From an uncultured Gemmatimonadota bacterium (GTDB lineage: Bacteria; JAAXHH01), in the NCBI GenBank assembly GCA_951812955.1, contig OX638340.1, forward strand, positions 1,120,001 to 1,184,000: 64,000 bases of DNA, given 5' to 3'. The translations under genes and the position numbers were made by a program. Position 1 is the first letter of the stretch, and the number at the start of each line of letters is the position of its first letter. Positions 1-64,000 of the stretch are shown piece after piece. The notes beneath the pieces were generated by a model, which saw only the letters and a program-made list of their open reading frames with translations, did not search any database and had not been told where the DNA came from.

Positions 1-1015
1 CGTCCGTCGCTAGCACGTCTTTCCATGTAGGATCGTCGAAACGGTGGTATTCCAGTGCCAGGAAGTTCGGGACACTCGCGCAGACGTGGGCGTCCCCGAC
101 CGTGCTCAACGCGCTGGAGTTGTTGTGCGGAGCGAATGGCACGTAATACATCTCGGCCATGTTGGCGATCTTTCGGCATTCCGACAGGCCGCCGCATTTC
201 GAGATGTCCGGCATGATGATATCGGCGGCCTGCTGCTGCAGCAGGTCGCGGAAGCCATGGCGAAGATAGAGGTTTTCGCCGACGCAGATGGGCGTCCCCG
301 TGGCCTGCGTGATCTTGGCCAGGGCGTCGATGTTCTCGGGGGGAACCGGCTCTTCAAGCCACAGGAGATTCAGCGGTTCGAGTTCCTGGGCCATTTTCAT
401 CCCCGCGCTGGCGTCATACCTGCCATGCAAGTCGATGGCAAGATCAAGAGACGGTCCGATGCCCTCGCGGATCGCATACGCTTCATCCACCAGGGACTTG
501 AGTTCATCGGGCGTCACCGACCAGTTCCACGGATCCAGCTTGTGTGGGTTATCCGCGTCGTCCAGATCGAACTTGATCGCCGTGAAACCCTGTTCCCGCA
601 CCTCCGCGGCACGTTCGTTGTAGTCGGCGTGGGCACTGTCCACGTATAGACGAACCCGGTCACGGAACTTGCCGCCCAGAAGCCGGTAGACGGGGACGCC
701 CTGGGCCTTCCCCGCCAGGTCCCACAGGGCAACCTCGATGCCTGTGAGCGCGGAGATCGAAGCGCCGCCCGCACCGCCCATGAAGATGTACCTTCGACGG
801 ATGTACTCGAAACAGGCATCCACGTCCCTCGGGTCCATGCCGATAATCATCTTCGCCATGTGCCGGGTCGACTCCCGCCAGCCGCCGTCGACGTGACTGG
901 CTTCCCCCGTGCCGTATACCCCCTCGTCCGTGTATACGCGAACGTAATGGTACCGGTAGGTGGTATTCCCTGATTTAACCGGGACGTCAGCAGTTTTTAT
1001 TTCGGTGATCTTCAT
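1..1015 (-). CDS. Enolase-superfamily enzyme (mandelate racemase/muconate lactonizing enzyme family; acid-sugar dehydratase-like). C-terminus runs off the window start.
   Basis: Reverse-strand translation from ATG (complement of 1013-1015) gives MKITEIKTADVPVKSGNTTYRYHYVRVYTDEGVYGTGEA...AIKFDLDD...LWLEEP...ICVGENLY. The capping-domain N-terminus plus KxK/D/E/D barrel metal-ligand pattern is typical of MR/MLE enzymes. An AGGAG RBS lies 6 nt upstream. Not in the ORF track because it runs off the edge. Confidence 0.75.
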   Translation of the reverse strand, partial: MKITEIKTADVPVKSGNTTYRYHYVRVYTDEGVYGTGEASHVDGGWRESTRHMAKMIIGMDPRDVDACFEYIRRRYIFMGGAGGASISALTGIEVALWDLAGKAQGVPVYRLLGGKFRDRVRLYVDSAHADYNERAAEVREQGFTAIKFDLDDADNPHKLDPWNWSVTPDELKSLVDEAYAIREGIGPSLDLAIDLHGRYDASAGMKMAQELEPLNLLWLEEPVPPENIDALAKITQATGTPICVGENLYLRHGFRDLLQQQAADIIMPDISKCGGLSECRKIANMAEMYYVPFAPHNNSSALSTVGDAHVCASVPNFLALEYHRFDDPTWKDVLATD

Positions 1016-1158
1016 CCGTGCTCCTGTCTGATTTTAAATCGATCGCAACATCCCGTCCCAATCACGGATTGCCTACTTCAATGCTAATCTCGTATACGCA
1101 ACTACCGGAATACCTATCTCGCATGCGCAACTACTGGCACTCCTACTTCAATGCCTGC

Positions 1159-3279
1159 TCAGTCTCCGATCCGGACCGCCTTCAACCGGTTGTTGTAGTG
1201 GTCGCTGACGAGCAGCACGTCTTCGCCGAAGAAACACAGGCCATGGGGCTCGTTCAACGGCGCATCCAGTGCTGGCACCGACCGGTCGGTGTCGCCATAA
1301 TCCCCGCTGCCGGCGACGGTCTCAATCAGGCCGTTTCCGGGAAAGCGCCGCACGCGGTTGTTGCCCGAGTCGGAAAAGTATACACGTCCTTGTTTGTCCA
1401 AGGCCAGGCCTCGGGGAACAGATATCGCAGCGCTGGTAGCCTTTGTACCGTCCGGAGAAAATCCGGCTTCTCCGGTTCCGGCCAAAGTAGAAATAACCCC
1501 CGTATCTGCGTCCACCCGCCTGATGACATGATATCGGTCGTCCGCGAAGTAGAGGTGGCCGGAACCATCTACTCTAATGGCCGTAGGTGAGCCGACCCGC
1601 GCACGGGTCGCCGGACCGCCGTCGCCTGAATACCCCTGCAACCCGATGCCCGCGACCGTGGTGATGATACCCGTTCGTGCGTCTACTCGCCTGATGCGCC
1701 CGCAACCGGCATCGCCGATGTATATGTCGTCATCGGGACCGTGGGTCACGGCGAGGACGTGCATCAGGCACGCGCTCAGGGCCGGACCGCCGTCTCCCTT
1801 GTCCCACTGAAAGGCCGCGCCGGCGACGTTGCGGATAACGCCGTCTCGATCGATCCTACGCACGTGGCCGTGCCGCGTATCGGCGATGATCACGCGGCCG
1901 GCGCGATCCACCGACACGTCGTGGGGATTGCCAAGGTGGGCGTCGACGGCCGCACCGCCGTCGCCGCCGTAGGCCCGCGCACCGGTACCGGCAATGGTTC
2001 GAAAGATCCCGGTGTCCGGGTCGATGGACCGGATTCGCTGATTCCACACGTCGGCGATATGGATCGTGCCACCGGGGCCGACCGACAGGCCGCCCGGGCC
2101 GTTGAGAAACCCGGCCCTGGCGTTCTCGCCGTCGTGTACGCTGGTGCCGCCAAGGACGGTTGTAACGATCCCGGTACCGCCGTCGCACCTTCTGAGCCGG
2201 CCGGAGCAGTCGCCCCAGAAAACCGTGCCGTCCGGATCGGCGCAGATCCCCGCTTCCACGGAGTTGCACCGGGTGATGACGCCAGGCAGCCCTTCTTCGC
2301 CGAAACCCGGCTCGCCGGTCCCGACGAGTGTGCGGACGAGTCCGGTCTCCCGCTCCACCTTGCGGACCCGGAAGCCGTACTTCTCGCCGACGTAGAGGTT
2401 GTCGTGGACATCCAGGCAGATCGCGTCCGGCATGAGCGTGCTCGCCTCCGCGGCCGGACCGCCGTCCCCGTTGGAGGCGCGCTGTCCATTGCCCAGGACC
2501 GTGTCGATGATCCCGGACCGCATGTCGATCCTGCGTACCCGGTCGTTGGAATTGTCGCACACATATAGATCGCCCACTGAGTCGAAGGCAAGATGTTCCG
2601 GGTGGTTGAATCCGGCGTCCTTCGCCGGACCACCGTCGCCGTGGTATCCTCCCAGGCTCAGCCCCCTGCCCGAGTATGGCCGGCTGTCACCCCGTTCGGA
2701 TGGATAGTGCCGGGCATGATGGCCGAATACCGTATCGACGATCCCGGTCTGCGCGTCTATGCGACGGATGTTGTTGGTCCACTCGCTTGACAGGTACACG
2801 GTTCCATCGGGGTCCACGGCCACGCCGCAGGTACAGTCCAATTCGGCTTCCAGGGCCGGACCGCCGTCGCCGCCCCGGCCTATCCGCCCGTTACCGGCAA
2901 CGCGTGTGATGATGCCGGTCTCGTAATCGATTCGCCGGATGGTGAAGTTGCCCAGATCCGACAGATAGAGGTTGCCATGGCGGTCCTGGCATAGATCATG
3001 GGGGTGGCGGAACCGCGCTTCGGCGGCCGGACCGCCGTCGCCCGAATCGCCCGCGATGCCGTCCCCGGCAAAGGCGTGCAGCGTGCCATCGAGATCAATC
3101 CGCCAGATGCGATGCCACTGGTAGTCGATCACGATCAGGTCGCCGTCGGGCCGACGCACCACACCCATGGGCCACCCGGCGTCAGCTTCCCGCGCAGGGA
3201 TTCCCGCCCGCTGGCCCACACCCGCAATGATGGTAATCTCACCGGGAGGCAGGCTTTGTAGTTTTGTGATCATGCTCAT
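1159..3279 (-). CDS. NHL repeat-containing beta-propeller protein (706 aa)
   Basis: Track ORF. More than 10 repeats of the pattern (L/I)Y(V/L)xDxxNxR(V/I)RR(I/V)D...GxIxTVAG.G.....GDGGPA, diagnostic of NHL repeats. Confidence 0.75.
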   Translation of the reverse strand: MSMITKLQSLPPGEITIIAGVGQRAGIPAREADAGWPMGVVRRPDGDLIVIDYQWHRIWRIDLDGTLHAFAGDGIAGDSGDGGPAAEARFRHPHDLCQDRHGNLYLSDLGNFTIRRIDYETGIITRVAGNGRIGRGGDGGPALEAELDCTCGVAVDPDGTVYLSSEWTNNIRRIDAQTGIVDTVFGHHARHYPSERGDSRPYSGRGLSLGGYHGDGGPAKDAGFNHPEHLAFDSVGDLYVCDNSNDRVRRIDMRSGIIDTVLGNGQRASNGDGGPAAEASTLMPDAICLDVHDNLYVGEKYGFRVRKVERETGLVRTLVGTGEPGFGEEGLPGVITRCNSVEAGICADPDGTVFWGDCSGRLRRCDGGTGIVTTVLGGTSVHDGENARAGFLNGPGGLSVGPGGTIHIADVWNQRIRSIDPDTGIFRTIAGTGARAYGGDGGAAVDAHLGNPHDVSVDRAGRVIIADTRHGHVRRIDRDGVIRNVAGAAFQWDKGDGGPALSACLMHVLAVTHGPDDDIYIGDAGCGRIRRVDARTGIITTVAGIGLQGYSGDGGPATRARVGSPTAIRVDGSGHLYFADDRYHVIRRVDADTGVISTLAGTGEAGFSPDGTKATSAAISVPRGLALDKQGRVYFSDSGNNRVRRFPGNGLIETVAGSGDYGDTDRSVPALDAPLNEPHGLCFFGEDVLLVSDHYNNRLKAVRIGD

Positions 3280-3454
3280 GCGTAATGGGCGAGGACCGGC
3301 GCCGGTCCGATGTGCCCGTGACAGGCGATAAAGCCTCGCCGATCGCGTCTGATTCTTCGAGGTATCAGGGCGTACAGGGCGGCAGCTTCAATGGGAAGCC
3401 GCCAAGTCAAGATGGTACAGGATCCGCACATGGTTGGCAACCGTTAAATGCAAA

Positions 3455-3483
3455 TTGACACCGGCACCGGGACCGGTTAAAAT
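3455..3483 (+). promoter_or_regulatory. Sigma70-like promoter candidate (TTGACA-N17-TAAAAT) upstream of patB/malY-like gene
   Basis: TTGACA at 3455-3460, 17-nt GC-rich spacer containing an imperfect palindrome (accggcaccgggaccggt), TAAAAT at 3478-3483. About 65 nt upstream of the ATG at 3549. It stands out in otherwise GC-rich DNA. Confidence 0.35.
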
Positions 3484-3548
3484 ACGTCGCCGTCCGCACT
3501 TGTTCCAGTGCCTCCCCATATCCCCGTATTGATGGAGAATGCCTCCCC

Positions 3549-4766
3549 ATGAACTATGATTTCGACCGGATCATCAATCGCAACGGCACCAATTCCTACA
3601 AGTGGGACTATGTGAAACGGGACGGGGCCGTTGTCCCCTGGGACGAGACCGATTCAGGCAGGCACGAAAAACCCGTACTGCCGCTATGGGTCGCGGATAT
3701 GGACTTTCCGTGCCCGCAGCCGGTGGTCGACGCGGTGACTGATATCGCCCGCTTGGGCGTTTACGGGTACGCCTTCCCGCCGCCGTCCTATTATGACTCC
3801 GTGGTTCGGTGGATGAAGCGGCGTCATGGCTGGACCGTCGATCCCGACACCATATGTTTTACGCCTGGTATCGTACCCGCCCTGCACATGCTGGTTTCGG
3901 CCTACACGAACCCGGGTGACAAGGTGCTGGTCCAACCCCCGGTGTACTACCCATTCTTCAACGCCATCGAGAATCTTCAGACGGTCCCGGCGTTGAATCC
4001 ACTGACCTACCGGGACGGCCGGTATTACATGGACTTTGACGACTTGGCGGTCAAGTGTGCCGATCCGGACGTTAAACTGGCCATTCTGTGCAGCCCGCAC
4101 AATCCCGTCGGCCGGGTCTGGTCCGCGGATGAGCTGCGGCGCTTCGGCCGGATCTGCATGGATAACGACGTGCTGGTCGTTTCCGATGAAATCCACTGCG
4201 ACCTGATCCTCGGAGACCGGACCTTCACGGCCTATGCTACACTCGGCGAGGAATACGAGGAACGGTCGATTATCTGCACCTCGCCCAGCAAGACCTTCAA
4301 TCTCGCCGCCCTGCAGGCTTCGAACATGATGATTCCCGATCCGGGACTCAGGGAGACCTTTCAGTCCACCGTCCGCAACGCCGGCCTATTCACCCTCAAT
4401 CCTTTCGGCATCGCGGCCGTCCAAGCCGCCTATGACCACGGGGAGGAATGGCTGGACCAACTCCTCGCCTACCTGGAAGGGAATTTCCGGTTTCTCGACT
4501 CCTTCTTCCGCGAGCGCCTGCCCGGCATACCCGTCATCGAAACCGAGGGTACCTATCTCGTCTGGGTGGACTTCACGAGCCTGGGCCTGGACAAGGACGC
4601 CCTCCAGCGCCTCATGATGGAGGAGGCCCGCGTTTTCCTCGACGAGGGGTACATCTTCGGCCGCGAGGGCGAGGGCTTCGAGCGGATCAACATCGCCTGC
4701 CCCCGGTCGATCCTTGCGGAGGCATTGGAAAGGATCGAGGGGGCTGTGAAGGGGATCATGTCGTAA
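3549..4766 (+). CDS. patB: PLP-dependent C-S lyase, MalY/PatB family cystathionine beta-lyase (aminotransferase class I/II fold)
   Basis: NRNGTNSYKWD near the N-terminus, LPLWVADMDFPCP, LVQPPVYYPF, TSPSKTFNLAALQAS. These align closely with B. subtilis PatB / E. coli MalY (remembered sequences). Confidence 0.9.
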   Translation: MNYDFDRIINRNGTNSYKWDYVKRDGAVVPWDETDSGRHEKPVLPLWVADMDFPCPQPVVDAVTDIARLGVYGYAFPPPSYYDSVVRWMKRRHGWTVDPDTICFTPGIVPALHMLVSAYTNPGDKVLVQPPVYYPFFNAIENLQTVPALNPLTYRDGRYYMDFDDLAVKCADPDVKLAILCSPHNPVGRVWSADELRRFGRICMDNDVLVVSDEIHCDLILGDRTFTAYATLGEEYEERSIICTSPSKTFNLAALQASNMMIPDPGLRETFQSTVRNAGLFTLNPFGIAAVQAAYDHGEEWLDQLLAYLEGNFRFLDSFFRERLPGIPVIETEGTYLVWVDFTSLGLDKDALQRLMMEEARVFLDEGYIFGREGEGFERINIACPRSILAEALERIEGAVKGIMS

Positions 4767-4978
4767 TGGTTTCTGTTAAATGGGCTTAAGACTTGAACGA
4801 TCGTCGAAATTCACGTTGTTGTTTCGAGCAGAAGCTGACAAGCGCTAACACTGTAGCTTAACTACATGTCCCATTTTGGGGTGCACTACAAACTTAATCT
4901 AAGTCCCAGATCGGACGTGGCGAAGAAGAAACCAATATAACTCCGTCATGTCTTAACGAGATTTAGCAATCAAGCATT

Positions 4979-6481
4979 TCAGTATAATATAGTGATGTTT
5001 TTGTCAGTTGAGACTGTACCGGAACTTTTTTTTCCTTTCCGATCCTTACCCACACGGCTCACTACCACCCCCACGATCACGTTCAGCGCCAGGCCCAGCA
5101 CGCCGGCGTGCCATCCCCAGACCTTGCCCAGGCCCGCGAGGGTCAACCCTCCTGCCAGCAACGTGCCCGCGGCCATGCCGACGGCCGCGCCCGTCGCATT
5201 GAATCGCGGCCAGAGCACCCCCAGCACGAACAGCGGCGCCGTCTGGATCAGCACCTCCATTTTGAGCTCTATGAGTCCCCAGAGCGTGAGATCCGGGGAC
5301 AGAGCGATGAGCACCAGGATGGCCATGATCGCCCAGGATATGCGCTTGCCCCACGCGGTAAGACGTTCCTCCGGTAACGACCCTATCCGGAACCTGCCCA
5401 GCACATCCTTGACGAGCAGGGAGGAGAGGCTGAGCAGGACTGAATCGGCCGTCGACATGATGGCCGCGACGATGCCGGTGAGGACGAGCACGGTCATGAC
5501 GTACAGCCAGATGGATTCCGCCGCCCATACCCGGAGCAGGCGGGGCATGACCTGGTCGGTGTCTATGCCTTGCAGGCCCGCCAACTGCGGGATGGCCAGG
5601 ATCCCCACGAGCACGACCGCCGAGATGGTGACCAGGGGCATGAAGGCCATGAAGGTAAACGACCGTTTCAGGCTGCGGGTGCTCCGCGCCGCGAAGATTC
5701 GCTGAATGGCCTGGGGATATACGGCGGCGGCGAAACCCACCAGCAGGACCGTGCTGATCCATGTGCGGATCGTGTCTCCCTCCGGGAGCGCGGCTTTCTC
5801 AGGCTGGTTGGCGATGATCCATGCCGTCGCTTCCCCCAGGCGATCGCTGCCCGGCACCACGGCCGCCAGCATGCCGAGCAGACCCGCGAAGAGCAACAGT
5901 CCCTGGATGCAGTCGGTCCAGGCCACGGCCTGCATGCCGCCGATAGTCTCGTAGACCAGGATGATGACGCCCAGAACCACGACCCCAGCCCAGAACGGTA
6001 TGGTTCCGCCCGATAGACCTGAGACGATGTGCCCCACGGCGAGGAGCTGGGCGAGCAGGTAGTTGGAGATGGCGACCACGAAAAGGACGCCAGCGAAGAG
6101 TGTCAGTCCTTTCGATCCGAATCGATGGGTGATCCAGTCGCCCGGCGTCACGAAGTTCCACTGGCGGGAGGCGTTATAGAGCGGCGGCGCGAAGAGCAGA
6201 TAGGCCACCACGATGGCCATCATGAATCCGATGCTCATGATCCACGCGAAGCCCAGCCGGTAGGCCTCGCCAGGATAGCCGATGAGCGTATTGCCGCTGT
6301 ACTGCGTGGCGTAAAGTGTGAAGAAGAGGACCAGCGCGCCCAAGTTCTTGCCCGCCAGGTAGAAGGACGACATGGAGTTGTCCCGCCGACGGGACCGGGC
6401 CACGTATCCGAGGACAATCATGAAGACGAGGTACGCGACCAGGAACAGGAGTGCGCCGGGTCCGTAGGGCTGGTCCGCCAT
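4979..6481 (-). CDS. Sodium:solute symporter (SSS/SSF family) transporter
   Basis: 500 aa polytopic membrane protein with GGMQAVAWTDCIQ and a typical SSS topology/hydrophobicity pattern. Preceded by a DUF3311-like micro-protein, as in many SSS operons. Confidence 0.8.
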   Translation of the reverse strand: MADQPYGPGALLFLVAYLVFMIVLGYVARSRRRDNSMSSFYLAGKNLGALVLFFTLYATQYSGNTLIGYPGEAYRLGFAWIMSIGFMMAIVVAYLLFAPPLYNASRQWNFVTPGDWITHRFGSKGLTLFAGVLFVVAISNYLLAQLLAVGHIVSGLSGGTIPFWAGVVVLGVIILVYETIGGMQAVAWTDCIQGLLLFAGLLGMLAAVVPGSDRLGEATAWIIANQPEKAALPEGDTIRTWISTVLLVGFAAAVYPQAIQRIFAARSTRSLKRSFTFMAFMPLVTISAVVLVGILAIPQLAGLQGIDTDQVMPRLLRVWAAESIWLYVMTVLVLTGIVAAIMSTADSVLLSLSSLLVKDVLGRFRIGSLPEERLTAWGKRISWAIMAILVLIALSPDLTLWGLIELKMEVLIQTAPLFVLGVLWPRFNATGAAVGMAAGTLLAGGLTLAGLGKVWGWHAGVLGLALNVIVGVVVSRVGKDRKGKKSSGTVSTDKNITILY

Positions 6482-6484
6482 GAG

Positions 6485-6703
6485 CTAACCGTCCTCCCGC
6501 CAGAATCTGTGGATCACGTAAGCCGTGAAGCACGCGATAGCCAGGCAGACGCCGAGGCAGATCACGACCCAGTACGGCAGGCCGAACCAAACCGGCATCG
6601 GGTCGATTTTCGGGATATACCATGGAATCGAGAGGGCGAACAGGACTGCGTACACTGCCCAGATCCATCGGGGAAACCGGAGGGCGGAATCGGGAGAAAC
6701 CAT
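6485..6703 (-). CDS. Small two-TM membrane protein (DUF3311-like) co-transcribed with the SSS transporter
   Basis: Internal ATG of track ORF 6485..6874 (MVSPDSALRFPRWIWAVYAVLFALSIPWYIP...). The Arg-rich 57-aa N-terminal extension in the track looks like non-coding read-through. The stop is 3 nt before the transporter start. Confidence 0.55.
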   Translation of the reverse strand: MVSPDSALRFPRWIWAVYAVLFALSIPWYIPKIDPMPVWFGLPYWVVICLGVCLAIACFTAYVIHRFWREDG

Positions 6704-6744
6704 AAATGTACTCAAAAAGTAGTACCCGGGAAAAACCGTATCCG

Positions 6745-7593
6745 CTACACGCGAACGTACTTGTGCACGAGGTTCTCCACGCCCACTTCGCCCACGTAGA
6801 TATCGCCGTAGCGGTCGACCCAGACGCTGTGGGCGCCATGGGCGCGATCGACGGGTCCGCCCCGGACGACCCACTGGGCGATGAGCCTTCCGTCCATGTT
6901 CATGATGGTGACCCCGCCGCCCTCGCCCAGGAAGACCGTATCCTCGTCATCCACGAACAGGCCGCAGGGCGCGGGACGCCCGGGCCATTCCGCGAGAAAG
7001 CTGCCCTCGGAGTCGAAGACCTGAATCCGGTTGTTGGTCTCCCGGTCGGCCACGAGAAGGCGTCCGTCGGACGCGGGAAAAATGTTATGGGGTAAGGTGA
7101 ACCGGCCGGGCGCGCTGCCTTGACCGCCCCAGGTGTGGACCAGGTCTCCCGAGGGCGTCATCCGGTGCACGTAGCACTGCCCGTATCCATCGGCGACGTA
7201 CAGGTCGCCGGACGGTCCTTTCACCACGCGCGTCGGCATATTGAACGGTTTGCCCGGTTCTCCGGTCTGGTTTGGCACGCCCAGTGTCTGCAGCAAGGTG
7301 CCGTCGGTTGAAAATACCCGGACGGTATGGTCTCTGCAGTCCGGAATGAAAATCCTGTCCTCCCCGTCGATCCAGATCTCGTGGGGCAGGGACAAAATGT
7401 CGTGACCCCATTCGTCCAACAGGCGGCCGTCCCGGTCGTAGACCACCACGGCGGGATTCGGCTCCCGGTCGACAACATAGACCCGGTCCCGTGAATCAAC
7501 GGCCACGGCCGTGGCGATACCCAGCGTCCGTTCGGAACCCCATCCGGGCACTTTCTCGTAACAGTAATCACCCGATCCCCAGATCATTGGCAT
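6745..7593 (-). CDS. NHL-repeat / 6-bladed beta-propeller protein (PAL-like, peptidyl-alpha-hydroxyglycine lyase-type fold)
   Basis: Repeated motifs DRVYVVDREPN, DRIFIPDCRDHTVRVF, LYVADGYGQCYVHRM, LLVADRETNNRIQVFD, IYVGEVG. Confidence 0.6.
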   Translation of the reverse strand: MPMIWGSGDYCYEKVPGWGSERTLGIATAVAVDSRDRVYVVDREPNPAVVVYDRDGRLLDEWGHDILSLPHEIWIDGEDRIFIPDCRDHTVRVFSTDGTLLQTLGVPNQTGEPGKPFNMPTRVVKGPSGDLYVADGYGQCYVHRMTPSGDLVHTWGGQGSAPGRFTLPHNIFPASDGRLLVADRETNNRIQVFDSEGSFLAEWPGRPAPCGLFVDDEDTVFLGEGGGVTIMNMDGRLIAQWVVRGGPVDRAHGAHSVWVDRYGDIYVGEVGVENLVHKYVRV

Positions 7594-7853
7594 GTCCTCT
7601 CACGAATCGAATACGCGAATATGCGCTGAACTCCTGCCCCAGCCGGCAAATCCCCGGATGGACCCTATGGGCACAAAGGTTTTGTCGTGCTCATACCCGA
7701 AGTATATACTAAATTCGGTCCTGCGGTACCGGATATTTGCTGTATCAGGGACCTGGTTTCAGGTGCGCTGCGCTGCGGTGCGGTCCAGCTTCCGTATCCC
7801 TCACGTCGGCATCGATTCTCCGGTTTCAACTTACTTATGACAGGAGCCACCGC

Positions 7854-8636
7854 ATGGGTGTACTCGACAGCTTTGGTTTAAAAGGCCGCATCGCCGTGGT
7901 AACGGGCGGCGCGGGACCGCAGTTTGGCAGCAGCATCTCCGAGGCCCTGGCCGAAGCGGGCGCGACCGTGGTCGTCGCCTCCAGGAACATGGAGAACAAC
8001 CACCGGTTCGTTGCCGGATTGAACGAACGGGGATACGATGCGCATCCCGAAGAGCTCGACATCACGAACACCGAATCGATCGGCAGTCTGAAACAACGGG
8101 TAATGGACCGATTCGACCGCGTGGATATACTCGTCAACAGCGCGGTGGTCGGACGCGGCGGCGGGTTCGACGAACAGACCCCCGACTACTGGGCGGCAAG
8201 CGCTCAGGGAAACATGGTAGGCCTTTTCGCGCTGTGCAAGGCCTTCGTTCCGGTCATGGCCAAGCGGGGCGGCGGCAGTGTAATCAACGTTTCCAGTATC
8301 TACGGTGTCGTGGCCAACGACCCGGGCCTCTATGAAGAAACCGGGATGAAGCAGCCTCCCGACTACACCTTCGTCAAGGGCGGCATGATCAATTTCACCC
8401 GGTACATCGCAACCTACTTCGGGAAACAGGGCGTTCGGGCCAACTGCATCTGTCCGGGCGGTTACTTCAACGAACAGCCCGGTCCCTTTGTGCGCCGGTA
8501 CGAGCGCCGCGTTCCCCTCGGACGCATGCTGAACAACGAGGATCTCAAAGGTGCCGTAGTCTTCCTGGCCTCCGACGCATCCAGGTACGTCACCGGCGTC
8601 TCGTTGATGGTCGACGGCGGCTGGACGGCCCTCTAG
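7854..8636 (+). CDS. SDR-family short-chain dehydrogenase/reductase
   Basis: Internal ATG at 7854 with an AGGAG RBS. GRIAVVTGGAGPQFG Rossmann motif, NSAV, and a YxxxK catalytic dyad region (YTFVKGG). Confidence 0.85.
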   Translation: MGVLDSFGLKGRIAVVTGGAGPQFGSSISEALAEAGATVVVASRNMENNHRFVAGLNERGYDAHPEELDITNTESIGSLKQRVMDRFDRVDILVNSAVVGRGGGFDEQTPDYWAASAQGNMVGLFALCKAFVPVMAKRGGGSVINVSSIYGVVANDPGLYEETGMKQPPDYTFVKGGMINFTRYIATYFGKQGVRANCICPGGYFNEQPGPFVRRYERRVPLGRMLNNEDLKGAVVFLASDASRYVTGVSLMVDGGWTAL

Positions 8637-8671
8637 CAGGACCTCTCCGCTCGACGGTACAGTCTCTGCCG

Positions 8672-8761
8672 GGCCTGTGGTTCCAACCGTTCAACGTGCC
8701 GCGCCTGTTATTCCAGCAGTTCAACGTGACGCGCCTGTTGTTCCAACCGGTCAACGCGTTG
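8672..8761. repeat. Tandem direct repeat, 3 x 30 bp (cctgtNgttccaaccgNtcaacgNgNcgcg), between convergent genes
   Basis: Units at 8672-8701, 8702-8731, 8732-8761 with a few substitutions each. Lies in the 150-bp gap between SDR (+) and epimerase (-) 3' ends. Confidence 0.7.
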
Positions 8762-8786
8762 CGACAGAATTCATGGACCAGTAGGC

Positions 8787-9491
8787 TCACGACTCCGGAT
8801 CGACGATCGATTTGTCCTGGGGATGATAGTCGATCGCTCGTCGGCCGTGGTCCAGGTCGTACATCCGCCCGGTACTGTCGGACACGCCGAATACGACCTC
8901 GAATCGAATGCCGGGGTGGATGACCGCCCGTTCGAACACCCGGACCGCGTCGCCGTGACTCAGGTGATGGGGATGTCCCGGCAGGTCCCGCTGTTTCTGG
9001 AAATTGCCTATGCGCACGCACACGACCTCCATGTCGGACCGCACCGCGTACATGTAACCCAGGCTTTCCCCGAAAACCTTGCTGATGGAATAGTAGCTTT
9101 CCGGCCTCGGAGTCATGTCGATCGTGCGGAAGACGTCCTGCGGATACGGCGCCAGGAGGCCCGCGCGGCTCGCGAAAGCAACCCGGCGCACACCGTTGCG
9201 GCTCGCCGCTTCGAAAAGCGTGTAGGTACCGATGAAGTTGGCATGCAGGATTTCGTCCCACGACGCGCCGCCCGATGGGTTGCCGGCCAGGTGGATCACT
9301 GCGTCCATGCCTTCCGTGGCCTGCATGACCGCGTCCATGTCGGTGATGTCGCCCACGACTTCGTCTTCCAGTCCCGTGGTCGGCACCCGGTCGAAACCGC
9401 GGAGGGGATATCTATCCTTAAGTCCGTTAACGATGATCGAGCCGATGACGCCGGCCGATCCGGTGACGAGTATACGAGGTGTTTCGTTCAT
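8787..9491 (-). CDS. NAD-dependent epimerase/dehydratase family protein (short, 234 aa)
   Basis: N-terminal ILVTGSAGVIGS Rossmann motif and a YxxSK-like region (YYSISK). Start overlaps the stop of the upstream enolase gene (9488-9491). Confidence 0.75.
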   Translation of the reverse strand: MNETPRILVTGSAGVIGSIIVNGLKDRYPLRGFDRVPTTGLEDEVVGDITDMDAVMQATEGMDAVIHLAGNPSGGASWDEILHANFIGTYTLFEAASRNGVRRVAFASRAGLLAPYPQDVFRTIDMTPRPESYYSISKVFGESLGYMYAVRSDMEVVCVRIGNFQKQRDLPGHPHHLSHGDAVRVFERAVIHPGIRFEVVFGVSDSTGRMYDLDHGRRAIDYHPQDKSIVDPES

Positions 9492-10714
9492 TCCGACTCC
9501 TTGCGCATGAATGGTCCGTGCCGTTCAATCCAGTCGTAGGTCTCCTGCCACGGCGCGCTGCCGTCCTCTTCCCAGATCTCCAGCCTTACGCCGCGAATAT
9601 TGCCCTCGGGAAACCCGGTCAGGCGGCTGACCGAAGGATAGCCAATGGTATGGTATACGTTGCCGCTCGGTAGCATCAACTTTCCGATATGACGTGGAAT
9701 CTCGGTCTTCGGGTTCCCCGCGATACGCACCAGTTCCGCCTCGTCCACTTCCACACCCAGTCCGGGTCCTTCCGGCACCGGTGAGCTTCCGTCAGCCACC
9801 TCGATCCGGCCGCCGGTGACGTCCTCGCCGTACTGGTCGTCCAGGTTGACCGTGTGCATCACATTGGGGATCACCGCGCCGAGGTGGAGCGCCATGGCTT
9901 TGCTAAGCGTCCCCCCGGTCAGCTGGATCACGGTGGACACATTCGCCTCGGCACAGGCGAAGCCCCGTTTCAGACTCATGCCGATACCGTGCTCGCCGAC
10001 CATGTAGGCGTCGGCGCATCCGAGCGTGATCTCCGGTCCGCCGCCGAGTTGCGGTACGTGCATGAGCAGGGGGATCGTCGTCTTTTCCCGCAGGCGGCGC
10101 CATCCGTCCACGTCGCGCCAGACCAGGGGATCTTCGATCACGCCGACGACAGGAGACTTCTCCAGGTGTTCGACTATTCTCGCCACGTCGGCGCCCGACC
10201 GGTTGTGGTTGAAATCGTAGTGCATCTTGAATCCGGGAGGCGCGACCTCCTCCACCGCGCGGTTGTGCTCGTAGACATCGAAGAACGCGCATGTGTGCAT
10301 CTTGAACGCCATGTACCCCTCGTCCGCCGCGCGCACGACCTCGGCGGCCAGGTCTTCGGGAGATGTCGAGCGTGTCCACGCCGCGACCGGCACCCGGTCG
10401 CGAACCTTCTGACCCATGAGCTTGTAGGCCGGTATTTCGAGGTGTTTCCCCATGAGATCGTACAGGGCGCCCATGAGCGCTACCGGTAGTTTGGCGTTTA
10501 TGTGGTCGAAGGGATGGCTGCCGGTCAACCGGTCCACTTCCCTGATGTCCATCGTCACATGTCCCCGGCTTTCGCCGTAACCCACCACGCCGTTGTCCGC
10601 GGTCACCTTGAATACCGTCTGCGTATCGATTCCATTGAACAGGACCTTACGGCCCTCGTTGCGGTCGGCCAACCTGGGATTGATGTGTGTAATCGCGATA
10701 TCGGTGATTTTCAT
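9488..10714 (-). CDS. Enolase-superfamily enzyme (MR/MLE family), paralog 2
   Basis: Internal ATG at 10714 (MKITDIAITHIN...). The 172-aa N-terminal extension in track ORF 9488..11230 overlaps the PhyH gene in another frame and is rejected. KMHYDFNH, VIEDPL, LMHV motifs of the MR/MLE barrel. Confidence 0.8.
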   Translation of the reverse strand: MKITDIAITHINPRLADRNEGRKVLFNGIDTQTVFKVTADNGVVGYGESRGHVTMDIREVDRLTGSHPFDHINAKLPVALMGALYDLMGKHLEIPAYKLMGQKVRDRVPVAAWTRSTSPEDLAAEVVRAADEGYMAFKMHTCAFFDVYEHNRAVEEVAPPGFKMHYDFNHNRSGADVARIVEHLEKSPVVGVIEDPLVWRDVDGWRRLREKTTIPLLMHVPQLGGGPEITLGCADAYMVGEHGIGMSLKRGFACAEANVSTVIQLTGGTLSKAMALHLGAVIPNVMHTVNLDDQYGEDVTGGRIEVADGSSPVPEGPGLGVEVDEAELVRIAGNPKTEIPRHIGKLMLPSGNVYHTIGYPSVSRLTGFPEGNIRGVRLEIWEEDGSAPWQETYDWIERHGPFMRKESE

Positions 10715-10752
10715 GGCCTGTCTCGTTTCCTTCCTGTTCTGCCGGGCATTTC

Positions 10753-11625
10753 CTATGAGTTCGCCAGCGACTTCGGCGTCCCCGCCTGATTCACCCCGTC
10801 CCGCACGGTGAGGGCGATCGGCCAGTTCTGCCCGCCCCGCTTTACGTACTCGTCCTCCGCACCGCATAGCCAGGTGAACATCTGTGCGGCGGCGAGCGCG
10901 CCCTGGAACTGTTCGAATACGCCGGCCGGGGGATTGAAGTCGATCGTATTGAAATCGATATCGTCCTGTTTTACCCAGTCCCGCACGGGCGGCGTGGTCC
11001 GCCAGTAGTTGTATTTGAGCAGGTTGCGATAGGCGCTCCTGCCCCGGGGGCCCGAGGTGGCTCGCGACCGGCGGTGCCAGATGCCGTAGACCGTAAGGAA
11101 GATCGTCCCCGCCGGGGCGGCCGTAGAAACCGTGCCGCGGATGGAACCCAGGTGGGCCATCATGGGCGCCTTGTTGCGCATGAAGTGCGAACCGGGCAGC
11201 ACGACGGTCGGCCCCATGTCCCCGGTGCATTCCTCCGGATAATAGAATACCTGAAGATACTCCAGCGCCGGGGTATAGATCGTACCGCCATCCCGGTGCC
11301 AGTTCTGCGGCTTGTCATATGGCAGCGGCCCCCGGTGATTGCTGATGATGAGCGGCAGCGTGAAATCGCGCCCCAGGAGCGACCGGACGGCGCCAGCCGC
11401 CTCCGGGTTCATGAGCACGCCGTCTACGAAGAACGACTCGCCCACGATTGGCGTGGGTTCGTAAGTGCTGTCACTGCGTTCCAGATAATCGACGACCTGT
11501 TCGTTGATCTCTTTAGGAACGACTTCCGGCAGCATCAGGAAGCCGTTGCGGCAGAAATCGACCACTTCGCGGTCCGTCATGGTCGCAGCGCAATCCATTT
11601 TCTTGCCGTAGGGCACCTTTGCCAT
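10753..11625 (-). CDS. Phytanoyl-CoA dioxygenase (PhyH) family Fe(II)/2-oxoglutarate-dependent oxygenase
   Basis: Internal ATG at 11625 with a GGTGGAG RBS. HRDGG and HxD...H-type cupin motifs (NWHRDGG, VVLPGSHF). Family assignment from overall similarity pattern. Confidence 0.7.
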   Translation of the reverse strand: MAKVPYGKKMDCAATMTDREVVDFCRNGFLMLPEVVPKEINEQVVDYLERSDSTYEPTPIVGESFFVDGVLMNPEAAGAVRSLLGRDFTLPLIISNHRGPLPYDKPQNWHRDGGTIYTPALEYLQVFYYPEECTGDMGPTVVLPGSHFMRNKAPMMAHLGSIRGTVSTAAPAGTIFLTVYGIWHRRSRATSGPRGRSAYRNLLKYNYWRTTPPVRDWVKQDDIDFNTIDFNPPAGVFEQFQGALAAAQMFTWLCGAEDEYVKRGGQNWPIALTVRDGVNQAGTPKSLANS

Positions 11626-11627
11626 GC

Positions 11628-12095
11628 CTATCTCCACCTTTCCAGGACGAACTCGTATCCCAGGCCGTAGTTGTCCTGTTCGTTCATGGCCAGGGATGCC
11701 TCCGGAAACTTGATGATGCGCCATCCGTCGTCCAGCGCTTCCTTGATCGACCGGTACCTGAAATCGCCGTTTTCGTCGAGGCCGTCGGAGTCCGCTCCAT
11801 CTTCGTAGATGCTGATACCGACCACGGCCGAGTGGGGGTTGGTCGAGGGTGCGTGCAAGTAGAGCAGACTCTGTTTAGACCCGGTCGAAGACTCCTGCGG
11901 CTGCAGCTGCGGTTGCGTCTGCTTCTGTGCCTGCGGTTGCTTCTGCGCCTGCGCCTGCTTCTGTGCCTGCGGTTGCTCCCGCACCTTTAACTGCCCCTGT
12001 GCCTGAGCCAGGGCCCGGTCAATGTCCTTGATATCAAGTTTTCCGTTTTTGAAACGCTTCCTGATTCGTTTCAATATCGCGGTCATTTTATCCAT
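11628..12095 (-). CDS. Hypothetical protein with (QAQKQ)n low-complexity linker; first gene of the PhyH-enolase-epimerase operon
   Basis: Track ORF 11628..12125 (start ambiguous: 12095, 12086 or 12125). Basic amphipathic N-terminus (MTAILKRIRKRFKNGKL), then QAQKQAQAQKQPQAQKQTQPQLQPQ encoded by a (CTGNNN)n DNA repeat, then an acidic C-terminal domain. Its stop at 11628 abuts the PhyH start at 11625. Confidence 0.45.
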   Translation of the reverse strand: MDKMTAILKRIRKRFKNGKLDIKDIDRALAQAQGQLKVREQPQAQKQAQAQKQPQAQKQTQPQLQPQESSTGSKQSLLYLHAPSTNPHSAVVGISIYEDGADSDGLDENGDFRYRSIKEALDDGWRIIKFPEASLAMNEQDNYGLGYEFVLERWR

Positions 12096-12277
12096 TCGTT
12101 CATCTACCTCATTACACACGCACACAATACACGCGCAGGCACGTGGCGGCCGGTCGTCCCCATGGCGGGAATGCCGGGCCTGGTCATTTAAGCTGGCTGT
12201 TGTCCGTTACGCGATTTCACGGAGAAATATGACCAACATAATCGGACGCCCGGCATGTGAAAAGAAGAAACGCTCAC

Positions 12278-13213
12278 CTATCGGCCCGCCAATCTTGCCA
12301 TGAGTATCAGGCTGCATTCTCCACAGACCAGCAGGGTGGCCAGGGTGAGGTGCATTACTTGCGCGGGTCGCGGCAGATCTCCGTAAGCAAGGGTGATGCC
12401 GATCAGGATTTGCAACATGATGCCGGCCAGGATGAGGCGGGCGACCGGAACCAGCCGGCTTCCGTGTGCGTGCCGCACGACGAATCGGTATACCAGGACG
12501 CCGGCAAGCAGGACTAGCCAGGAAGACAGCCGGTGTACGTGATCCACGAATCCCACCCGGGCCAGCCATTCGCCGCGGGGGAGGCCGCCGTCGTCTTTGA
12601 TGAAGGGATCGATGCCCTCACGGACCTGCGTGCCAAGGAGCAGTTGGATCGTCGTGACCGCCAGGAGTGCATACGCCAGCCGCAGGAGGACAGCGCGGGC
12701 TTCGGGCGCCATATTGACGCGGAACCGGGGTCCTGTGGACTGAAAGGTCACGTAGAGCAGGGCGCACAGCAGGATTACGGCGAGGAACATGTGCAGGGTA
12801 ATGATCCCGGGCTGGAGACCGGATCTGACCACCTGCCCACCCAGCCAGCCCTGGAAGCCGACCAGCACGAAACACAGGCCGGCGCCGTAGCAGACCGCGG
12901 GCTGTGTGCTTCGATATCGTAACGAACGCAGGAAGGTGACGAACACGAGTATTCCGATCACCACGCCCACGAGCCGGTTCGCGTATTCGATCCACATTTT
13001 GACGGGATTGAACGCGGCGATGTCGTAGCCCTTATCCAGTAGATAATCCCGGTCCAGGTCCTCGACGCTCGACGGCGGCAGCCAGGAACCCCAGCACCTT
13101 GGCCAGTCGGGACAGCCCAGGCCGGCCCCGGTGATCCGCACCAGGCTGCCGACGGATATCAGCAGAATCGTGGCTGCCAGCGTCGCCACGGCCGTTTTTT
13201 GAAAGGCGTTCAT
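12278..13213 (-). CDS. ctaA: Heme A synthase (COX15/CtaA family)
   Basis: GAGLGCPDWPRCWG signature, multiple TM helices, and conserved His-containing helices. Confidence 0.8.
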   Translation of the reverse strand: MNAFQKTAVATLAATILLISVGSLVRITGAGLGCPDWPRCWGSWLPPSSVEDLDRDYLLDKGYDIAAFNPVKMWIEYANRLVGVVIGILVFVTFLRSLRYRSTQPAVCYGAGLCFVLVGFQGWLGGQVVRSGLQPGIITLHMFLAVILLCALLYVTFQSTGPRFRVNMAPEARAVLLRLAYALLAVTTIQLLLGTQVREGIDPFIKDDGGLPRGEWLARVGFVDHVHRLSSWLVLLAGVLVYRFVVRHAHGSRLVPVARLILAGIMLQILIGITLAYGDLPRPAQVMHLTLATLLVCGECSLILMARLAGR

Positions 13214-13353
13214 GATAGGCCATCATAGACCGGCAGGCCACTTTCGGCAAGGAATATTGGACCGGTTGGCGCATGTACGGGAAGTCTGATTTGTAGTTGC
13301 CAATCAGGCCGTCCAATTGTATTTTATGCGAAGCGGTACCGCGTGGTTATCGT

Positions 13354-13426
<73 letters not shown>

Positions 13427-13478
13427 TTCCCTTTAACATGCCGGGTGTTTCCCGGCGCTAAGCCGGAACGGACGGACC

Positions 13479-13844
13479 ATGTCATTCTACGAAGTGGAAA
13501 CCTGGGTTCCTAAGCCTGGCCGGAAGGTCGACCACGATGAAATGATCCGGACCTGGTTCGCCTTCGTCGAAGCCCACAAGGACGAACTGTTCCCCGAATG
13601 GCGGTCAGCCCGGTACTACCGCGAAGTGACGCGCGATACGGCCCGTGCCACCGGGCGATATGTCATGGTATTCGAGTACGTATCCCACGAAGGATTCCTC
13701 GCATACAAGGCGCGGCGCAAGGACTGGTCGGGACCCTATGCGGAATACAAGAAGGTGGATCCCTACCAGTTCTTCGACTTGGACACCGTCACCGAAACCT
13801 GCTGGATGCCCGAGGAACGGGACCGCTGGCTCGACTTCACCTGA
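13479..13844 (+). CDS. Hypothetical small protein (121 aa; possible NIPSNAP/ABM-like fold)
   Basis: Track ORF with a good coding look. No motif recognised with certainty. Confidence 0.45.
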   Translation: MSFYEVETWVPKPGRKVDHDEMIRTWFAFVEAHKDELFPEWRSARYYREVTRDTARATGRYVMVFEYVSHEGFLAYKARRKDWSGPYAEYKKVDPYQFFDLDTVTETCWMPEERDRWLDFT

Positions 13845-13863
13845 GGACAGATGGATACCGCAA

Positions 13864-14637
13864 ATGGATACCATGGAAAACAGGTTCATCCTCACACCGT
13901 ACTTCCTGGACCGGCACGACCCTGCGCTCCTTGAGCTTGCACAGGACGACTGGGTCGTGAACGCGCCCGCTCTGCACGGCGACGACGAGATGTCCCGGAC
14001 CCTGTGCGTGCATCGTCCGCTCGCCGACCGGGTGGCCGAAGCCGCCGAGGCCGGCAGGCGGCCTGTCAGCGTCGCGGGGGACTGCTGCGCGACCATTCCG
14101 GTCATGGCCGGGCTCCAGCGCGCCGGCATCCACCCGATATTCCTCTGGCTCGACGCCCACGGCGACTTCAACACCTGGGAGACCACCCCGAGCGGTTTCC
14201 TGGGCGGCATGCCGCTGGCCATGATGGTCGGCCTGGGGGAACAGACGATGGTCGAAAATGTGCGCATGGATCCGATTCCCGACGCGGACGTCATCATGTC
14301 GGACGGGAGAGACCTGGACCCCGGTGAACGAAAACTGGTCGATGGTTCCCGCTTGAGGCACCTGCCCGACCCACTGGACCTGCTCGACTGCGGCCTGCCG
14401 GACCGGCCGGTCTACATCCATTTCGACACGGATCTCCTCGACCCGGCGGAAGCGCCGGCCATGGGGTACCCGGCGCCGGGCGGACCAACGTCAGGCGACC
14501 TCGAAAAAGTCTTCCGCCACCTTGCGGAGCATTGCGAAATTGCCGCCCTCTCCATATCCACCTGGCGATCCAATATGGACGAAGACGGCAGGAGCAGAGC
14601 GGTATGCATGGGGCTCTTCGATATCCTGACCGGCTGA
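13864..14637 (+). CDS. Arginase/agmatinase/formiminoglutamase-family (ureohydrolase) protein
   Basis: Internal ATG of track ORF 13645..14637. Mn-binding motifs DAHGDFNT and IHFDTDLLDP (SxDxDxxDP-like) are present. Confidence 0.7.
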   Translation: MDTMENRFILTPYFLDRHDPALLELAQDDWVVNAPALHGDDEMSRTLCVHRPLADRVAEAAEAGRRPVSVAGDCCATIPVMAGLQRAGIHPIFLWLDAHGDFNTWETTPSGFLGGMPLAMMVGLGEQTMVENVRMDPIPDADVIMSDGRDLDPGERKLVDGSRLRHLPDPLDLLDCGLPDRPVYIHFDTDLLDPAEAPAMGYPAPGGPTSGDLEKVFRHLAEHCEIAALSISTWRSNMDEDGRSRAVCMGLFDILTG

Positions 14638-14652
14638 TCGGCACCTCCCGCC

Positions 14653-15864
14653 ATGTCCTCCACTGATGCCATCTTCAAAGATCTGGTCGTCATCGAGGCC
14701 GCGAACGTCCTGGCCGGTCCCGCCGTGGGCATGTTCTTCGCGGAACTCGGCGCGACGGTAATCAAGGCGGAGAACCCGAAGACCGGCGGCGACACGACCC
14801 GCCACTGGAAACTGCCGACGGAACGGCGGGATGGGGACGTATCCGCCTACTTCTCGTCGGTGAACTGGGGAAAGCGATCCATCGGGATTGATTATTCGAT
14901 ACCGGAAGGATTCGCCGTCCTCTGCGACCTGCTGGTGCGCGCCGACGTGTTCCTGCAGAGTTTCAAACCGGGCGACGCCAGGAAATTCAGGCTCGATTAT
15001 CCCACCTTGCGCCGGCTCAACGACCGGCTCATCTACGCCGATATCACAGCCTTCGGCCACGAGGACGAGCGGCCTGGGTTCGATGCCGTATTGCAGGCGG
15101 AGACCGGCTTCACCGGTATGAATGGCACCGATGAGAGTGGTCCGGTGAAAATGCCAGTGGCCCTGATCGACCTGCTCCTGGCCCACCAACTGAAAGAAGC
15201 CCTGCTCATCGCACTCATCGAGCGGATGCAGTCCGGGCGGGGGTCATACAATACCGTGTCGCTGTTCCACGCCGGCGTCGCCTCGCTCGCGAACCAGGCG
15301 GCAAACTTCCTGGTGGCCGGAACCGTGCCGGGCCGCGCGGGATCGGACCACCCGAATATCGCTCCCTATGGTACCATATACGAGACCCGTAACGGCGAGT
15401 CCGTCGTGCTGGCCGTAGGCACGGACAGCCAGTTCCGGGCGTTGTGTGATGTCCTGGGTGTACCCGAAGCGGCAGAAGACGAGCGGTTCAGGACGAACCC
15501 TCAGCGAGTGGTTCATCGCGGCGCGCTGAACCGGCTGCTGGAGGATCGGATAGGCCGGCAGGAGAGGACCTCCCTGCTGGCTGCCCTGCAGTCCCGGAAG
15601 GTGCCGGCCGGCGCGGTCCGGCCGCTGGACGAAGTGCTTGCGCGGGAGTCCGTGGCGCCGTTGCGACTGCGCGGGAGGCAATCGGACGGCACCTCGATCA
15701 ACGGGCTGCGCTCGATCGCCTTTGAAAGTGACGCCGTTTCGCCGCCGGAATGCCTGAACGCCCCGCCGGGATTCGACCAGGACCGTCAGTTTGTGCTCGC
15801 GGAAGTCCTGGGCTATACCGAGGACCGCATCGAAGGGTTAAAGAAGGCTGGTGCGATCCTGTAG
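14653..15864 (+). CDS. CoA-transferase family III (CaiB/BaiF) protein
   Basis: N-terminal LKDLVVIEAANVLAGPAVGMFFAELGATVIKAE... matches the CaiB/BaiF Rossmann-like N-domain, with the family's two-domain length. Confidence 0.85.
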   Translation: MSSTDAIFKDLVVIEAANVLAGPAVGMFFAELGATVIKAENPKTGGDTTRHWKLPTERRDGDVSAYFSSVNWGKRSIGIDYSIPEGFAVLCDLLVRADVFLQSFKPGDARKFRLDYPTLRRLNDRLIYADITAFGHEDERPGFDAVLQAETGFTGMNGTDESGPVKMPVALIDLLLAHQLKEALLIALIERMQSGRGSYNTVSLFHAGVASLANQAANFLVAGTVPGRAGSDHPNIAPYGTIYETRNGESVVLAVGTDSQFRALCDVLGVPEAAEDERFRTNPQRVVHRGALNRLLEDRIGRQERTSLLAALQSRKVPAGAVRPLDEVLARESVAPLRLRGRQSDGTSINGLRSIAFESDAVSPPECLNAPPGFDQDRQFVLAEVLGYTEDRIEGLKKAGAIL

Positions 15865-16048
15865 TACAGCCGCTTACGGGATGCTTGGAGTAACGGATCC
15901 GGCGCCCCGCCCCGTATTCGATCCACGCGTTTCCAGGCAGCGGCAACCACCGTTGAAATGACCGGATTTTGGTTGCCAGTACAAGGCGAATCGTCGTATA
16001 TTAACACGGGTTTAGGAGGTGAGTGCCCGGAGCACACGGTGCACTGTT

Positions 16049-16885
16049 ATGTTAGAGTTCACTGCACCACGAAATACCCGGGGAACCTTGTTGGACATTG
16101 ATATCGCAGCCTACAGCGCGCGCATCGGCGTCGACGGACCATTGCCGCCGACGGCGGCAACGCTGCGCCGCCTGCACTATGCACATATGCTGGCCGTGCC
16201 CTTCGAGAACCTTGACATCCATTGGGGCCGCCCGATTGTGCTGGAGGAAAGGCGTCTATTCGAGAAGCTCGTGACGCAGCGCCGCGGCGGATTCTGTTAT
16301 GAGCATAATGGCCTGTTTGCAGCGGTACTGCGCGAACTCGGCTTTGCGGTCGACCTGCTGGAGGCGCGCGTGGGCGCGAAAGGCTGGGACGACGGCCTCC
16401 CCTGGGACCACCTGACGCTGCTGGTCGCACTGAAGGAACGCTGGCTGGTGGACGTGGGCTTTGGCGACGGATTCCGCGAGCCGCTGTTACTTGACGATGC
16501 GGTGCCACAGACGCGCGCGGAGGGCATCTGGCGTGTGCAACACGACGGCTGCGAGGGCCGGCATTCAAGCCGCACGCCGGCAGGTGACTGGAAACCCGAG
16601 TATCGCTTTCGGCTGCGGCCATGTCAGCTGGCGGACTTCAAGCCCGGTTGCGATTATCATCAGAACTCGACGGAGTCTCATTTTACGCAGCAGCGCATGT
16701 GTTCGCTTGCCACGAAGACGGGGCGTATTACGCTGAGCGACCGGCGCCTGATCGTGACGGAGGGGTTTTCGTCACGGGCCACCGCCAGCGACAATTCGGG
16801 AGACGCCAGGCGCCAGGAACGGGATTTTGCGGATGAAGCGGAGTTTCAGCAGGTGTTGCGGGAGCGCTTCGGGATCGTACCCTGA
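16049..16885 (+). CDS. Arylamine N-acetyltransferase (NAT) family protein
   Basis: RGGFCYEHN catalytic-Cys motif plus FENLD and HW motifs of the NAT fold. The track start at 16019 is a GTG overlapping the RBS; the ATG at 16049 is preferred. Confidence 0.8.
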   Translation: MLEFTAPRNTRGTLLDIDIAAYSARIGVDGPLPPTAATLRRLHYAHMLAVPFENLDIHWGRPIVLEERRLFEKLVTQRRGGFCYEHNGLFAAVLRELGFAVDLLEARVGAKGWDDGLPWDHLTLLVALKERWLVDVGFGDGFREPLLLDDAVPQTRAEGIWRVQHDGCEGRHSSRTPAGDWKPEYRFRLRPCQLADFKPGCDYHQNSTESHFTQQRMCSLATKTGRITLSDRRLIVTEGFSSRATASDNSGDARRQERDFADEAEFQQVLRERFGIVP

Positions 16886-17058
16886 TCCAGGATCTGGCGA
16901 GCCGCCGGCTGCTGATCGGCCGGACGCGTTCGTGTTCTAAGTTTTCATGGTCATCTCTCGGGCAACTGCGCTACTTGCAAGGTCCACAGAGCAACTGAAC
17001 TACTTGCCGAAGCGCCGGGATTCGACAATCACGCGTACCTAACCAAATGCGAAGGAAT

Positions 17059-17448
17059 ATGAGCGAATTAATCATTGTTGGCGACCGCGTACTGGTGGAG
17101 CAGCACGACGGCGAGCAGCTCACCCATTCGGGACTTTACCTGCCCGCCACGGTTACGGAAAAGGAAAAGGTGGGAACCGGAAGGGTTGTCCGCGTGGGAC
17201 CGGGGCACCTGATGCCCAATCCCGATTACACCGAGGGAGACCCGGTTACGAAACCGGCCGAATCAGTGCGTTACCTGCCCCTGCAGGCCGAGACCGGAGA
17301 TTTCGCTTTCTACCTGCGCAAGGAGTCCATCGAGATCAATTACCAGGAGAAAACTTACATAATCGTACCTCACAACGCCATTCTGGCCTTGGTGCGATCC
17401 GACGGGAACGTGCTGCAGGACCTCGAGGACCTGCTCGGTGAATCGTAG
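17059..17448 (+). CDS. Co-chaperonin GroES (Cpn10)-like protein with C-terminal extension; no groEL adjacent
   Basis: LIIVGDRVLVEQ....SGLYLP....KVGTGRVVRVGPG resembles the GroES mobile-loop / beta-barrel pattern. The protein is 130 aa rather than ~95. Confidence 0.5.
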   Translation: MSELIIVGDRVLVEQHDGEQLTHSGLYLPATVTEKEKVGTGRVVRVGPGHLMPNPDYTEGDPVTKPAESVRYLPLQAETGDFAFYLRKESIEINYQEKTYIIVPHNAILALVRSDGNVLQDLEDLLGES

Positions 17449-17579
17449 CCGGACCGCGTGAACGGGAAGCGGCCTTCGCGGGAGCCCTCGGTCCTACGGC
17501 GCAGGCCCACGACAGGGCGGCGCAGGCCCTGAGCCCATCGAATAACATTTGATAAACCCGAGAGAAGGAGCGTGAAACA

Positions 17580-18287
17580 ATGAACAGGACGGCGGCCTAC
17601 ACGGTCCAGCGTGGCATACCCGTCTCGCAACTGGGCGTCGACGCGAGAGGGGCGTTTATCACGCGAACCTACACCCATCTTCTCGGGGCGATCCTGGCAT
17701 TCGCCCTGATTGAGATCTACCTGTTTCAGACCGGCATGGCGGAGTCGATCGCCCGCGTGCTGCTCAGCGGGTCCTGGCTCATCGTACTGGGCGGTTTCAT
17801 GATCCTGAGCTGGATTGCGACCCATCTCGCGCACAATGCGCAGACCAAGGGGGGTCAATACGGCGCGTTGGGGCTGTTCGTCGTGGGCGAAGCCATTATC
17901 TTCACGCCGCTGCTCTACCTTGCGGATTCCATGGCGCCCGGCGTGATCAACAGCGCCGCCACGGTTACGCTCATCGGGTTTCTCGGGCTGACGATCGTGG
18001 CCTTTCATACCCGCAAGGACTTTTCCTTCCTCGGCGGGCTGCTGCGGTGGGGGTTCATCTGCGCCCTCGTGCTGATCGTAGCCAGCGTGCTATTCGGATT
18101 TCATCTGGGAACGATCTTCACCGTGGCCATGATCGTACTGGCGGGCGGCGCGATCCTCTACGACACGTCGAACGTCCTGCATCACTATCCCGAAGACCGG
18201 CACGTGGGCGCGGCGCTTCAACTCTTCGCCTCCGTGGCGCTGTTGTTCTGGTACGTCCTGCAGTTCTTTCTGTCGTCGAGAGACTGA
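17580..18287 (+). CDS. Bax inhibitor-1/YccA (TMBIM) family membrane protein
   Basis: Seven predicted TM helices and a conserved BI-1-like C-terminal region ([38 protein letters not shown]). RBS GAGAAGGAG. Confidence 0.75.
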
Positions 18288-18334
18288 AACATCTCGACGG
18301 GGCGCGTCAGTTAACCAATCGGAGAGGTACCGTT

Positions 18335-19042
18335 ATGTTCAACCGAAAGAGTCTACACGCTGCGGTGTCCATCGGCCTGATGGCCCTGGTGCCGTCGCTG
18401 TTCACACTGGCCTGCGAGGGACCGGTTGGACCGACTGGACCGGCAGGAGCTCAGGGTCCGGCTGGACCGCAAGGCGCTGCCGGATCACAGGGACCGGTGG
18501 GCACGGACGGAAGTACTGGACTACAGGGGCCGGAAGGACCGCCTGGACCGCCTGGACCGCCTGGCGAGGTAAGAGTCATCGATCTGGACCTGGTCGGTTC
18601 GTGGCGATTCGAGAGCACGGATATCGTGCAGACCCTTGCGGAGAATCTCAAGGACTACCTGATCAACGAAGCCGGCCTCGATGCGGCTACCGTGGAACTC
18701 TTACTCGCCGAGTTCTTCAGGGAGATGACGGAGGATCTCAAGAACTCGCCGATTGCGACGGTTAACCTCGCCGCGGACGCCACCTTCCTGGACGGTGACG
18801 GCGCCTCGGGGACCTGGTCGGCCAACGGTTCGACGCTGCTTGTGAAACAGGACGAGACCGTTTTTTTCCTGGGAAGCTATCGCGTGGATGGCGACGATCT
18901 GACGCTGACGCTTTCCAAGGCCCAGATGCTGCAAATGATCACCAGCGCGTCGGAGGAACCACTCGCCGAAGACGAAATCATGCTGCTTGATATCCTGTTC
19001 GGCGAAAACGGTACGGCCAACTACTTCTTCAAGCGGGTTTGA
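18335..19042 (+). CDS. Lipoprotein with collagen-like Gly-X-Y triple-helix repeats and a C-terminal lipocalin-like domain
   Basis: Internal ATG at 18335 with a GGAGAGG RBS. Signal peptide plus lipobox LAC. (GPxGPxG...) x ~20 triplets at 18.42-18.57 kb. C-terminal domain is paralogous to the ORF at 22296-22832. Confidence 0.7.
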
Positions 19043-19051
19043 GAGGCACAG

Positions 19052-19651
19052 ATGCACGCCAAGTTGAAGACCATCGGCAGGGAAGCCATTTCTTTCGGAC
19101 TCATCGCGCTGGTTTTGCTGGCGGCCCGGTCGACCCTGGCCGATCACTATACCGTTCCGTCCGGTTCCATGGAATACACGCTACTGCCGGGCGACCGGAT
19201 CTTCGTGGCCAAGTACACCTTTGGTTTCCGCGTTCCTTTCACGGGATGGAAACTCACCGAGGGGCGCGGAGTGGAACGCGGTGAGGTGGTGGTGTTCGAT
19301 TCACCCGTGGAAGACATCCGCCTGGTGAAACGGATCGTCGCCGTGGGAGGCGACACCGTTTCCATCCGCAGCGGCCAGGTTTCCATCAACGGCGCTCCGA
19401 TGGGATCCGTTACGGATATGCGGGAGGAGTTCTACGGCGAACGCCGGGTCCGCCTGAACCTGAGCTACAGCGGGGGGGAGGACTACGGTCCGGAGATCAT
19501 TCCCCCTGGGTTTCTCCTGGCCATAGGAGACGCCAGGGGGAACAGCAAGGACGGACGGGCCTTCGGATTCATCGCGGAGGACTCGGTCTACGGCAGGGCC
19601 GTGGCCGTCTACTACCGCAGCGGCGAAGGCCTCTGCTGGCTCAAACTTTAG
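19052..19651 (+). CDS. lepB: Signal peptidase I
   Basis: PSGSMEYTLLPGDRIFV (box B, catalytic Ser), VKRIVAVGGDTV (box D, Lys), GDARGNSKDGR (box E). RBS GAGAGG. Confidence 0.85.
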   Translation: MHAKLKTIGREAISFGLIALVLLAARSTLADHYTVPSGSMEYTLLPGDRIFVAKYTFGFRVPFTGWKLTEGRGVERGEVVVFDSPVEDIRLVKRIVAVGGDTVSIRSGQVSINGAPMGSVTDMREEFYGERRVRLNLSYSGGEDYGPEIIPPGFLLAIGDARGNSKDGRAFGFIAEDSVYGRAVAVYYRSGEGLCWLKL

Positions 19652-19677
19652 GGAAACGCGGACCTACCGCGTTTCCG
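19652..19677. terminator. Perfect 10-bp-stem hairpin (ggaaacgcgg-accta-ccgcgtttcc) shared by convergent lepB and peptidase genes
   Basis: The inverted repeat overlaps both stop codons: lepB TAG at 19649-51 and the peptidase stop at 19664-66. No clear U-tract, so terminator function is inferred. Confidence 0.4.
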
Positions 19678-22027
19678 TCTTCGTATCCTGCGCTTCCTTT
19701 TCCTTTTCCTCCGCCCTATTCTGACGCTGCATAGGGTTCTCCGGCGCCTGGCGGCGCTGCTTGAACAGCTGGAAGCGCGTGGGCTTAGACTGCGGTGGCC
19801 ACACGTTGTTGCTCAGGTCCGTGTCCGCGGTCTCCAGGAAGGGATCGAGGGTGATCCTTTCCACCGGCTGATCCATGGCGAACACCTTGGTTACGCGGTC
19901 GTCGCGTAGCCGCCAGATCTCCGCGGGGATCCGCTGTACCTCCCTGGTACCGTCCTCGAATTCAAACTCCAGGATCACCGGCATGACCAGGCCGCCTACA
20001 TTCTCGAAGGTCAGTTCGTAGAAGTGCTTGCCGCTTTCGAGCAGGGCCAGGTCCTCGGCATCCAGGTTCTTCACGTAGTTTTCATACTCTTCCTGGTCGA
20101 GGATCGATACTTCGAAGGGATCGTACCTGTTATAGAAATCGACCAGGGTCGAATCCTGCCGGACCATGGGATTCGGAATATCGCCCTGGTTGCGCGTGTA
20201 GCTGATGCCCCGGTTTTCTTCCCCTCTGTTCGCCCTGGCGATCTCTTTCTCCACTTCCGGATCCCGCGTGTTGATCTGGAACCACTTCACCTCGCCCAAT
20301 CCGAGATCCACGTGGTCCGTGCTGTAAAACCAGCCGCGCCAGTACCAGTCCAGGTCCACGGCGGACGCGTCTTCCATGCTGCGGAAGAAATCTTCGGGCG
20401 AAGGATGCTTGAACATCCAGCGCTGGGAATAGCTGCGGAAGGCATGGTCGAATAGCTCCCGCCCCATGACCGTTTCCCGGAGGATGTTCAGCGCGGTGGC
20501 GGGTTTACCGTATGCATTGGGGCCGAGTTGAAATACGGATTCCGAATTCGTCATGATGGGCGAGATCCGCGCCACGTCACCCTTCATGTAATCCACGATC
20601 CGGTGGGCCGCGCCGCGGCGGGATGGATACTCGGTATCCCATTCCTGTTCGGCCAGGTACTGGAGAAAGGTGTTCAGTCCCTCGTCCATCCACGTCCACT
20701 GCCGTTCGTCCGAATTGACGATCATGGGGAAATAGTTGTGCCCGACTTCGTGAATGATCACGCTGATCATGCCGTACTTGGTCCGTTCGCTGTAGGTGCC
20801 GTCCTTTTCCGGCCGGCCGCCGTTGAAGCAGATCATCGGGTATTCCATGCCGATGCGGTTCGTGTGCACGGAGATGGCCGTGGGATAGGGATAGTAAAAG
20901 GTATATTTCGAATAGACGTCTATCGTATGGGCCACCACCTTGGTGGAATAGCGCTCCCAAAGGGGGTTGCCTTCCTTGGGATAGAAGGACATGGCCATCA
21001 CCTTCTGCAGACCTGACTGGACCTCCATGGCGTCCCAGATGAACTTGCGCGAACTGGCGAATGCGAAGTCCCGGACGTTGTCCCCGTGGAAGACCCAGGT
21101 CTTCTTCTCCGTGGCCCGTCCCTTTTCCGCCTCGACCGCTTCCGCCTCGGTGACGATCATGACGGGCTCGGCGGCGGTCCGCGACCGTTCAAACCGGGAC
21201 TGCTGCTCGGCCGTAAGCACGTCCTTCGGATTCTGAAGTACGCCCGTGGCCGTTACGATATGGTCGGCCGGTGCGGTTATGCTGACCTTGTAGTCACCAA
21301 AGGGCAGTGTGAATTCACCACGGCCGAGGAACTGCTTGTGCTGCCAGCCCTCCACCTCGTTGTAAACCGCCATGCGGGGAAAGAACTGGGCGATGGCGTA
21401 CAGGTAATTGTCATCTTCCTCGAAGTACTCGTAGCCCGAGCGACCGCCGATCTTCATCCGGTCGTTGATGTTGTACCACCACTTGACCTTGAAGGTGTAG
21501 GACTTGCCGGGCTGAAGCGGCTCGGGGATATCCACCCGCATCATCGTCTTGTTGATGGTGTGGGACAGCGGATTGTCCCGCCGATCCCGCACCCACTCGA
21601 TCTTGAAGCCGCCGTCGAAGTCGTTCAGCAGGCGCTGCAACTGGGCAAAACTCATCCGCCCCGAAACCCGGCTGCCCGCGATCTTCCGCGTGTCCGAATC
21701 CCGGGCGCGCACGTTCTGGTCGAGTTGCACCCAGAGGTAGGCCAGTTCGTCGGGCGAGTTGTTGTGGTAGGTGATGGTCTCGGTGCCATGCAGCCGCTGC
21801 GTCTCGTCGTCCAGCTCGATCCGCATCTCGTAGTCTGCCTCGTTCTGCCAGTACTGATGGCCCGGCGCGCCGGATGCGGTCCGGTATACGTTCGGCGTCG
21901 GGGCTTCCTGCTTGATCTGGCGGAACTTGCTTCGGTTGATCGTCTCGGGACCCTTCTGGGCGGTAGCGGTGGTGGTAGCGCACGCGACGGTCAACGCGCA
22001 TATAAAGTAAAATAGGCGCTTAGCCAT
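19664..22027 (-). CDS. Secreted gluzincin zinc metallopeptidase (M1-like aminopeptidase family)
   Basis: Signal peptide. HEVGHNYF (HExxH) followed about 18 aa later by WMDEGLNTF (third-ligand Glu). 787 aa. Confidence 0.65.
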   Translation of the reverse strand: MAKRLFYFICALTVACATTTATAQKGPETINRSKFRQIKQEAPTPNVYRTASGAPGHQYWQNEADYEMRIELDDETQRLHGTETITYHNNSPDELAYLWVQLDQNVRARDSDTRKIAGSRVSGRMSFAQLQRLLNDFDGGFKIEWVRDRRDNPLSHTINKTMMRVDIPEPLQPGKSYTFKVKWWYNINDRMKIGGRSGYEYFEEDDNYLYAIAQFFPRMAVYNEVEGWQHKQFLGRGEFTLPFGDYKVSITAPADHIVTATGVLQNPKDVLTAEQQSRFERSRTAAEPVMIVTEAEAVEAEKGRATEKKTWVFHGDNVRDFAFASSRKFIWDAMEVQSGLQKVMAMSFYPKEGNPLWERYSTKVVAHTIDVYSKYTFYYPYPTAISVHTNRIGMEYPMICFNGGRPEKDGTYSERTKYGMISVIIHEVGHNYFPMIVNSDERQWTWMDEGLNTFLQYLAEQEWDTEYPSRRGAAHRIVDYMKGDVARISPIMTNSESVFQLGPNAYGKPATALNILRETVMGRELFDHAFRSYSQRWMFKHPSPEDFFRSMEDASAVDLDWYWRGWFYSTDHVDLGLGEVKWFQINTRDPEVEKEIARANRGEENRGISYTRNQGDIPNPMVRQDSTLVDFYNRYDPFEVSILDQEEYENYVKNLDAEDLALLESGKHFYELTFENVGGLVMPVILEFEFEDGTREVQRIPAEIWRLRDDRVTKVFAMDQPVERITLDPFLETADTDLSNNVWPPQSKPTRFQLFKQRRQAPENPMQRQNRAEEKEKEAQDTKTETR

Positions 22028-22295
22028 GGATCGGTCTCCTGGTTTTCTTTAGTAGTGGTCAGCGGTCAATGCTGTACGATTCGAATTTTGGAATATATGA
22101 CGCGGGCGGCCCCGTGTAAAGGATCATACGAGGCGACGTGTGTTGCGTGCAGGGCGGCACAAGGCCAACACGGGTGGGCGGTGCCGTTCCAACACGGGCG
22201 GGCGGCGAAAATTCTAAGTGCTGGTGAGCGACGCAGTCCCCATGGATTTCAAGGAAAGCGCCAGGTTTGCGGTGGCCTGCTGAACTAAAAGCTAC

Positions 22296-22832
22296 TTACC
22301 TCGAAAAATACATGATCATGACCTCTATGTCCTTCAGCATGATCCTCAACAGTTCCGCTTCCTCTTCGTCCTCCGCATCAAGACCCACGGTTGCCAGTAG
22401 CGAGGCTACTGCAAATTGCAGGGAAAGCGTAGTATCCGTAACGGTGTATCCCACGGAAAAAGTCTCACCATCTGAAGTCGTGACGGTTATTCGATTCCCA
22501 GACACCTGGTATCGGTCAGGCTGTTCGCCGTCGACAATCACCGTTCCGTCAGACCTGAAATCAAGGGTAAGGGCGAACGTCACGTTGGATTCTCCAAGCA
22601 TGTCAGATACCACCATGTCGGCCTGGCTCGCAGTCAGGCCCTCCCCGATCAGGTACTCCCGCAGGTTGGCGGCCAGTTTGGTATCGAAATCGTTTCCCGT
22701 ATATTTCCACGTGCCGATCAGCTTCTCTGCAGGGTCCGGGTCCGGTTCCGGTGTGGGAGTCGGGGCCATCGGATTATCGTCATCTCCGCAGGCTAGCGCC
22801 ACCAGGACGGTCATCATAAGTAGAATCCGCAT
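22296..22832 (-). CDS. Lipoprotein with lipocalin-like domain (paralog of the C-terminal domain of the 18335-19042 protein)
   Basis: Signal peptide plus lipobox LAC, a Pro/Thr/Asp-rich linker, then LIGTWKYTGNDF...LREYLIGEGL...TLSLQF, alignable to [12 protein letters not shown]...[11 protein letters not shown]...LTLTLS. Confidence 0.6.
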   Translation of the reverse strand: MRILLMMTVLVALACGDDDNPMAPTPTPEPDPDPAEKLIGTWKYTGNDFDTKLAANLREYLIGEGLTASQADMVVSDMLGESNVTFALTLDFRSDGTVIVDGEQPDRYQVSGNRITVTTSDGETFSVGYTVTDTTLSLQFAVASLLATVGLDAEDEEEAELLRIMLKDIEVMIMYFSR

Positions 22833-22937
22833 ATCATGCCTCCTGCCGAGTAGGCTCGGCTATACGTGTCTTCAAGAATGGATCGGAGATGTTAACGGTG
22901 AGCTCTCCGTTTCGTCTATCAATACTTCGCTTGTGGT

Positions 22938-23246
22938 TCAAATAGATACCCTGATCGTGATGGTCTCCCTTATTGTCTCGTCGTACAGCAGGCTTTTTAT
23001 TCTGCCCTTCACCACATATCGCCCCAAATCGTTGAAACCGTGATTGAGTGACAACAGGGCCAACTTGTTGTGCTGGGCCGTTGCGACTACTCTTTGGGTT
23101 GGTTCACCAGTTGTCTGAACGATGGGGTTACTTTCCGAACAGGACGCAATCGCGAACAACATTGTAATCAGTAGGATAGACTGGAATGCACGCAAGTACA
23201 ATATACACACCCTTTCTGAAGAAGTTAGGGGCACCATTTGACCCAA
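22938..23246 (-). CDS. Hypothetical small lipoprotein (in a low-GC patch)
   Basis: Track ORF. Hydrophobic stretch plus lipobox-like IASC. Sits in an AT-richer segment, so the coding status is uncertain. Confidence 0.3.
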   Translation of the reverse strand: MGQMVPLTSSERVCILYLRAFQSILLITMLFAIASCSESNPIVQTTGEPTQRVVATAQHNKLALLSLNHGFNDLGRYVVKGRIKSLLYDETIRETITIRVSI

Positions 23247-23747
23247 TGCCTATGGTACCTGCCAGTGTTGTACGCTCGCGCTATAATTCGGTGAGTGTTA
23301 TACGATTCACCGGGGGTTGGGATCTAACTCGAAGCCCTAAAAATCGGCCACTGAATTGAGCAAACTACCCCGACCAATGTAGCACGAACAATCGACAATA
23401 GCGAGTGTCATGGTTTCAAATTGAAAATATGATCTATATTTGATTTTCCAACTGAAAACCAACTTGAAAATATAAACATCGGCTTCCAAGCTGATATTTT
23501 ATGATCAAAAAGTGATTTTTATAGTATTTAATGTGACTAAATCGCATACAACCGGATGGGTCGCCTGTGCCCTTACTTGAGGATACAAAGTCGCACAGAA
23601 GTCGGTGAAGCGGGACTCGTGGCATTTTCGGGCTATTCATCGGATATTGACAGGGACAATCCGCGGATGTACCCTGAATCGACCGCCGGTCCGGCACGGC
23701 CCGGCTCTTTCGCGGAAGAACCGCGGGAACCGTTCTCGGAAGAAACC

Positions 23748-24272
23748 ATGAAATCGCAGGGCTTCTGGCTTACCTTCGCAGGCCTCCTACTGGTGTGCGT
23801 AGCATCGGACGCGGTTGCGGTGCGAATATCGGCCCACCCGTTCTACATCAGCGTCTGCCAGGTCGATCACAACCCCGATTCCGACGCGCTGGAGCTGGCT
23901 TTTCGCATCTTTACGGACGACCTGGAACAGGCCCTCGAGGCGATGGGAACGGACCGGCTGCGCCTGGGGACGGAGCGCGAAGCCGAGAAAGCCGATCTTT
24001 ACATCGGCCGTTATCTCGCGCGCCACGTCGAAATCGAAATTAACGACCAACGCGTCAGCGCCGTCTTTCTTGGAAAGGAAGTGGATACGGACGCAATCTG
24101 GTGTTATCTGGAGGTTGAGAATATCCCGCTCTTAAACACGATGACCATGACGAACACCCTGCTCCTTGAAACTTTTGAAGACCAGGTCAATCTCGTGCAC
24201 GTCAACGCCAACGGTCAGAAGATGAGCCTGGTGTTCAACGGACAGCACGTCAAGCAGACGCTGGACTTCTGA
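23748..24272 (+). CDS. Secreted hypothetical protein (174 aa)
   Basis: Internal ATG of track ORF 23556..24272, with an N-terminal signal peptide (MKSQGFWLTFAGLLLVCVASDAVA). No family recognised. Confidence 0.5.
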   Translation: MKSQGFWLTFAGLLLVCVASDAVAVRISAHPFYISVCQVDHNPDSDALELAFRIFTDDLEQALEAMGTDRLRLGTEREAEKADLYIGRYLARHVEIEINDQRVSAVFLGKEVDTDAIWCYLEVENIPLLNTMTMTNTLLLETFEDQVNLVHVNANGQKMSLVFNGQHVKQTLDF

Positions 24273-24317
24273 CCCGTTATCCAGCCCCCAGTCACAACCA
24301 TAGATGATTCCCGGATC

Positions 24318-24830
24318 ATGCCCCGAAACACACGAAATGCAGCCCGCATAGTAGACCTGAAGGCGTTTGCGGACTTGAGATCCGGCCTGGGTACCATCGT
24401 CGCCACTTCCGGCGGATATGATCCGCTCCATCCCGGGCACGTCTCCTGCCTGTTGGAATCATCCGCCTATGGCGATACCCTGGTCGTGATCGTCAACGGC
24501 GACGGTTTTCTTCGCCTTAAAAAGGGCAAGCCCTTCATGGATATCACGGCCCGCTGCCAGGTCGTCTCCGGTATTCGAGCCGTGGATTTTGTCATTCCCT
24601 TTGAGGTGGAAGACGACGACACGGTATGCGAGGCCCTGAGGATGATCCGGCCCCACGTGTTCACCAAGGGTGGAGACCGGACCGACATGTCCAATATCCC
24701 CGAGTGGGGGGTGTGTACGGAACTCGGAATCGAAGTGATATCTGGGGTGGGGATGGACAAGGCCTGGAGCAGTTCCGACTACCTGGAATCCTGGGGACGA
24801 TTCTGGGCCGATCGTGCAGGCCGCGGCTAG
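24318..24830 (+). CDS. Cytidylyl/adenylyl-transferase-like nucleotidyltransferase (RfaE domain II / HldE C-terminal-like)
   Basis: TSGGYDPLHPGH (HxGH nucleotidyltransferase motif), VIVNGDGFLRLKKGKP, FTKGGDRT. These resemble the ADP-heptose synthase adenylyltransferase domain. Confidence 0.7.
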   Translation: MPRNTRNAARIVDLKAFADLRSGLGTIVATSGGYDPLHPGHVSCLLESSAYGDTLVVIVNGDGFLRLKKGKPFMDITARCQVVSGIRAVDFVIPFEVEDDDTVCEALRMIRPHVFTKGGDRTDMSNIPEWGVCTELGIEVISGVGMDKAWSSSDYLESWGRFWADRAGRG

Positions 24831-24983
24831 TTAAACAGTGTTGTATTTGTTTCTTGTCCCGCGTCCCTTGCCGTCATAATTTACCGGTACAGGAAATCCA
24901 AACGCCCACGCGACAATCTCGCAGGAAATACACCGTTCAGGACGAGAAACCATCCGGTCTCTCCCGGATGACCCGGAGGAGAA

Positions 24984-26087
24984 ATGTCCAGTAGATACCG
25001 CGCCGCCGTAATCGGTCTCGGCCGCATGGGGAGCACCTTCGACGACGAGATCGATCAGGGCGGGTCCATTTTCCTGCCTTACTGCCACGCACCTTCCTAT
25101 TACGCCGCGCCGGATGTGGACCTGGTCGCGGGAGCGGATCCCCACGACGAACAGCGTTCCATCTTCGGGGTGCGCTGGGGCATCGAAGACGGCCACCTGT
25201 ACACCGACTACCGAGATTTGCTCGAAAAGGAAAAACCCGATCTGCTCAGCGTCTGTACCACCGCCCGGATCCGGTCGCAGATCGTGGAGGACGCCGCCCG
25301 GGCAGGCGTGAAGGCGATCTGGGCCGAAAAGCCCATTGCCCTGACCCTGGCCGAGGCGGACGCCATGGTGAAAACCTGCGATGACCACGGCGTAGCCCTG
25401 GCCTTAAACTGCGCCCGGCGCTGGCATCCATTCTTCTCCCAGGCGCGGACCATGATCGAGGAAGACGAACTCGGCGACATCGTCCAGGTGACGGGCTACG
25501 GCCAGTGCGGACTTTCCCACAACGGCAGCCACCTGATCGATATCGTCCGGTACATGGCGGGCGGAAGGGTGGAATGGGTGTACGGCGAGATGGAATCCGA
25601 CGAGGCTGCGGAGGGCGAAAAGGATCTGATGGGCAACGGATACCTGGCCTTCGAGAACGGAGTCAGGGCCTATGTCCGGGGCATGCCCTGCGGGATCGCG
25701 AACTGGGAAATCGACGTACTGGGCACGAAGGGCCGCTTCCGCTCGATCGCCAACGGCCAGGACGCCGAACTGATCAAACTGCACCCGGGAGGGCCGCGCG
25801 GGCGGGGCGTGCCGGCCCGCATGCCCTTCCCCTGGCCCGCCCATTACCCCGGGATGGGACTGACGATCGTGGCGGACCTGGTTTCGGCTATCGAAAACGG
25901 TCATCAGCCCAAGTGTTCCGGGGTTGACGGGCGCGAGGCGCTGGAAGTGGCCGTCGCCCTCCGCGAATCGCACCGCGGCGGCGGGCGGAAGATCCATCTG
26001 CCCCTGGAGGACCGCGGCCTGGGTATACTGTCTTCCGAGATTCACGGGGACGACATCCCGGCCAGAGTCCGGCGCCTCCAAAGTTGA
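24984..26087 (+). CDS. Gfo/Idh/MocA-family NAD(P)-dependent oxidoreductase
   Basis: N-terminal AVIGLGRMGS Rossmann motif, EKP motif (WAEKPIA) and the C-terminal alpha/beta domain. Confidence 0.85.
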   Translation: MSSRYRAAVIGLGRMGSTFDDEIDQGGSIFLPYCHAPSYYAAPDVDLVAGADPHDEQRSIFGVRWGIEDGHLYTDYRDLLEKEKPDLLSVCTTARIRSQIVEDAARAGVKAIWAEKPIALTLAEADAMVKTCDDHGVALALNCARRWHPFFSQARTMIEEDELGDIVQVTGYGQCGLSHNGSHLIDIVRYMAGGRVEWVYGEMESDEAAEGEKDLMGNGYLAFENGVRAYVRGMPCGIANWEIDVLGTKGRFRSIANGQDAELIKLHPGGPRGRGVPARMPFPWPAHYPGMGLTIVADLVSAIENGHQPKCSGVDGREALEVAVALRESHRGGGRKIHLPLEDRGLGILSSEIHGDDIPARVRRLQS

Positions 26088-26160
26088 CGTCCGCACGAAT
26101 GACGTCCGCACAAATGAAGTCCACTAAGTTGCGGTCCCCAGGATTGTATAGGGAGATGGC

Positions 26161-26925
26161 ATGAAGCTCGGGTTCGTAACCTACCAGATCGGCAAAGACT
26201 GGGATGTGCCGACCATCATCGACATGTGCGGCCGAACGGGTTTCACCGGAGTCGAACTCCGCACGACCCACGCCCACGGCGTGGAAGCATCGCTCAGTCC
26301 AGGTGAACGCGGCGAGGTCAGGCGGCTGTTCGAGGACGGCGGCGTGGATCTCGTGGGACTCGGAACGGCCTTTGAGTACCACTCGGTCGATCCCGACGAG
26401 GTCCAGGCGAATATTAAAGGAACTGTGGAGTATGCCAGACTGGCGGCCGACCTGGGCTGTCCAGGTATCAAGGTGCGGCCTAACGGTCTGCAGACGGAAG
26501 CGGGCATACCGGAAGAAGCGACTCTCGAACAGATCGGAATGGCCATCGGGCAGTGCGCGGAAGCGGCCGGCGGTCTCGGCGTGCAAATCCGGGTCGAGGT
26601 ACACGGGAAGGACACCCAGGAGCCGCGCCGGATGCGCGCCATTATGGATCATGCGGACCATCCCAATGCGTATATCTGCTGGAATTCCAATTTCGGCGAA
26701 GTGGTGGAAGGATCGATCGAGAGCAACTACCGGCTGCTGAGTCACAAGATCGGCCTGGTGCATATCACCGAAATCTACCGCGCCGAGTATCCCTGGCGGG
26801 AACTGTTCAGGCTGCTCAAGGCCGACGGTTACGAAGGTTACACGCTCGCGGAAATCGCGCACAGCCCCGAACCCGAACGGCTGATGGGCTATTACAAGGC
26901 ACTCTGGGAAGCCTACCAGGTCTGA
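26161..26925 (+). CDS. Sugar-phosphate isomerase/epimerase (xylose isomerase-like TIM barrel)
   Basis: GVELR, RVEVHG, WNSNFGE motifs typical of AP-endonuclease-2/IolE/hydroxypyruvate isomerase-like TIM barrels. Confidence 0.8.
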   Translation: MKLGFVTYQIGKDWDVPTIIDMCGRTGFTGVELRTTHAHGVEASLSPGERGEVRRLFEDGGVDLVGLGTAFEYHSVDPDEVQANIKGTVEYARLAADLGCPGIKVRPNGLQTEAGIPEEATLEQIGMAIGQCAEAAGGLGVQIRVEVHGKDTQEPRRMRAIMDHADHPNAYICWNSNFGEVVEGSIESNYRLLSHKIGLVHITEIYRAEYPWRELFRLLKADGYEGYTLAEIAHSPEPERLMGYYKALWEAYQV

Positions 26926-26935
26926 GCGCGCACCG

Positions 26936-27055
26936 CGCGACATTAAGCGACATCCGGCGCGGCATTATGCGCGTATCCGGCGCGGCATCAAGCGCGTATC
27001 TGGTACGACATTAAGCGCGTATCCGGCGCGGCATTTATCGACATTAAATCGAACC
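26936..27055. repeat. Complex intergenic tandem repeat (motifs gacattaa and gcgcgtatccggcgcggcat, each about 3x)
   Basis: Read directly between the TIM-barrel gene stop (26925) and the aminotransferase start (27098). Confidence 0.6.
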
Positions 27056-27097
27056 GCCGATTATCTGCATGGGCAATCTGAAAGGATCGATTGATTT

Positions 27098-28435
27098 ATG
27101 ACCACGACGGCGGCAACCTCGCAGGAGGCCATTTACCGGGAACGGACGCCGGGTTCCTACGAAGCGTTCAAACGCTCCCGTGAAGTCATGCCCGGCGTCG
27201 CAAAGGGCGCATACTTCTACGCCCCTTATCCCGTCACCATCGAACGGGCCGAGGGATGCTATCTGATTGACGTGGACGGGAACCGGTACGTGGACTTCGC
27301 CAACCACCATACCACCCAGATCCTTGGACACAACCATCCGGCCATAATCCGGGCGGTGGAACGGCAGATCGAACGGGGCATCGCCGTAGCCGCACCCATG
27401 GGAAGTGAAACGGCCCTCGCCGAGGAACTGTGCCGGCGGGTCGAATCCCTGGACAAGGTCCGATTCTGCAATTCGGGGACCGAAGCCACGCTGCACGCCA
27501 TCCGGCTGGCTCGGGAATACACGGGACGGCACCTCATCGCCAAGTTCGAGGGCGGGTACCACGGCAGTCACGACGCCGTCGAAATCAGCGTCGCACCAGA
27601 CCCGGCGAAGGCCGGTCCCCGGGAGCGGCCGGTACCGGTGCGGGGTGCAGGTGGCATGCCGCCCAACACCACCGAGAACGTCATTATCCTCCCCCAGGAT
27701 GACGAAGCCGCCGTGGAGACCCTCATCGAGGAACACCGGGACGAACTGGCGGCCGTGATTTTCGATCCCCGGACCGGTGTCATTCCCCAGCGACCCGCAT
27801 TCATCCGAGCGGTGCGGGAAATCACGCGCAGGCACGGCGTTCTGCTCATCTTCGATGAAATCGTGGGTTTTCGCGCATCGCCGGGCGGCGTCCAGGCGCA
27901 GTGCGGCATTCTGCCCGACCTGACCGCCTATGGCAAGATCGTGGGCGGCGGCTTTCCCGTGGGCGCCTTCGGCGGTCGGAAGGACCTGATGGATGTGCTG
28001 GATCCGACCCTGGGCAGACCGAGGCTGTCGCAAAGCGGATCTTTCAGCGGGCATCCGGTGGCCATGGCCGCCGGTCTTGCCATGCTTGAAGTGCTGACTC
28101 CCGACGTTTATGACCGTCTGGACCAACTGACCGAGCGCCTGATGGACGGTTTCCGGAATGTATTCGAACGGACCGGAACTGTGGCAACAGCTGTCGCATC
28201 AGGTTCCACCTTCAGTATTTACTTCACGGAGGGCCCGGTCAGGGTCTATCGGGCCGCCGCCGCGGCGGATAAGCGTCCCGTATCCGCGGTTTTTCTCGGC
28301 CTGCTCAACCGCGGTTACTATCTGTCGAACGGCCTGGCCATGAACTGTCTTTCGGCGGCCATGGACGAATCGCATATCGATGGCCTTGTTGCGGCCCTGG
28401 CCGAGACTTTGGCCGAGGCCCTGGAAGAAAACTGA
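27098..28435 (+). CDS. Class-III aminotransferase, glutamate-1-semialdehyde 2,1-aminomutase (HemL)-like
   Basis: Strong resemblance to HemL throughout (GHNHPAI, NSGTEAT, FEGGYHG, DEIVGFR, YGKIVGGGFPVGAFGG with the PLP-Lys context). Genomic context is not heme-related, so it is called by family only. Confidence 0.8.
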   Translation: MTTTAATSQEAIYRERTPGSYEAFKRSREVMPGVAKGAYFYAPYPVTIERAEGCYLIDVDGNRYVDFANHHTTQILGHNHPAIIRAVERQIERGIAVAAPMGSETALAEELCRRVESLDKVRFCNSGTEATLHAIRLAREYTGRHLIAKFEGGYHGSHDAVEISVAPDPAKAGPRERPVPVRGAGGMPPNTTENVIILPQDDEAAVETLIEEHRDELAAVIFDPRTGVIPQRPAFIRAVREITRRHGVLLIFDEIVGFRASPGGVQAQCGILPDLTAYGKIVGGGFPVGAFGGRKDLMDVLDPTLGRPRLSQSGSFSGHPVAMAAGLAMLEVLTPDVYDRLDQLTERLMDGFRNVFERTGTVATAVASGSTFSIYFTEGPVRVYRAAAAADKRPVSAVFLGLLNRGYYLSNGLAMNCLSAAMDESHIDGLVAALAETLAEALEEN

Positions 28436-28500
28436 CGTCCTTGGCCGGGATTCGCCGGCCGGTCTTTGTCCATTCGAACCACCCATACAGGAACGGAACC

Positions 28501-30162
28501 ATGTCTCAATCATTCAAGTGGGCTGTCATCGTAATCGGCGCAATGGCCGGCTTCTACCTGATCCCCCTGTTGATTTCGGCGCAGGGCGGCAGATCCGAGG
28601 AGTCGGCCGCCCGTCCCCTGCCCCCGGACGCCTCGCCGCGTGATCAGCAGGTCTTCAGGTTCATGAGCCCGGAACCCCGCACGCTCGACTCCGCCATAAA
28701 CGATTATGACACCGAAGACACCATCATCCCCTTCGAACCTCTGCTCCGGCGCGATCCGAACTGGAATCCGGAACCCGCTGCCGCCGACCGTTACGAATCT
28801 TCGCCGGACGGCAAAACGTGGACCTTCCATCTCCGGGAAGGCGCGAGATGGAGCGACGGCCGTCCCGTCACGGCCCATGACTTTGTATACTCATTTCGCC
28901 GCATGCTGGACCCGCAGGAGGCCAATCCCTACGGGTTCTTCTACCACGATTTCAAAAACGGACGCGCCATCAACCGCGGTGAAATCAAGGACCTGACCCA
29001 ACTGGGCGTCCGAGCGGCCGACGATCTCACCCTTGTCATCGAGACGGAGAAATCGGCCCCCTACCTGCCATACATCGTATCCTACGGGAACGCGCTGCCC
29101 GTGCCCCCGTGGCAGGTGGAAAAATACGATCGCAAGTGGACCCGGCTGGAGAACATCGTCTCGAATTCAGGGTTCAAACTGTCGGAGTGGATCACGGGCA
29201 GCCACATGACCCTGGTCCCGGACCCCATGTACAACGGTCCCCACAAGCCCTACCTGGAGAAGGTCATCCATCCCTTCCGCAACGCGGCGGTGGCCACGGT
29301 CCTCGCCTACGAGAACAACGAAGTGGACCGTGAACTCGTCGACGTGACCGACATGCCCCGCATCATGGCCGATCCCGAACTCGCGCCGGACCTGGTCAAG
29401 GTGGCCGCGAGGGCATCATGGTATCTCTTCTACCGCACGCGCCAGCCGCCCTTCGACGACGTACGGGTCCGGGAAGCCTTCACCCGGGCGATCGACCGGG
29501 AGGTCATCACAAATATCCTGCTGGGTGGAACGGCCGTACCCGCCTATTCCATGATTCCGCCCGAATTCGCCGAATACAACGGACCGGCCATGAAGGACTA
29601 CCAGTCCTATGACCCGGCAAAGGGCAGGGAGCTGATTCGGGAGGCCGGCTATCCCCGCGGGAGGGGATTCCCCCGACAGGAAATGTGGCTTCGGGCGCCC
29701 AATCCCACCATCAAGCGGATCAGCGAGGCAATCATGGCCATGTTGAAGGAGAACATCGGGGTCGATGTCACCATACGTGCCGCAGACCGCACCATGTATA
29801 TGAACAACATGTACAACTGGCGCATGAACCTGGGGCTGATCGTGTTCTACGCCGATTACCTCGACCCGCGCAACATGCTCGACATGATCTGGCACTCGCA
29901 GCCGCAGGGCTACGGCAGGTCGGACTGGACCAACGCCGAATTCGACCGGATGGTGGAACGGGCGGCCTCTGAACTGGATAGGGAGAAGCGACGCGCGCTT
30001 TACGCGGAGGCGGAGGAAATCATGGTTTCCGACTACGCCGGTTCCTTTCTGTTCCACCCGGTGAACCTTGAACTCAGGAAACCCTGGGTGAAAGGGATTA
30101 CGGAAAACCCGGACGGCACGGTCGGCGCAATGGACTATACGAGGGTCTACATCTCCCGGTAA
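28501..30162 (+). CDS. ABC-transporter substrate-binding protein, family 5 (oligopeptide/dipeptide/nickel type); orphan, no permease or ATPase adjacent
   Basis: Internal ATG at 28501. TM/signal anchor, SBP_bac_5-like length and motifs (WSDGRPVTAHDFVYSFRRMLDP). Confidence 0.8.
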   Translation: MSQSFKWAVIVIGAMAGFYLIPLLISAQGGRSEESAARPLPPDASPRDQQVFRFMSPEPRTLDSAINDYDTEDTIIPFEPLLRRDPNWNPEPAAADRYESSPDGKTWTFHLREGARWSDGRPVTAHDFVYSFRRMLDPQEANPYGFFYHDFKNGRAINRGEIKDLTQLGVRAADDLTLVIETEKSAPYLPYIVSYGNALPVPPWQVEKYDRKWTRLENIVSNSGFKLSEWITGSHMTLVPDPMYNGPHKPYLEKVIHPFRNAAVATVLAYENNEVDRELVDVTDMPRIMADPELAPDLVKVAARASWYLFYRTRQPPFDDVRVREAFTRAIDREVITNILLGGTAVPAYSMIPPEFAEYNGPAMKDYQSYDPAKGRELIREAGYPRGRGFPRQEMWLRAPNPTIKRISEAIMAMLKENIGVDVTIRAADRTMYMNNMYNWRMNLGLIVFYADYLDPRNMLDMIWHSQPQGYGRSDWTNAEFDRMVERAASELDREKRRALYAEAEEIMVSDYAGSFLFHPVNLELRKPWVKGITENPDGTVGAMDYTRVYISR

Positions 30163-30212
30163 AATAACCGCGTGGGGAGACCGCGACACAACGACACTAC
30201 GTTAGTACATGC

Positions 30213-30259
30213 AAAAAAAGCCTCCGCGGCGATACATTCACGCGGAGGCTTTTGGGTTT
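30213..30259. terminator. Bidirectional Rho-independent terminator between convergent SBP and TPR genes
   Basis: AAAAAAA-gcctccgcg-(12 nt loop)-cgcggaggc-TTTTGGGTTT. The A-tract upstream gives a U-tract for the opposite strand. Confidence 0.6.
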
Positions 30260-30304
30260 CTACAAATTGTCTGAACGTCGTAACCGTGTCGTTCCCAACG
30301 TCGA

Positions 30305-30898
30305 TTACCGGATCGCGTCCTTCATCTGAGCGACGATGTTGCGCAGCGACGCGGCGTTACGGGCTCGAGGCGCCAGTTTCAGGTAGCTCTCATAGGACTT
30401 GATCGCGTTCGGATAGTCCTCGCGGGTCTGGTACAGGATACCCAGGTTGTAGTGCCAGTTCGCCTTCTTGCCGTTGATGCGGATCGCGGCCCTGTAGGAA
30501 CTGATCGCGCTGCTGCTATTCTTGATTTTCTGATAAGCGCTGCCCAATGCGCCGTGTGCGTCCGCATATGCGGCATCGATCTGCGTCGCCTGCTTGAACG
30601 ACTTGATCGCGTTGGAGGTCTGGCCCGCCTTCTGCTGGGAAAGGCCGAGGTTGTAGTGCGCTTCCTTGTAATCCGCCTTCAATTCAACGGCTTTCTGGAA
30701 AGCGCCGATAGCATTCGTATACTGTCCTGCCTTGAAATAGGCGATGCCGAGATTGTAATGACGGGGGGGATCGTCCGGCATGGCATCCACTTTCGTCTTC
30801 GCATCCGCGACCGTCTGGGCTTGTATCGCAGGCGCTGCGACCAGCGCGGCCAGAACCATGAAGACGGCAAGGCAATTCAGTTTCTTGATGCGTGTCAT
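30305..30898 (-). CDS. Secreted TPR-repeat protein
   Basis: Internal ATG at 30898 with a GGAGGAA RBS, signal peptide, and four to five 34-aa TPR units (AHYNLGxxY...AIxxYxxAL). Confidence 0.7.
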   Translation of the reverse strand: MTRIKKLNCLAVFMVLAALVAAPAIQAQTVADAKTKVDAMPDDPPRHYNLGIAYFKAGQYTNAIGAFQKAVELKADYKEAHYNLGLSQQKAGQTSNAIKSFKQATQIDAAYADAHGALGSAYQKIKNSSSAISSYRAAIRINGKKANWHYNLGILYQTREDYPNAIKSYESYLKLAPRARNAASLRNIVAQMKDAIR

Positions 30899-31078
30899 CC
30901 TCGTTCCTCCGTTGGATAACTGAGCGTTACAGGACATTGAGTATTTATGGACAAATCGTGTTTTTGAGCGTATATTGAATCCAAGATGACTATAATATAG
31001 CATTTTGTCGAAATTTGCAAGTGAAATTCTCTACTTTCTTGTGGACGAAACGGTATCCTGGCATCAGGGAGGCCATCG

Positions 31079-31627
31079 ATGAAAAGTTATACTGTCGATG
31101 ATTTTCTGGGCGACGCACGGCGAATCGTGCGAGAACACGGGGTCAGGGACGGACTGGAATCGATCAGGAAGAACACCGAGCGCCTGCTCGGTCAGCCCGA
31201 CCTGCTGGAAACCTATGTCAACATGGACGAATACAAGGGCCATACGGTGATCGGCCAAGATCCCGAGACGGACATTTACGTCATCGTTCACGGCGGACGC
31301 AAAGGCGGTACTTCCCCGCCCCACGATCACGGTCCGTGCAGCGTGATTTACGGCAATTTTACGGGGCACACCCTGATGCGGCGCTGGAACCGGCTGGACG
31401 ATGGAGGGTCGGAGGGTCCGGCCAGTCTCAAGATGGCCCGGGAATACACAGTCGGCGCCGGGGAGGCGACCGCCTTCGCCGAGGGGGACATCCACTCCAT
31501 CGACTATCCCGACGGCGCCTTCTTCGTCCGCGTGACCGTGGGCGACGTGGAAAATCAGAAAACGCGCCGCTTCGATCTCGAACGGGGTATCGTGGAGATC
31601 GACGACCGCGCGGCTCGACCGGGATAG
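31079..31627 (+). CDS. Cupin-fold thiol dioxygenase-like protein (cysteine dioxygenase type I family)
   Basis: PHDHGPCSVIYGNFTGHTL resembles the CDO 3-His/Cys motif (HDH....C...L.G). RBS GGGAGG. Confidence 0.5.
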   Translation: MKSYTVDDFLGDARRIVREHGVRDGLESIRKNTERLLGQPDLLETYVNMDEYKGHTVIGQDPETDIYVIVHGGRKGGTSPPHDHGPCSVIYGNFTGHTLMRRWNRLDDGGSEGPASLKMAREYTVGAGEATAFAEGDIHSIDYPDGAFFVRVTVGDVENQKTRRFDLERGIVEIDDRAARPG

Positions 31628-31732
31628 CCGGGCGTAACATACTGGCCGTGCCCGGACCATGCAGTTATTCCATTTCCGTCCGCCTGTTTCACCAGATCCA
31701 CCCGATCCACCCGATCAAACCGCTCTCGACCC

Positions 31733-32686
31733 ATGTCCGCCCCTGAACCTGAAGCGAAGCAACCTCCAATAAAACCCACCGAATTCGTGACGCCGGACCG
31801 GCTGAGCGAGCTCCTGCGGCGCCGCAACCTGCCGGGCTTCATCTTCCTCGCCGGGCATCTGGCGGCCACTTTGCTCACTGGATACCTGGTGTCGCTTGCC
31901 ATGGGTATGTGGTGGTCGGTTCCGGCCCTGCTCATTCATGGCGCTATTGTGGTGCACTGGTTCGCGCCTTTCCACGAATGCTCCCACGGCACGGCCTTTC
32001 GAAGCGCGGCGATGAACCGGACCGTCGGATGGATAACCGGCACGGGGCTGTTTCTCATTCCCGCGTATTTCCGTTACGAGCACCTGGCCCACCATTCCCA
32101 CACGCAGATCACCGGAGACGATCCCGAAATGATCCCCATGGCGGAACGCCTGGGCGGCTATTTCTGGTATGCGACGGGCATTCCATACTTCTACAGCAAC
32201 CTGACGACCCTGGTAAGGATGCTGTTCTGGAGGTTCAACGCGGCCGAACGCAAGTTCCTGCCCCGGCGGGAACGGGGCAACGTGGTGATGGAAGCCTGGA
32301 GCATGGTCCTGGCATACGGGGCGCTGGCGGCCGTATCTATCTGGATCGATACGGCGGCCGTAGTCCTGTACTGGCTGGCCCCTCGCCTCGTGGGCGAACC
32401 CGTCATGCGCCTCATACGCATGTCCGAACACACGGGCTGCCCCCGCGTGCGCCATATCCTGCTCAACACCCGCACCGTGCTGACCATTCCGCTGATCCGG
32501 TGGCTGAACTGGAACAACGCGTATCACGCCGAACACCATGCCATTCCTACCGTACCCTTCCACGCCCTGGGCGACCTGCACCGGGTCATGGGGCCCCATT
32601 TCGAGGAAGTGCGGCCGGGATACGTGAACACGCAGTTGCACCTGATGTCAAACGGGATGAAAAACAGTACGGCACAGGATGGCTGA
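31733..32686 (+). CDS. Membrane fatty-acid desaturase family protein
   Basis: Three histidine boxes: HECSH, HLAHHSH, HAEHH; four TM helices. Confidence 0.8.
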   Translation: MSAPEPEAKQPPIKPTEFVTPDRLSELLRRRNLPGFIFLAGHLAATLLTGYLVSLAMGMWWSVPALLIHGAIVVHWFAPFHECSHGTAFRSAAMNRTVGWITGTGLFLIPAYFRYEHLAHHSHTQITGDDPEMIPMAERLGGYFWYATGIPYFYSNLTTLVRMLFWRFNAAERKFLPRRERGNVVMEAWSMVLAYGALAAVSIWIDTAAVVLYWLAPRLVGEPVMRLIRMSEHTGCPRVRHILLNTRTVLTIPLIRWLNWNNAYHAEHHAIPTVPFHALGDLHRVMGPHFEEVRPGYVNTQLHLMSNGMKNSTAQDG

Positions 32687-32694
32687 CCGGCAGG

Positions 32695-33090
32695 TCAGTC
32701 TTTCGTGGATTCCGGTGGGGAGTCCTTGGGGGGTACGACACACAGGAACCCGAGGGGATCCTTTCCGACACTCTCGAACTGGTGCTGTTCGTTCGGCGCG
32801 ATATACACCACGTCGCCCGGGGACACGTCGTGCACGTCCCAGCCGATGAGCACTTTCGCCCTGCCCCGAAGTATGTAGATGCCGTGGTCGTGGTCGTGGC
32901 GGTCGAAGGAGGACTGCCCGCCCGGCTCGATTTCGAAATAGCGCACGGAGAAATTGTTCGCTCCGTCTTCGGGACCGATGACCACCCGCACCGACCCGCC
33001 GACCGCGCCGCCCCCGGTGTAGGGGACCATCTCCACGCCCGCCCAGTCGTTCGCTCCGTTCTGCCCCCGATGTTTGTGCACAACGCCCAT
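32695..33090 (-). CDS. Cupin-domain protein (131 aa)
   Basis: Conserved cupin motifs G(x)5HxH...E (RHDHDHGIYILRG) and the second motif PxGxxH-like (VSPGDVVYIAPNEQHQF). Confidence 0.6.
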   Translation of the reverse strand: MGVVHKHRGQNGANDWAGVEMVPYTGGGAVGGSVRVVIGPEDGANNFSVRYFEIEPGGQSSFDRHDHDHGIYILRGRAKVLIGWDVHDVSPGDVVYIAPNEQHQFESVGKDPLGFLCVVPPKDSPPESTKD

Positions 33091-33132
33091 GAGAAGCTGG
33101 TCCGCCTGATAGACACTGCCTGGGGCAGTGAA

Positions 33133-34188
33133 TTACATGAAGTTACGCACGCCGCTTCCGTGCAGTTCCGATATGCGTTCGGCGTCCGCCCGGTCGAAGC
33201 CGATGGCCACGAGCTCGCGAATGCGCTTCCGGTGCATCTCTTCGTATAGTCCCACTACCGCGTCCCGCCCCCGGGCCAGTTGCTCCGGGTGCGATCCACC
33301 GCCGGCCAGCGTCATCATGGCCTTGAGCACGAAGGGACTGGAACCCGACGCCTGCTGGAGGAACAGGGTGCGTTCCTCGGCAGCCCGCATCAGGTCATCC
33401 TTTATCGATGGGTCCTGTTCGATGTGGTAGGCGAAATGGGAGATCCCGTACCCGACGTGCCGGCCCTCGTCCTGGCGCGCGAGTTTGAAGGTCCGCGCGG
33501 TGACCGGATCCGGCGCGACCTGCTCCAGGAACATCAGCAGTTCCATGAATGTCCCCTCGCCCAGGACGTGCATCAGGAAGGATCCGTTGGAATAGTCGTC
33601 CTGGGCCAGCAGGCTGCGCAGGGACCATTCCGTCGCGGCCGAGACGTACTGCAGTCCGCCGCCGTTTGCGAGTGCCCGCTTGGTGAAAACCTCCGCGTGC
33701 CTGGCCTCGTCCATGACCTGCGTGGCGAGGAAAAGGACGACCTCGGAATACTGGGGATCGATCCTGTTCATGAACTTGGCCGGCATGTACATGGCCAGGT
33801 ATTCGTTCTGTATCAGGAAGGTCATGACCTGGCAGACCGCCTGCTCCAGATCGTCCGGCAACTCGGGTAGCTCGTGCCAGGGGATATCGGTCGTCGCGTC
33901 CCACTGCCCCGCCTTGCCCTGTTCGTACAGTTCCGCGATGTTATCGGCCCATACCAGCTTCTTCTCTCGAATGGTAAACTCGAAATCCGGCGTTCCGGGG
34001 TCGACCACCGATCCGCGCTGCGCCAGTCCCTGGCCTTGGGGCGCAACGTCCGGCACTTCGCCCGCCCTGCCGACCTGGCAGTCCCGCATCAGGATGCCGC
34101 GGCCATCCGCGGGTTTCACCCTGATTCCCCGGTCTGGCTCGCCCCAGTCGGACGTATCGGGCAATGGAATGCTGAAATCCTCGCTCAT
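33133..34188 (-). CDS. Ferritin-like di-iron carboxylate protein (acyl-ACP desaturase / AurF-like oxygenase superfamily)
   Basis: Two ExxH motifs in helical context (VMDEARHAEVF and RQDEGRHVGYG), about 350 aa, no TM. Confidence 0.5.
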   Translation of the reverse strand: MSEDFSIPLPDTSDWGEPDRGIRVKPADGRGILMRDCQVGRAGEVPDVAPQGQGLAQRGSVVDPGTPDFEFTIREKKLVWADNIAELYEQGKAGQWDATTDIPWHELPELPDDLEQAVCQVMTFLIQNEYLAMYMPAKFMNRIDPQYSEVVLFLATQVMDEARHAEVFTKRALANGGGLQYVSAATEWSLRSLLAQDDYSNGSFLMHVLGEGTFMELLMFLEQVAPDPVTARTFKLARQDEGRHVGYGISHFAYHIEQDPSIKDDLMRAAEERTLFLQQASGSSPFVLKAMMTLAGGGSHPEQLARGRDAVVGLYEEMHRKRIRELVAIGFDRADAERISELHGSGVRNFM

Positions 34189-34321
34189 TTACGGCTCATT
34201 TCCTGGTAATTCGTTTACGATTTGTTCCCTGGCACGGATTGACTTGGCCGTTCTCGCCAGGTAGTATGTATGATACTGCGTTTTGCGGTAGTTGACAAGA
34301 TGAAGGTGAACCGGGAGTCCC

Positions 34322-36388
34322 ATGAATCTGTCGCGGTTGAGGGTGTTTCGTCTCTGGCGCGTAATGGCGCGTCGCTTCAGGCAGCGCCTGCACGCCAATA
34401 TCGAACGCATGCGGACGACCGACCAGGTCTTCATGATCAGCGCCGCGGCGATCATCGGGGTACTCGGAAGCGTTGGCGCCATTGCCTTCCGCTGGCTGAT
34501 CGATACCATAGAATTCCTCGCCTGGGGGGGCGGTATACCCAGTGTCTCGTCGGCCGATACCCTGCTGATCGTGGGCGTCCCCGCGGCCGGCGGGCTGATC
34601 GTGGGCGTTCTCATCTATTTCAGTACACGCGAAGCACGCGGACTGCCCGATGTCATGGAAGCCGTAGCGCTCCGCGGCGGCCGTGTCCGACCCCGCGTCG
34701 CGGTTGAGACCTCGATGGCCACGGCCATCAGTATCGGTACCGGTCTTTCGGTGGGACGGGAAGGACCCATCGCCCAGATCGGCGCGGCGCTCGGATCCAC
34801 TTTCGGGCAACTGACGAGGGTGAACATGCACCGCATGCGTACCTTCGTGGGCTGCGGCGCGGCGGCCGGTATAGCCGCTACCTTCAACACGCCCATCGCC
34901 GGAGCGCTTTTCTCCCTGGAAGTGATCCTGGGAAACTTCTCCTTCAGCCGGTTCAGTCCCATCGTGATCTCATCCGTGGTGGCCACGGCCATATCCCGTC
35001 ACTACCTCGGCAACCAGCCCGCGATCATCGTTCCACCCCACAGCCTGAATCATCCGCTGGAACTCGCGTTCTACGCCGTGCTGGGCATATTGGCAGCCAT
35101 CGTGGGAACGTTTTTCGTCCGGGCGCTTTACGGCGTGGAAGACCTGTACCGGAAAATACCGATCCCCGAATACCTGAAACCCATGACAGGCGGCCTGCTC
35201 GTCGGCCTCATTGCCCTCCTGTATCCACAGATCCTCGGCGTGGGTTATGAAACCATGGACCGTGCGCTTTTTTCTGATCTGGAATGGAAGCTCCTGGTCA
35301 TCCTCGTTTTCATGAAAATCGCGGCTACTTCCTTCACGCTGGGGTCGGGCGCATCGGGCGGCGTAATCGCCCCGTCCATGTTCGTGGGCTGCATGCTGGG
35401 GGGCGCTTTCGGCGTGCTGGTGAATCTGCTCTTCCCCGGCATGAGCGAAGCCCACGGCGCCTATGCACTTGTGGCAATGGGGGCCCTGGTCTCGTCGACC
35501 ATCCGTACGCCGCTCACAGCGATTCTCATGATTTTTGAAATGACCGGCGACTACACGCTCATTCTGCCGCTAATGATCTCAATCATCATAAGTACGGCGT
35601 TATCCGCCTATCTGCTGAAGCCCTCGGTGTATTCTCTGCGCCTGTTGAGAAGGAACATCGACCTGGAAAAGGGTCAGGAAACGAACATACTGAGGTCGCT
35701 TACCGTCTCGGAGGTCCGCGTTCCGTTTTTCGAAACGATACCGCCCGAGGCCCCGCTTGAGGACCTGATGTCGCGCCTGGCTGAGAGTTCCTTTACCGAG
35801 TTCTACATCACCGACGGCGAAGGGCGGTACAGGGGAGCGGTCACATTCGATCGCATCCGCAGCCTCGTCGCATACGGCGAGGACCTCGAGGGGGTCATCG
35901 TGGCCCATGACATCGCCCAGTTCGACCTGCCGACGGTTACGGACACAGACACCCTGGACCGGGTCATGCTGCTGTTCGGCCGGCATCAAGTCAACGCCTT
36001 CCCCGTAGTGGAACCGGGCACGGACCGCCTCGTCGGCGTGATCAGCAGGGAGCATGTCATGGACGCGTACAACCGCGAGACCGCCAGAAGGGACCTGGCC
36101 GGTGAATTCGGCAGCATGGTGAATACGCTGACCGGAGGACAGGTCGTTCGACTGGGGGTAGATTACGCGATGGTCGAAATCAATGCGCCCGGTCGGTTCA
36201 CGGGCCGCAGTATCCGGAGCCTGCAGATCCGCAGCCGGCAGGGGGTACAGATCCTGCTCATCAGGAAACGGGAGCACCGTGCCGGCCAGGCCCATTTCGT
36301 TCCTACGCCCGATTATGTGATCCAGGAGGATGATGTATTGCTCGTCGCCGGAGAGCGCGACAGTATAGAACGCATCGTTAACCTTTAA
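34322..36388 (+). CDS. ClC-family voltage-gated chloride channel / H+-Cl- antiporter with C-terminal CBS pair and TrkA_C-like domain
   Basis: GREGP and GxFxP-type selectivity motifs (GREGPIAQIG, GASGGVIAPS), about 10 TM, C-terminal CBS-like repeats. Confidence 0.85.
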   Translation: MNLSRLRVFRLWRVMARRFRQRLHANIERMRTTDQVFMISAAAIIGVLGSVGAIAFRWLIDTIEFLAWGGGIPSVSSADTLLIVGVPAAGGLIVGVLIYFSTREARGLPDVMEAVALRGGRVRPRVAVETSMATAISIGTGLSVGREGPIAQIGAALGSTFGQLTRVNMHRMRTFVGCGAAAGIAATFNTPIAGALFSLEVILGNFSFSRFSPIVISSVVATAISRHYLGNQPAIIVPPHSLNHPLELAFYAVLGILAAIVGTFFVRALYGVEDLYRKIPIPEYLKPMTGGLLVGLIALLYPQILGVGYETMDRALFSDLEWKLLVILVFMKIAATSFTLGSGASGGVIAPSMFVGCMLGGAFGVLVNLLFPGMSEAHGAYALVAMGALVSSTIRTPLTAILMIFEMTGDYTLILPLMISIIISTALSAYLLKPSVYSLRLLRRNIDLEKGQETNILRSLTVSEVRVPFFETIPPEAPLEDLMSRLAESSFTEFYITDGEGRYRGAVTFDRIRSLVAYGEDLEGVIVAHDIAQFDLPTVTDTDTLDRVMLLFGRHQVNAFPVVEPGTDRLVGVISREHVMDAYNRETARRDLAGEFGSMVNTLTGGQVVRLGVDYAMVEINAPGRFTGRSIRSLQIRSRQGVQILLIRKREHRAGQAHFVPTPDYVIQEDDVLLVAGERDSIERIVNL

Positions 36389-36395
36389 TGTTCAG

Positions 36396-36423
36396 TTGAC
36401 AGCATGCTATTTCGCCCTATTAT
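36396..36423 (+). promoter_or_regulatory. Sigma70-like promoter candidate (TTGACA-N16-TATTAT) upstream of the OMP gene
   Basis: TTGACA at 36396-36401, TATTAT at 36418-36423, about 65 nt upstream of the ATG at 36488. AT-rich patch in GC-rich DNA. Confidence 0.3.
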
Positions 36424-36487
36424 ATCGATCAGTCTTTAGCATCGAGGGGGTTCCTTTTCCATCACTTCACTTTATGGAGGCGCGAAA

Positions 36488-37591
36488 ATGGGTACCTTTT
36501 GGCTTCAACGGATCACCACTTTGCTACCGGTCCTGCTCCTGTCGGCCATGCCGGCAATCGCACAGGAGAATAAGGGGGACGGCGGGGAGACCGGTGGAGG
36601 CGAAGGCCTGTCGAACCTTGTCGAAATCTCAGGGTTCGTAGACGCCAGTTATACCTACAGTAACCTGGATGATGCAAATACCTTCGGCCTCGATCAGGTG
36701 GAGATCGACCTGTCGAAAAACCTGGGGGGAATCGGGACGCTGAGGGCCGACCTGGAATGGGTGAGCGACGGAGAGGGCGGCTTTACCCTGGACGCGGAGC
36801 AGGGGTACGTGACCCTGGATCTCGGCCTGGGCCGCGGGAAGGGGAACTATCCGACTCTTACTTTCGGCAAATTCAACGCGCCCATCGGGTTCGAACTCCT
36901 TGACGCCCCGGACATGTACCAGTACTCCCACGCGCTGGTCTTCGACATGGGACTTCCGACCAACCTGACCGGCGCCATGCTGTCCATGGACCTGGGCGGC
37001 GGTGTCGACGTGGTGGTCCACTTGTCGAACGGGTGGGACCAGAACGTGGATGGGAATACCGATAAGATGATCGGCGGCAGACTCGGTTATAGCCACGAGG
37101 AGAAGGGCGGTATCGGCTTTTCGGCCATGCGCGGCGACGAGTCGGGCTTCACGGGCAACCTGACGGTTTACGACATCGACCTGACCCTGACGCCGCGCCC
37201 AGACCTGATCATCGGCGGCGAGTACAACAACGGACGTACGGACCTGGACGAGGTCCTCGAACAAGATTCCAGCTGGAACGGCTACATGGTGATGGCCCAC
37301 TTCGATTTCAACGACGTCGTAGGAATTACGGGACGGTACGACTATTTCACCAGAGAGGTCGAGTCCAATTTCCCCAGCCTGCAAACCGGAAGTACCGGAC
37401 CGAAGTTCAATCTGAAAGAAACACGCCAGGCCCTTACCATCGCTCCGACGTTCGCGCTGGCCGACGGCCTGGGCTTCCTGATGGAACTACGGCGGGATTT
37501 CTCGGACGATGAGATCTTCGGGAACCCGGAAACCGGCGATGCGGAGAAGGCGATGGTCAATTTCGCCTTCGAGATGACCTACTCATTCTGA
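36488..37591 (+). CDS. Putative outer-membrane beta-barrel porin
   Basis: Signal peptide (AIAQ), alternating amphipathic beta-strand pattern, C-terminal aromatic (…EMTYSF). GGAGG RBS. Confidence 0.55.
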   Translation: MGTFWLQRITTLLPVLLLSAMPAIAQENKGDGGETGGGEGLSNLVEISGFVDASYTYSNLDDANTFGLDQVEIDLSKNLGGIGTLRADLEWVSDGEGGFTLDAEQGYVTLDLGLGRGKGNYPTLTFGKFNAPIGFELLDAPDMYQYSHALVFDMGLPTNLTGAMLSMDLGGGVDVVVHLSNGWDQNVDGNTDKMIGGRLGYSHEEKGGIGFSAMRGDESGFTGNLTVYDIDLTLTPRPDLIIGGEYNNGRTDLDEVLEQDSSWNGYMVMAHFDFNDVVGITGRYDYFTREVESNFPSLQTGSTGPKFNLKETRQALTIAPTFALADGLGFLMELRRDFSDDEIFGNPETGDAEKAMVNFAFEMTYSF

Positions 37592-37629
37592 TTCGTCTAT
37601 GGAATGACCTGCTCGTTCAGTCCAGCGCG

Positions 37630-37773
37630 GGACGCGGTCCGGGCAATTTGGTCTGGCGGGGCCAGTTCAGTACAGATCGGCCGCGGCCGCACCGGCTCGC
37701 AGGACGCGGTCCGGGCAATTTGGTCTGGCGGGGCCAGTTCAGTACAGATCGGCCGCGGCCGCACCGGCTCGCA
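37630..37773. repeat. Perfect tandem duplication, 2 x 72 bp, covering the tsaC 3' end, stop codon and 3' flank
   Basis: 37630-37701 is identical to 37702-37773, read directly. Each copy contains the 12-bp palindrome cggccgcggccg. Confidence 0.85.
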
Positions 37774-38356
37774 GGATGTCGGGCTCGTCGCCCGTCAGAT
37801 CGACTACTGTGGACGGCTCCGAAACACCTGCGCCGCCGTCCACGATAACATCCACGGCCTTGCCGTACCGGGACGCTATGGATTCGATGTCGTTTATCGC
37901 GAAACCGTCCGCCGCCGACGCGATGCTGGTACTCAGCACGGGTCGTCCTAGGGCCTGTACGATCTCGAGGCATATGCGGTTGTCCGGCACCCGGATTCCT
38001 ACCGTCCGCCGCTTGCCGATCATGAACTTCGGCACGTCTCGCGAAGCTTCCAGAATGAAGGTATAAGGCCCGGGGAGAAGGCGTTTCATCATGCGGTAGG
38101 CCGCATTGGAAATGTTCTTCGCATACCGGGCGAGATCACTTAAATCCGAACAAACGAAACTGAGCGGCTTCCCGGCGGGAGCCTGCTTGATCTGGTAGAT
38201 CCGGTTGATGGCCTTGCGGTTGAATATATCGCAACCCAGTCCATAGACCGTGTCGGTCGGATAGACGATTACGCCGCCCCGGTGCAGTGCTTCGACGACC
38301 CGGTCGACATGCCGTTTCTGGGGGTGTTCGGGGTGTAGTTGTAGGATATCGGCCAT
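37739..38356 (-). CDS. tsaC: L-threonylcarbamoyladenylate synthase (YrdC/Sua5/TsaC family)
   Basis: VIVYPTDTVYGLGCD, KQAPAGKPL, GKRRTVGIRVPD motifs of YrdC. Confidence 0.8.
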   Translation of the reverse strand: MADILQLHPEHPQKRHVDRVVEALHRGGVIVYPTDTVYGLGCDIFNRKAINRIYQIKQAPAGKPLSFVCSDLSDLARYAKNISNAAYRMMKRLLPGPYTFILEASRDVPKFMIGKRRTVGIRVPDNRICLEIVQALGRPVLSTSIASAADGFAINDIESIASRYGKAVDVIVDGGAGVSEPSTVVDLTGDEPDILRAGAAAADLY

Positions 38357-38362
38357 GGCTGC

Positions 38363-39403
38363 TCAGGAAACGTGATTCAGCACTTTCCGGCATACGTCGA
38401 TGGCCCGGTCGATCTGTTCGCCGCTCACGTCCAGATGGGTTACGGCGCGGATGACGCCCGGCTTCATGGCCAGCATCCGGACGCCTTCTTCCGACAGACG
38501 CTCGACGGCCTCGAAGGGATCAAGACCATCCCGCAGGCTGAAGAAGATCATGTTGCTGTGTATCTCGTCTAGGTCGACCTCGACGGTATCAAGATCGGCG
38601 AGCGCTTCCGCCAGCCGATGGGCGTGGGCGTGATCCTCCGCGAGCCGGGAGATATTGTGCTCCATGGCATAGAGACCGGCCGCCGCAAGGACGCCCGCTT
38701 GCCGCAAGCCGCCGCCCAGCATCTTGCGGTAGTACCTGGCCGTGTCTATCGTAGCCCGGTCCCCCGCCAGGACGCTGCCGACCGGGGCGCCCAGGCCCTT
38801 TGAAAGGCATACGGAAACCGTGTCGACGTGCTGGGTATAGGTCTGGGCCGTGAGACCCTTCGCCACGCAGGCGTTGAACAGCCTCGCGCCGTCCATGTGG
38901 ATACACAAGTTGTTTGACCGCGCGCACGCGCTGACCCTGGAAAGGGCATCCACGGGCCAGGGATAACCCGCGGACTTGTTGTGGGTGTTCTCCACGGCGA
39001 CCAGCGCGGTCCTGCCGTAATGCACGTTGTCGCCCCGCTGTATCACTTCCTCCATCTGCGCCGGCGTGAAAACGCCCCGTTCACCCGTCAGCAGCCGGAC
39101 CTGCACCCCTGACAGCGCGCCGAGGGCGCCGGCTTCCGCGTTGAACACGTGGCTGTACTTTTCCGCAATGATGTCATTGCCGTGACGGGTCTGCGACCGG
39201 ACCGCCACCTGGTTGCCCTGCGTTCCGCTGGTAACGAACAGGCCGGCCTCCTTACCGAGCAGGGCGGCCATGGCCTCTTCCAGCCGATTGACCGAGGGAT
39301 CCTCACCGAAACAGTCGTCGCCGACTTCGGCGTTCGCCATGGCGCGACGCATGGATGGAGTCGGCCTGGTCATGGTGTCGCTGCGAAGTTCGACGATCTC
39401 CAT
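38363..39403 (-). CDS. ltaE: Low-specificity L-threonine aldolase (PLP-dependent, beta-eliminating lyase family)
   Basis: LRSDTMTRPT, DDCFGEDP, FVTSGTQGN, LSKGLGAPVGS (PLP Lys). Confidence 0.8.
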   Translation of the reverse strand: MEIVELRSDTMTRPTPSMRRAMANAEVGDDCFGEDPSVNRLEEAMAALLGKEAGLFVTSGTQGNQVAVRSQTRHGNDIIAEKYSHVFNAEAGALGALSGVQVRLLTGERGVFTPAQMEEVIQRGDNVHYGRTALVAVENTHNKSAGYPWPVDALSRVSACARSNNLCIHMDGARLFNACVAKGLTAQTYTQHVDTVSVCLSKGLGAPVGSVLAGDRATIDTARYYRKMLGGGLRQAGVLAAAGLYAMEHNISRLAEDHAHAHRLAEALADLDTVEVDLDEIHSNMIFFSLRDGLDPFEAVERLSEEGVRMLAMKPGVIRAVTHLDVSGEQIDRAIDVCRKVLNHVS

Positions 39404-39412
39404 GGAATCTCC

Positions 39413-39853
39413 TCAGTGTCCGTACTTGATTAAGGTCACGCTGGTGCCGTTTTCCGTGATATCGAACTCTACTTCGTCCATGAGGGCCTTGATCATCAGG
39501 ATGCCTCGGCCATTTTCCTTGAGCAGGTTGTCCGGGTTTCGCGGGTCAGGAAGGGTGTCGGGATCGAAACCCCGTCCGCAGTCGCAGATGTGGATCCGGA
39601 ACACCGCCGAACTGCAATTGCAGGTGATAATGACCTGCTTGGACTCGTCGCACTGGTTTCCATGAAGAATCGCGTTCTTTACCGCTTCGTTCACGGCGAT
39701 CATGATGTCGCCGCGCGATCCCTTGTCGAAGCCGGTCCGGACCGTCAGGTCCTCTATGCGGCGATCTACCTCCGCCGTCAGATCGGGATTGCTTGGAATC
39801 GACAGTTCCAGCGTCACGCCGCTTCCAGCCTCGCCGTGCTCACATTCGCCCAT
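39413..39853 (-). CDS. HATPase_c_2-type ATP-binding protein (anti-sigma regulatory factor / RsbW-like Ser kinase)
   Basis: Internal ATG at 39853. AVNEAVKNAILHG (N-box), DCGRGFD (G1 box). No partner anti-anti-sigma gene adjacent. Confidence 0.5.
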   Translation of the reverse strand: MGECEHGEAGSGVTLELSIPSNPDLTAEVDRRIEDLTVRTGFDKGSRGDIMIAVNEAVKNAILHGNQCDESKQVIITCNCSSAVFRIHICDCGRGFDPDTLPDPRNPDNLLKENGRGILMIKALMDEVEFDITENGTSVTLIKYGH

Positions 39854-40009
39854 GTAAGACGCTCCATGTGGCCTGCGCGCGAATAGCCCGCGCCCGGCCT
39901 GAATCTCACCGGGATCATCCCCGTCCCGGAACACGGTATCTGCCTTTCGGACAAAACCAAAGTACCGAGTGGGTGGTGCCGTGTCAAGTTCGGGGAGGCG
40001 GGTTGCGGC

Positions 40010-41815
40010 CTACTGCGGTTTTTTGAATCTGCGATCGATCTCCTCGAGCGGCATGCGTACCACAATGGGCCGTCCGCCGGGCGTCACGTAGGGCATTTCC
40101 GTGGCGAACAGGTCGTTGACGAGCCCGTTCATTTCCTGCTGGGACAGCGCGTCGCCCTTACGGATTCCGGCATGGGAGGAGAAGGTAAGGGCGATTCGTT
40201 CTTCCGCCTTCAGGGCCTTCTCCGGTTGTTCCTGCAGGTTCTCAATCATTCTGTGAAACAGCGTATCCACGCCCTGGTTGCTGGCCATACAGGGTACGGC
40301 GTCGACGACCACGGTCTGCTCGCCGAACAGTTTCAAACTGAATCCCAACTTGCCGAAATGATCGAAGTGTTCCTGGACGAGCGCGATCTGGGGAACCATG
40401 AGATCCAGGGTCACCGGGAACAGCAATTGCTGGGAGGGGGCGGATTCATGGGCCATCGTATTCAGAGCCCGTTCGAACAGCACTCGCTCGTGGGCGGCGT
40501 GCTGGTCGATCAGCATGAATCCGTCTTTAACCTGGGCCAGGATATAGGCGTTGTGCAACTGCCAGAGCGATACCGTTTCGCCATCGTTACTCTCCCTGAC
40601 CGCTCCCTGCCCCTCTTCGTCACGCTCCCCTTGCTCCGCCGCCGCCGGGGTATAGGTCCACTCGCCCGAATGGTTCCCGTCGCGGTTTGTGGCGCCGAAC
40701 AGGTCGATCTGGGTCCTTCGATTCACGGCCGATCCCGGATCCGGCGCGGTCGCGCTACCGGGCGCCGCGGCCGGCGTCATCTCGGAAACGTCCGGCGTAT
40801 CCGTCTCGAAAACAGGAACCACGTCCGAGTTCTGAAGCGCCAGCCGAATGGCCCGCAACAGCCGCTCATATACCCTGGATTCGTCGGAGAACCGGACCTC
40901 GCGCTTCGCGGGATGTACATTGACGTCCACCTGGTCGAGGTCGATGTTCAGGAAAATGATGGATACGGGATACCGGTCCCGGGGAAGGATGGAACCGTAC
41001 CCTTCGTACACGGCGTGGTTCAAGGCGCGACTGGACACCGGCCTGAGGTTGATGAACAGATACTGGTGGGTACGGGAAACCCTGGCGGCGTCCGGTCGAC
41101 TGATGAACCCGTGTATCTTGACGAGTTCGTCTTCGAAAGTGACCGGTATCATCTGGTTCATGAGCGTGTTGCCCATGACGGCCTGCGCGCGGGTATAGGC
41201 GTTGGACACGGCGGGCAGGGAAAGGGTATCCCGTCCGTCTACCGTCAGCGTGAAAGCGATATCGGGATAGGCCATCGCCGTCGTGGATACCACGGAGACA
41301 ATATGGCGCGTCTCCGTAGCCGTCGTCCGCAGGAACTTCCGGCGGACGGGTACGTTGTAGAACAACTGCGACACGGCGACCGTCGTGCCCCGGGCCCGTC
41401 CGGCGTCGGTTACCCGCGGAGGCGCCCCCCCGTCGATGCGAACCCGGGTCCCCGCCGTCTCCTCTTCCGCTCGGGACGTCAGGTCCACCCTGGCCACGGA
41501 GGCGATGCTGGCCAGCGCTTCGCCGCGGAAGCCGAAAGTTCCGATGCGATAAAGATCGTCTTCACTGTCGATTTTGCTGGTCGCATGACGCTCGAAGGCC
41601 AGCACCGCGTCCTCGCGGGACATGCCCCTACCGTTGTCCATTACGCGAATGAGTTGCTTCCCGCCCGACCTGACCTCCACGGAAACACGCTGGCCGTCGG
41701 CGTCGATGGCGTTCTCTAACAGCTCCTTTACGACCGAGGCCGGCCGCTCGATCACCTCGCCCGCGGCGATCATGTTCGCCAGCTTCCCGGGGAGCACCTT
41801 GATTTTATCGGCCAT
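40010..41815 (-). CDS. mutL: DNA mismatch repair protein MutL
   Basis: IKVLPGKLANMIAAGEVIERPASVVKELLENAIDA (GHKL ATPase N-terminus), 601 aa, C-terminal dimerisation domain. Confidence 0.9.
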   Translation of the reverse strand: MADKIKVLPGKLANMIAAGEVIERPASVVKELLENAIDADGQRVSVEVRSGGKQLIRVMDNGRGMSREDAVLAFERHATSKIDSEDDLYRIGTFGFRGEALASIASVARVDLTSRAEEETAGTRVRIDGGAPPRVTDAGRARGTTVAVSQLFYNVPVRRKFLRTTATETRHIVSVVSTTAMAYPDIAFTLTVDGRDTLSLPAVSNAYTRAQAVMGNTLMNQMIPVTFEDELVKIHGFISRPDAARVSRTHQYLFINLRPVSSRALNHAVYEGYGSILPRDRYPVSIIFLNIDLDQVDVNVHPAKREVRFSDESRVYERLLRAIRLALQNSDVVPVFETDTPDVSEMTPAAAPGSATAPDPGSAVNRRTQIDLFGATNRDGNHSGEWTYTPAAAEQGERDEEGQGAVRESNDGETVSLWQLHNAYILAQVKDGFMLIDQHAAHERVLFERALNTMAHESAPSQQLLFPVTLDLMVPQIALVQEHFDHFGKLGFSLKLFGEQTVVVDAVPCMASNQGVDTLFHRMIENLQEQPEKALKAEERIALTFSSHAGIRKGDALSQQEMNGLVNDLFATEMPYVTPGGRPIVVRMPLEEIDRRFKKPQ

Positions 41816-41837
41816 GTAGCACGCGCGTCCCTGTGGC

Positions 41838-42980
41838 TCAGTTGTCGTGAGTGATCCGGTAAATCATTCCGGCGTAATCGTCTGATACGAGCAGGGATCC
41901 GTCCGGCATGACCTCCACGTCGGCCGGACGCCCGTATACCTCCTCGTCCTCGAGCCAGCCCGCGGCGAAGTCTTCGTACCCCACGGCCTCGTTGCCATCC
42001 AGGCGCACGAGGGTGATCCGGTACCCGATCTTGCTGTCCCGGTTCCAGGATCCGTGCTCTGCAATAAACACCTGGTGTCGATACTCGGACGGGAACATGC
42101 CGCCGGTGTAGAAACGCATACCCACCGCCGCGACGTGCGGGCCGAGTTCCTGCGCGGGCGCCACCATGGAATCAAGTGGACGTTTGCCGCCGAATTCGGG
42201 ATCCGGAACGCCGATGCCGTGGTGATAGGGGAAGCCGAAATGCTGACCTGATTCGGTCACGCGGTTCAACTCGTCCGCCGGAATTTCGTTCCCCATGAGG
42301 TCCCGCCCATTGTCGGTAAACCAGAGTTCGCCGGTCGCCGGATGCCAGTCGAAGCCCACGGTATTTCGCACGCCGCTCACATAGACTTCCAGGTCCGATC
42401 CGTCCGGGTTCATGCGCATGATGGTCGCATAACGCGGATCAGAGCGCTCGCAGACGTTGCACGGTGCGCCCACGGGAACGTACAGCTTGCCGTCGGGGCC
42501 GAAGCGGATGAACTTCCACCCGTGATGACGGTCGGACGGAAAACCCCCGTTGACCACGACGGGTTCCGGTGGATCTTCCAGGCGGTTTTCGATGTCGTCG
42601 TACCTTAGAACCCGGCTGACCTCGGCGACGTAGAGCGCTCCGTCACGGAACGCGACGCCGCTCGGCATCCTGAGCCCGCGGTCCAGGACGATCACCTCGT
42701 CGGCGGCGAAGTCCCCGTCCCGGTCCCGAACGGCGTAGACGTTCCCTGCGCGGCGGGAACCGACGAAGAGGGTGCCGCCGGGTCCCATGGCCATCGCCCG
42801 CGCATTTTGAACGCCCTGGGCGTAAACGGCGATCCTGAAGCCTTCGGGCAACCGGATACGGGACAGGAGCGGATCGGTTTCCGGGTTACCGGCTCCAGGC
42901 GCGGGCGTAGTTCCACACGCGGCGGCCATCAGGAAGACCGGCAGGAAGAGGCATGTTAAACAAAGGCGGATTGGGGTCAT
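41838..42980 (-). CDS. PQQ-dependent sugar dehydrogenase lipoprotein (glucose/sorbosone dehydrogenase, sGDH family beta-propeller)
   Basis: Internal ATG at 42980. Signal peptide plus lipobox (AAACG). GPDGKLYVPVG and DELNRVTESGQHFGFP motifs of GSDH. Confidence 0.7.
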   Translation of the reverse strand: MTPIRLCLTCLFLPVFLMAAACGTTPAPGAGNPETDPLLSRIRLPEGFRIAVYAQGVQNARAMAMGPGGTLFVGSRRAGNVYAVRDRDGDFAADEVIVLDRGLRMPSGVAFRDGALYVAEVSRVLRYDDIENRLEDPPEPVVVNGGFPSDRHHGWKFIRFGPDGKLYVPVGAPCNVCERSDPRYATIMRMNPDGSDLEVYVSGVRNTVGFDWHPATGELWFTDNGRDLMGNEIPADELNRVTESGQHFGFPYHHGIGVPDPEFGGKRPLDSMVAPAQELGPHVAAVGMRFYTGGMFPSEYRHQVFIAEHGSWNRDSKIGYRITLVRLDGNEAVGYEDFAAGWLEDEEVYGRPADVEVMPDGSLLVSDDYAGMIYRITHDN

Positions 42981-43188
42981 TGAAACGGGTCGGCGGTGAT
43001 CGTTGCAGGCATGTAGTTCGGCCGGAGACGCGGCAGTTTTCGACAGGGTGCTGAATTCAGATTCTGCTCCATCCATGATATAGATTCAAGCCGCACAAAT
43101 CAAGGGCAAACTGATGCTTGCTTTTGTCCGTATCGACCGTTAACGTTTACCACGAGTTCGCCAGAATCCGTCGCATCGAGAACCGGTC

Positions 43189-44526
43189 ATGTCGCGTATC
43201 GAACGTCTGCACACAAATGGTATGGAACCGTATCCCGCCCGGGCCAACAGGTCGCACACGGTGCGGCAGGTCCGGGAATCCGGCGCTGTACTGAGTCAAT
43301 GCGTGATTTCCGGCAGGCTGGTCCAGCTGGATCCGCAGGCCCGGAGCGGCGTGCTGAAAGACTGGACGGGCACGGTCGACCTCGCCCTGGACGAACCGGC
43401 CCTCACCCACGTCCTTCCAGTGCTTTCCAAGGGCGACCTCGTGGAATGTGCAGGTACGTGGAAGAACGGCGTACATACCGTTTCCGCACTGAGGCTCCTG
43501 GCGCCCTGCCTGCGTGAAGCGCCTGAACCGGCAGCGGCCGATGCCGTGCGCATCCGGGAGCGTCTCATGGCCGGAACCCGTTCCTTCTTCGAGTCTCGCG
43601 GTTTTGTCGCCGTAGACACCCCCGCCTTCATGACAGTACCGGACCTGACACCGGCGCTGCGTTCCTTTCGAACGGAATACGTGGACGGCGAAGGCGGAGC
43701 CCGTCCTTTCTATCTGCAGACTTCGCCCGAACATTACATGAAACGCCTACTGGCGGCTGGATGCGAACGGATCTATCAGATTTGCCGGTTTTACCGAAAC
43801 GGGGAACGTTTCGACACCCACCATCCCGAATTCACCGGTTTGGAGTGGTACGAGGCCTATGCAGATTACAATACGGTCATGGACACCACCGAGGACTACG
43901 TGACTTCACTGGCCGAGATGCTCGGTCACTCCGGCAAACTGACCTACCAGGGGACCGAGATCGACCTCCACACCCCCTGGCCGCGATACCGGTTGCGGGA
44001 CATCTTCCTGGACAGGACGGGTATCGATCTGGATGATTGCGATTCGGTGGACGCCTTCGCTTCCATGGCCCGAAGCAGGAAGTTCGAGGTGCGGGGCGAC
44101 GATGACTGGGACGACCTATTCCATCGCGTCTTTCTTTCGGCGGTGGAACCTGCCCTGCCCGCCGGCAGGCCGGTCTTTCTGACGGAATATCCCGCCCGGT
44201 TGCCGTCGCTTGCGCGGTGCGTTCCCGGCAACGCCAGGTACGTGGAACGCTTTGAACTCTACATGGGCGGACTGGAACTGGCCAATGCCTTCACGGAGTT
44301 GAACGATCCGGAGGAACAACGTGCCAGATTCGAGGCTGACCTGGAGATTAAGCGATCCCGGGATGGGCGGGAACGTTACGACGGCAACGTGGACGAGGCG
44401 CTGTTGGCGGCCCTCGAATACGGAATACCCCCGTCGGGCGGTATCGCCTTGGGGTTGGACCGCCTGGCCATGCTTTTTGCCGACGCGCGCACAATCGATC
44501 CCGTGATCATGTTCAGGGATTACTGA
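43189..44526 (+). CDS. epmA: Class II aaRS-like protein: EF-P (R)-beta-lysine ligase EpmA/PoxA/GenX-like catalytic core with an N-terminal LysRS-like OB-fold domain
   Basis: LQTSPEHYMKRLLAAGCERIYQICRFYRNGERFDTHHPEFTGLEWY, RFELYMGGLELANAFTELNDPEEQRARFE, SGGIALGLDRLAM. These align almost residue-for-residue with remembered E. coli EpmA motifs 1-3. There is an extra ~120-aa N-terminal beta-rich domain. Confidence 0.7.
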   Translation: MSRIERLHTNGMEPYPARANRSHTVRQVRESGAVLSQCVISGRLVQLDPQARSGVLKDWTGTVDLALDEPALTHVLPVLSKGDLVECAGTWKNGVHTVSALRLLAPCLREAPEPAAADAVRIRERLMAGTRSFFESRGFVAVDTPAFMTVPDLTPALRSFRTEYVDGEGGARPFYLQTSPEHYMKRLLAAGCERIYQICRFYRNGERFDTHHPEFTGLEWYEAYADYNTVMDTTEDYVTSLAEMLGHSGKLTYQGTEIDLHTPWPRYRLRDIFLDRTGIDLDDCDSVDAFASMARSRKFEVRGDDDWDDLFHRVFLSAVEPALPAGRPVFLTEYPARLPSLARCVPGNARYVERFELYMGGLELANAFTELNDPEEQRARFEADLEIKRSRDGRERYDGNVDEALLAALEYGIPPSGGIALGLDRLAMLFADARTIDPVIMFRDY

Positions 44527-44602
44527 CCGACGATTACTGACCGACAATTACTGACCGACTATTACTGGCCGACTATTATCGACCGACGATTATTGATCGA
44601 CT
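44519..44602. repeat. Tandem repeat, 6 x 14 bp (attactgaccgacN), starting in the stop codon of the epmA-like gene
   Basis: Units at 44519, 44533, 44547, 44561, 44575, 44589, with degeneration in the last two. The epmA-like TGA stop is the TGA of unit 1. Confidence 0.85.
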
Positions 44603-44644
44603 TTAGATTGTCCCAAACCCAATTAACGTACAGAGGAGCGTGGC

Positions 44645-45670
44645 ATGAGGGCACTGATGTATCTGGGAACGCGCAAGATGGAAATGCAGGAGGTTGAAGA
44701 ACCCCGGGTTTCGCCTGGTCACGTCGTGCTGAAGGTAGGCGCGGCGAGCATCTGCGGTTCGGACCTGCACGGCTTTCTGGGAAAGAGCGCAAAGCGCGTA
44801 CCGCCCCTGGTGATGGGTCACGAATTCACCGGTGAGGTCGTGGCCCCGGATCGGGGCGCGGAGGGGCTGTCAGTAGGAGACCGGGTCACGATCAACCCGA
44901 TCCTGTCCTGCGGCCGGTGCGAGGAATGCCTTCGGGGACGCACCAGTATCTGTCCCCGCAGAACGGTCATCGGCATCGAGCATCCGGGCGCCTTCGCCGG
45001 CTACGTCTCCGTTCCGGCGGAATCGTGCTTCAAGCTGCCGGACCACGTGGGCGATCTCGAAGGCAGCATGGTCGAATCCCTCTCGAATGCGCTGCACATC
45101 TTCGACCGGAGCCTCCATGGATTCATCCGGAGCGTGGCCGTCATCGGCGCGGGGACACAGGGGCTTCTGGCCCTTCAGGTGGCCCGGCATATCGGGGCGA
45201 CCCGCATCGCGGTGACGGACATGGTGCCTTCCCGCCTGGAGCTGGCCTCCAGGTTGGGCGCTACCCACGTCATCGACGTGCGCGCGGAAGATCCCGTGGA
45301 AGCGGTGATCGAAATGACGGATGGACAAGGGGTGGATCTGTCGGTCGAAGCCGTGGGGCACACCGCGACGCAGGAACAGGCCGTGCGGATGCTGCGGCAG
45401 GGCGGCGAAGCCGTGCTGCTGGGCCTGGGGGCCGAGGCGCCCATGAGCATCGACGGCGTAGCCATGGTCAACCGGGAACTCGTCGTCCGCGGCTCCTACG
45501 CCTACACAAGTCTGGACTTCGCCTATTCACTGGAACTGATTTCCACGGGCAGGATCGACGTTGCGTCCATGGTCGTCGCACGGGACCTGGAGGAGGGGCC
45601 GGGTATTTTCACGAAGCTGGTGGACGACCCGGGGGATTTGATCAAGGTTTCGCTGGTGCCGAATCCCTGA
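44645..45670 (+). CDS. Zinc-dependent alcohol dehydrogenase (MDR family; threonine/sorbitol dehydrogenase-like)
   Basis: GHEFTGEV catalytic-Zn motif, CGRCEECLRGRTSIC structural-Zn Cys cluster, VIGAGTQGLLALQ Rossmann motif. Confidence 0.85.
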   Translation: MRALMYLGTRKMEMQEVEEPRVSPGHVVLKVGAASICGSDLHGFLGKSAKRVPPLVMGHEFTGEVVAPDRGAEGLSVGDRVTINPILSCGRCEECLRGRTSICPRRTVIGIEHPGAFAGYVSVPAESCFKLPDHVGDLEGSMVESLSNALHIFDRSLHGFIRSVAVIGAGTQGLLALQVARHIGATRIAVTDMVPSRLELASRLGATHVIDVRAEDPVEAVIEMTDGQGVDLSVEAVGHTATQEQAVRMLRQGGEAVLLGLGAEAPMSIDGVAMVNRELVVRGSYAYTSLDFAYSLELISTGRIDVASMVVARDLEEGPGIFTKLVDDPGDLIKVSLVPNP

Positions 45671-45763
45671 TACAGCCCGAATGCGGGTTGGCAGATCGAA
45701 GCCGATCCATCAACCGCAAGCAGCATGGTTGTCGGGGAAGCGGCCCGGCGGCCCGGTAACGGA

Positions 45764-48700
45764 TCAGCGGCCGGAGCCGTGCAGGCGCATGGCTTCTCTG
45801 AAACCCTCCTGAGAGACCCACCGCGTATTGTAGGTGTCCCGGTATTTCTGATGATCAACACTGTTCGGGTAATGGGCTTCGAGACCGTAAGGGTATCGGT
45901 CCATGCCGCGGAAGGGCAGGGGTTCGATCGTCGCCGCTGTCGCCGTGTTCAGGTCGCCTTCCTTGAGCCACCCATCGGTATGCAGAACGAAGTCCCTTTT
46001 CCAGCCCGGCGGTGGTTCGGGAAGGTCATTCGCTTCGAAGGTCACTGCGATTTCCTCTCCCGAACTGTAGACGACGTAACGGCTGTCCGATTTCCGCAAC
46101 AGGGCCGTGACATCACCGTACCGCGTCCTGTATCCCTCGAACGGCAGCCACTGCGGTTCGGCGCTCAGCGTCTGGTAGTCTCTGACGAAAGGACCGAGGG
46201 GCGCCGTCCGGTATTCCCGTGAGTAGCCGCGGTAGTGAAGATCGGCGGACAACGGTTGCAACCGGGTGATCGTTCTTTCGACCCGTTCCGGCTCGTCCAC
46301 GGTGAAAAAGGCCTCGCTCCAGTACAACTCCAGGTTGGTGGTGAGCCTGACGCGGTAGTCATCGGCGGGGAAATGGCCCGTCAGATCGACGAATATGGTC
46401 TTGTGTTCCCCCGAAGGAAAACCGGTGTATGGAATAACGGTACGCCATTGCCCTGCGCGGTCCGGCGTTTCCAGGTACGGCGGTATCACGGCGGTGTTAT
46501 TTCGCTGGGACAGGGCCAGGTTGGAGCTGGGCTCCACGGGCATGATCCAGCCGCAAAGGTACAGGTGGATCCGTTCGGCCCCGCTCAGATCTCCCAAATC
46601 CAGCGTGATCGAATGCGTCTCGGGAACGCCCTGGAATTCCCCGAGTTCGAAGTCACCCACGTACAGGCTGTCCCGTGCCGCGAGACGGGGCAGGATGTCG
46701 TTTCCATTGTGGTCTCGGGCGGCCAAGGGCGGGCGCGGGTCGGTCACGGTGTGGATCTCCAGTCCCGGATAGGGCGGCGGGAGGTACTTTTCATCTACGT
46801 AGATGTCTGTCTCCGCCGGGTGATCGACGACCAGCAATTCCATTTTATCCATGTACACCGCGTCCCATAACTCTTCTACGACACGGACTTCGAACTTTCC
46901 GTCCCGCTCCCGCAGTTGGTCACCCCGGATCTTCACGTAGTCGTTGGCCGCATCCGGATAGGCCGGTGCGCCGGTTTCCGTCAGGGCGCCGATTGCACTG
47001 CGTGTCATCAAGTGCGTGACGAACTCGTACCGCGCGCCGTTCCAAGTGTACAGCGACGGACAGGAGCCCTTAAGCCGCTGGGGTTCTACGATCAGCATGC
47101 GGGACTCCGGATCGATCCGGTTCTGGGGTACGCCGTTGCTCCAGATGACCCGGATAACGTCCGCCTTTTCGCGGCTGCCGAGACCTGCGTGGGAAATGGG
47201 CCCGTCGACCAGCAATGCCTGATAATGTGCGCCGGCGTTGACTTCGATGGTGGATCCAATGCCGTAGAAATTGTTCTTCCCGCTTCCTTCCAACGCCGCG
47301 GCGAGCCGTATGTTGAGCCACCCGTTCGCATTGCCGCCGTCATTGCGGAGCGCGATGATCCGGCCTTCGGACAGCAGCACGAGATCGAGATCGCCGTCGC
47401 CGTCCAGGTCGCTCTTTTCTACGGCTTCGACGTTGCCGGGCAGTTCCGGCAACAAGGCCGCCTGTTCCTCGAACCGGCCGTTCCCCAGGTTTCTGACCAG
47501 CCGGAGTCCGGAGCGTTCCGGGACCGACGTCCCGGCAAGGACCAGGTCGATGAACCCGTCGTTGTCGAAGTCGACAGGCCGAACAACGGCGGGATCAAGG
47601 CCTTCGCAGGCTCCGCCCAGTATCGCGGGTGTGTCCTGCCCGGCGAACCGTACGCCGCCTTCATTCCAGAACAACCTGCATCCATCGATTCCGGATCCCG
47701 CCATGAACAGATCCAGCGCGCCGTCGTTGTTGAAATCGGCGGCCGCGACCATATGCGCCTTGCCCCACCCGATGTCGCCGAACCGGTCCGTCCAGTCCAA
47801 CCACCTGCCCTGCCGTACGTTTCGGTAGAGCCGGTGCGATTCATCTTCAAACAGCGCGACCACGTCCACGGCTCCGTCCCGGTCGAAGTCTCCCCAGGCG
47901 AGCGCCTGACCGGCCGAAGGGAGAAAATCGCCTTCTGCCGCCCCGGCGGGAACGCCGCCTGCCGCCTCTTCGAAACCCGTGGAGGCCGTGGCTTCTTCAA
48001 ACAGTCCGTCCTCCGTATGACGGTAGAACCGGAGCGTCCTCATGTCGGACACCAGGATGTCCAGGTCGCCGTCGTGGTCGAAATCCACTCGCGCAACGGA
48101 TACCGGTGAAGTCGATCCGGTCCATTCAAAGGACTGCGCGAGGACGTAGGTTCCGTCTCCTGCATTATGAAACACCCGCGACTGCCCCGATCCGGCGGCG
48201 AACAGGTCGGCGTCGCCGTCGTTGTCGAAGTCGCCCGTTGCCAGCCTGAAGTCGCCCGTTGCCGGCCCGATATCCGCATCCTCCCCTCCCCTGGCCCAGG
48301 GGATCGAAACCGATTCCCAACCTTCTACTCGGTTGCGCAGCACGACCAGCGCACCTGTACCCGCCAGCACCAGATCCGGGCGGCCGTCCCCGTCCACGTC
48401 CGGCAGCGCCAGGTCTGTCCACGTCCCCGGCGCTTGAAGCGATGCCCCGATCAACGCGTCACCCGCGTCCACGAACCGCATGTCGACGAGGGAGTCCGCG
48501 TCCATGACGGCGAGGCCGGGCGGTGCCGAACGGAAATTGTAGAGCGGTGGCGACTGCTGCGTTGGATCTCCCAGTCGATCCCGAGACCGGCGGTAGGACG
48601 GATCCACGACGAGCAGGTTGCCCAGGATCCCCGCGTTGAATTCGGCTTCGTCAGCGTCCCTACGTTTCAGCGCGTCAAGTGTCCTGTCGAGCCAGGTCCG

Positions 48701-49330
48701 TACATCGTCCGAAAGGGGGACGAGCAACGAGGCCATCCGATCATACCCTTCGACGGCCTCGACGATCCTGCCCATACGGACCAGGGTCTGGTTCAGCTCG
48801 ACGAGTAAGGCCAGGTTGTCCGGTTCGTACGCGAGCATCGCCCGCAACTCGTCCAGTGCATCTTCATCCCGGTGGGCCGGTCCCCGCTGCCTTCTCATTT
48901 CAGTTAGATACTTGTACCTGAGCACCACGTTGGACTCGTTGTGTCCGACCGCGTGCGCAAGCATGTCAAGGGCGCGTTCGCGGTCTCCCCTCGCAGCCGC
49001 GATATCGGACCGGATGGAAAGGACTTCCCCATCCTGCGGGGCGAGATCCGAGGCCCGGTCTATGGCCGCTTCGGCGTTCTCTAAATCCTGCAGTTTCAGC
49101 AGCGCAATGGCCATGTTCGCGTGACCGAGGGGTTCTCGGGGCACCAGCCGGACCAGCGTCTGGAAGGAACCTGCCGCGCCTTCCGGATCATTCCGGTAAA
49201 GATAGGCCAGGCCGGTGTTCTTCTCGGACAGGGCTTCCACCCATACGTCGCGGGAAGGGGATGTATCACCGCATCCCGCGAGCAGGAAAGCGGCCAGTGA
49301 GAACCCGAAAATGGCGGTTGATGTCCGCAT
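45764..49330 (-). CDS. CRTAC1-family lipoprotein: N-terminal TPR region, FG-GAP/VCBS integrin-alpha-like beta-propeller repeats, C-terminal ASPIC/UnbV domain
   Basis: Internal ATG at 49330 with a GAGGGA RBS. Lipobox LAGCG. Many DxDxDGxxD Ca-binding FG-GAP repeats (DVDGDGRPDLVL, DFDNDGDADLF, DFDHDGDLDILV, DFNNDGALDLF, DLDGDGDLDLVLL). C-terminal UnbV-like region. Confidence 0.7.
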   Translation of the reverse strand: MRTSTAIFGFSLAAFLLAGCGDTSPSRDVWVEALSEKNTGLAYLYRNDPEGAAGSFQTLVRLVPREPLGHANMAIALLKLQDLENAEAAIDRASDLAPQDGEVLSIRSDIAAARGDRERALDMLAHAVGHNESNVVLRYKYLTEMRRQRGPAHRDEDALDELRAMLAYEPDNLALLVELNQTLVRMGRIVEAVEGYDRMASLLVPLSDDVRTWLDRTLDALKRRDADEAEFNAGILGNLLVVDPSYRRSRDRLGDPTQQSPPLYNFRSAPPGLAVMDADSLVDMRFVDAGDALIGASLQAPGTWTDLALPDVDGDGRPDLVLAGTGALVVLRNRVEGWESVSIPWARGGEDADIGPATGDFRLATGDFDNDGDADLFAAGSGQSRVFHNAGDGTYVLAQSFEWTGSTSPVSVARVDFDHDGDLDILVSDMRTLRFYRHTEDGLFEEATASTGFEEAAGGVPAGAAEGDFLPSAGQALAWGDFDRDGAVDVVALFEDESHRLYRNVRQGRWLDWTDRFGDIGWGKAHMVAAADFNNDGALDLFMAGSGIDGCRLFWNEGGVRFAGQDTPAILGGACEGLDPAVVRPVDFDNDGFIDLVLAGTSVPERSGLRLVRNLGNGRFEEQAALLPELPGNVEAVEKSDLDGDGDLDLVLLSEGRIIALRNDGGNANGWLNIRLAAALEGSGKNNFYGIGSTIEVNAGAHYQALLVDGPISHAGLGSREKADVIRVIWSNGVPQNRIDPESRMLIVEPQRLKGSCPSLYTWNGARYEFVTHLMTRSAIGALTETGAPAYPDAANDYVKIRGDQLRERDGKFEVRVVEELWDAVYMDKMELLVVDHPAETDIYVDEKYLPPPYPGLEIHTVTDPRPPLAARDHNGNDILPRLAARDSLYVGDFELGEFQGVPETHSITLDLGDLSGAERIHLYLCGWIMPVEPSSNLALSQRNNTAVIPPYLETPDRAGQWRTVIPYTGFPSGEHKTIFVDLTGHFPADDYRVRLTTNLELYWSEAFFTVDEPERVERTITRLQPLSADLHYRGYSREYRTAPLGPFVRDYQTLSAEPQWLPFEGYRTRYGDVTALLRKSDSRYVVYSSGEEIAVTFEANDLPEPPPGWKRDFVLHTDGWLKEGDLNTATAATIEPLPFRGMDRYPYGLEAHYPNSVDHQKYRDTYNTRWVSQEGFREAMRLHGSGR

Positions 49331-49355
49331 CTTGCGTCCCTCTGATCTCAAAGGA

Positions 49356-50102
49356 TCAAAACCGGTTGATGACCATCAGTTCGCTGCCGCCGCCACGCGC
49401 CACGCGCTTCACGGCTATGGCGATCCTGTTTTCCCTGTCAAGGGCGTTCCAGTACGTCCCCATGACCTCTTCCGCTCCGCCTCGCAAGGGCATGACCAGG
49501 GGATCGCCCGTAAACCCCGGCAACGGATCGCCGTCGCCCATGTAGGTCGTCAGGCACAGTCCCAGTCCTGCCGGAGGTGGCGTCGGAGCGTAGGTCGCGC
49601 GGTCGGTGTGGGCGGGATCGACGGGATTTGCTCTGAGCACGCTCAAGGAAACGGCGGGCGTCCCGGTCAGGTCCAGCATGCCGCTGATACGGGGCGTGTA
49701 GTTCGGCGCGTCCGGCTCCCGTTCCCTCGTGGCCAGGGCGGCGTCGAAGGTGCCGCCCCTGGTCAATGCATCTCGGATCGTCAGAGACTGGTCGCCGTTG
49801 GCGACGATATAAAGACCCGGCAGCTCGAGCATGGCCGGATAGATGATCAGATCGGGATTGTCCAGCCTGGATGGATCGGCCGGCATGGTCCGAAGTTCGG
49901 CCCCGTCGACGATGAACCGACGGTTACGGCTGCGCTCGCTCCGGCCCATGATCCAGTAGACTACGAGCCAGGCATCGTCTTCGGCCGTACGGCCGATGAT
50001 CAGGCCCCGCCCAGGGTAGCGGTTACCGTCGATATGCCGAGAAAAGTTCTGATCCGGGCTCAGCCTGGCGTGCATGGGGCGTTCGTTAACCGGTCCTGTC
50101 AT
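49356..50102 (-). CDS. PurO-family protein (archaeal-type IMP cyclohydrolase homolog, NTN-hydrolase fold)
   Basis: YPGRGLIIGRT....VVYWIMGRSERSRNRRF, NPDLIIYPAM, YIVANGDQSLTIRDAL, NYTPRISGML. These align with the remembered M. jannaschii PurO regions (YLGRILAVGRN...VAYRVSSRSFPNR, NPYIAYNCIRI, AVVSNGSHTDTIADKV, NTPRIAAAI). ATGA start/stop overlap with the upstream ATPase. Confidence 0.55.
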   Translation of the reverse strand: MTGPVNERPMHARLSPDQNFSRHIDGNRYPGRGLIIGRTAEDDAWLVVYWIMGRSERSRNRRFIVDGAELRTMPADPSRLDNPDLIIYPAMLELPGLYIVANGDQSLTIRDALTRGGTFDAALATREREPDAPNYTPRISGMLDLTGTPAVSLSVLRANPVDPAHTDRATYAPTPPPAGLGLCLTTYMGDGDPLPGFTGDPLVMPLRGGAEEVMGTYWNALDRENRIAIAVKRVARGGGSELMVINRF

Positions 50103-51253
50103 TTGAAAAGGCTCAATTGATCGGGGCTGATGTCGAGGGTTCTCTCCGAAGGTGCCCGGTCCGGTGCGATATCGCGTTCCAGGAGCAACAAGGCGTCCCT
50201 CACGTCTTCAGCCATCTCCGCATCCGAACCTTCGTGGACGGGTTTCAACAGCAGGACTTCCTCCCGTTCGATACCGGGGTCGGATAGCAGGGCCGCGCTG
50301 TGCGTGCTGATCAACACCTGCCTGCCGGCGTTCCGCTGCATGCGGAGAATCAATACGGCGAGTCGGTTGACGATGCCCGAATGGAGACAGAGCTCGGGTT
50401 CCTCCAGCAACAGCAGTGAATCCCCTTCGAGGAGTGCCCACAACATGCCGATAAGGCGCAGCGTTCCGTCGGAAAACTGGTCTTCCCGCTGTATACCCGC
50501 CCGAGGCCGCCAGTGGGCGTATAGCGCCTGGAGATGGGGACGTCCGGTCTCCCGGTCTCGTACGAATTCGAGTTGTTCGAGCCGAGGCACGGCCAACTTG
50601 AGCACCTCCTCGATCCGGGACAGGCGGGCCTTGCGGGTCCGGTCATGCTCCCGTGCGATTCTGTCCAGGAAATCCTGGCCGTATGGATCGCCTTCGAGTG
50701 TTTGACCACCGATCAGATCCGTGTGGCGTAGAAGCGACGGTACCAGGTGATGGTAGGTGATGGCTTGAAAGAACCGGGCTATGTCCCGGAAATCACGGTT
50801 GGCGGTGATCTGTTCGAGGTAGGTCTGGGTAAGCCGCACGATGTCTTCCCGGTCGTCCTCGTTCGGCCTTTCGAGAATGACGGCCTCGTCCCTGATCACC
50901 CGTTCGAGCGTGATCAGCGTATGCCGGTTCCCCCGGGCCTGCTGCTTGAGCCCGAGTTCGTAGCGCCAGGTCTCATGCCCGTCTGCCGGATCGGAAAATC
51001 GGACCTCGATGGCGATATCGGGATCCCTGCGCGCGGCGAGATTCCGGATCTTGGTCATTCCGCCCCGGTCCGCGACCGCCTTCTGCAGTCCGCCGCCCTC
51101 GATCTTGGCGATATCCCGGAGGAACCGGAATACGTCCATCAGGTTGGACTTCCCGGACGCGTTGGGTCCGACGACGAACTGTCTTTCTCTCAGATCGGCG
51201 TCGATCCGCGGGAAATTTCGCCAGTTTCTGACTTTAATGTGACTCACGTACAT
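50099..51253 (-). CDS. ABC-type ATPase of the AAA_21/AAA_15 (RecF/SMC/OLD-N-terminal-like) family
   Basis: ATG at 51253 with a GGAG RBS; the track TTG at 51268 is rejected. Walker A VVGPNASGKSNLMD, signature/Q-loop region, Walker B/D-loop DSLLLLEEPELCLH, H-loop ISTHS. Confidence 0.7.
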   Translation of the reverse strand: MYVSHIKVRNWRNFPRIDADLRERQFVVGPNASGKSNLMDVFRFLRDIAKIEGGGLQKAVADRGGMTKIRNLAARRDPDIAIEVRFSDPADGHETWRYELGLKQQARGNRHTLITLERVIRDEAVILERPNEDDREDIVRLTQTYLEQITANRDFRDIARFFQAITYHHLVPSLLRHTDLIGGQTLEGDPYGQDFLDRIAREHDRTRKARLSRIEEVLKLAVPRLEQLEFVRDRETGRPHLQALYAHWRPRAGIQREDQFSDGTLRLIGMLWALLEGDSLLLLEEPELCLHSGIVNRLAVLILRMQRNAGRQVLISTHSAALLSDPGIEREEVLLLKPVHEGSDAEMAEDVRDALLLLERDIAPDRAPSERTLDISPDQLSLFK

Positions 51254-51277
51254 GTGCCGCTCCGGCAATCCGGTGTA

Positions 51278-52468
51278 TTAGTCGAAGAATCCCTGGTCGT
51301 CCTCCTTCAGGTAGGGCAGCGTCTTGTCCGGTACCAGGTCGACCCCCAGGCCGGGTCTGTCCCACACATCGATGTAACCGTCCTTCACGATCGGGTCCGG
51401 CAGGCCCTCCACGATGTCGTACCACCAGGCGGGGTTGCCGACGGGATATTCGAAGGCGATGTAGTTGGGCGGCATGGCGGCCGATGCGTGCACCAGCGCC
51501 GCCAGGCCGATCAGGCCGTCGATGACGCCGTGGGGCGCCATTAGCACGCCGTGGAGATCAGCGTATTCGGCGATCCACTTGAGCTCGGCGATCCCGCCCA
51601 CGTCGGCGGGATCGGGACCCACCACGTCCACGGCGCGTTTCTCGATGAGGTCGACGAAGTTTTCCCTGAGATAGATCTGTTCCCCCGTGTGGATGGGCGT
51701 GGACGTCTTCGAATTCACCTCCCGGTACAGGTCGGCCAGGACATAGGGCGTATAGTCTCCGGTGATCATGTCTTCCAGCCACATTATATGCAGATGTTCC
51801 ACGGCTTTTGCGAGGCGCATGGCGTCTGGAACAAGCATGCCCGGCCCGCAATCGAGCGCCAGTCCCACTTCGTCGCCGAGGACCGCTTTCATAGCCTCGA
51901 TGCAGGCCACCAGGTGCTTCAGGCCCTTTTCGGTGAGCGGGCCGCGATTGCCGTGAAATCCGTGACGCTGCAGGTCGCCGTAGAAGAAGTCGGGGACCTG
52001 GGACGGCATCTGGCTATGGAAACTGATGCCCTGTTTGATGATGGTGAATCCTTCAGGCGCCGCCTTCATCCTGGCCATGTCCTCGGCGTAGTCATCCACG
52101 GTTGATCCCTTCATGGGAAACCGTACGGCCCCGTTGTAGACCCGGACCCGGTCCCGCATCTTGCCGCCGAGCAACTTGTACACCGGCAGGCCCGCCGCCT
52201 TGCCGGCGATGTCCCACAGGGCCATCTCGATTGCGCTTACCGAGCTGCCCCACGGCTTGAAACTGCCCAGCCGTCGTATACTCGCGATGACTCTGTTTAC
52301 GTCCGTGGGATCCTGGCCGATGATGAAATCCCGATAGAAGAGGACATGGGGTTTCAGGTAGTGCTTGGAGTTCTCTATCTGTCCAAGCCCGTGGATCCCC
52401 TCGTCCGTGGTGATCCGTACCACGGGGTTCTGGCCGATCACGGCGCATTTCAGGTCGGTGATTCTCAT
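51278..52468 (-). CDS. Enolase-superfamily enzyme (MR/MLE family; D-galactonate dehydratase-like), paralog 3
   Basis: Internal ATG at 52468 overlapping the PhyH stop (ATGA). MRITDLK, EMALWDIAGKAAGLPVYKLLGG, MWLEDM, TGEQIY motifs. Confidence 0.8.
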   Translation of the reverse strand: MRITDLKCAVIGQNPVVRITTDEGIHGLGQIENSKHYLKPHVLFYRDFIIGQDPTDVNRVIASIRRLGSFKPWGSSVSAIEMALWDIAGKAAGLPVYKLLGGKMRDRVRVYNGAVRFPMKGSTVDDYAEDMARMKAAPEGFTIIKQGISFHSQMPSQVPDFFYGDLQRHGFHGNRGPLTEKGLKHLVACIEAMKAVLGDEVGLALDCGPGMLVPDAMRLAKAVEHLHIMWLEDMITGDYTPYVLADLYREVNSKTSTPIHTGEQIYLRENFVDLIEKRAVDVVGPDPADVGGIAELKWIAEYADLHGVLMAPHGVIDGLIGLAALVHASAAMPPNYIAFEYPVGNPAWWYDIVEGLPDPIVKDGYIDVWDRPGLGVDLVPDKTLPYLKEDDQGFFD

Positions 52469-53343
52469 GCTGGATTCCCTTTCGACTGCAACCGTTTCTC
52501 CCATCCTGCCGGTTTGCCCGCTTCATCCCATGCCTTCATTTCGTCCAACAGGCGTTCAACGACTTTCTTTGGCCCCTGGAATCCTCCCTGGCGTTTCATT
52601 TCGCAGACCCCTTCCGACAACTGATCCTCGTATTCCGCTATGGGACCGGCACCGGGTGTCCAGGACGCGTAGGACGTGCAGTACCGCTGGAACATCGTGC
52701 GACGCGGCGGATCGTGCAGGGGCCAGGGGAGCGCGCCGTGACAAAGCGCTTCGGTGAAAATGACGGCGTCCCCGGCGTTGACGGGAACATTGACCACTGC
52801 AGGCGGACCGGAGCGGATGTTAATGTGCTCCGGCCGTTCGAAATAGGTCTTGTGGCTACCCGGTATGCAGACGAATCCGGCCCCGTCGGGAACGTCCACG
52901 AGGGAAATGGCCGCGTTGATGAAGGTGGCGAACACTTCGCCATCCGCCGCCTGGTAATCGTTGGCCGGGTTTCTCCACGCCCCGGAGACACCGTTGTGCA
53001 GCGTGATCTCGTCGCTGTCCGGCAGATTCACGGTGAGTGCGGACAGGAGGTGCTGGGGTCGCTGCCGGGTCAGTGCGAGCACGACGCGCATGATCGGCAG
53101 GTTAAGGACCAACCGGTCGAAAACCGGGTCGGCGTACTCGGCGTGGAGAATGGCCCGCGCGGCCGTCGATTTTTTCCTGGGATCCTCATAGGAACAGAGC
53201 GGCGGCGGCAGTTCGTCTTCGTCCATGCCGTGCCACGCGTCGCACCGGGCGATCATGTGTTCCAGATCCTCCTGGGGAACAACCCGGCGGAGAACCAGGT
53301 AACCATGCAAGTCGAACAGCCACTTTTCTTTGTCTGTGAGCAT
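52465..53343 (-). CDS. Phytanoyl-CoA dioxygenase (PhyH) family Fe(II)/2OG oxygenase, paralog 2
   Basis: PhyH-like length and HxD...H pattern (PGSHKTY ... HGALPW). Gene-order twin of 10753-11625. Confidence 0.65.
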   Translation of the reverse strand: MLTDKEKWLFDLHGYLVLRRVVPQEDLEHMIARCDAWHGMDEDELPPPLCSYEDPRKKSTAARAILHAEYADPVFDRLVLNLPIMRVVLALTRQRPQHLLSALTVNLPDSDEITLHNGVSGAWRNPANDYQAADGEVFATFINAAISLVDVPDGAGFVCIPGSHKTYFERPEHINIRSGPPAVVNVPVNAGDAVIFTEALCHGALPWPLHDPPRRTMFQRYCTSYASWTPGAGPIAEYEDQLSEGVCEMKRQGGFQGPKKVVERLLDEMKAWDEAGKPAGWEKRLQSKGNPA

Positions 53344-53439
53344 CGGGTGAAATTCGTTTGATGTGAACCGGGTGCCGGAATCCGTCGCGGGCGAGGCTCC
53401 ACGCTGGTCTACGCTAATTTACCAGTTTGCGGGCGCTCG

Positions 53440-54888
53440 TCAATTCACATACGCGTTGTGGAACTCGATCCACTTCGGAAGGACTTCCTCGATTACTTCC
53501 CTGGGCGGCAGGAACGCGATCCTCAGGTGACTGGTGCCCGGTTGCTGTCCGAATCCTGCCCCGTTGACCGTGACCAGCCCGGTCCGATCCAGAAGTCCCA
53601 TACAATAATCGAAATCGTCCGTTCCGTCCGGCAGTCCGTCCAGCCGGGGGAACAGGTACATCGCCCCGGTCCGCCCGAAACAGGAAACGCCGTCCATATG
53701 ATCGAATCCCGCCCTTATCATGACCGCCTTGTCGTGGAGGTCTTCGAGGATCTTCCGCCGCTCATGCGTGAAACGGCGGTAGGGCGCCGTGTTCTCCGGC
53801 GGGGGATTGACCAGCAGGTACATCATCAACTGCCCGACCGTGTTCGAGCAGATATTCACCGAAGCCTGTTTAAGCACGAGGTCCGTGAATGACAGATCGG
53901 TGTTCCGAATGCGCGGAGCGTTTCTGATCTCGAGGTATCCGCCCCGGTGGCCGCACTCGCCGTAGAATCCCTTCGAGGTGCTGTGGACGCTGAAGAGCGG
54001 TACGTCGCCCCGGCCCAGCACCCGGGCGAAGGATACGAATCCCGCGTCCGCGTCGTAGACGTTTTCCTGGTAGACCTCGTCGGCGATGATGGCCAGGTCG
54101 TTGTCCCCTGCGAAAGCGATGACCTCCCTGACGGTCTCTTCGTCCAGTACGGCGCCCGTCGGGTTTCCCGGATTGATGACCACCATGGCCTTGACGGTCA
54201 CGCCGCGCTTCCGCGCGCCTTCCAAAGACGAATCCAGCAGATTCCGGTCCATGGCCCAGCCCGATTCCTCGTCGAGGAAATAGTCGACCTGCGTGCCGCC
54301 GCAACGCTTGATGGCGGCGGAATACAGCGGATACTGAGGTATGGGAATCATGACGCCGTCGGATTCGTCGTCAATCAACAGGTCGATGACGTAACGCACC
54401 GCTTCGCTGGCGCCGTTGGTGATGAATATCTGTTCCGGATCGGAACGGGGAACAGAGCCACTGACCGCTCCGTCTCTCCGGTCGATAAATCCCGCCACGG
54501 CTTCCCGGATGAACCGCGGTCCGCTGCTGTCCGAGTAGGCGCCCATGCCGGTTTCCAACTGCGACAGGTAGTTTTCGCTGAGTTCGAGCACGTAATCGGA
54601 GTGGAAGTCGTCCCTTTCCAGTCCGTGCAGGTCAGCACCGTTGAACAGTGTTTTAAGTCGCCGTTCACGCTCGATTCGAATGGGGTGTTCGACCAGGCTC
54701 AGCACCTCCCGGTAGAAGGAGACGGGCTGCTGCCCAAGCGCCTGGGGATTGCCGAGGTTGCACGGAATGATGCGTCTGCCTTGTTGCTTCAGTTCGGCTG
54801 CCCGACTGGGAATCGGTCCCCGCACGGCGTACTCCATTTCGAGTATCCTTCGGTTGACCGTCATGTCCCGGGGCTTTATCGAACCCAT
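53440..54888 (-). CDS. Alanine aminotransferase-type PLP-dependent aminotransferase (class I/II, AlaT/ALT subfamily)
   Basis: ALT-like length (482 aa), NPGNPTG, SKGFYGECGHRGGY (PLP-Lys region characteristic of ALT). GGAG RBS before the ATG at 54888. Confidence 0.75.
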   Translation of the reverse strand: MGSIKPRDMTVNRRILEMEYAVRGPIPSRAAELKQQGRRIIPCNLGNPQALGQQPVSFYREVLSLVEHPIRIERERRLKTLFNGADLHGLERDDFHSDYVLELSENYLSQLETGMGAYSDSSGPRFIREAVAGFIDRRDGAVSGSVPRSDPEQIFITNGASEAVRYVIDLLIDDESDGVMIPIPQYPLYSAAIKRCGGTQVDYFLDEESGWAMDRNLLDSSLEGARKRGVTVKAMVVINPGNPTGAVLDEETVREVIAFAGDNDLAIIADEVYQENVYDADAGFVSFARVLGRGDVPLFSVHSTSKGFYGECGHRGGYLEIRNAPRIRNTDLSFTDLVLKQASVNICSNTVGQLMMYLLVNPPPENTAPYRRFTHERRKILEDLHDKAVMIRAGFDHMDGVSCFGRTGAMYLFPRLDGLPDGTDDFDYCMGLLDRTGLVTVNGAGFGQQPGTSHLRIAFLPPREVIEEVLPKWIEFHNAYVN

Positions 54889-55057
54889 CCCGCAAACTCC
54901 ATTGCCAGATTCTACGTGGTCATACTGCGAACGCTACAATTTCAATCTATAGCGATCGGCAGGGAAATACAATAGGAGCGCTGTGTCAGAGGATCAATTA
55001 TAGAATAAGGTAGGTATGGGCGCTAAGTCCGCATCGTTCTTCCATGTGATCGAACTA

Positions 55058-57418
55058 TTACGCAAGATCGGGACCGGCCAGTCGGTAACCGACCCGAGGC
55101 TCGTTAGAGATGTACGTCGGGCTTCCCGCATCATCACCCAGTTTGGAGCGGAGTTTCTTCACGAAAGCATGCACAACCCGGTTGTCTTCGGAACTTCCGG
55201 ACCGCCATACGTTGCGCAACAAATAGTCGTAAGTCACGACGCGGCCGGCGTTGGTCGCAAGCACGCGTAGTAAATCGTATTCGGTTGCGGTCAGTTTCAA
55301 AGGTTCGTCCGCCAGGGTCACCCGTCGTTGCTCGAAGTCGATGACGAGATCAATCACCCGGTAGGGCTCGGGTGGACCGGCATGCCTGCGAAGCGCCGAC
55401 TGGATTCTGGCCACCAGTTCCGTAGGCGAATACGGCTTGACCACATAATCGGCTGCTCCGATCTCCAGAGCTTTGGCAATTGTCTCGTCTCTGCCATACG
55501 CGGACAGGAAGATAACCGGCTGATCAGCCATGGCCGGCACGCTTTGCATCAGTTCGATACCGTCCGCATCCGGGAGCAGCAAATCCAGTAGTACCAGATC
55601 CGGTTGACGTGATTTAATCAGACCGGGTACGTCATTGGGATTGCCGGTCACCAGCGCCTCGAAACTCGCGTCCTCGAGTATACCCCGTATCTGTTCCAAC
55701 ACCTGTGGGTCGTCATCCACCACAAGGACCAGCGGCTTCTGCCGATTTCCCGTGTCCGGGAGTCTTTGCCTCATGAAGGAGGGCAATTCGATCATGGCCG
55801 GCGCTTCATCCGCCACAGGTATCGTAAATGTAAAACGTGTGCCTAGACCGTTACCTTCGCTCTCGACCCAGATACGGCCGCCATGCGCCTCGACAAGTCC
55901 CTTGCAGATGGCCAGTCCGAGGCCCTCCCCAACCCCGCGTCCGCGATCTTCCCGTCCGCTTCGGGCAAACTTGCTAAAAATGTGCGGCAGACGCTCTGCG
56001 GGAATCCCTCGCCCTTCATCGACTACCGAAACCGCTACGAACAACCCCTCGCGTTGCGCAAGTACCTGTATGACTGACGATTCTGGCGCGTGGCGGGTAG
56101 CGTTGGACAACAGGTTGATCAGGACCTGAACTATGCGCTGCCGGTCCACCCGCACCCGAGGCAGATCAGTAGGCAGGTCAATACTGATCTGGATACGGCT
56201 CTCACTACTGAGAAACATATTCCGAGCCTGGTCCACAATGGCAGCCAGATCCGAGTACTCGGGGGATACCGACAGCGATCCCGTCTCGATATGAGCCGCG
56301 TCCAGCAGGTCGCTGATCAACTGTCTCATGTGATCGGCCTGGTCGTTGATTATGCGGAAAAGCTGCCGGGTCTCGGCCGGGTCCAGCACCGACGGGGTCT
56401 CTAGCACGGTGGCGGCACAGCCCTTTACAGAAGTCAAGGGAGCCCTGAGCTCGTGACTCACCAAGCTTAAAAACTCGGCCCGCATTCTTTCAAGTTCTTC
56501 TATCGGCGTCATATCCTGTAAGGTAACAACCAAGGACTCGACTTCTTCCTGCGGTGAACGTATAGGCGTTGCGTTGACCAGTATCGTGACCTTCCGGCCG
56601 TCCGGAACCTCAAGTACGATCTCTTCGGCGCGAACCGGTGTGGCCTCGTTCAACGCCTCAACCAATGCGGACTTCTCCAGGGCAATCGCACGCCCGTCGG
56701 TTCGCCGCGCACTCATCACGTCCAACAAATCCTCGGCGGTGTTTCCCGGTGTCATGAGATTGCCGACAATGCGTCGCGTCTCCTGGTTAAGGGATACCAA
56801 CTTGCCACTTTGGGCGTCAATTACCACTACACCAACCGGAGACGTGTCTATCAGGGCTTCCAGGTCGGCCCTGACCCGTCGCTCATCGCCGTGCCTGCGG
56901 GCGTTTGCGATCGCCGCCCCGGCCTGCGAAGCGAACAGCGACAGCATCCCTTCATCCTCACCCGTAAACCCCTGATCGGACACTTTTCCAACGAGACTGA
57001 ATATGCCAACATGCACGCCTTGATGCCGCATGGGCATGCCCAGGTAACAACCAGCCAGTACAGGGTCCGCCGGGAACCCTAACGAGGCAAGGTGAGTCGC
57101 TAGTTCCTTGAGCCTTAGTGGACGTTGGACCTGTCGAAAAAACTCCCACAGATCGTACCCAAAAGGTAGATCTGTCAGCCGCCTGTATTCTTCGGGGCTC
57201 ACGCCATATGTGACAAAATCCTGCAGGCTGCCCGTTGCATCCATTGTACAGATTGCGCCGTATTCCGCATTGGTCAACAAGCATGCGTTTTCCACGACCT
57301 CGTGCAAGACGGTTTTGATATCAAGGCTTTCGCTGATACGCACACTTGCCTGACTTAGACCTAAGAATCGCTCCTTGAGCGATTGTATCTCCGCTTGCAA
57401 CTCTTCGATTTTGGACAT
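55058..57418 (-). CDS. Hybrid sensor histidine kinase fused to a complete OmpR-family response regulator (GAF - PAS-like - HisKA - HATPase_c - REC - winged-helix trans_reg_C)
   Basis: H-box SHELRAPLTSV, N/G boxes (LLSNATRHA, DEGRGIP, GLGLAICKGLVEAHGG), REC (LVVDDD...LLDLLLPDADG...VKP), C-terminal OmpR wing (LTATEYDLLRVLA....RVGYRL). Confidence 0.85.
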   Translation of the reverse strand: MSKIEELQAEIQSLKERFLGLSQASVRISESLDIKTVLHEVVENACLLTNAEYGAICTMDATGSLQDFVTYGVSPEEYRRLTDLPFGYDLWEFFRQVQRPLRLKELATHLASLGFPADPVLAGCYLGMPMRHQGVHVGIFSLVGKVSDQGFTGEDEGMLSLFASQAGAAIANARRHGDERRVRADLEALIDTSPVGVVVIDAQSGKLVSLNQETRRIVGNLMTPGNTAEDLLDVMSARRTDGRAIALEKSALVEALNEATPVRAEEIVLEVPDGRKVTILVNATPIRSPQEEVESLVVTLQDMTPIEELERMRAEFLSLVSHELRAPLTSVKGCAATVLETPSVLDPAETRQLFRIINDQADHMRQLISDLLDAAHIETGSLSVSPEYSDLAAIVDQARNMFLSSESRIQISIDLPTDLPRVRVDRQRIVQVLINLLSNATRHAPESSVIQVLAQREGLFVAVSVVDEGRGIPAERLPHIFSKFARSGREDRGRGVGEGLGLAICKGLVEAHGGRIWVESEGNGLGTRFTFTIPVADEAPAMIELPSFMRQRLPDTGNRQKPLVLVVDDDPQVLEQIRGILEDASFEALVTGNPNDVPGLIKSRQPDLVLLDLLLPDADGIELMQSVPAMADQPVIFLSAYGRDETIAKALEIGAADYVVKPYSPTELVARIQSALRRHAGPPEPYRVIDLVIDFEQRRVTLADEPLKLTATEYDLLRVLATNAGRVVTYDYLLRNVWRSGSSEDNRVVHAFVKKLRSKLGDDAGSPTYISNEPRVGYRLAGPDLA

Positions 57419-57688
57419 GTTTCCCCTCAGGGTTTTTGCAACTACGGACTATCAGTCAGATTGGTCGATTTCGCATGATTCAAATAGGCTGGGTTGACCG
57501 GGATCGTGTCACTTAAAAACACCTATTCATGAATGTTCAGCGTAAAATCACAATCATTAACCAAAATATCATTACCATGTCAGAAAAACCAGGAATAAAT
57601 GCCGTGTAATACACATTTTGGTCAGTTATACTATTGACAGTTTTCCGCCCTCCCTTGAGATCGACCCGATTTTGTTGGTGAATTAAGC

Positions 57689-57994
57689 ATGCGAAAGGAT
57701 CCCGCATTGCTGTACGCCATAGTCTTAATGAGTGATGATAACCACACCCTGACAGACTTGGATCGCATTGTCAATGCTTCCAACGTCGTACCTGCTGAAG
57801 TTCCATTCCTGAAGTTCCCCCACGTACACTTCGTGATGTATGATGGGACCTCAAAAGCTCTAAGTACCCACCTTGGTCTGGCACGAAGGAAGATCCCGGC
57901 AATCGTGTTTGAGATAACCAGGAACAGCTATGCCGGCTATGGACCTGCTGTTTTCGATACCTGGATCAGAAAAAACTCGGAAGAGATTCGTTGA
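57689..57994 (+). CDS. Hypothetical protein (101 aa) in low-GC island
   Basis: Track ORF in an AT-richer region. No recognisable motif. Confidence 0.3.
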   Translation: MRKDPALLYAIVLMSDDNHTLTDLDRIVNASNVVPAEVPFLKFPHVHFVMYDGTSKALSTHLGLARRKIPAIVFEITRNSYAGYGPAVFDTWIRKNSEEIR

Positions 57995-58091
57995 GAACCC
58001 TGGTCAAGTGCTCTCACATTCACATGCGAGTTTTTGCCAGTACACGAATACGTTGCTGAAGCAGCAGTCAAACTTTCGCTAAGGTGAGAAC

Positions 58092-59147
58092 ATGAATCGT
58101 GTTCTAGTCGTGCATGCGCTGTCGTTGGTGATCGGTTGTGCGGGTGACCAGGGACCGATTGGCCCCGGGGGGGAACAAGGTCCATAGAGCCTTCAATGTT
58201 CAGAGGGACCGGTAGGGCCGCAGGGCACGCGGGGCGAGCAAGGGCCGCAGGGAATAGCCGGGCCGACCGACCCACAGGGCTCACAGGGTCCACAGGGGAC
58301 TGGCGCGCCGCTGAATTGGGCAGACGTGATCGAGGAGGGGAACCTCTACGACGCGGTCTATGTGGTCGGTGTCTAGACTGAGAGTTACTGGACCATTATC
58401 GGCACGGCTTTTGCAGCCTACTACGACGACAAGATGTGGACCAACGCCCACGTCGTAAAGCGTGCTATGGAGGAAGCGCAGAATAAGATTGGCGAAGTGC
58501 GAACATTCGTGGCGCGAGCAGGAGAGCGGTTTGTGGATGAAGGGCAAGGTCCGGGATTTATCTACTGGAACGGCGCTATCATCCACGAAGACTATGATGC
58601 TGAGCAGTATCCCCATGACAGCCCCGACGTCGCCCTGCTCCGCCTGGAGGAGAATGTTACTGGACCACTGCCCGAGCTCTTGCCGCGTGAATTCAGCCAG
58701 GACCTGCGCATAGGCCAGCCGCAGGGAATATTGGGATATCCAGGCGGGCTGGGACATTAAACCCTCGAGCTCGTATTGCTGACGTTCAAAGAAGGCACGC
58801 TGTCTGCGCTGCGGCCCTTCCTGAACGAGAGCTTTGACGGAACCAATACGGGGATGTTGCTGCACTACAATTTCCTTACAGAAGGCGGGACACGCGGGAG
58901 CCCCGTCTTCGATCACAACGGTTACATCGTAGGCATCAATTTCGCCGGTCTTGATAAAGAAATCGAGTTCGGAGAGGAACTCGTCACGATTGAAACGTCG
59001 CACCAATTCGGCATACACGTGGAGGCTCTTTGGCAAATGATCGACCAGGTTGGCGGAGCGCCGGCCGTCGCCGCGCGCGTTACGGTACCGGAAGGATCTT
59101 ACGAGCCATTTCCGGCCGGCTGGATTGGTGAGACTATCGCGCCCTAG
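58092..59147 (+). pseudogene. Collagen-like / trypsin-like (S1) serine protease lipoprotein gene interrupted by three in-frame stop codons (TAG 58185, TAG 58375, TAA 58758) with no frameshift
   Basis: A single frame-0 reading gives, in order: signal peptide plus lipobox (LVIGC); GDQGPIGPGGEQGP*...[31 protein letters not shown] (Gly-X-Y repeats); ...VYVVGV*TESYWTIIGTAFAAYYDDKMWTNAHVV (catalytic His region); DVALLRL (Asp); ...GH*TLEL...GGTRGSPVFD (Ser-region). Track ORFs 58434..58760 and 58776..59147 are in the same frame as the ATG at 58092. Confidence 0.55.
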
Positions 59148-59210
59148 GAATTACAATCCGGAATTGTCCCGAGTTTTTTCAACCAATTATCCACACGAAA
59201 GGAATGAACC

Positions 59211-59762
59211 ATGAGATCCGTCCTATTTATCGTTGCCATGCTGGTTTTCACAGCCTGCGAGGGCAAGGTAGGACCGGCTGGACCGGCTGGACCGGCTGGA
59301 TCAGCCGGTCCACAGGGTGTAAAGGGCGATACCGGGTCGCTGGGACCGAAGGGTGACAGTGGTGATCCTGGACCGGCAGGGCCGGCAGGGCCGGCAGGAC
59401 CGCAGGGGCCGGCAGGACCGCAGGGGCCGACAGGGCCGGCAGGACCGGAAGGCGGTGGTACCACGGAGCCGCCACCACCACCGCCGGAGCCGCCACCACC
59501 ACCGCCGCCACCGCCGCCACCGCCGCCACCGCCGGCCGGCGACGGAGCCTGCGTAGCCGGGTTGGTCGTGAATCCGGGTGAGAGTTGCGTTTACAATGGC
59601 TACGACTTTTCCGTTAGTTCCGAAGGCAGAGGGCGCATTGCCTTTTTCTCCGCGGGAAGCGGTATAGATGCAAGGGGTACCACGATCAACGGCGTACTTT
59701 GGAACTTCCATGCAACCCGAAACAGTGGCAGTAGCAGTTGGACCATTCATTCTGCTGATTGA
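59211..59762 (+). CDS. Lipoprotein with collagen-like Gly-X-Y repeats and a poly-proline ([22 protein letters not shown]) tract plus small C-terminal domain
   Basis: Signal peptide plus lipobox FTAC, about 25 GXY triplets, then a 24-residue Pro run encoded by a (CCG/CCA)n repeat. Confidence 0.65.
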
Positions 59763-60305
59763 ATGGTTTCACCAGGTACGCTTCATCTCAATGGTTTCCT
59801 CTTCATATGGTGTCAACCAAATCTGTGTGCGAAACACCGCTGTCGGTAACCTGGCTGGAACGGAGTAACAATCGTGGTCGGTGAATTGTATCGGTTAATA
59901 AGTTGCATTGCGGCTTTCTGGTTTTGGGCGGATCCTTACCGTGCAACAACGATAGCGGGGTCGAGTCGTTATCTGTTCGTGCGATGGTTCTGTTCGTCTT
60001 GACTCCCAGACCGGCGAAGGCAAGGGAAGCGGGAGTTCGCGCGACGAAGCCTTGTTGTCCGCTTTTCCGATTGTTTGTTCTAAACTCAGTATCGACAGCA
60101 AAACACTCAGTCGATGTGAACAGAACTGGATTTCGAGAACGCCAGACTTTCGGGAACGTGACCATTGTAATCCCTGCTGAGAAGATTGTCACATGCTTTG
60201 AGTCTTCTTGAGGATGAAGTTTATCAATGAACGAAATTCCAATGCAAATGGAGGTTGATAAGCTGTAGTGCACTCCAAAATGGGACAAGTAGTTAAGCTA
60301 CAGGT

Positions 60306-61263
60306 TTAAACAGGTGGTTTCATTTGCTCGAACTCGACCGAAGGCGTGTAGCTTAAGGCGGGGTGCAAGCGTTTACGATTGTAGAGCTTGTAGATGAAGT
60401 AACCGATGCGTGATCGGGCTTCTTCGAGGGATTCGTACTCGTAGAGATAGCCCTCCTCGTATTTGAGCGTCCTGATGAAGCGCTCTGCTTTGGCGTTGTC
60501 ATAGGGGTTATCGCGCCGGCTCATGCTGATTCTAATACCGGCCTTTTTGTGGGTTTCGACATAGGCTTTGGAGGCGTACTACACGTCCCGGTCGGAGTGA
60601 TGTACCAAGCCCTTTGGTACCGATCTGGATGCCAGGGCGCTGTCCAAGGCATGAAGGGCAAGACCTGCATCGAGGGTTCGATTCAAAGCCCAGCCGATGC
60701 ATTTTCTGCTGCAGGCGTCAAGGACCACGGCCAGATAGATCCATTCGCCGGCCAGGCGGATGTAGGTGATTTCGGTCCCCCAGAGTTGATTGACTCCGAT
60801 TGTGTTCAGTTCCGGAACCAATTGGCGTAGAAGGCACGATCAGGGTTCGAGTCGGTGGTCGTTACGAAGACCTTGAGTCGCAGGGCAATCCGGTTGTCTT
60901 CGTACATGAGGCGCAGGACGCGCTTATGGTTTCAACAGGTAGAAAAGGCGTCTGAGTGTCCTAGTCAAAGAACGGTAGCCTTAGGAAGACCAGGTAAGGG
61001 AGAGCTTGTGTATCATGTCCCGCAGTTCAAGGGCCGGATCCATACGGCCTCAGAGACCGAGGTAGTAGCTGGATCGACCGATCGAGAGCGTCCTGCGAAT
61101 CCGGGTGACCACGAGACCGTCTACTGAGGGCGTAATTGGTGGCGCCACCTGTGAATCCGCTTGGGATGAACCTAGTGTTCCGCGGCTGACTGAATGATAG
61201 ATTTACCCGAATCGGCTTCCTAAAGGACTTGGAGCTTGAACTCACGGGTGAACAGACGGCGTT
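60306..61263 (-). mobile_element. Degraded IS3-family insertion sequence (OrfA/OrfB transposase pseudogene with multiple in-frame stops)
   Basis: Minus-strand fragments read: OrfA start MTLKRRLFTREFKLQVL* (ATG complement 61261-63); ...IGRSSYYL; NHKRVLRLMYEDNRIALRLK; QLWGTEITYIRLAGEWIYLAVVLDACSRKCIGWAL...VHHSDRD (DDE/rve core); DNPYDNAKAERFIRTLKYE (C-terminus, stop at 60306). These are interrupted by several stops, and the ends/IRs are not delimited. Confidence 0.6.
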
Positions 61264-61388
61264 TCAGAGTCATGAAGCGCCTCCTCGATCGGTAGGAAGC
61301 TTAACTCTGTCTCCCAGTCAAGGGTGCGGTACGATTTAACGTAAACTGACAGATGAGCCTGCAACAATCAACAAGAGGCAAGGAAACC

Positions 61389-64000
61389 ATGCCCTTGATT
61401 TACATTCGTGCCATACCCGTGTTCATATGTCTTGTATTGTTCACTCTGACCACCTGCGGCAAGGACAGCCCCACCAGACCGAAGCCGCCAGATCCACCGC
61501 CGCCAGTAGTGCCCGTAGCCACCCGCATTGACATCACTCCGCCTTCTGCCACGTTGAACTCGGTTGGCCAGACTATTCAACTCAACGCAAGAGTCCTGGA
61601 TCAGAACAACGCGCCAATTAGTGGCGCAGCCGTGACATGGACCAGCAGCGACAACGGCGTGGCTACCGTCACCGTCCAGGGGTTGGTAACTGCGGTAAAG
61701 AACGGCACGGCACGGATCACAGCCCGATCAGGTAATATCTCTGCAAATGCGAATGTCACTGTGTTACAGACAGCCGGTAGTATCGTTATCGAATCGGCTA
61801 TGACGACGCTAACAGCCATCGGTCAGACCGTCCAGCTGACGGCGAATGTACTGGATCGTAATGACAAGCCGGTAGCCGGTGCTGTCGTGACCTGGACGAG
61901 CAGCGATGCGTCCGTAGCAACGGTCAACGAACAGGGGTTGGTGACGGCCGTCAAGAGTGGCGGCACACGGATCACGGCACGGTCAGGCAGCGCCTCAGCA
62001 GGCATCACTGTTACGGTAATGCAGTCGGTAGCAAGTATCGTGATAGAGCCTGAGATGGCGACGCTCATGTCGATCGGCGAGACCGTGCAACTCACCGCCA
62101 CCGTTCTAGATCAGAACCGGCAACCAGTAGATGATGCCGTCGTCACCTGGCAGAGCAGCGATGAGGAAGTGGCCACCGTAAGCGCTGCAGGACTCGTTAC
62201 CGCCATCGGCAACGGCATGGCAACTGTCACCGCCAGATCAGGCAACGCCTCGCAGACGGCAACCTTGACTGTGACGATCCTTGATACACGACGCGACCGA
62301 GAAGCCCTTGCCGCACTGTATCATAGTACGGATGGACCGAATTGGACCAACAACACGAACTGGCTGAGCGATGCGCCTCTAGACTCATGGCATGGCATAG
62401 GAACTACCACACTTGGAGAGGTTCAGTATCTGAATTTGGGGGAGAACAATCTCCACGGCATCATCCCACCTGAAATAGGCAAACTTCAAAAACTGACAGT
62501 ACTGGCGCTCTACGGCAATAGTTTGACCGGCAACATCCCGCCCGAAATCGGACAGTTACAGAACCTGACAGATCTTAATCTCGGCGACAACGAGTTGAGC
62601 GGCCCTATCCCCACTGAAATAGGGCAACTTCAAAAACTGACAGGTCTTACTCTCGCCGGCAACCAGTTGAGCGGTCCAATCCCCCCTAATATAGTGCAAT
62701 TGCTGGAACTAAAATTCCTGTGGCTCGGCGGCAACCAGTTGAGCGGTCCTATCCCCACTGAAATAGGGCAACTTCAAAAACTGACAACTCTATGGCTAGG
62801 CGCTAATCAACTGACCGGCAACATCCCGCCCGAAATCGGACAGTTGCGAAACCTTACTGACCTAAATCTTGATTTTAACCAGTTGTCTGGATCCATACCC
62901 CCCTTAATCGGACAACTACAGCATCTGAAATTCCTGCGGCTGAATGGCAACCAGTTGACTGGATCCATTCCGCCCGAAATCGGACAGCTTAGCATGCTTA
63001 GGTTCTTGAACATGGCCTTCAATCCCAATCTTTCGGGGCCATTACCGGTAACAATCACCTCTCTTTCCAACATGGAATCCCTGAGTTTGCACTACACTCA
63101 AGTATGTATTCCTCCTACCGCCCAATTCCAGTCATGGTTAGACGGGATAGAAAACATAAGAGGCGATATTTCTAGCTGTCCAGGGCCAGAGGGACCAGTG
63201 GAACCGGAAGAACCGGAAGAACCGGAAATGCCGCCTCCTGTCGGAGAGCGTCTGGACGTGAGGATTGTTTATTTTGTTCCTGCAAATCATACTGGATACC
63301 CGAACATAGATGCCAAGATAGATTCGTTGGTCAACATCGTCAAATTGACTTATGCGGAGATATTTGAATTTCATGGCTTCGGCGATAGAACCTTTCAGCA
63401 CGAGCAAAATGCGGATGGCACGGCCAGGGTATATCATGTGAAGGGCCAATACGATGGCGAATACTATTCCAGCGAAACATTTTTTAAGGTTATACATACC
63501 GAATTGGAACAGATATTCGATTTAGAATCGAATATTTACTGGGTCGTATTGGATGCTATCGATGCAACTGTAGATGGTTATTGCGGGCAAGGGTATGGTG
63601 ATCTTCCTGAGGGCGGCGCGTTTTTAATACCCGGACCAAACGACTACTGGTTGGAGGATCGCGGGTGGAGTTGTTTCAACCCATCAGTTGCATCCCACGA
63701 AATCGGACATTCCTTTGGTCTAACCCATGACCTGCTCAGAGACGAAGTGCGTGTCGAGTCCTCATATCAAGATGACTGGATGATTACTTCGTATTGTGCC
63801 GCCGAATGGATGTCGGTACATCCATTCTTCACCGGCGAACCAACCACGGGGAATGACAATGAGGGTGAAATAAGTCTAAGGTCGATTTCTGATGCTTCAT
63901 CCGAGACTATCCGCCTGGTTTTCGATGTGAGCGACCCCGATATGCTGCACCAGGCTCAACTTCTTGATAGAAACGGAGAAACGATAGCCTACCGTGGATT
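61389..64000 (+). CDS. Large lipoprotein: 3 x Big_2 (bacterial Ig-like) domains, about 10 plant-specific-type leucine-rich repeats, and a C-terminal metzincin-like zinc protease domain (partial, continues past window end)
   Basis: Manual translation from the ATG at 61389; not in the track because it is open to the window end. Lipobox LTTCG. Three ~85-aa repeats of TLxxxGQTVQLxAxVLDQNxxPVxxAxVTWxSSDxxVATV...GLVTAVxNGTAxITARSG. Then LRRs of the 24-residue plant-specific class (LxxLxxLxLxxNxLxGxIPxEIGQL). Then HEIGHSFGLTHD (HExxHxxGxxH/D). GC content and codon usage are visibly lower and more AT-rich than the rest of the window. Confidence 0.7.
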   Translation, partial: MPLIYIRAIPVFICLVLFTLTTCGKDSPTRPKPPDPPPPVVPVATRIDITPPSATLNSVGQTIQLNARVLDQNNAPISGAAVTWTSSDNGVATVTVQGLVTAVKNGTARITARSGNISANANVTVLQTAGSIVIESAMTTLTAIGQTVQLTANVLDRNDKPVAGAVVTWTSSDASVATVNEQGLVTAVKSGGTRITARSGSASAGITVTVMQSVASIVIEPEMATLMSIGETVQLTATVLDQNRQPVDDAVVTWQSSDEEVATVSAAGLVTAIGNGMATVTARSGNASQTATLTVTILDTRRDREALAALYHSTDGPNWTNNTNWLSDAPLDSWHGIGTTTLGEVQYLNLGENNLHGIIPPEIGKLQKLTVLALYGNSLTGNIPPEIGQLQNLTDLNLGDNELSGPIPTEIGQLQKLTGLTLAGNQLSGPIPPNIVQLLELKFLWLGGNQLSGPIPTEIGQLQKLTTLWLGANQLTGNIPPEIGQLRNLTDLNLDFNQLSGSIPPLIGQLQHLKFLRLNGNQLTGSIPPEIGQLSMLRFLNMAFNPNLSGPLPVTITSLSNMESLSLHYTQVCIPPTAQFQSWLDGIENIRGDISSCPGPEGPVEPEEPEEPEMPPPVGERLDVRIVYFVPANHTGYPNIDAKIDSLVNIVKLTYAEIFEFHGFGDRTFQHEQNADGTARVYHVKGQYDGEYYSSETFFKVIHTELEQIFDLESNIYWVVLDAIDATVDGYCGQGYGDLPEGGAFLIPGPNDYWLEDRGWSCFNPSVASHEIGHSFGLTHDLLRDEVRVESSYQDDWMITSYCAAEWMSVHPFFTGEPTTGNDNEGEISLRSISDASSETIRLVFDVSDPDMLHQAQLLDRNGETIAYRG

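What the first reader, a model, noticed from the sequence alone, without database searches (positions are those of the whole stretch)
61389..64000. Low-GC, IS-adjacent giant lipoprotein combining Big_2 x3, plant-specific-type LRRs (~10) and a metzincin (HExxHxxGxxH) protease domain
A domain fusion of adhesion-type Ig-like domains, 24-residue plant-specific LRRs (LxxLxxLxLxxNxLxGxIPxEIGQL, the class typical of plant receptor kinases, rare in bacteria) and a zinc endopeptidase domain. The gene's AT-rich codon usage contrasts with the roughly 62% GC host background, and it starts about 60 nt from an IS3 remnant, which suggests horizontal acquisition.

It could be a surface-anchored targeting protease (host/prey interaction, biofilm matrix or competitor surface-protein processing). 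The protein continues beyond the window.
Basis: seen in the sequence. Interest (0 to 1): 0.6.

Follow-up and report, generated by a model that had tools for sequence, protein, structure and literature searches.

The report
LRR-guided OgpA-like zinc protease lipoprotein
This is a real, intact gene from a sponge-associated bacterium that encodes a lipid-anchored zinc protease carrying a leucine-rich-repeat binding arm; its catalytic part belongs to the little-studied protease family of the Akkermansia O-glycoprotein proteases OgpA and Amuc_1438, so it is an interesting new variant rather than a new kind of system.

Summary
The described features are real. The ORF 61389-64000 encodes a lipoprotein signal, three Big_2 domains, a capped block of eight exact 24-residue plant-type LRRs plus a degenerate repeat, a Pro/Glu linker and a zinc protease with HEIGHSFGLTHD.

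Three refinements:
1. The protein is not giant. Orthologues end about 60 residues past the window, giving about 930 aa, with no C-terminal sorting signal.
3. The plant-type LRR module is not rare in bacteria. At least 4,210 relatives were found, sharing bacterial-style caps.

The host is a sponge-symbiont lineage (MutL 97% identical to an Aplysina aerophoba MAG). Low GC3, an adjacent IS3 remnant, three different genomic contexts and absence from close reference genomes support horizontal acquisition.

The most likely function is an envelope-anchored, LRR-targeted endopeptidase acting on host or neighbour (glyco)proteins. Glycan dependence is unproven.

The parts
60306..61273 (-). Decayed IS3-family element: an OrfA start (MTLKRRLFTREFKLQVL*) and OrfB integrase-core fragments, with in-frame stops and frameshifts
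   Evidence: Pfam rve E 1.8e-15 and rve_3 E 1.9e-10 on two separate ORF fragments. The three-frame translation shows stops, e.g. HHSDRDV*YAS.
61380..61384 (+). AAGGA Shine-Dalgarno-like site 4 nt upstream of the ATG at 61389
   Evidence: Read directly from the sequence.
61389..61457 (+). Signal peptide ending in the lipobox LTT-C23 (MPLIYIRAIPVFICLVLFTLTTC)
   Evidence: Translation. The orthologues have LAAC or VVSC followed by the same GKDSPT(K/R).
61458..61520 (+). Pro-rich tether (GKDSPTRPKPPDPPPPVVPVA)
   Evidence: Translation.
61521..62279 (+). Three Big_2 Ig-like domains (61521-61769, 61773-62024, 62028-62279)
   Evidence: Pfam PF02368, E 8.6e-32, three stretches. Boundaries.
62283..62420 (+). 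Cys-free LRR N-terminal cap (DREALAALYHSTDGPNWTNNTNWLSDAPLDSWHGI...)
   Evidence: The same cap is seen in bacterial relatives P0222-P0225. No PF08263 (plant LRRNT_2) hit at E<=1.
62421..62996 (+). Eight canonical 24-residue plant-specific-class LRRs (LxxLxLxxNxLxGxIPxEIGQLxx)
   Evidence: Regex positions at an exact 72-nt spacing. TRF period 72. Pfam LRR models. PDB best hits are FLS2, GSO1 and TDR.
62997..63179 (+). Degenerate last LRR(s) and C-terminal cap with a Cys pair (LSLHYTQVC...FQSWLDGIENIRGDISSC)
   Evidence: Translation. The C-cap motif is shared with bacterial relatives P0222 and P0224.
63180..63245 (+). Pro/Glu-rich interdomain linker (PGPEGPVEPEEPEEPEMPPPVG), including a 9-nt x3 repeat at 63201-63227
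   Evidence: Translation. TRF. pLDDT 58-59 for the first 20 residues of the model.
63246..63866 (+). Metzincin catalytic domain of the OgpA/Amuc_1438 type. Zinc motif H770-E771-x-x-H774-x-x-G777-x-x-H780-D781 at 63696-63731. Met-turn candidate M798 at 63780-63782.
63867..64000 (+). First strands of a C-terminal beta-sandwich domain, cut by the window end. About 60 more residues are expected.

Best explanation
The gene encodes an exported, lipid-anchored, modular zinc endopeptidase of a sponge-associated, Latescibacterota-like bacterium.

Architecture, shown here: a lipoprotein signal, a Pro-rich tether, three Big_2 Ig-like domains, a capped solenoid of about nine plant-class LRRs, a flexible Pro/Glu linker, and a metzincin catalytic domain with its beta-sandwich partner of the OgpA/Amuc_1438 type. 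The zinc site is complete (H770, E771, H774, H780, Met-turn M798).

Mechanism, inferred: the N-terminal lipid holds the protein on the cell envelope and the Big_2 domains act as a stalk. The LRR arm binds a protein or glycoprotein ligand and so delivers the tethered protease to its substrate. Glu771 and the zinc-bound water then hydrolyse the peptide bond as in other metzincins. The most likely targets are extracellular (glyco)proteins of the sponge matrix or the surfaces of neighbouring cells.

Origin: the gene is an accessory, horizontally mobile cassette. Its protease module belongs to a family whose named members are all from Poribacteria, another sponge-symbiont phylum. Its Big_2 + LRR module is a common bacterial cassette.
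For: Domains.

Catalytic competence:
- HExxHxxGxxH is present in 140 of 150 relatives.
- H, E, H, H are invariant in the family alignment.
- A Met lies 5-26 residues after the third His in 136 of 144 members.
- dN/dS is 0.26 over the protease against the orthologue.

Family placement:
- hmmsearch gives E 1.2e-13 to OgpA and 1.4e-13 to Amuc_1438, against 5e-5 for the best reprolysin.
- Foldseek gives E 1e-8.

LRR-protease coupling: at least 82 of the 150 best relatives carry LRRs. These are of a different class and on the other side of the protease, so the fusion arose more than once.

Export: orthologues have a canonical lipobox and the conserved CGKDSPT. Cysteines are conserved in the cap and the catalytic domain.

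Host and setting: MutL is 97% identical to MAG APA_bin_41 and 76-87% identical to 'Latescibacterota' MAGs. APA_bin MAGs are from Aplysina aerophoba (PMC11706023). The orthologue is on a contig named PetF_.... Sponge symbionts are enriched in LRR proteins that are laterally transferred (PMC8163846).

Mobility: GC3 is 0.55 and 0.58 against 0.71-0.83 in two genomes. There are three unrelated contexts. An IS3 remnant is adjacent. No close relative exists in the species-representative genomes.
Against: - No biochemical data exist for any member of this branch.
- Substrate, LRR ligand and localisation (outer surface or periplasmic face) are all inferred.
- The window's lipobox (LTTC) is non-canonical.
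- The 3' end of this copy is missing, so its integrity rests on the orthologues.
- The glycan-binding residues of OgpA and Amuc_1438 are not clearly conserved: the position equivalent to OgpA W199 and Amuc_1438 Y217 is Asn here. The family assignment therefore does not transfer specificity.
- The host assignment rests on one marker gene.
- A Poribacteria origin for the protease module is only suggested by the taxon names of three named hits.
Confidence: 0.7

Rival explanations
1. It is a strict O-glycopeptidase (a mucinase-like enzyme) like OgpA and Amuc_1438. It would cut only next to O-glycosylated Ser or Thr and be used to harvest or remodel sponge mesohyl glycoproteins.
For: The closest solved relatives by sequence profile and by fold are exactly these two enzymes, including the catalytic + beta-sandwich arrangement. 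In the HMM alignment, OgpA F166 aligns with the residue before the conserved CGxG, which is Tyr in the window's subclade ('DGYCGQG'). An aromatic residue follows the Met-turn (MITSY). The host guild (Latescibacteria, Poribacteria) is enriched in enzymes acting on sialylated and other glycoconjugates of sponge tissue (PMC8163846).
Against: Sequence identity is only 13-17%. The key aromatic before the zinc helix (OgpA W199, Amuc_1438 Y217) is replaced by Asn. The F166-equivalent varies across the family. OgpA and Amuc_1438 themselves differ in glycan specificity. No carbohydrate-binding module is present. LRRs usually bind proteins.
Confidence: 0.25
2. It is a general, glycan-independent extracellular endopeptidase of the reprolysin/ADAM type. 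It would be used for protein scavenging, or for cleaving specific host or competitor surface proteins chosen by the LRR arm.
Confidence: 0.4
3. The LRR block (or the whole gene) was captured from a eukaryote, such as a plant, an alga or the sponge host, and mimics eukaryotic receptors.
For: The LRRs are of the plant-specific class and their best solved-structure matches are plant receptor kinases. Sponge-symbiont LRR proteins are commonly described as 'eukaryotic-like' and thought to be acquired by HGT (PMC11706023).
Against: The nearest relatives are thousands of proteins, the best of which lie on Mb-scale prokaryote-sized contigs. The four I read share the same Cys-free N-cap and/or the LCxP...FQAWLDGIE C-cap, and two of them carry Big_2 domains. 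There is no plant LRRNT_2 (PF08263) hit in the window protein. Any eukaryotic origin would be ancient, not specific to this gene.
Confidence: 0.05
4. It is a decaying or non-functional gene in an IS-ridden junk island, or a pseudo-protease that serves only as an adhesin.
For: The neighbourhood holds an IS3 wreck and a trypsin-like gene split into two ORFs. The copy in the window is incomplete at its 3' end. Repeat numbers vary between alleles.
Against: The frame is open for 2.6 kb. All catalytic residues are intact and invariant in the family. dN/dS is 0.16-0.34 in every module against the orthologue. Complete orthologues exist in two other genomes.
Confidence: 0.05

Closest known systems
OgpA (Amuc_1119, 'OpeRATOR') and Amuc_1438 of Akkermansia muciniphila: metzincin-type O-glycopeptidases (PDB 6Z2D/6Z2O/6Z2P, 8DEK/8DF2)
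   Same: - Detectable profile homology (E 1e-13).
- No prodomain.
- Only marginal coverage by Pfam PF12044, as the Amuc_1438 authors also noted.
- Those authors already proposed a very large, sequence-diverse family mainly in environmental bacteria.
   Different: - Only 13-17% identity.
- The glycan-pocket aromatic before the zinc helix is replaced by Asn.
- No NPCBM/CBM module.
- Instead a lipoprotein anchor, a Big_2 stalk and an LRR arm lie N-terminal to the protease.
- The host is a marine sponge symbiont, not a gut mucin degrader.
- Activity is untested.
The uncharacterised LRR-metzincin family abundant in 'Candidatus Poribacteria' MAGs (annotated as hypothetical, 'LRR domain-containing' or 'M12 family metallo-peptidase')
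   Same: - The same catalytic + beta-sandwich module at 33-50% identity, with the HE[LI]GHxFGLxHD motif.
- A shared insertion, IPxPN...ERGWSCFN, with the closest subclade.
- Frequent fusion to LRRs.
- Neighbourhoods rich in transposases and repeat proteins.
   Different: There the protease is usually N-terminal (109 of 150), and the LRRs are 22-residue bacterial-type repeats placed C-terminal to it. Here, and only in the two orthologues P0001 and P0002, the LRRs are 24-residue plant-class repeats placed N-terminal, together with Big_2 domains and a lipobox.
Bacterial Big_2 + plant-class LRR surface proteins (e.g. P0223 and P0224 found here; Leptospira LIC LRR proteins; Tannerella BspA-type LRR + Big_2 adhesins, the last two from my own knowledge)
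   Same: Same capped LRR module and Big_2 combination. P0224 also has an N-terminal signal ending in a lipobox-like SCG. NCBIfam gives partial LRR hits to Leptospira LIC_11051 and to Xanthomonas XopAE, XopAC and XopL.
   Different: Those proteins lack a protease domain. All the NCBIfam hits are far below their cut-offs and cover only the LRRs.
LRR-enzyme fusions such as the IpaH/SspH NEL E3 ligases and XopL (own knowledge: the LRR acts as the substrate-recognition arm of a catalytic domain)
   Same: The same design logic: an LRR solenoid tethered to an enzymatic domain by a linker.
   Different: Different enzyme chemistry, a different LRR class (except XopL), and type III secreted effectors rather than lipoproteins. 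This is an analogy only.

Membership tests
Metzincin clan (MA(M)) | Extended zinc motif HExxHxxGxxH/D | tested here: met
   HEIGHSFGLTHD lies at residues 770-781. H, E, H, H are invariant in the 34-sequence alignment and G777 is nearly invariant. The motif is in 140 of 150 relatives.
Metzincin clan (MA(M)) | Conserved Met-turn downstream of the third His | tested here: met
   M798 lies 18 residues after H780. A Met is found 5-26 residues after the third His in 136 of 144 members, in two modes (+9 'MSYG', +18/19 'M[IV]TS[FY]'). OgpA has M231, 16 residues after H215.
Metzincin clan (MA(M)) | Metzincin fold of the catalytic domain | tested here: met
   [not shown]
OgpA/Amuc_1438 O-glycopeptidase family | Sequence homology of the catalytic domain | tested here: met
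   Profile hmmsearch gives E 1.2e-13 (OgpA) and 1.4e-13 (Amuc_1438), covering profile positions 5-158.
OgpA/Amuc_1438 O-glycopeptidase family | Two-domain architecture: catalytic domain packed against a C-terminal beta-sandwich | tested here: met
   [not shown]
OgpA/Amuc_1438 O-glycopeptidase family | Glycan-binding pocket residues (OgpA Y116, F166, K198, W199, N235, Y236; Amuc_1438 D166, Y171, Y217) | tested here: inconclusive
   In the HMM alignment the W199/Y217 position (-6 from the first His) is Asn. The F166-equivalent is Tyr in the window's subclade but variable in the family. An aromatic residue follows the Met-turn at +4. No structural superposition was possible.
OgpA/Amuc_1438 O-glycopeptidase family | Cleavage strictly N-terminal to O-glycosylated Ser or Thr | not testable with these tools
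   This needs enzyme assays.
Pfam PF12044 (Metallopep) | Score at or above the gathering threshold (27 bits) | tested here: not met
   The window protein scores 13.1 bits. Relatives P0004 (32.0) and P0005 (28.3) pass, and most profile hits carry a precomputed PF12044 hit.
Pfam M12B reprolysin-like, astacin and matrixin families | Score at or above the gathering threshold | tested here: not met
   Reprolysin_4 18.8 against 22; Reprolysin_3 19.4 against 22.4; Reprolysin_5 17.2 against 27; Astacin 13.7 against 22.5; Peptidase_M10 14.7 against 24. All hits are confined to about 20-30 residues at the zinc motif.
Plant-specific (PS) LRR class | Tandem 24-residue repeats with LxxLxLxxNxLxGxIPxxLGxL | tested here: met
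   Eight repeats at an exact 24-residue spacing match the pattern. The best PDB matches are plant LRR-RK ectodomains.
Plant LRR receptor ectodomains | Cys-pair N-terminal cap (Pfam LRRNT_2, PF08263) | tested here: not met
   There is no PF08263 hit at E<=1. The cap has no Cys and matches the cap of bacterial relatives.
Big_2 (PF02368) | Score above the gathering threshold | tested here: met
   109.4 bits against 22.8, in three stretches.
Bacterial lipoprotein | Signal peptide with lipobox [LVI][ASTVI][GAS]C | tested here: inconclusive
   The window has L-T-T-C23, and Thr at -1 is non-canonical. The orthologue L001 has the canonical L-A-A-C and P0002 has V-V-S-C. All are followed by the conserved GKDSPT(K/R). 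No dedicated predictor was available.
C-terminal sorting signals (T9SS CTD and similar) | A recognisable C-terminal sorting domain | tested here: not met
   The complete orthologues end right after the beta-sandwich (...RPFKPQH...QVKPHH) and have no PF18962 or similar hit.
IS3 family insertion sequence (the neighbour) | rve integrase core and an intact OrfA/OrfB | tested here: not met
   rve, rve_3 and rve_2 hits are present, but the frame is broken by stops and shifts and the element is only about 1 kb. It is a remnant, not an active IS.

The most novel reading that the evidence does not exclude
Sponge symbionts from unrelated phyla (Poribacteria and Latescibacterota-like bacteria) share, by lateral transfer, a dedicated family of LRR-guided OgpA-like proteases. 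These would recognise and cut specific O-glycosylated or matrix proteins of the sponge host, such as mesohyl glycoproteins or host receptors. The LRR arm has been swapped at least once between LRR classes and positions, which would retune target choice. That would make this a symbiosis factor family: a 'programmable' host-protein protease, not just a feeding enzyme.
Probability: 0.15. Interest if true: 0.65.

Novelty: new variant of a known kind. Interest (0 to 1): 0.4.

Why it matters
Only two enzymes of the OgpA/Amuc_1438 protease lineage have been characterised, both from a gut mucin degrader, and one of them is a commercial glycoproteomics tool. This gene shows that the lineage has a very large unexplored branch (1,210 clusters at 50% identity) whose named members all come from sponge symbionts.

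In that branch the protease has been fused to LRR binding arms more than once, in different ways. If the LRR arm dictates the target, these proteins could explain how symbionts process host matrix or surface (glyco)proteins. They could also provide proteases with new, possibly glycan-dependent, specificities.

The case also corrects an appealing misreading. Plant-class LRRs in bacteria are a common bacterial module with their own caps. They are not evidence of plant-to-bacterium transfer.

Tried and rejected
1. The word-indexed protein search with the C-terminal 290 aa found nothing. A peptide-pattern scan of 185,579 species genomes found no relative. The exhaustive HMMER scan then found 1,210 relatives, including a 94%-identical one. 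So the first negative reflects a limit of the index, not orphan status.
2. I tried to recover the window's own contig through exact neighbouring proteins. It is not on record. The metagenome scan returned only L047, which is the same organism as L001 (99.98% identity), so the window's own 3' end was not obtained.
3. I considered and dropped a generic reprolysin/M12B assignment. All Pfam hits are sub-threshold and confined to the zinc motif, and the fold match is far weaker than to OgpA/Amuc_1438.
4. I tested whether GC content identifies a Poribacteria donor. A homologue's locus has GC 0.54 in a mixed-GC region, which is not decisive. The donor claim is kept only as a suggestion.
5. I tested whether a top LRR-hit genome (L045) belongs to the window's lineage. 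There is no meaningful DNA similarity.
6. I looked for shared island flanks between the window and L001 by blastn and tblastx. None were found.
7. No tRNA gene lies near the island.
8. Literature searches for an LRR-metalloprotease family in Poribacteria or sponge symbionts found no description.
9. The weak Pfam hits to Dioxygenase_C, CarboxypepD_reg and MG2 fall inside the Big_2 domains. I treated them as generic Ig-like similarity.
Full report
**1. Observation**

Frame 1 from 61389 is open to the end of the window (870 codons). An AAGGA site lies 4 nt upstream of the ATG.

Pfam confirms three Big_2 domains (E 8.6e-32) and strong LRR models. The LRR block holds eight repeats at an exact 24-residue (72-nt) period that fit the plant-specific consensus, followed by a degenerate repeat. 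Its best solved-structure matches are plant receptor-kinase ectodomains.

The zinc motif HEIGHSFGLTHD lies at residues 770-781. Every Pfam metzincin model hits only this motif, and all are below threshold. The metzincin call therefore needed independent support.

Gene GC is 0.518 (GC3 0.55) against GC3 0.71-0.83 for host genes. GC falls along the gene: 0.58 in Big_2, 0.50 in the LRRs and 0.47 in the protease.

An IS3 wreck lies on the minus strand at about 60306-61273. It has rve fragments, stops and frameshifts.

**2. Size and ends**

An exhaustive HMMER scan with residues 601-870 found 1,210 cluster representatives at E<=1e-3, of which 850 are at E<=1e-10.

Two share the window's architecture:
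- P0002 is complete at 735 aa, with 1 Big_2 and about 8 LRRs.
- P0001 is 94% identical over the protease.

The gene caller truncated P0001. In locus L001 the ORF starts at 6852 and gives a 1,190-aa protein with the canonical lipobox LAAC|GKDSPTKP, 4 Big_2 domains and about 17 LRRs.

Both orthologues end about 60 residues beyond the point where the window stops, directly after a beta-sandwich domain. Neither has a sorting domain. The window protein is therefore about 930 aa, not giant. Its unusual LTTC lipobox is backed by the conserved CGKDSPT context.

**3. What the protease is**

In the 150 best relatives, HExxHxxGxxH occurs in 140. In a 34-sequence alignment H770, E771, H774 and H780 are invariant, and G777 and D781 nearly so. 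A Met follows the third His within 5-26 residues in 136 of 144 members.

A profile of this alignment hits OgpA (6Z2D/6Z2O) and Amuc_1438 (8DEK/8DF2) at E about 1e-13. The best reprolysin scores 5e-5.

An AlphaFold model (pLDDT 85, pTM 0.80) gives the same order:
- Foldseek: E 1e-8 to OgpA and Amuc_1438.

The Amuc_1438 authors already predicted a very large, diverse family mostly in environmental bacteria, barely touched by PF12044. The window protein behaves exactly so: 13 bits against a 27-bit cut-off, while relatives pass.

Specificity cannot be transferred. The aromatic residue before the zinc helix that contacts GalNAc (OgpA W199, Amuc_1438 Y217) aligns with Asn here. Other pocket positions are only partly aromatic.

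**4. The LRR arm**

Within the protease family, at least 82 of the 150 best relatives carry LRRs. In 78 of them these are 22-residue bacterial-type repeats located C-terminal to an N-terminal protease. Only the window, P0001 and P0002 have plant-class LRRs on the N-terminal side. The protease has thus been joined to LRRs at least twice in different ways, which argues that the two modules work together.

The plant-class block itself is not exotic. It has at least 4,210 relatives at E<=1e-20, a figure limited by the candidate cap. The best are on Mb-scale prokaryote-sized contigs, and many carry Big_2 hits. The four I read share the Cys-free N-cap (DRDALxAxYHATxGPNWTNNTNWLS..P...W.GV) and/or the C-cap (LCxP....FQAWLDGIE...C) with the window. 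P0223 is a Big_2 + LRR protein without a protease. No plant LRRNT_2 cap is detected in the window protein.

**5. Host and mobility**

MutL from the window is 97% identical to MAG 'Gemmatimonadetes bacterium APA_bin_41', 95% to a 3.9-Mb MAG chromosome, and 76-87% to many 'Latescibacterota' MAGs. APA_bin MAGs derive from the sponge Aplysina aerophoba (PMC11706023). The orthologue's contig is named PetF_10000195. All named relatives of the protease are from 'Candidatus Poribacteria'.

Robbins et al. report three relevant points (PMC8163846):
- LRR and other repeat proteins are enriched in sponge MAGs.
- Glycoconjugate-degrading enzymes are concentrated in Poribacteria and Latescibacteria.
- These genes are laterally transferred between symbiont taxa.

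The evidence here fits that picture:
- The gene is GC3-poor in both genomes where flanks are known (0.55 and 0.58 against 0.71-0.83).
- It sits in three unrelated contexts: an IS3 remnant; GT2 and rhodanese genes; a PIN toxin gene.
- No flanking homology is shared.
- No close relative is present in the species-representative genomes, although near relatives of the host are there.

Against the orthologue the gene is a mosaic. dS is 0.09 in the protease, 0.54 in the LRRs and about 2 (saturated) in the Big_2 region. dN/dS is 0.16-0.34 throughout, so selection is purifying, with recombination and repeat-number change.

**6. Mechanism**

Shown: the domain order, an intact and conserved zinc site, an export signal, purifying selection, family placement, and recurrent LRR fusion.

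Inferred: lipid anchoring on the envelope, the Big_2 domains as a stalk, the LRR arm as a ligand-binding targeting device joined by a flexible Pro/Glu linker, and standard metzincin hydrolysis by Glu771 and a zinc-bound water.

The substrate is unknown. A general or LRR-selected protein substrate (about 0.4) and a strictly O-glycan-dependent one (about 0.25) are both open. Pseudogene or adhesin-only readings, and a recent eukaryotic origin of the LRRs, are unlikely (about 0.05 each).

**7. Novelty and verdict**

Its 'anchored targeting protease, horizontally acquired' reading is reasonable.

The corrections are: not giant; plant-class LRRs are a common bacterial module; the protease is an OgpA/Amuc_1438-type metzincin.

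The gene is a new architectural variant within a known but barely explored protease lineage, in an ecologically coherent setting. Searches of the held literature found no description of this LRR-metzincin family. Interest is moderate, at 0.4.

Noticed in passing
window 59211-59762 (+): A small lipoprotein-like ORF (signal ending FTAC) with a collagen triple-helix region (GXY repeats; Pfam Collagen E 2.6e-8), then a poly-Pro tract and a C-terminal globular part. It is another 'eukaryote-like' protein immediately upstream of the IS3 remnant.
   Followed up: partly
window 58434-59147 (+): A trypsin-like serine protease split into two ORFs (58434-58760 and 58776-59147; Trypsin_2, Trypsin and Peptidase_S46 hits). 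It is probably a frameshifted pseudogene. A 251-aa ORF with no Pfam hit overlaps it on the opposite strand.
   Followed up: partly
window about 57000-64000: The whole terminal stretch has lower GC (0.53) than window 1-55000 (0.61). It contains only unannotatable small ORFs, the broken trypsin-like gene, the collagen-like gene, the IS3 wreck and the LRR-protease gene. It looks like an accessory island whose far boundary lies beyond the window. No tRNA gene is nearby.
   Followed up: partly
window 55058-57418 (-): A single 786-aa polypeptide combines GAF, PAS, HisKA, HATPase_c, a receiver domain and an OmpR-type DNA-binding domain, so sensor kinase and response regulator are fused. Its GC3 (0.64) is also below the host norm.
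   Followed up: no
window 1159-3279 (-), 45764-49351 (-): Large repeat proteins: an NHL/teneurin-like beta-propeller of 706 aa and a TPR + FG-GAP protein of 1,195 aa. NHL and TPR are among the 'eukaryotic-like' repeat classes reported from sponge-symbiont genomes.
   Followed up: no
window 50099-51268 (-): An AAA_21/AAA_15 ATPase (AbiEii-like, SMC_N-like N-terminus), possibly part of a defence or toxin-antitoxin-like system.
   Followed up: no
L001 6852-10424 compared with window 61389-64000: There is a steep gradient of synonymous divergence along one gene: dS 0.09 in the protease, 0.54 in the LRRs and about 2 in the Big_2 region. Repeat copy numbers also differ (3 against 4 Big_2, about 9 against about 17 LRRs). 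This suggests recent recombinational exchange of the 3' half.
   Followed up: partly
L044 8001-10194 (5.46-Mb genome): A family member is split into two overlapping ORFs (metallopeptidase 8001-9356; LRR/Big_1/EF-hand 9346-10194). Three different transposase genes lie upstream, and multi-kb WD40-repeat genes lie on both sides.
   Followed up: no
L045 4783-7359: A top plant-class LRR relative (P0225, two capped LRR modules in tandem) sits directly downstream of an IS110 transposase, near other transposase genes and a HEPN gene. LRR cassettes seem generally associated with mobile DNA in these genomes.
   Followed up: no
window 63201-63227: A perfect 9-nt x3 tandem repeat (GAACCGGAA) encodes the PEEPEEPEE part of the interdomain linker. 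The orthologue linker is 3 residues shorter than the window's at this Pro/Glu tract.
   Followed up: no
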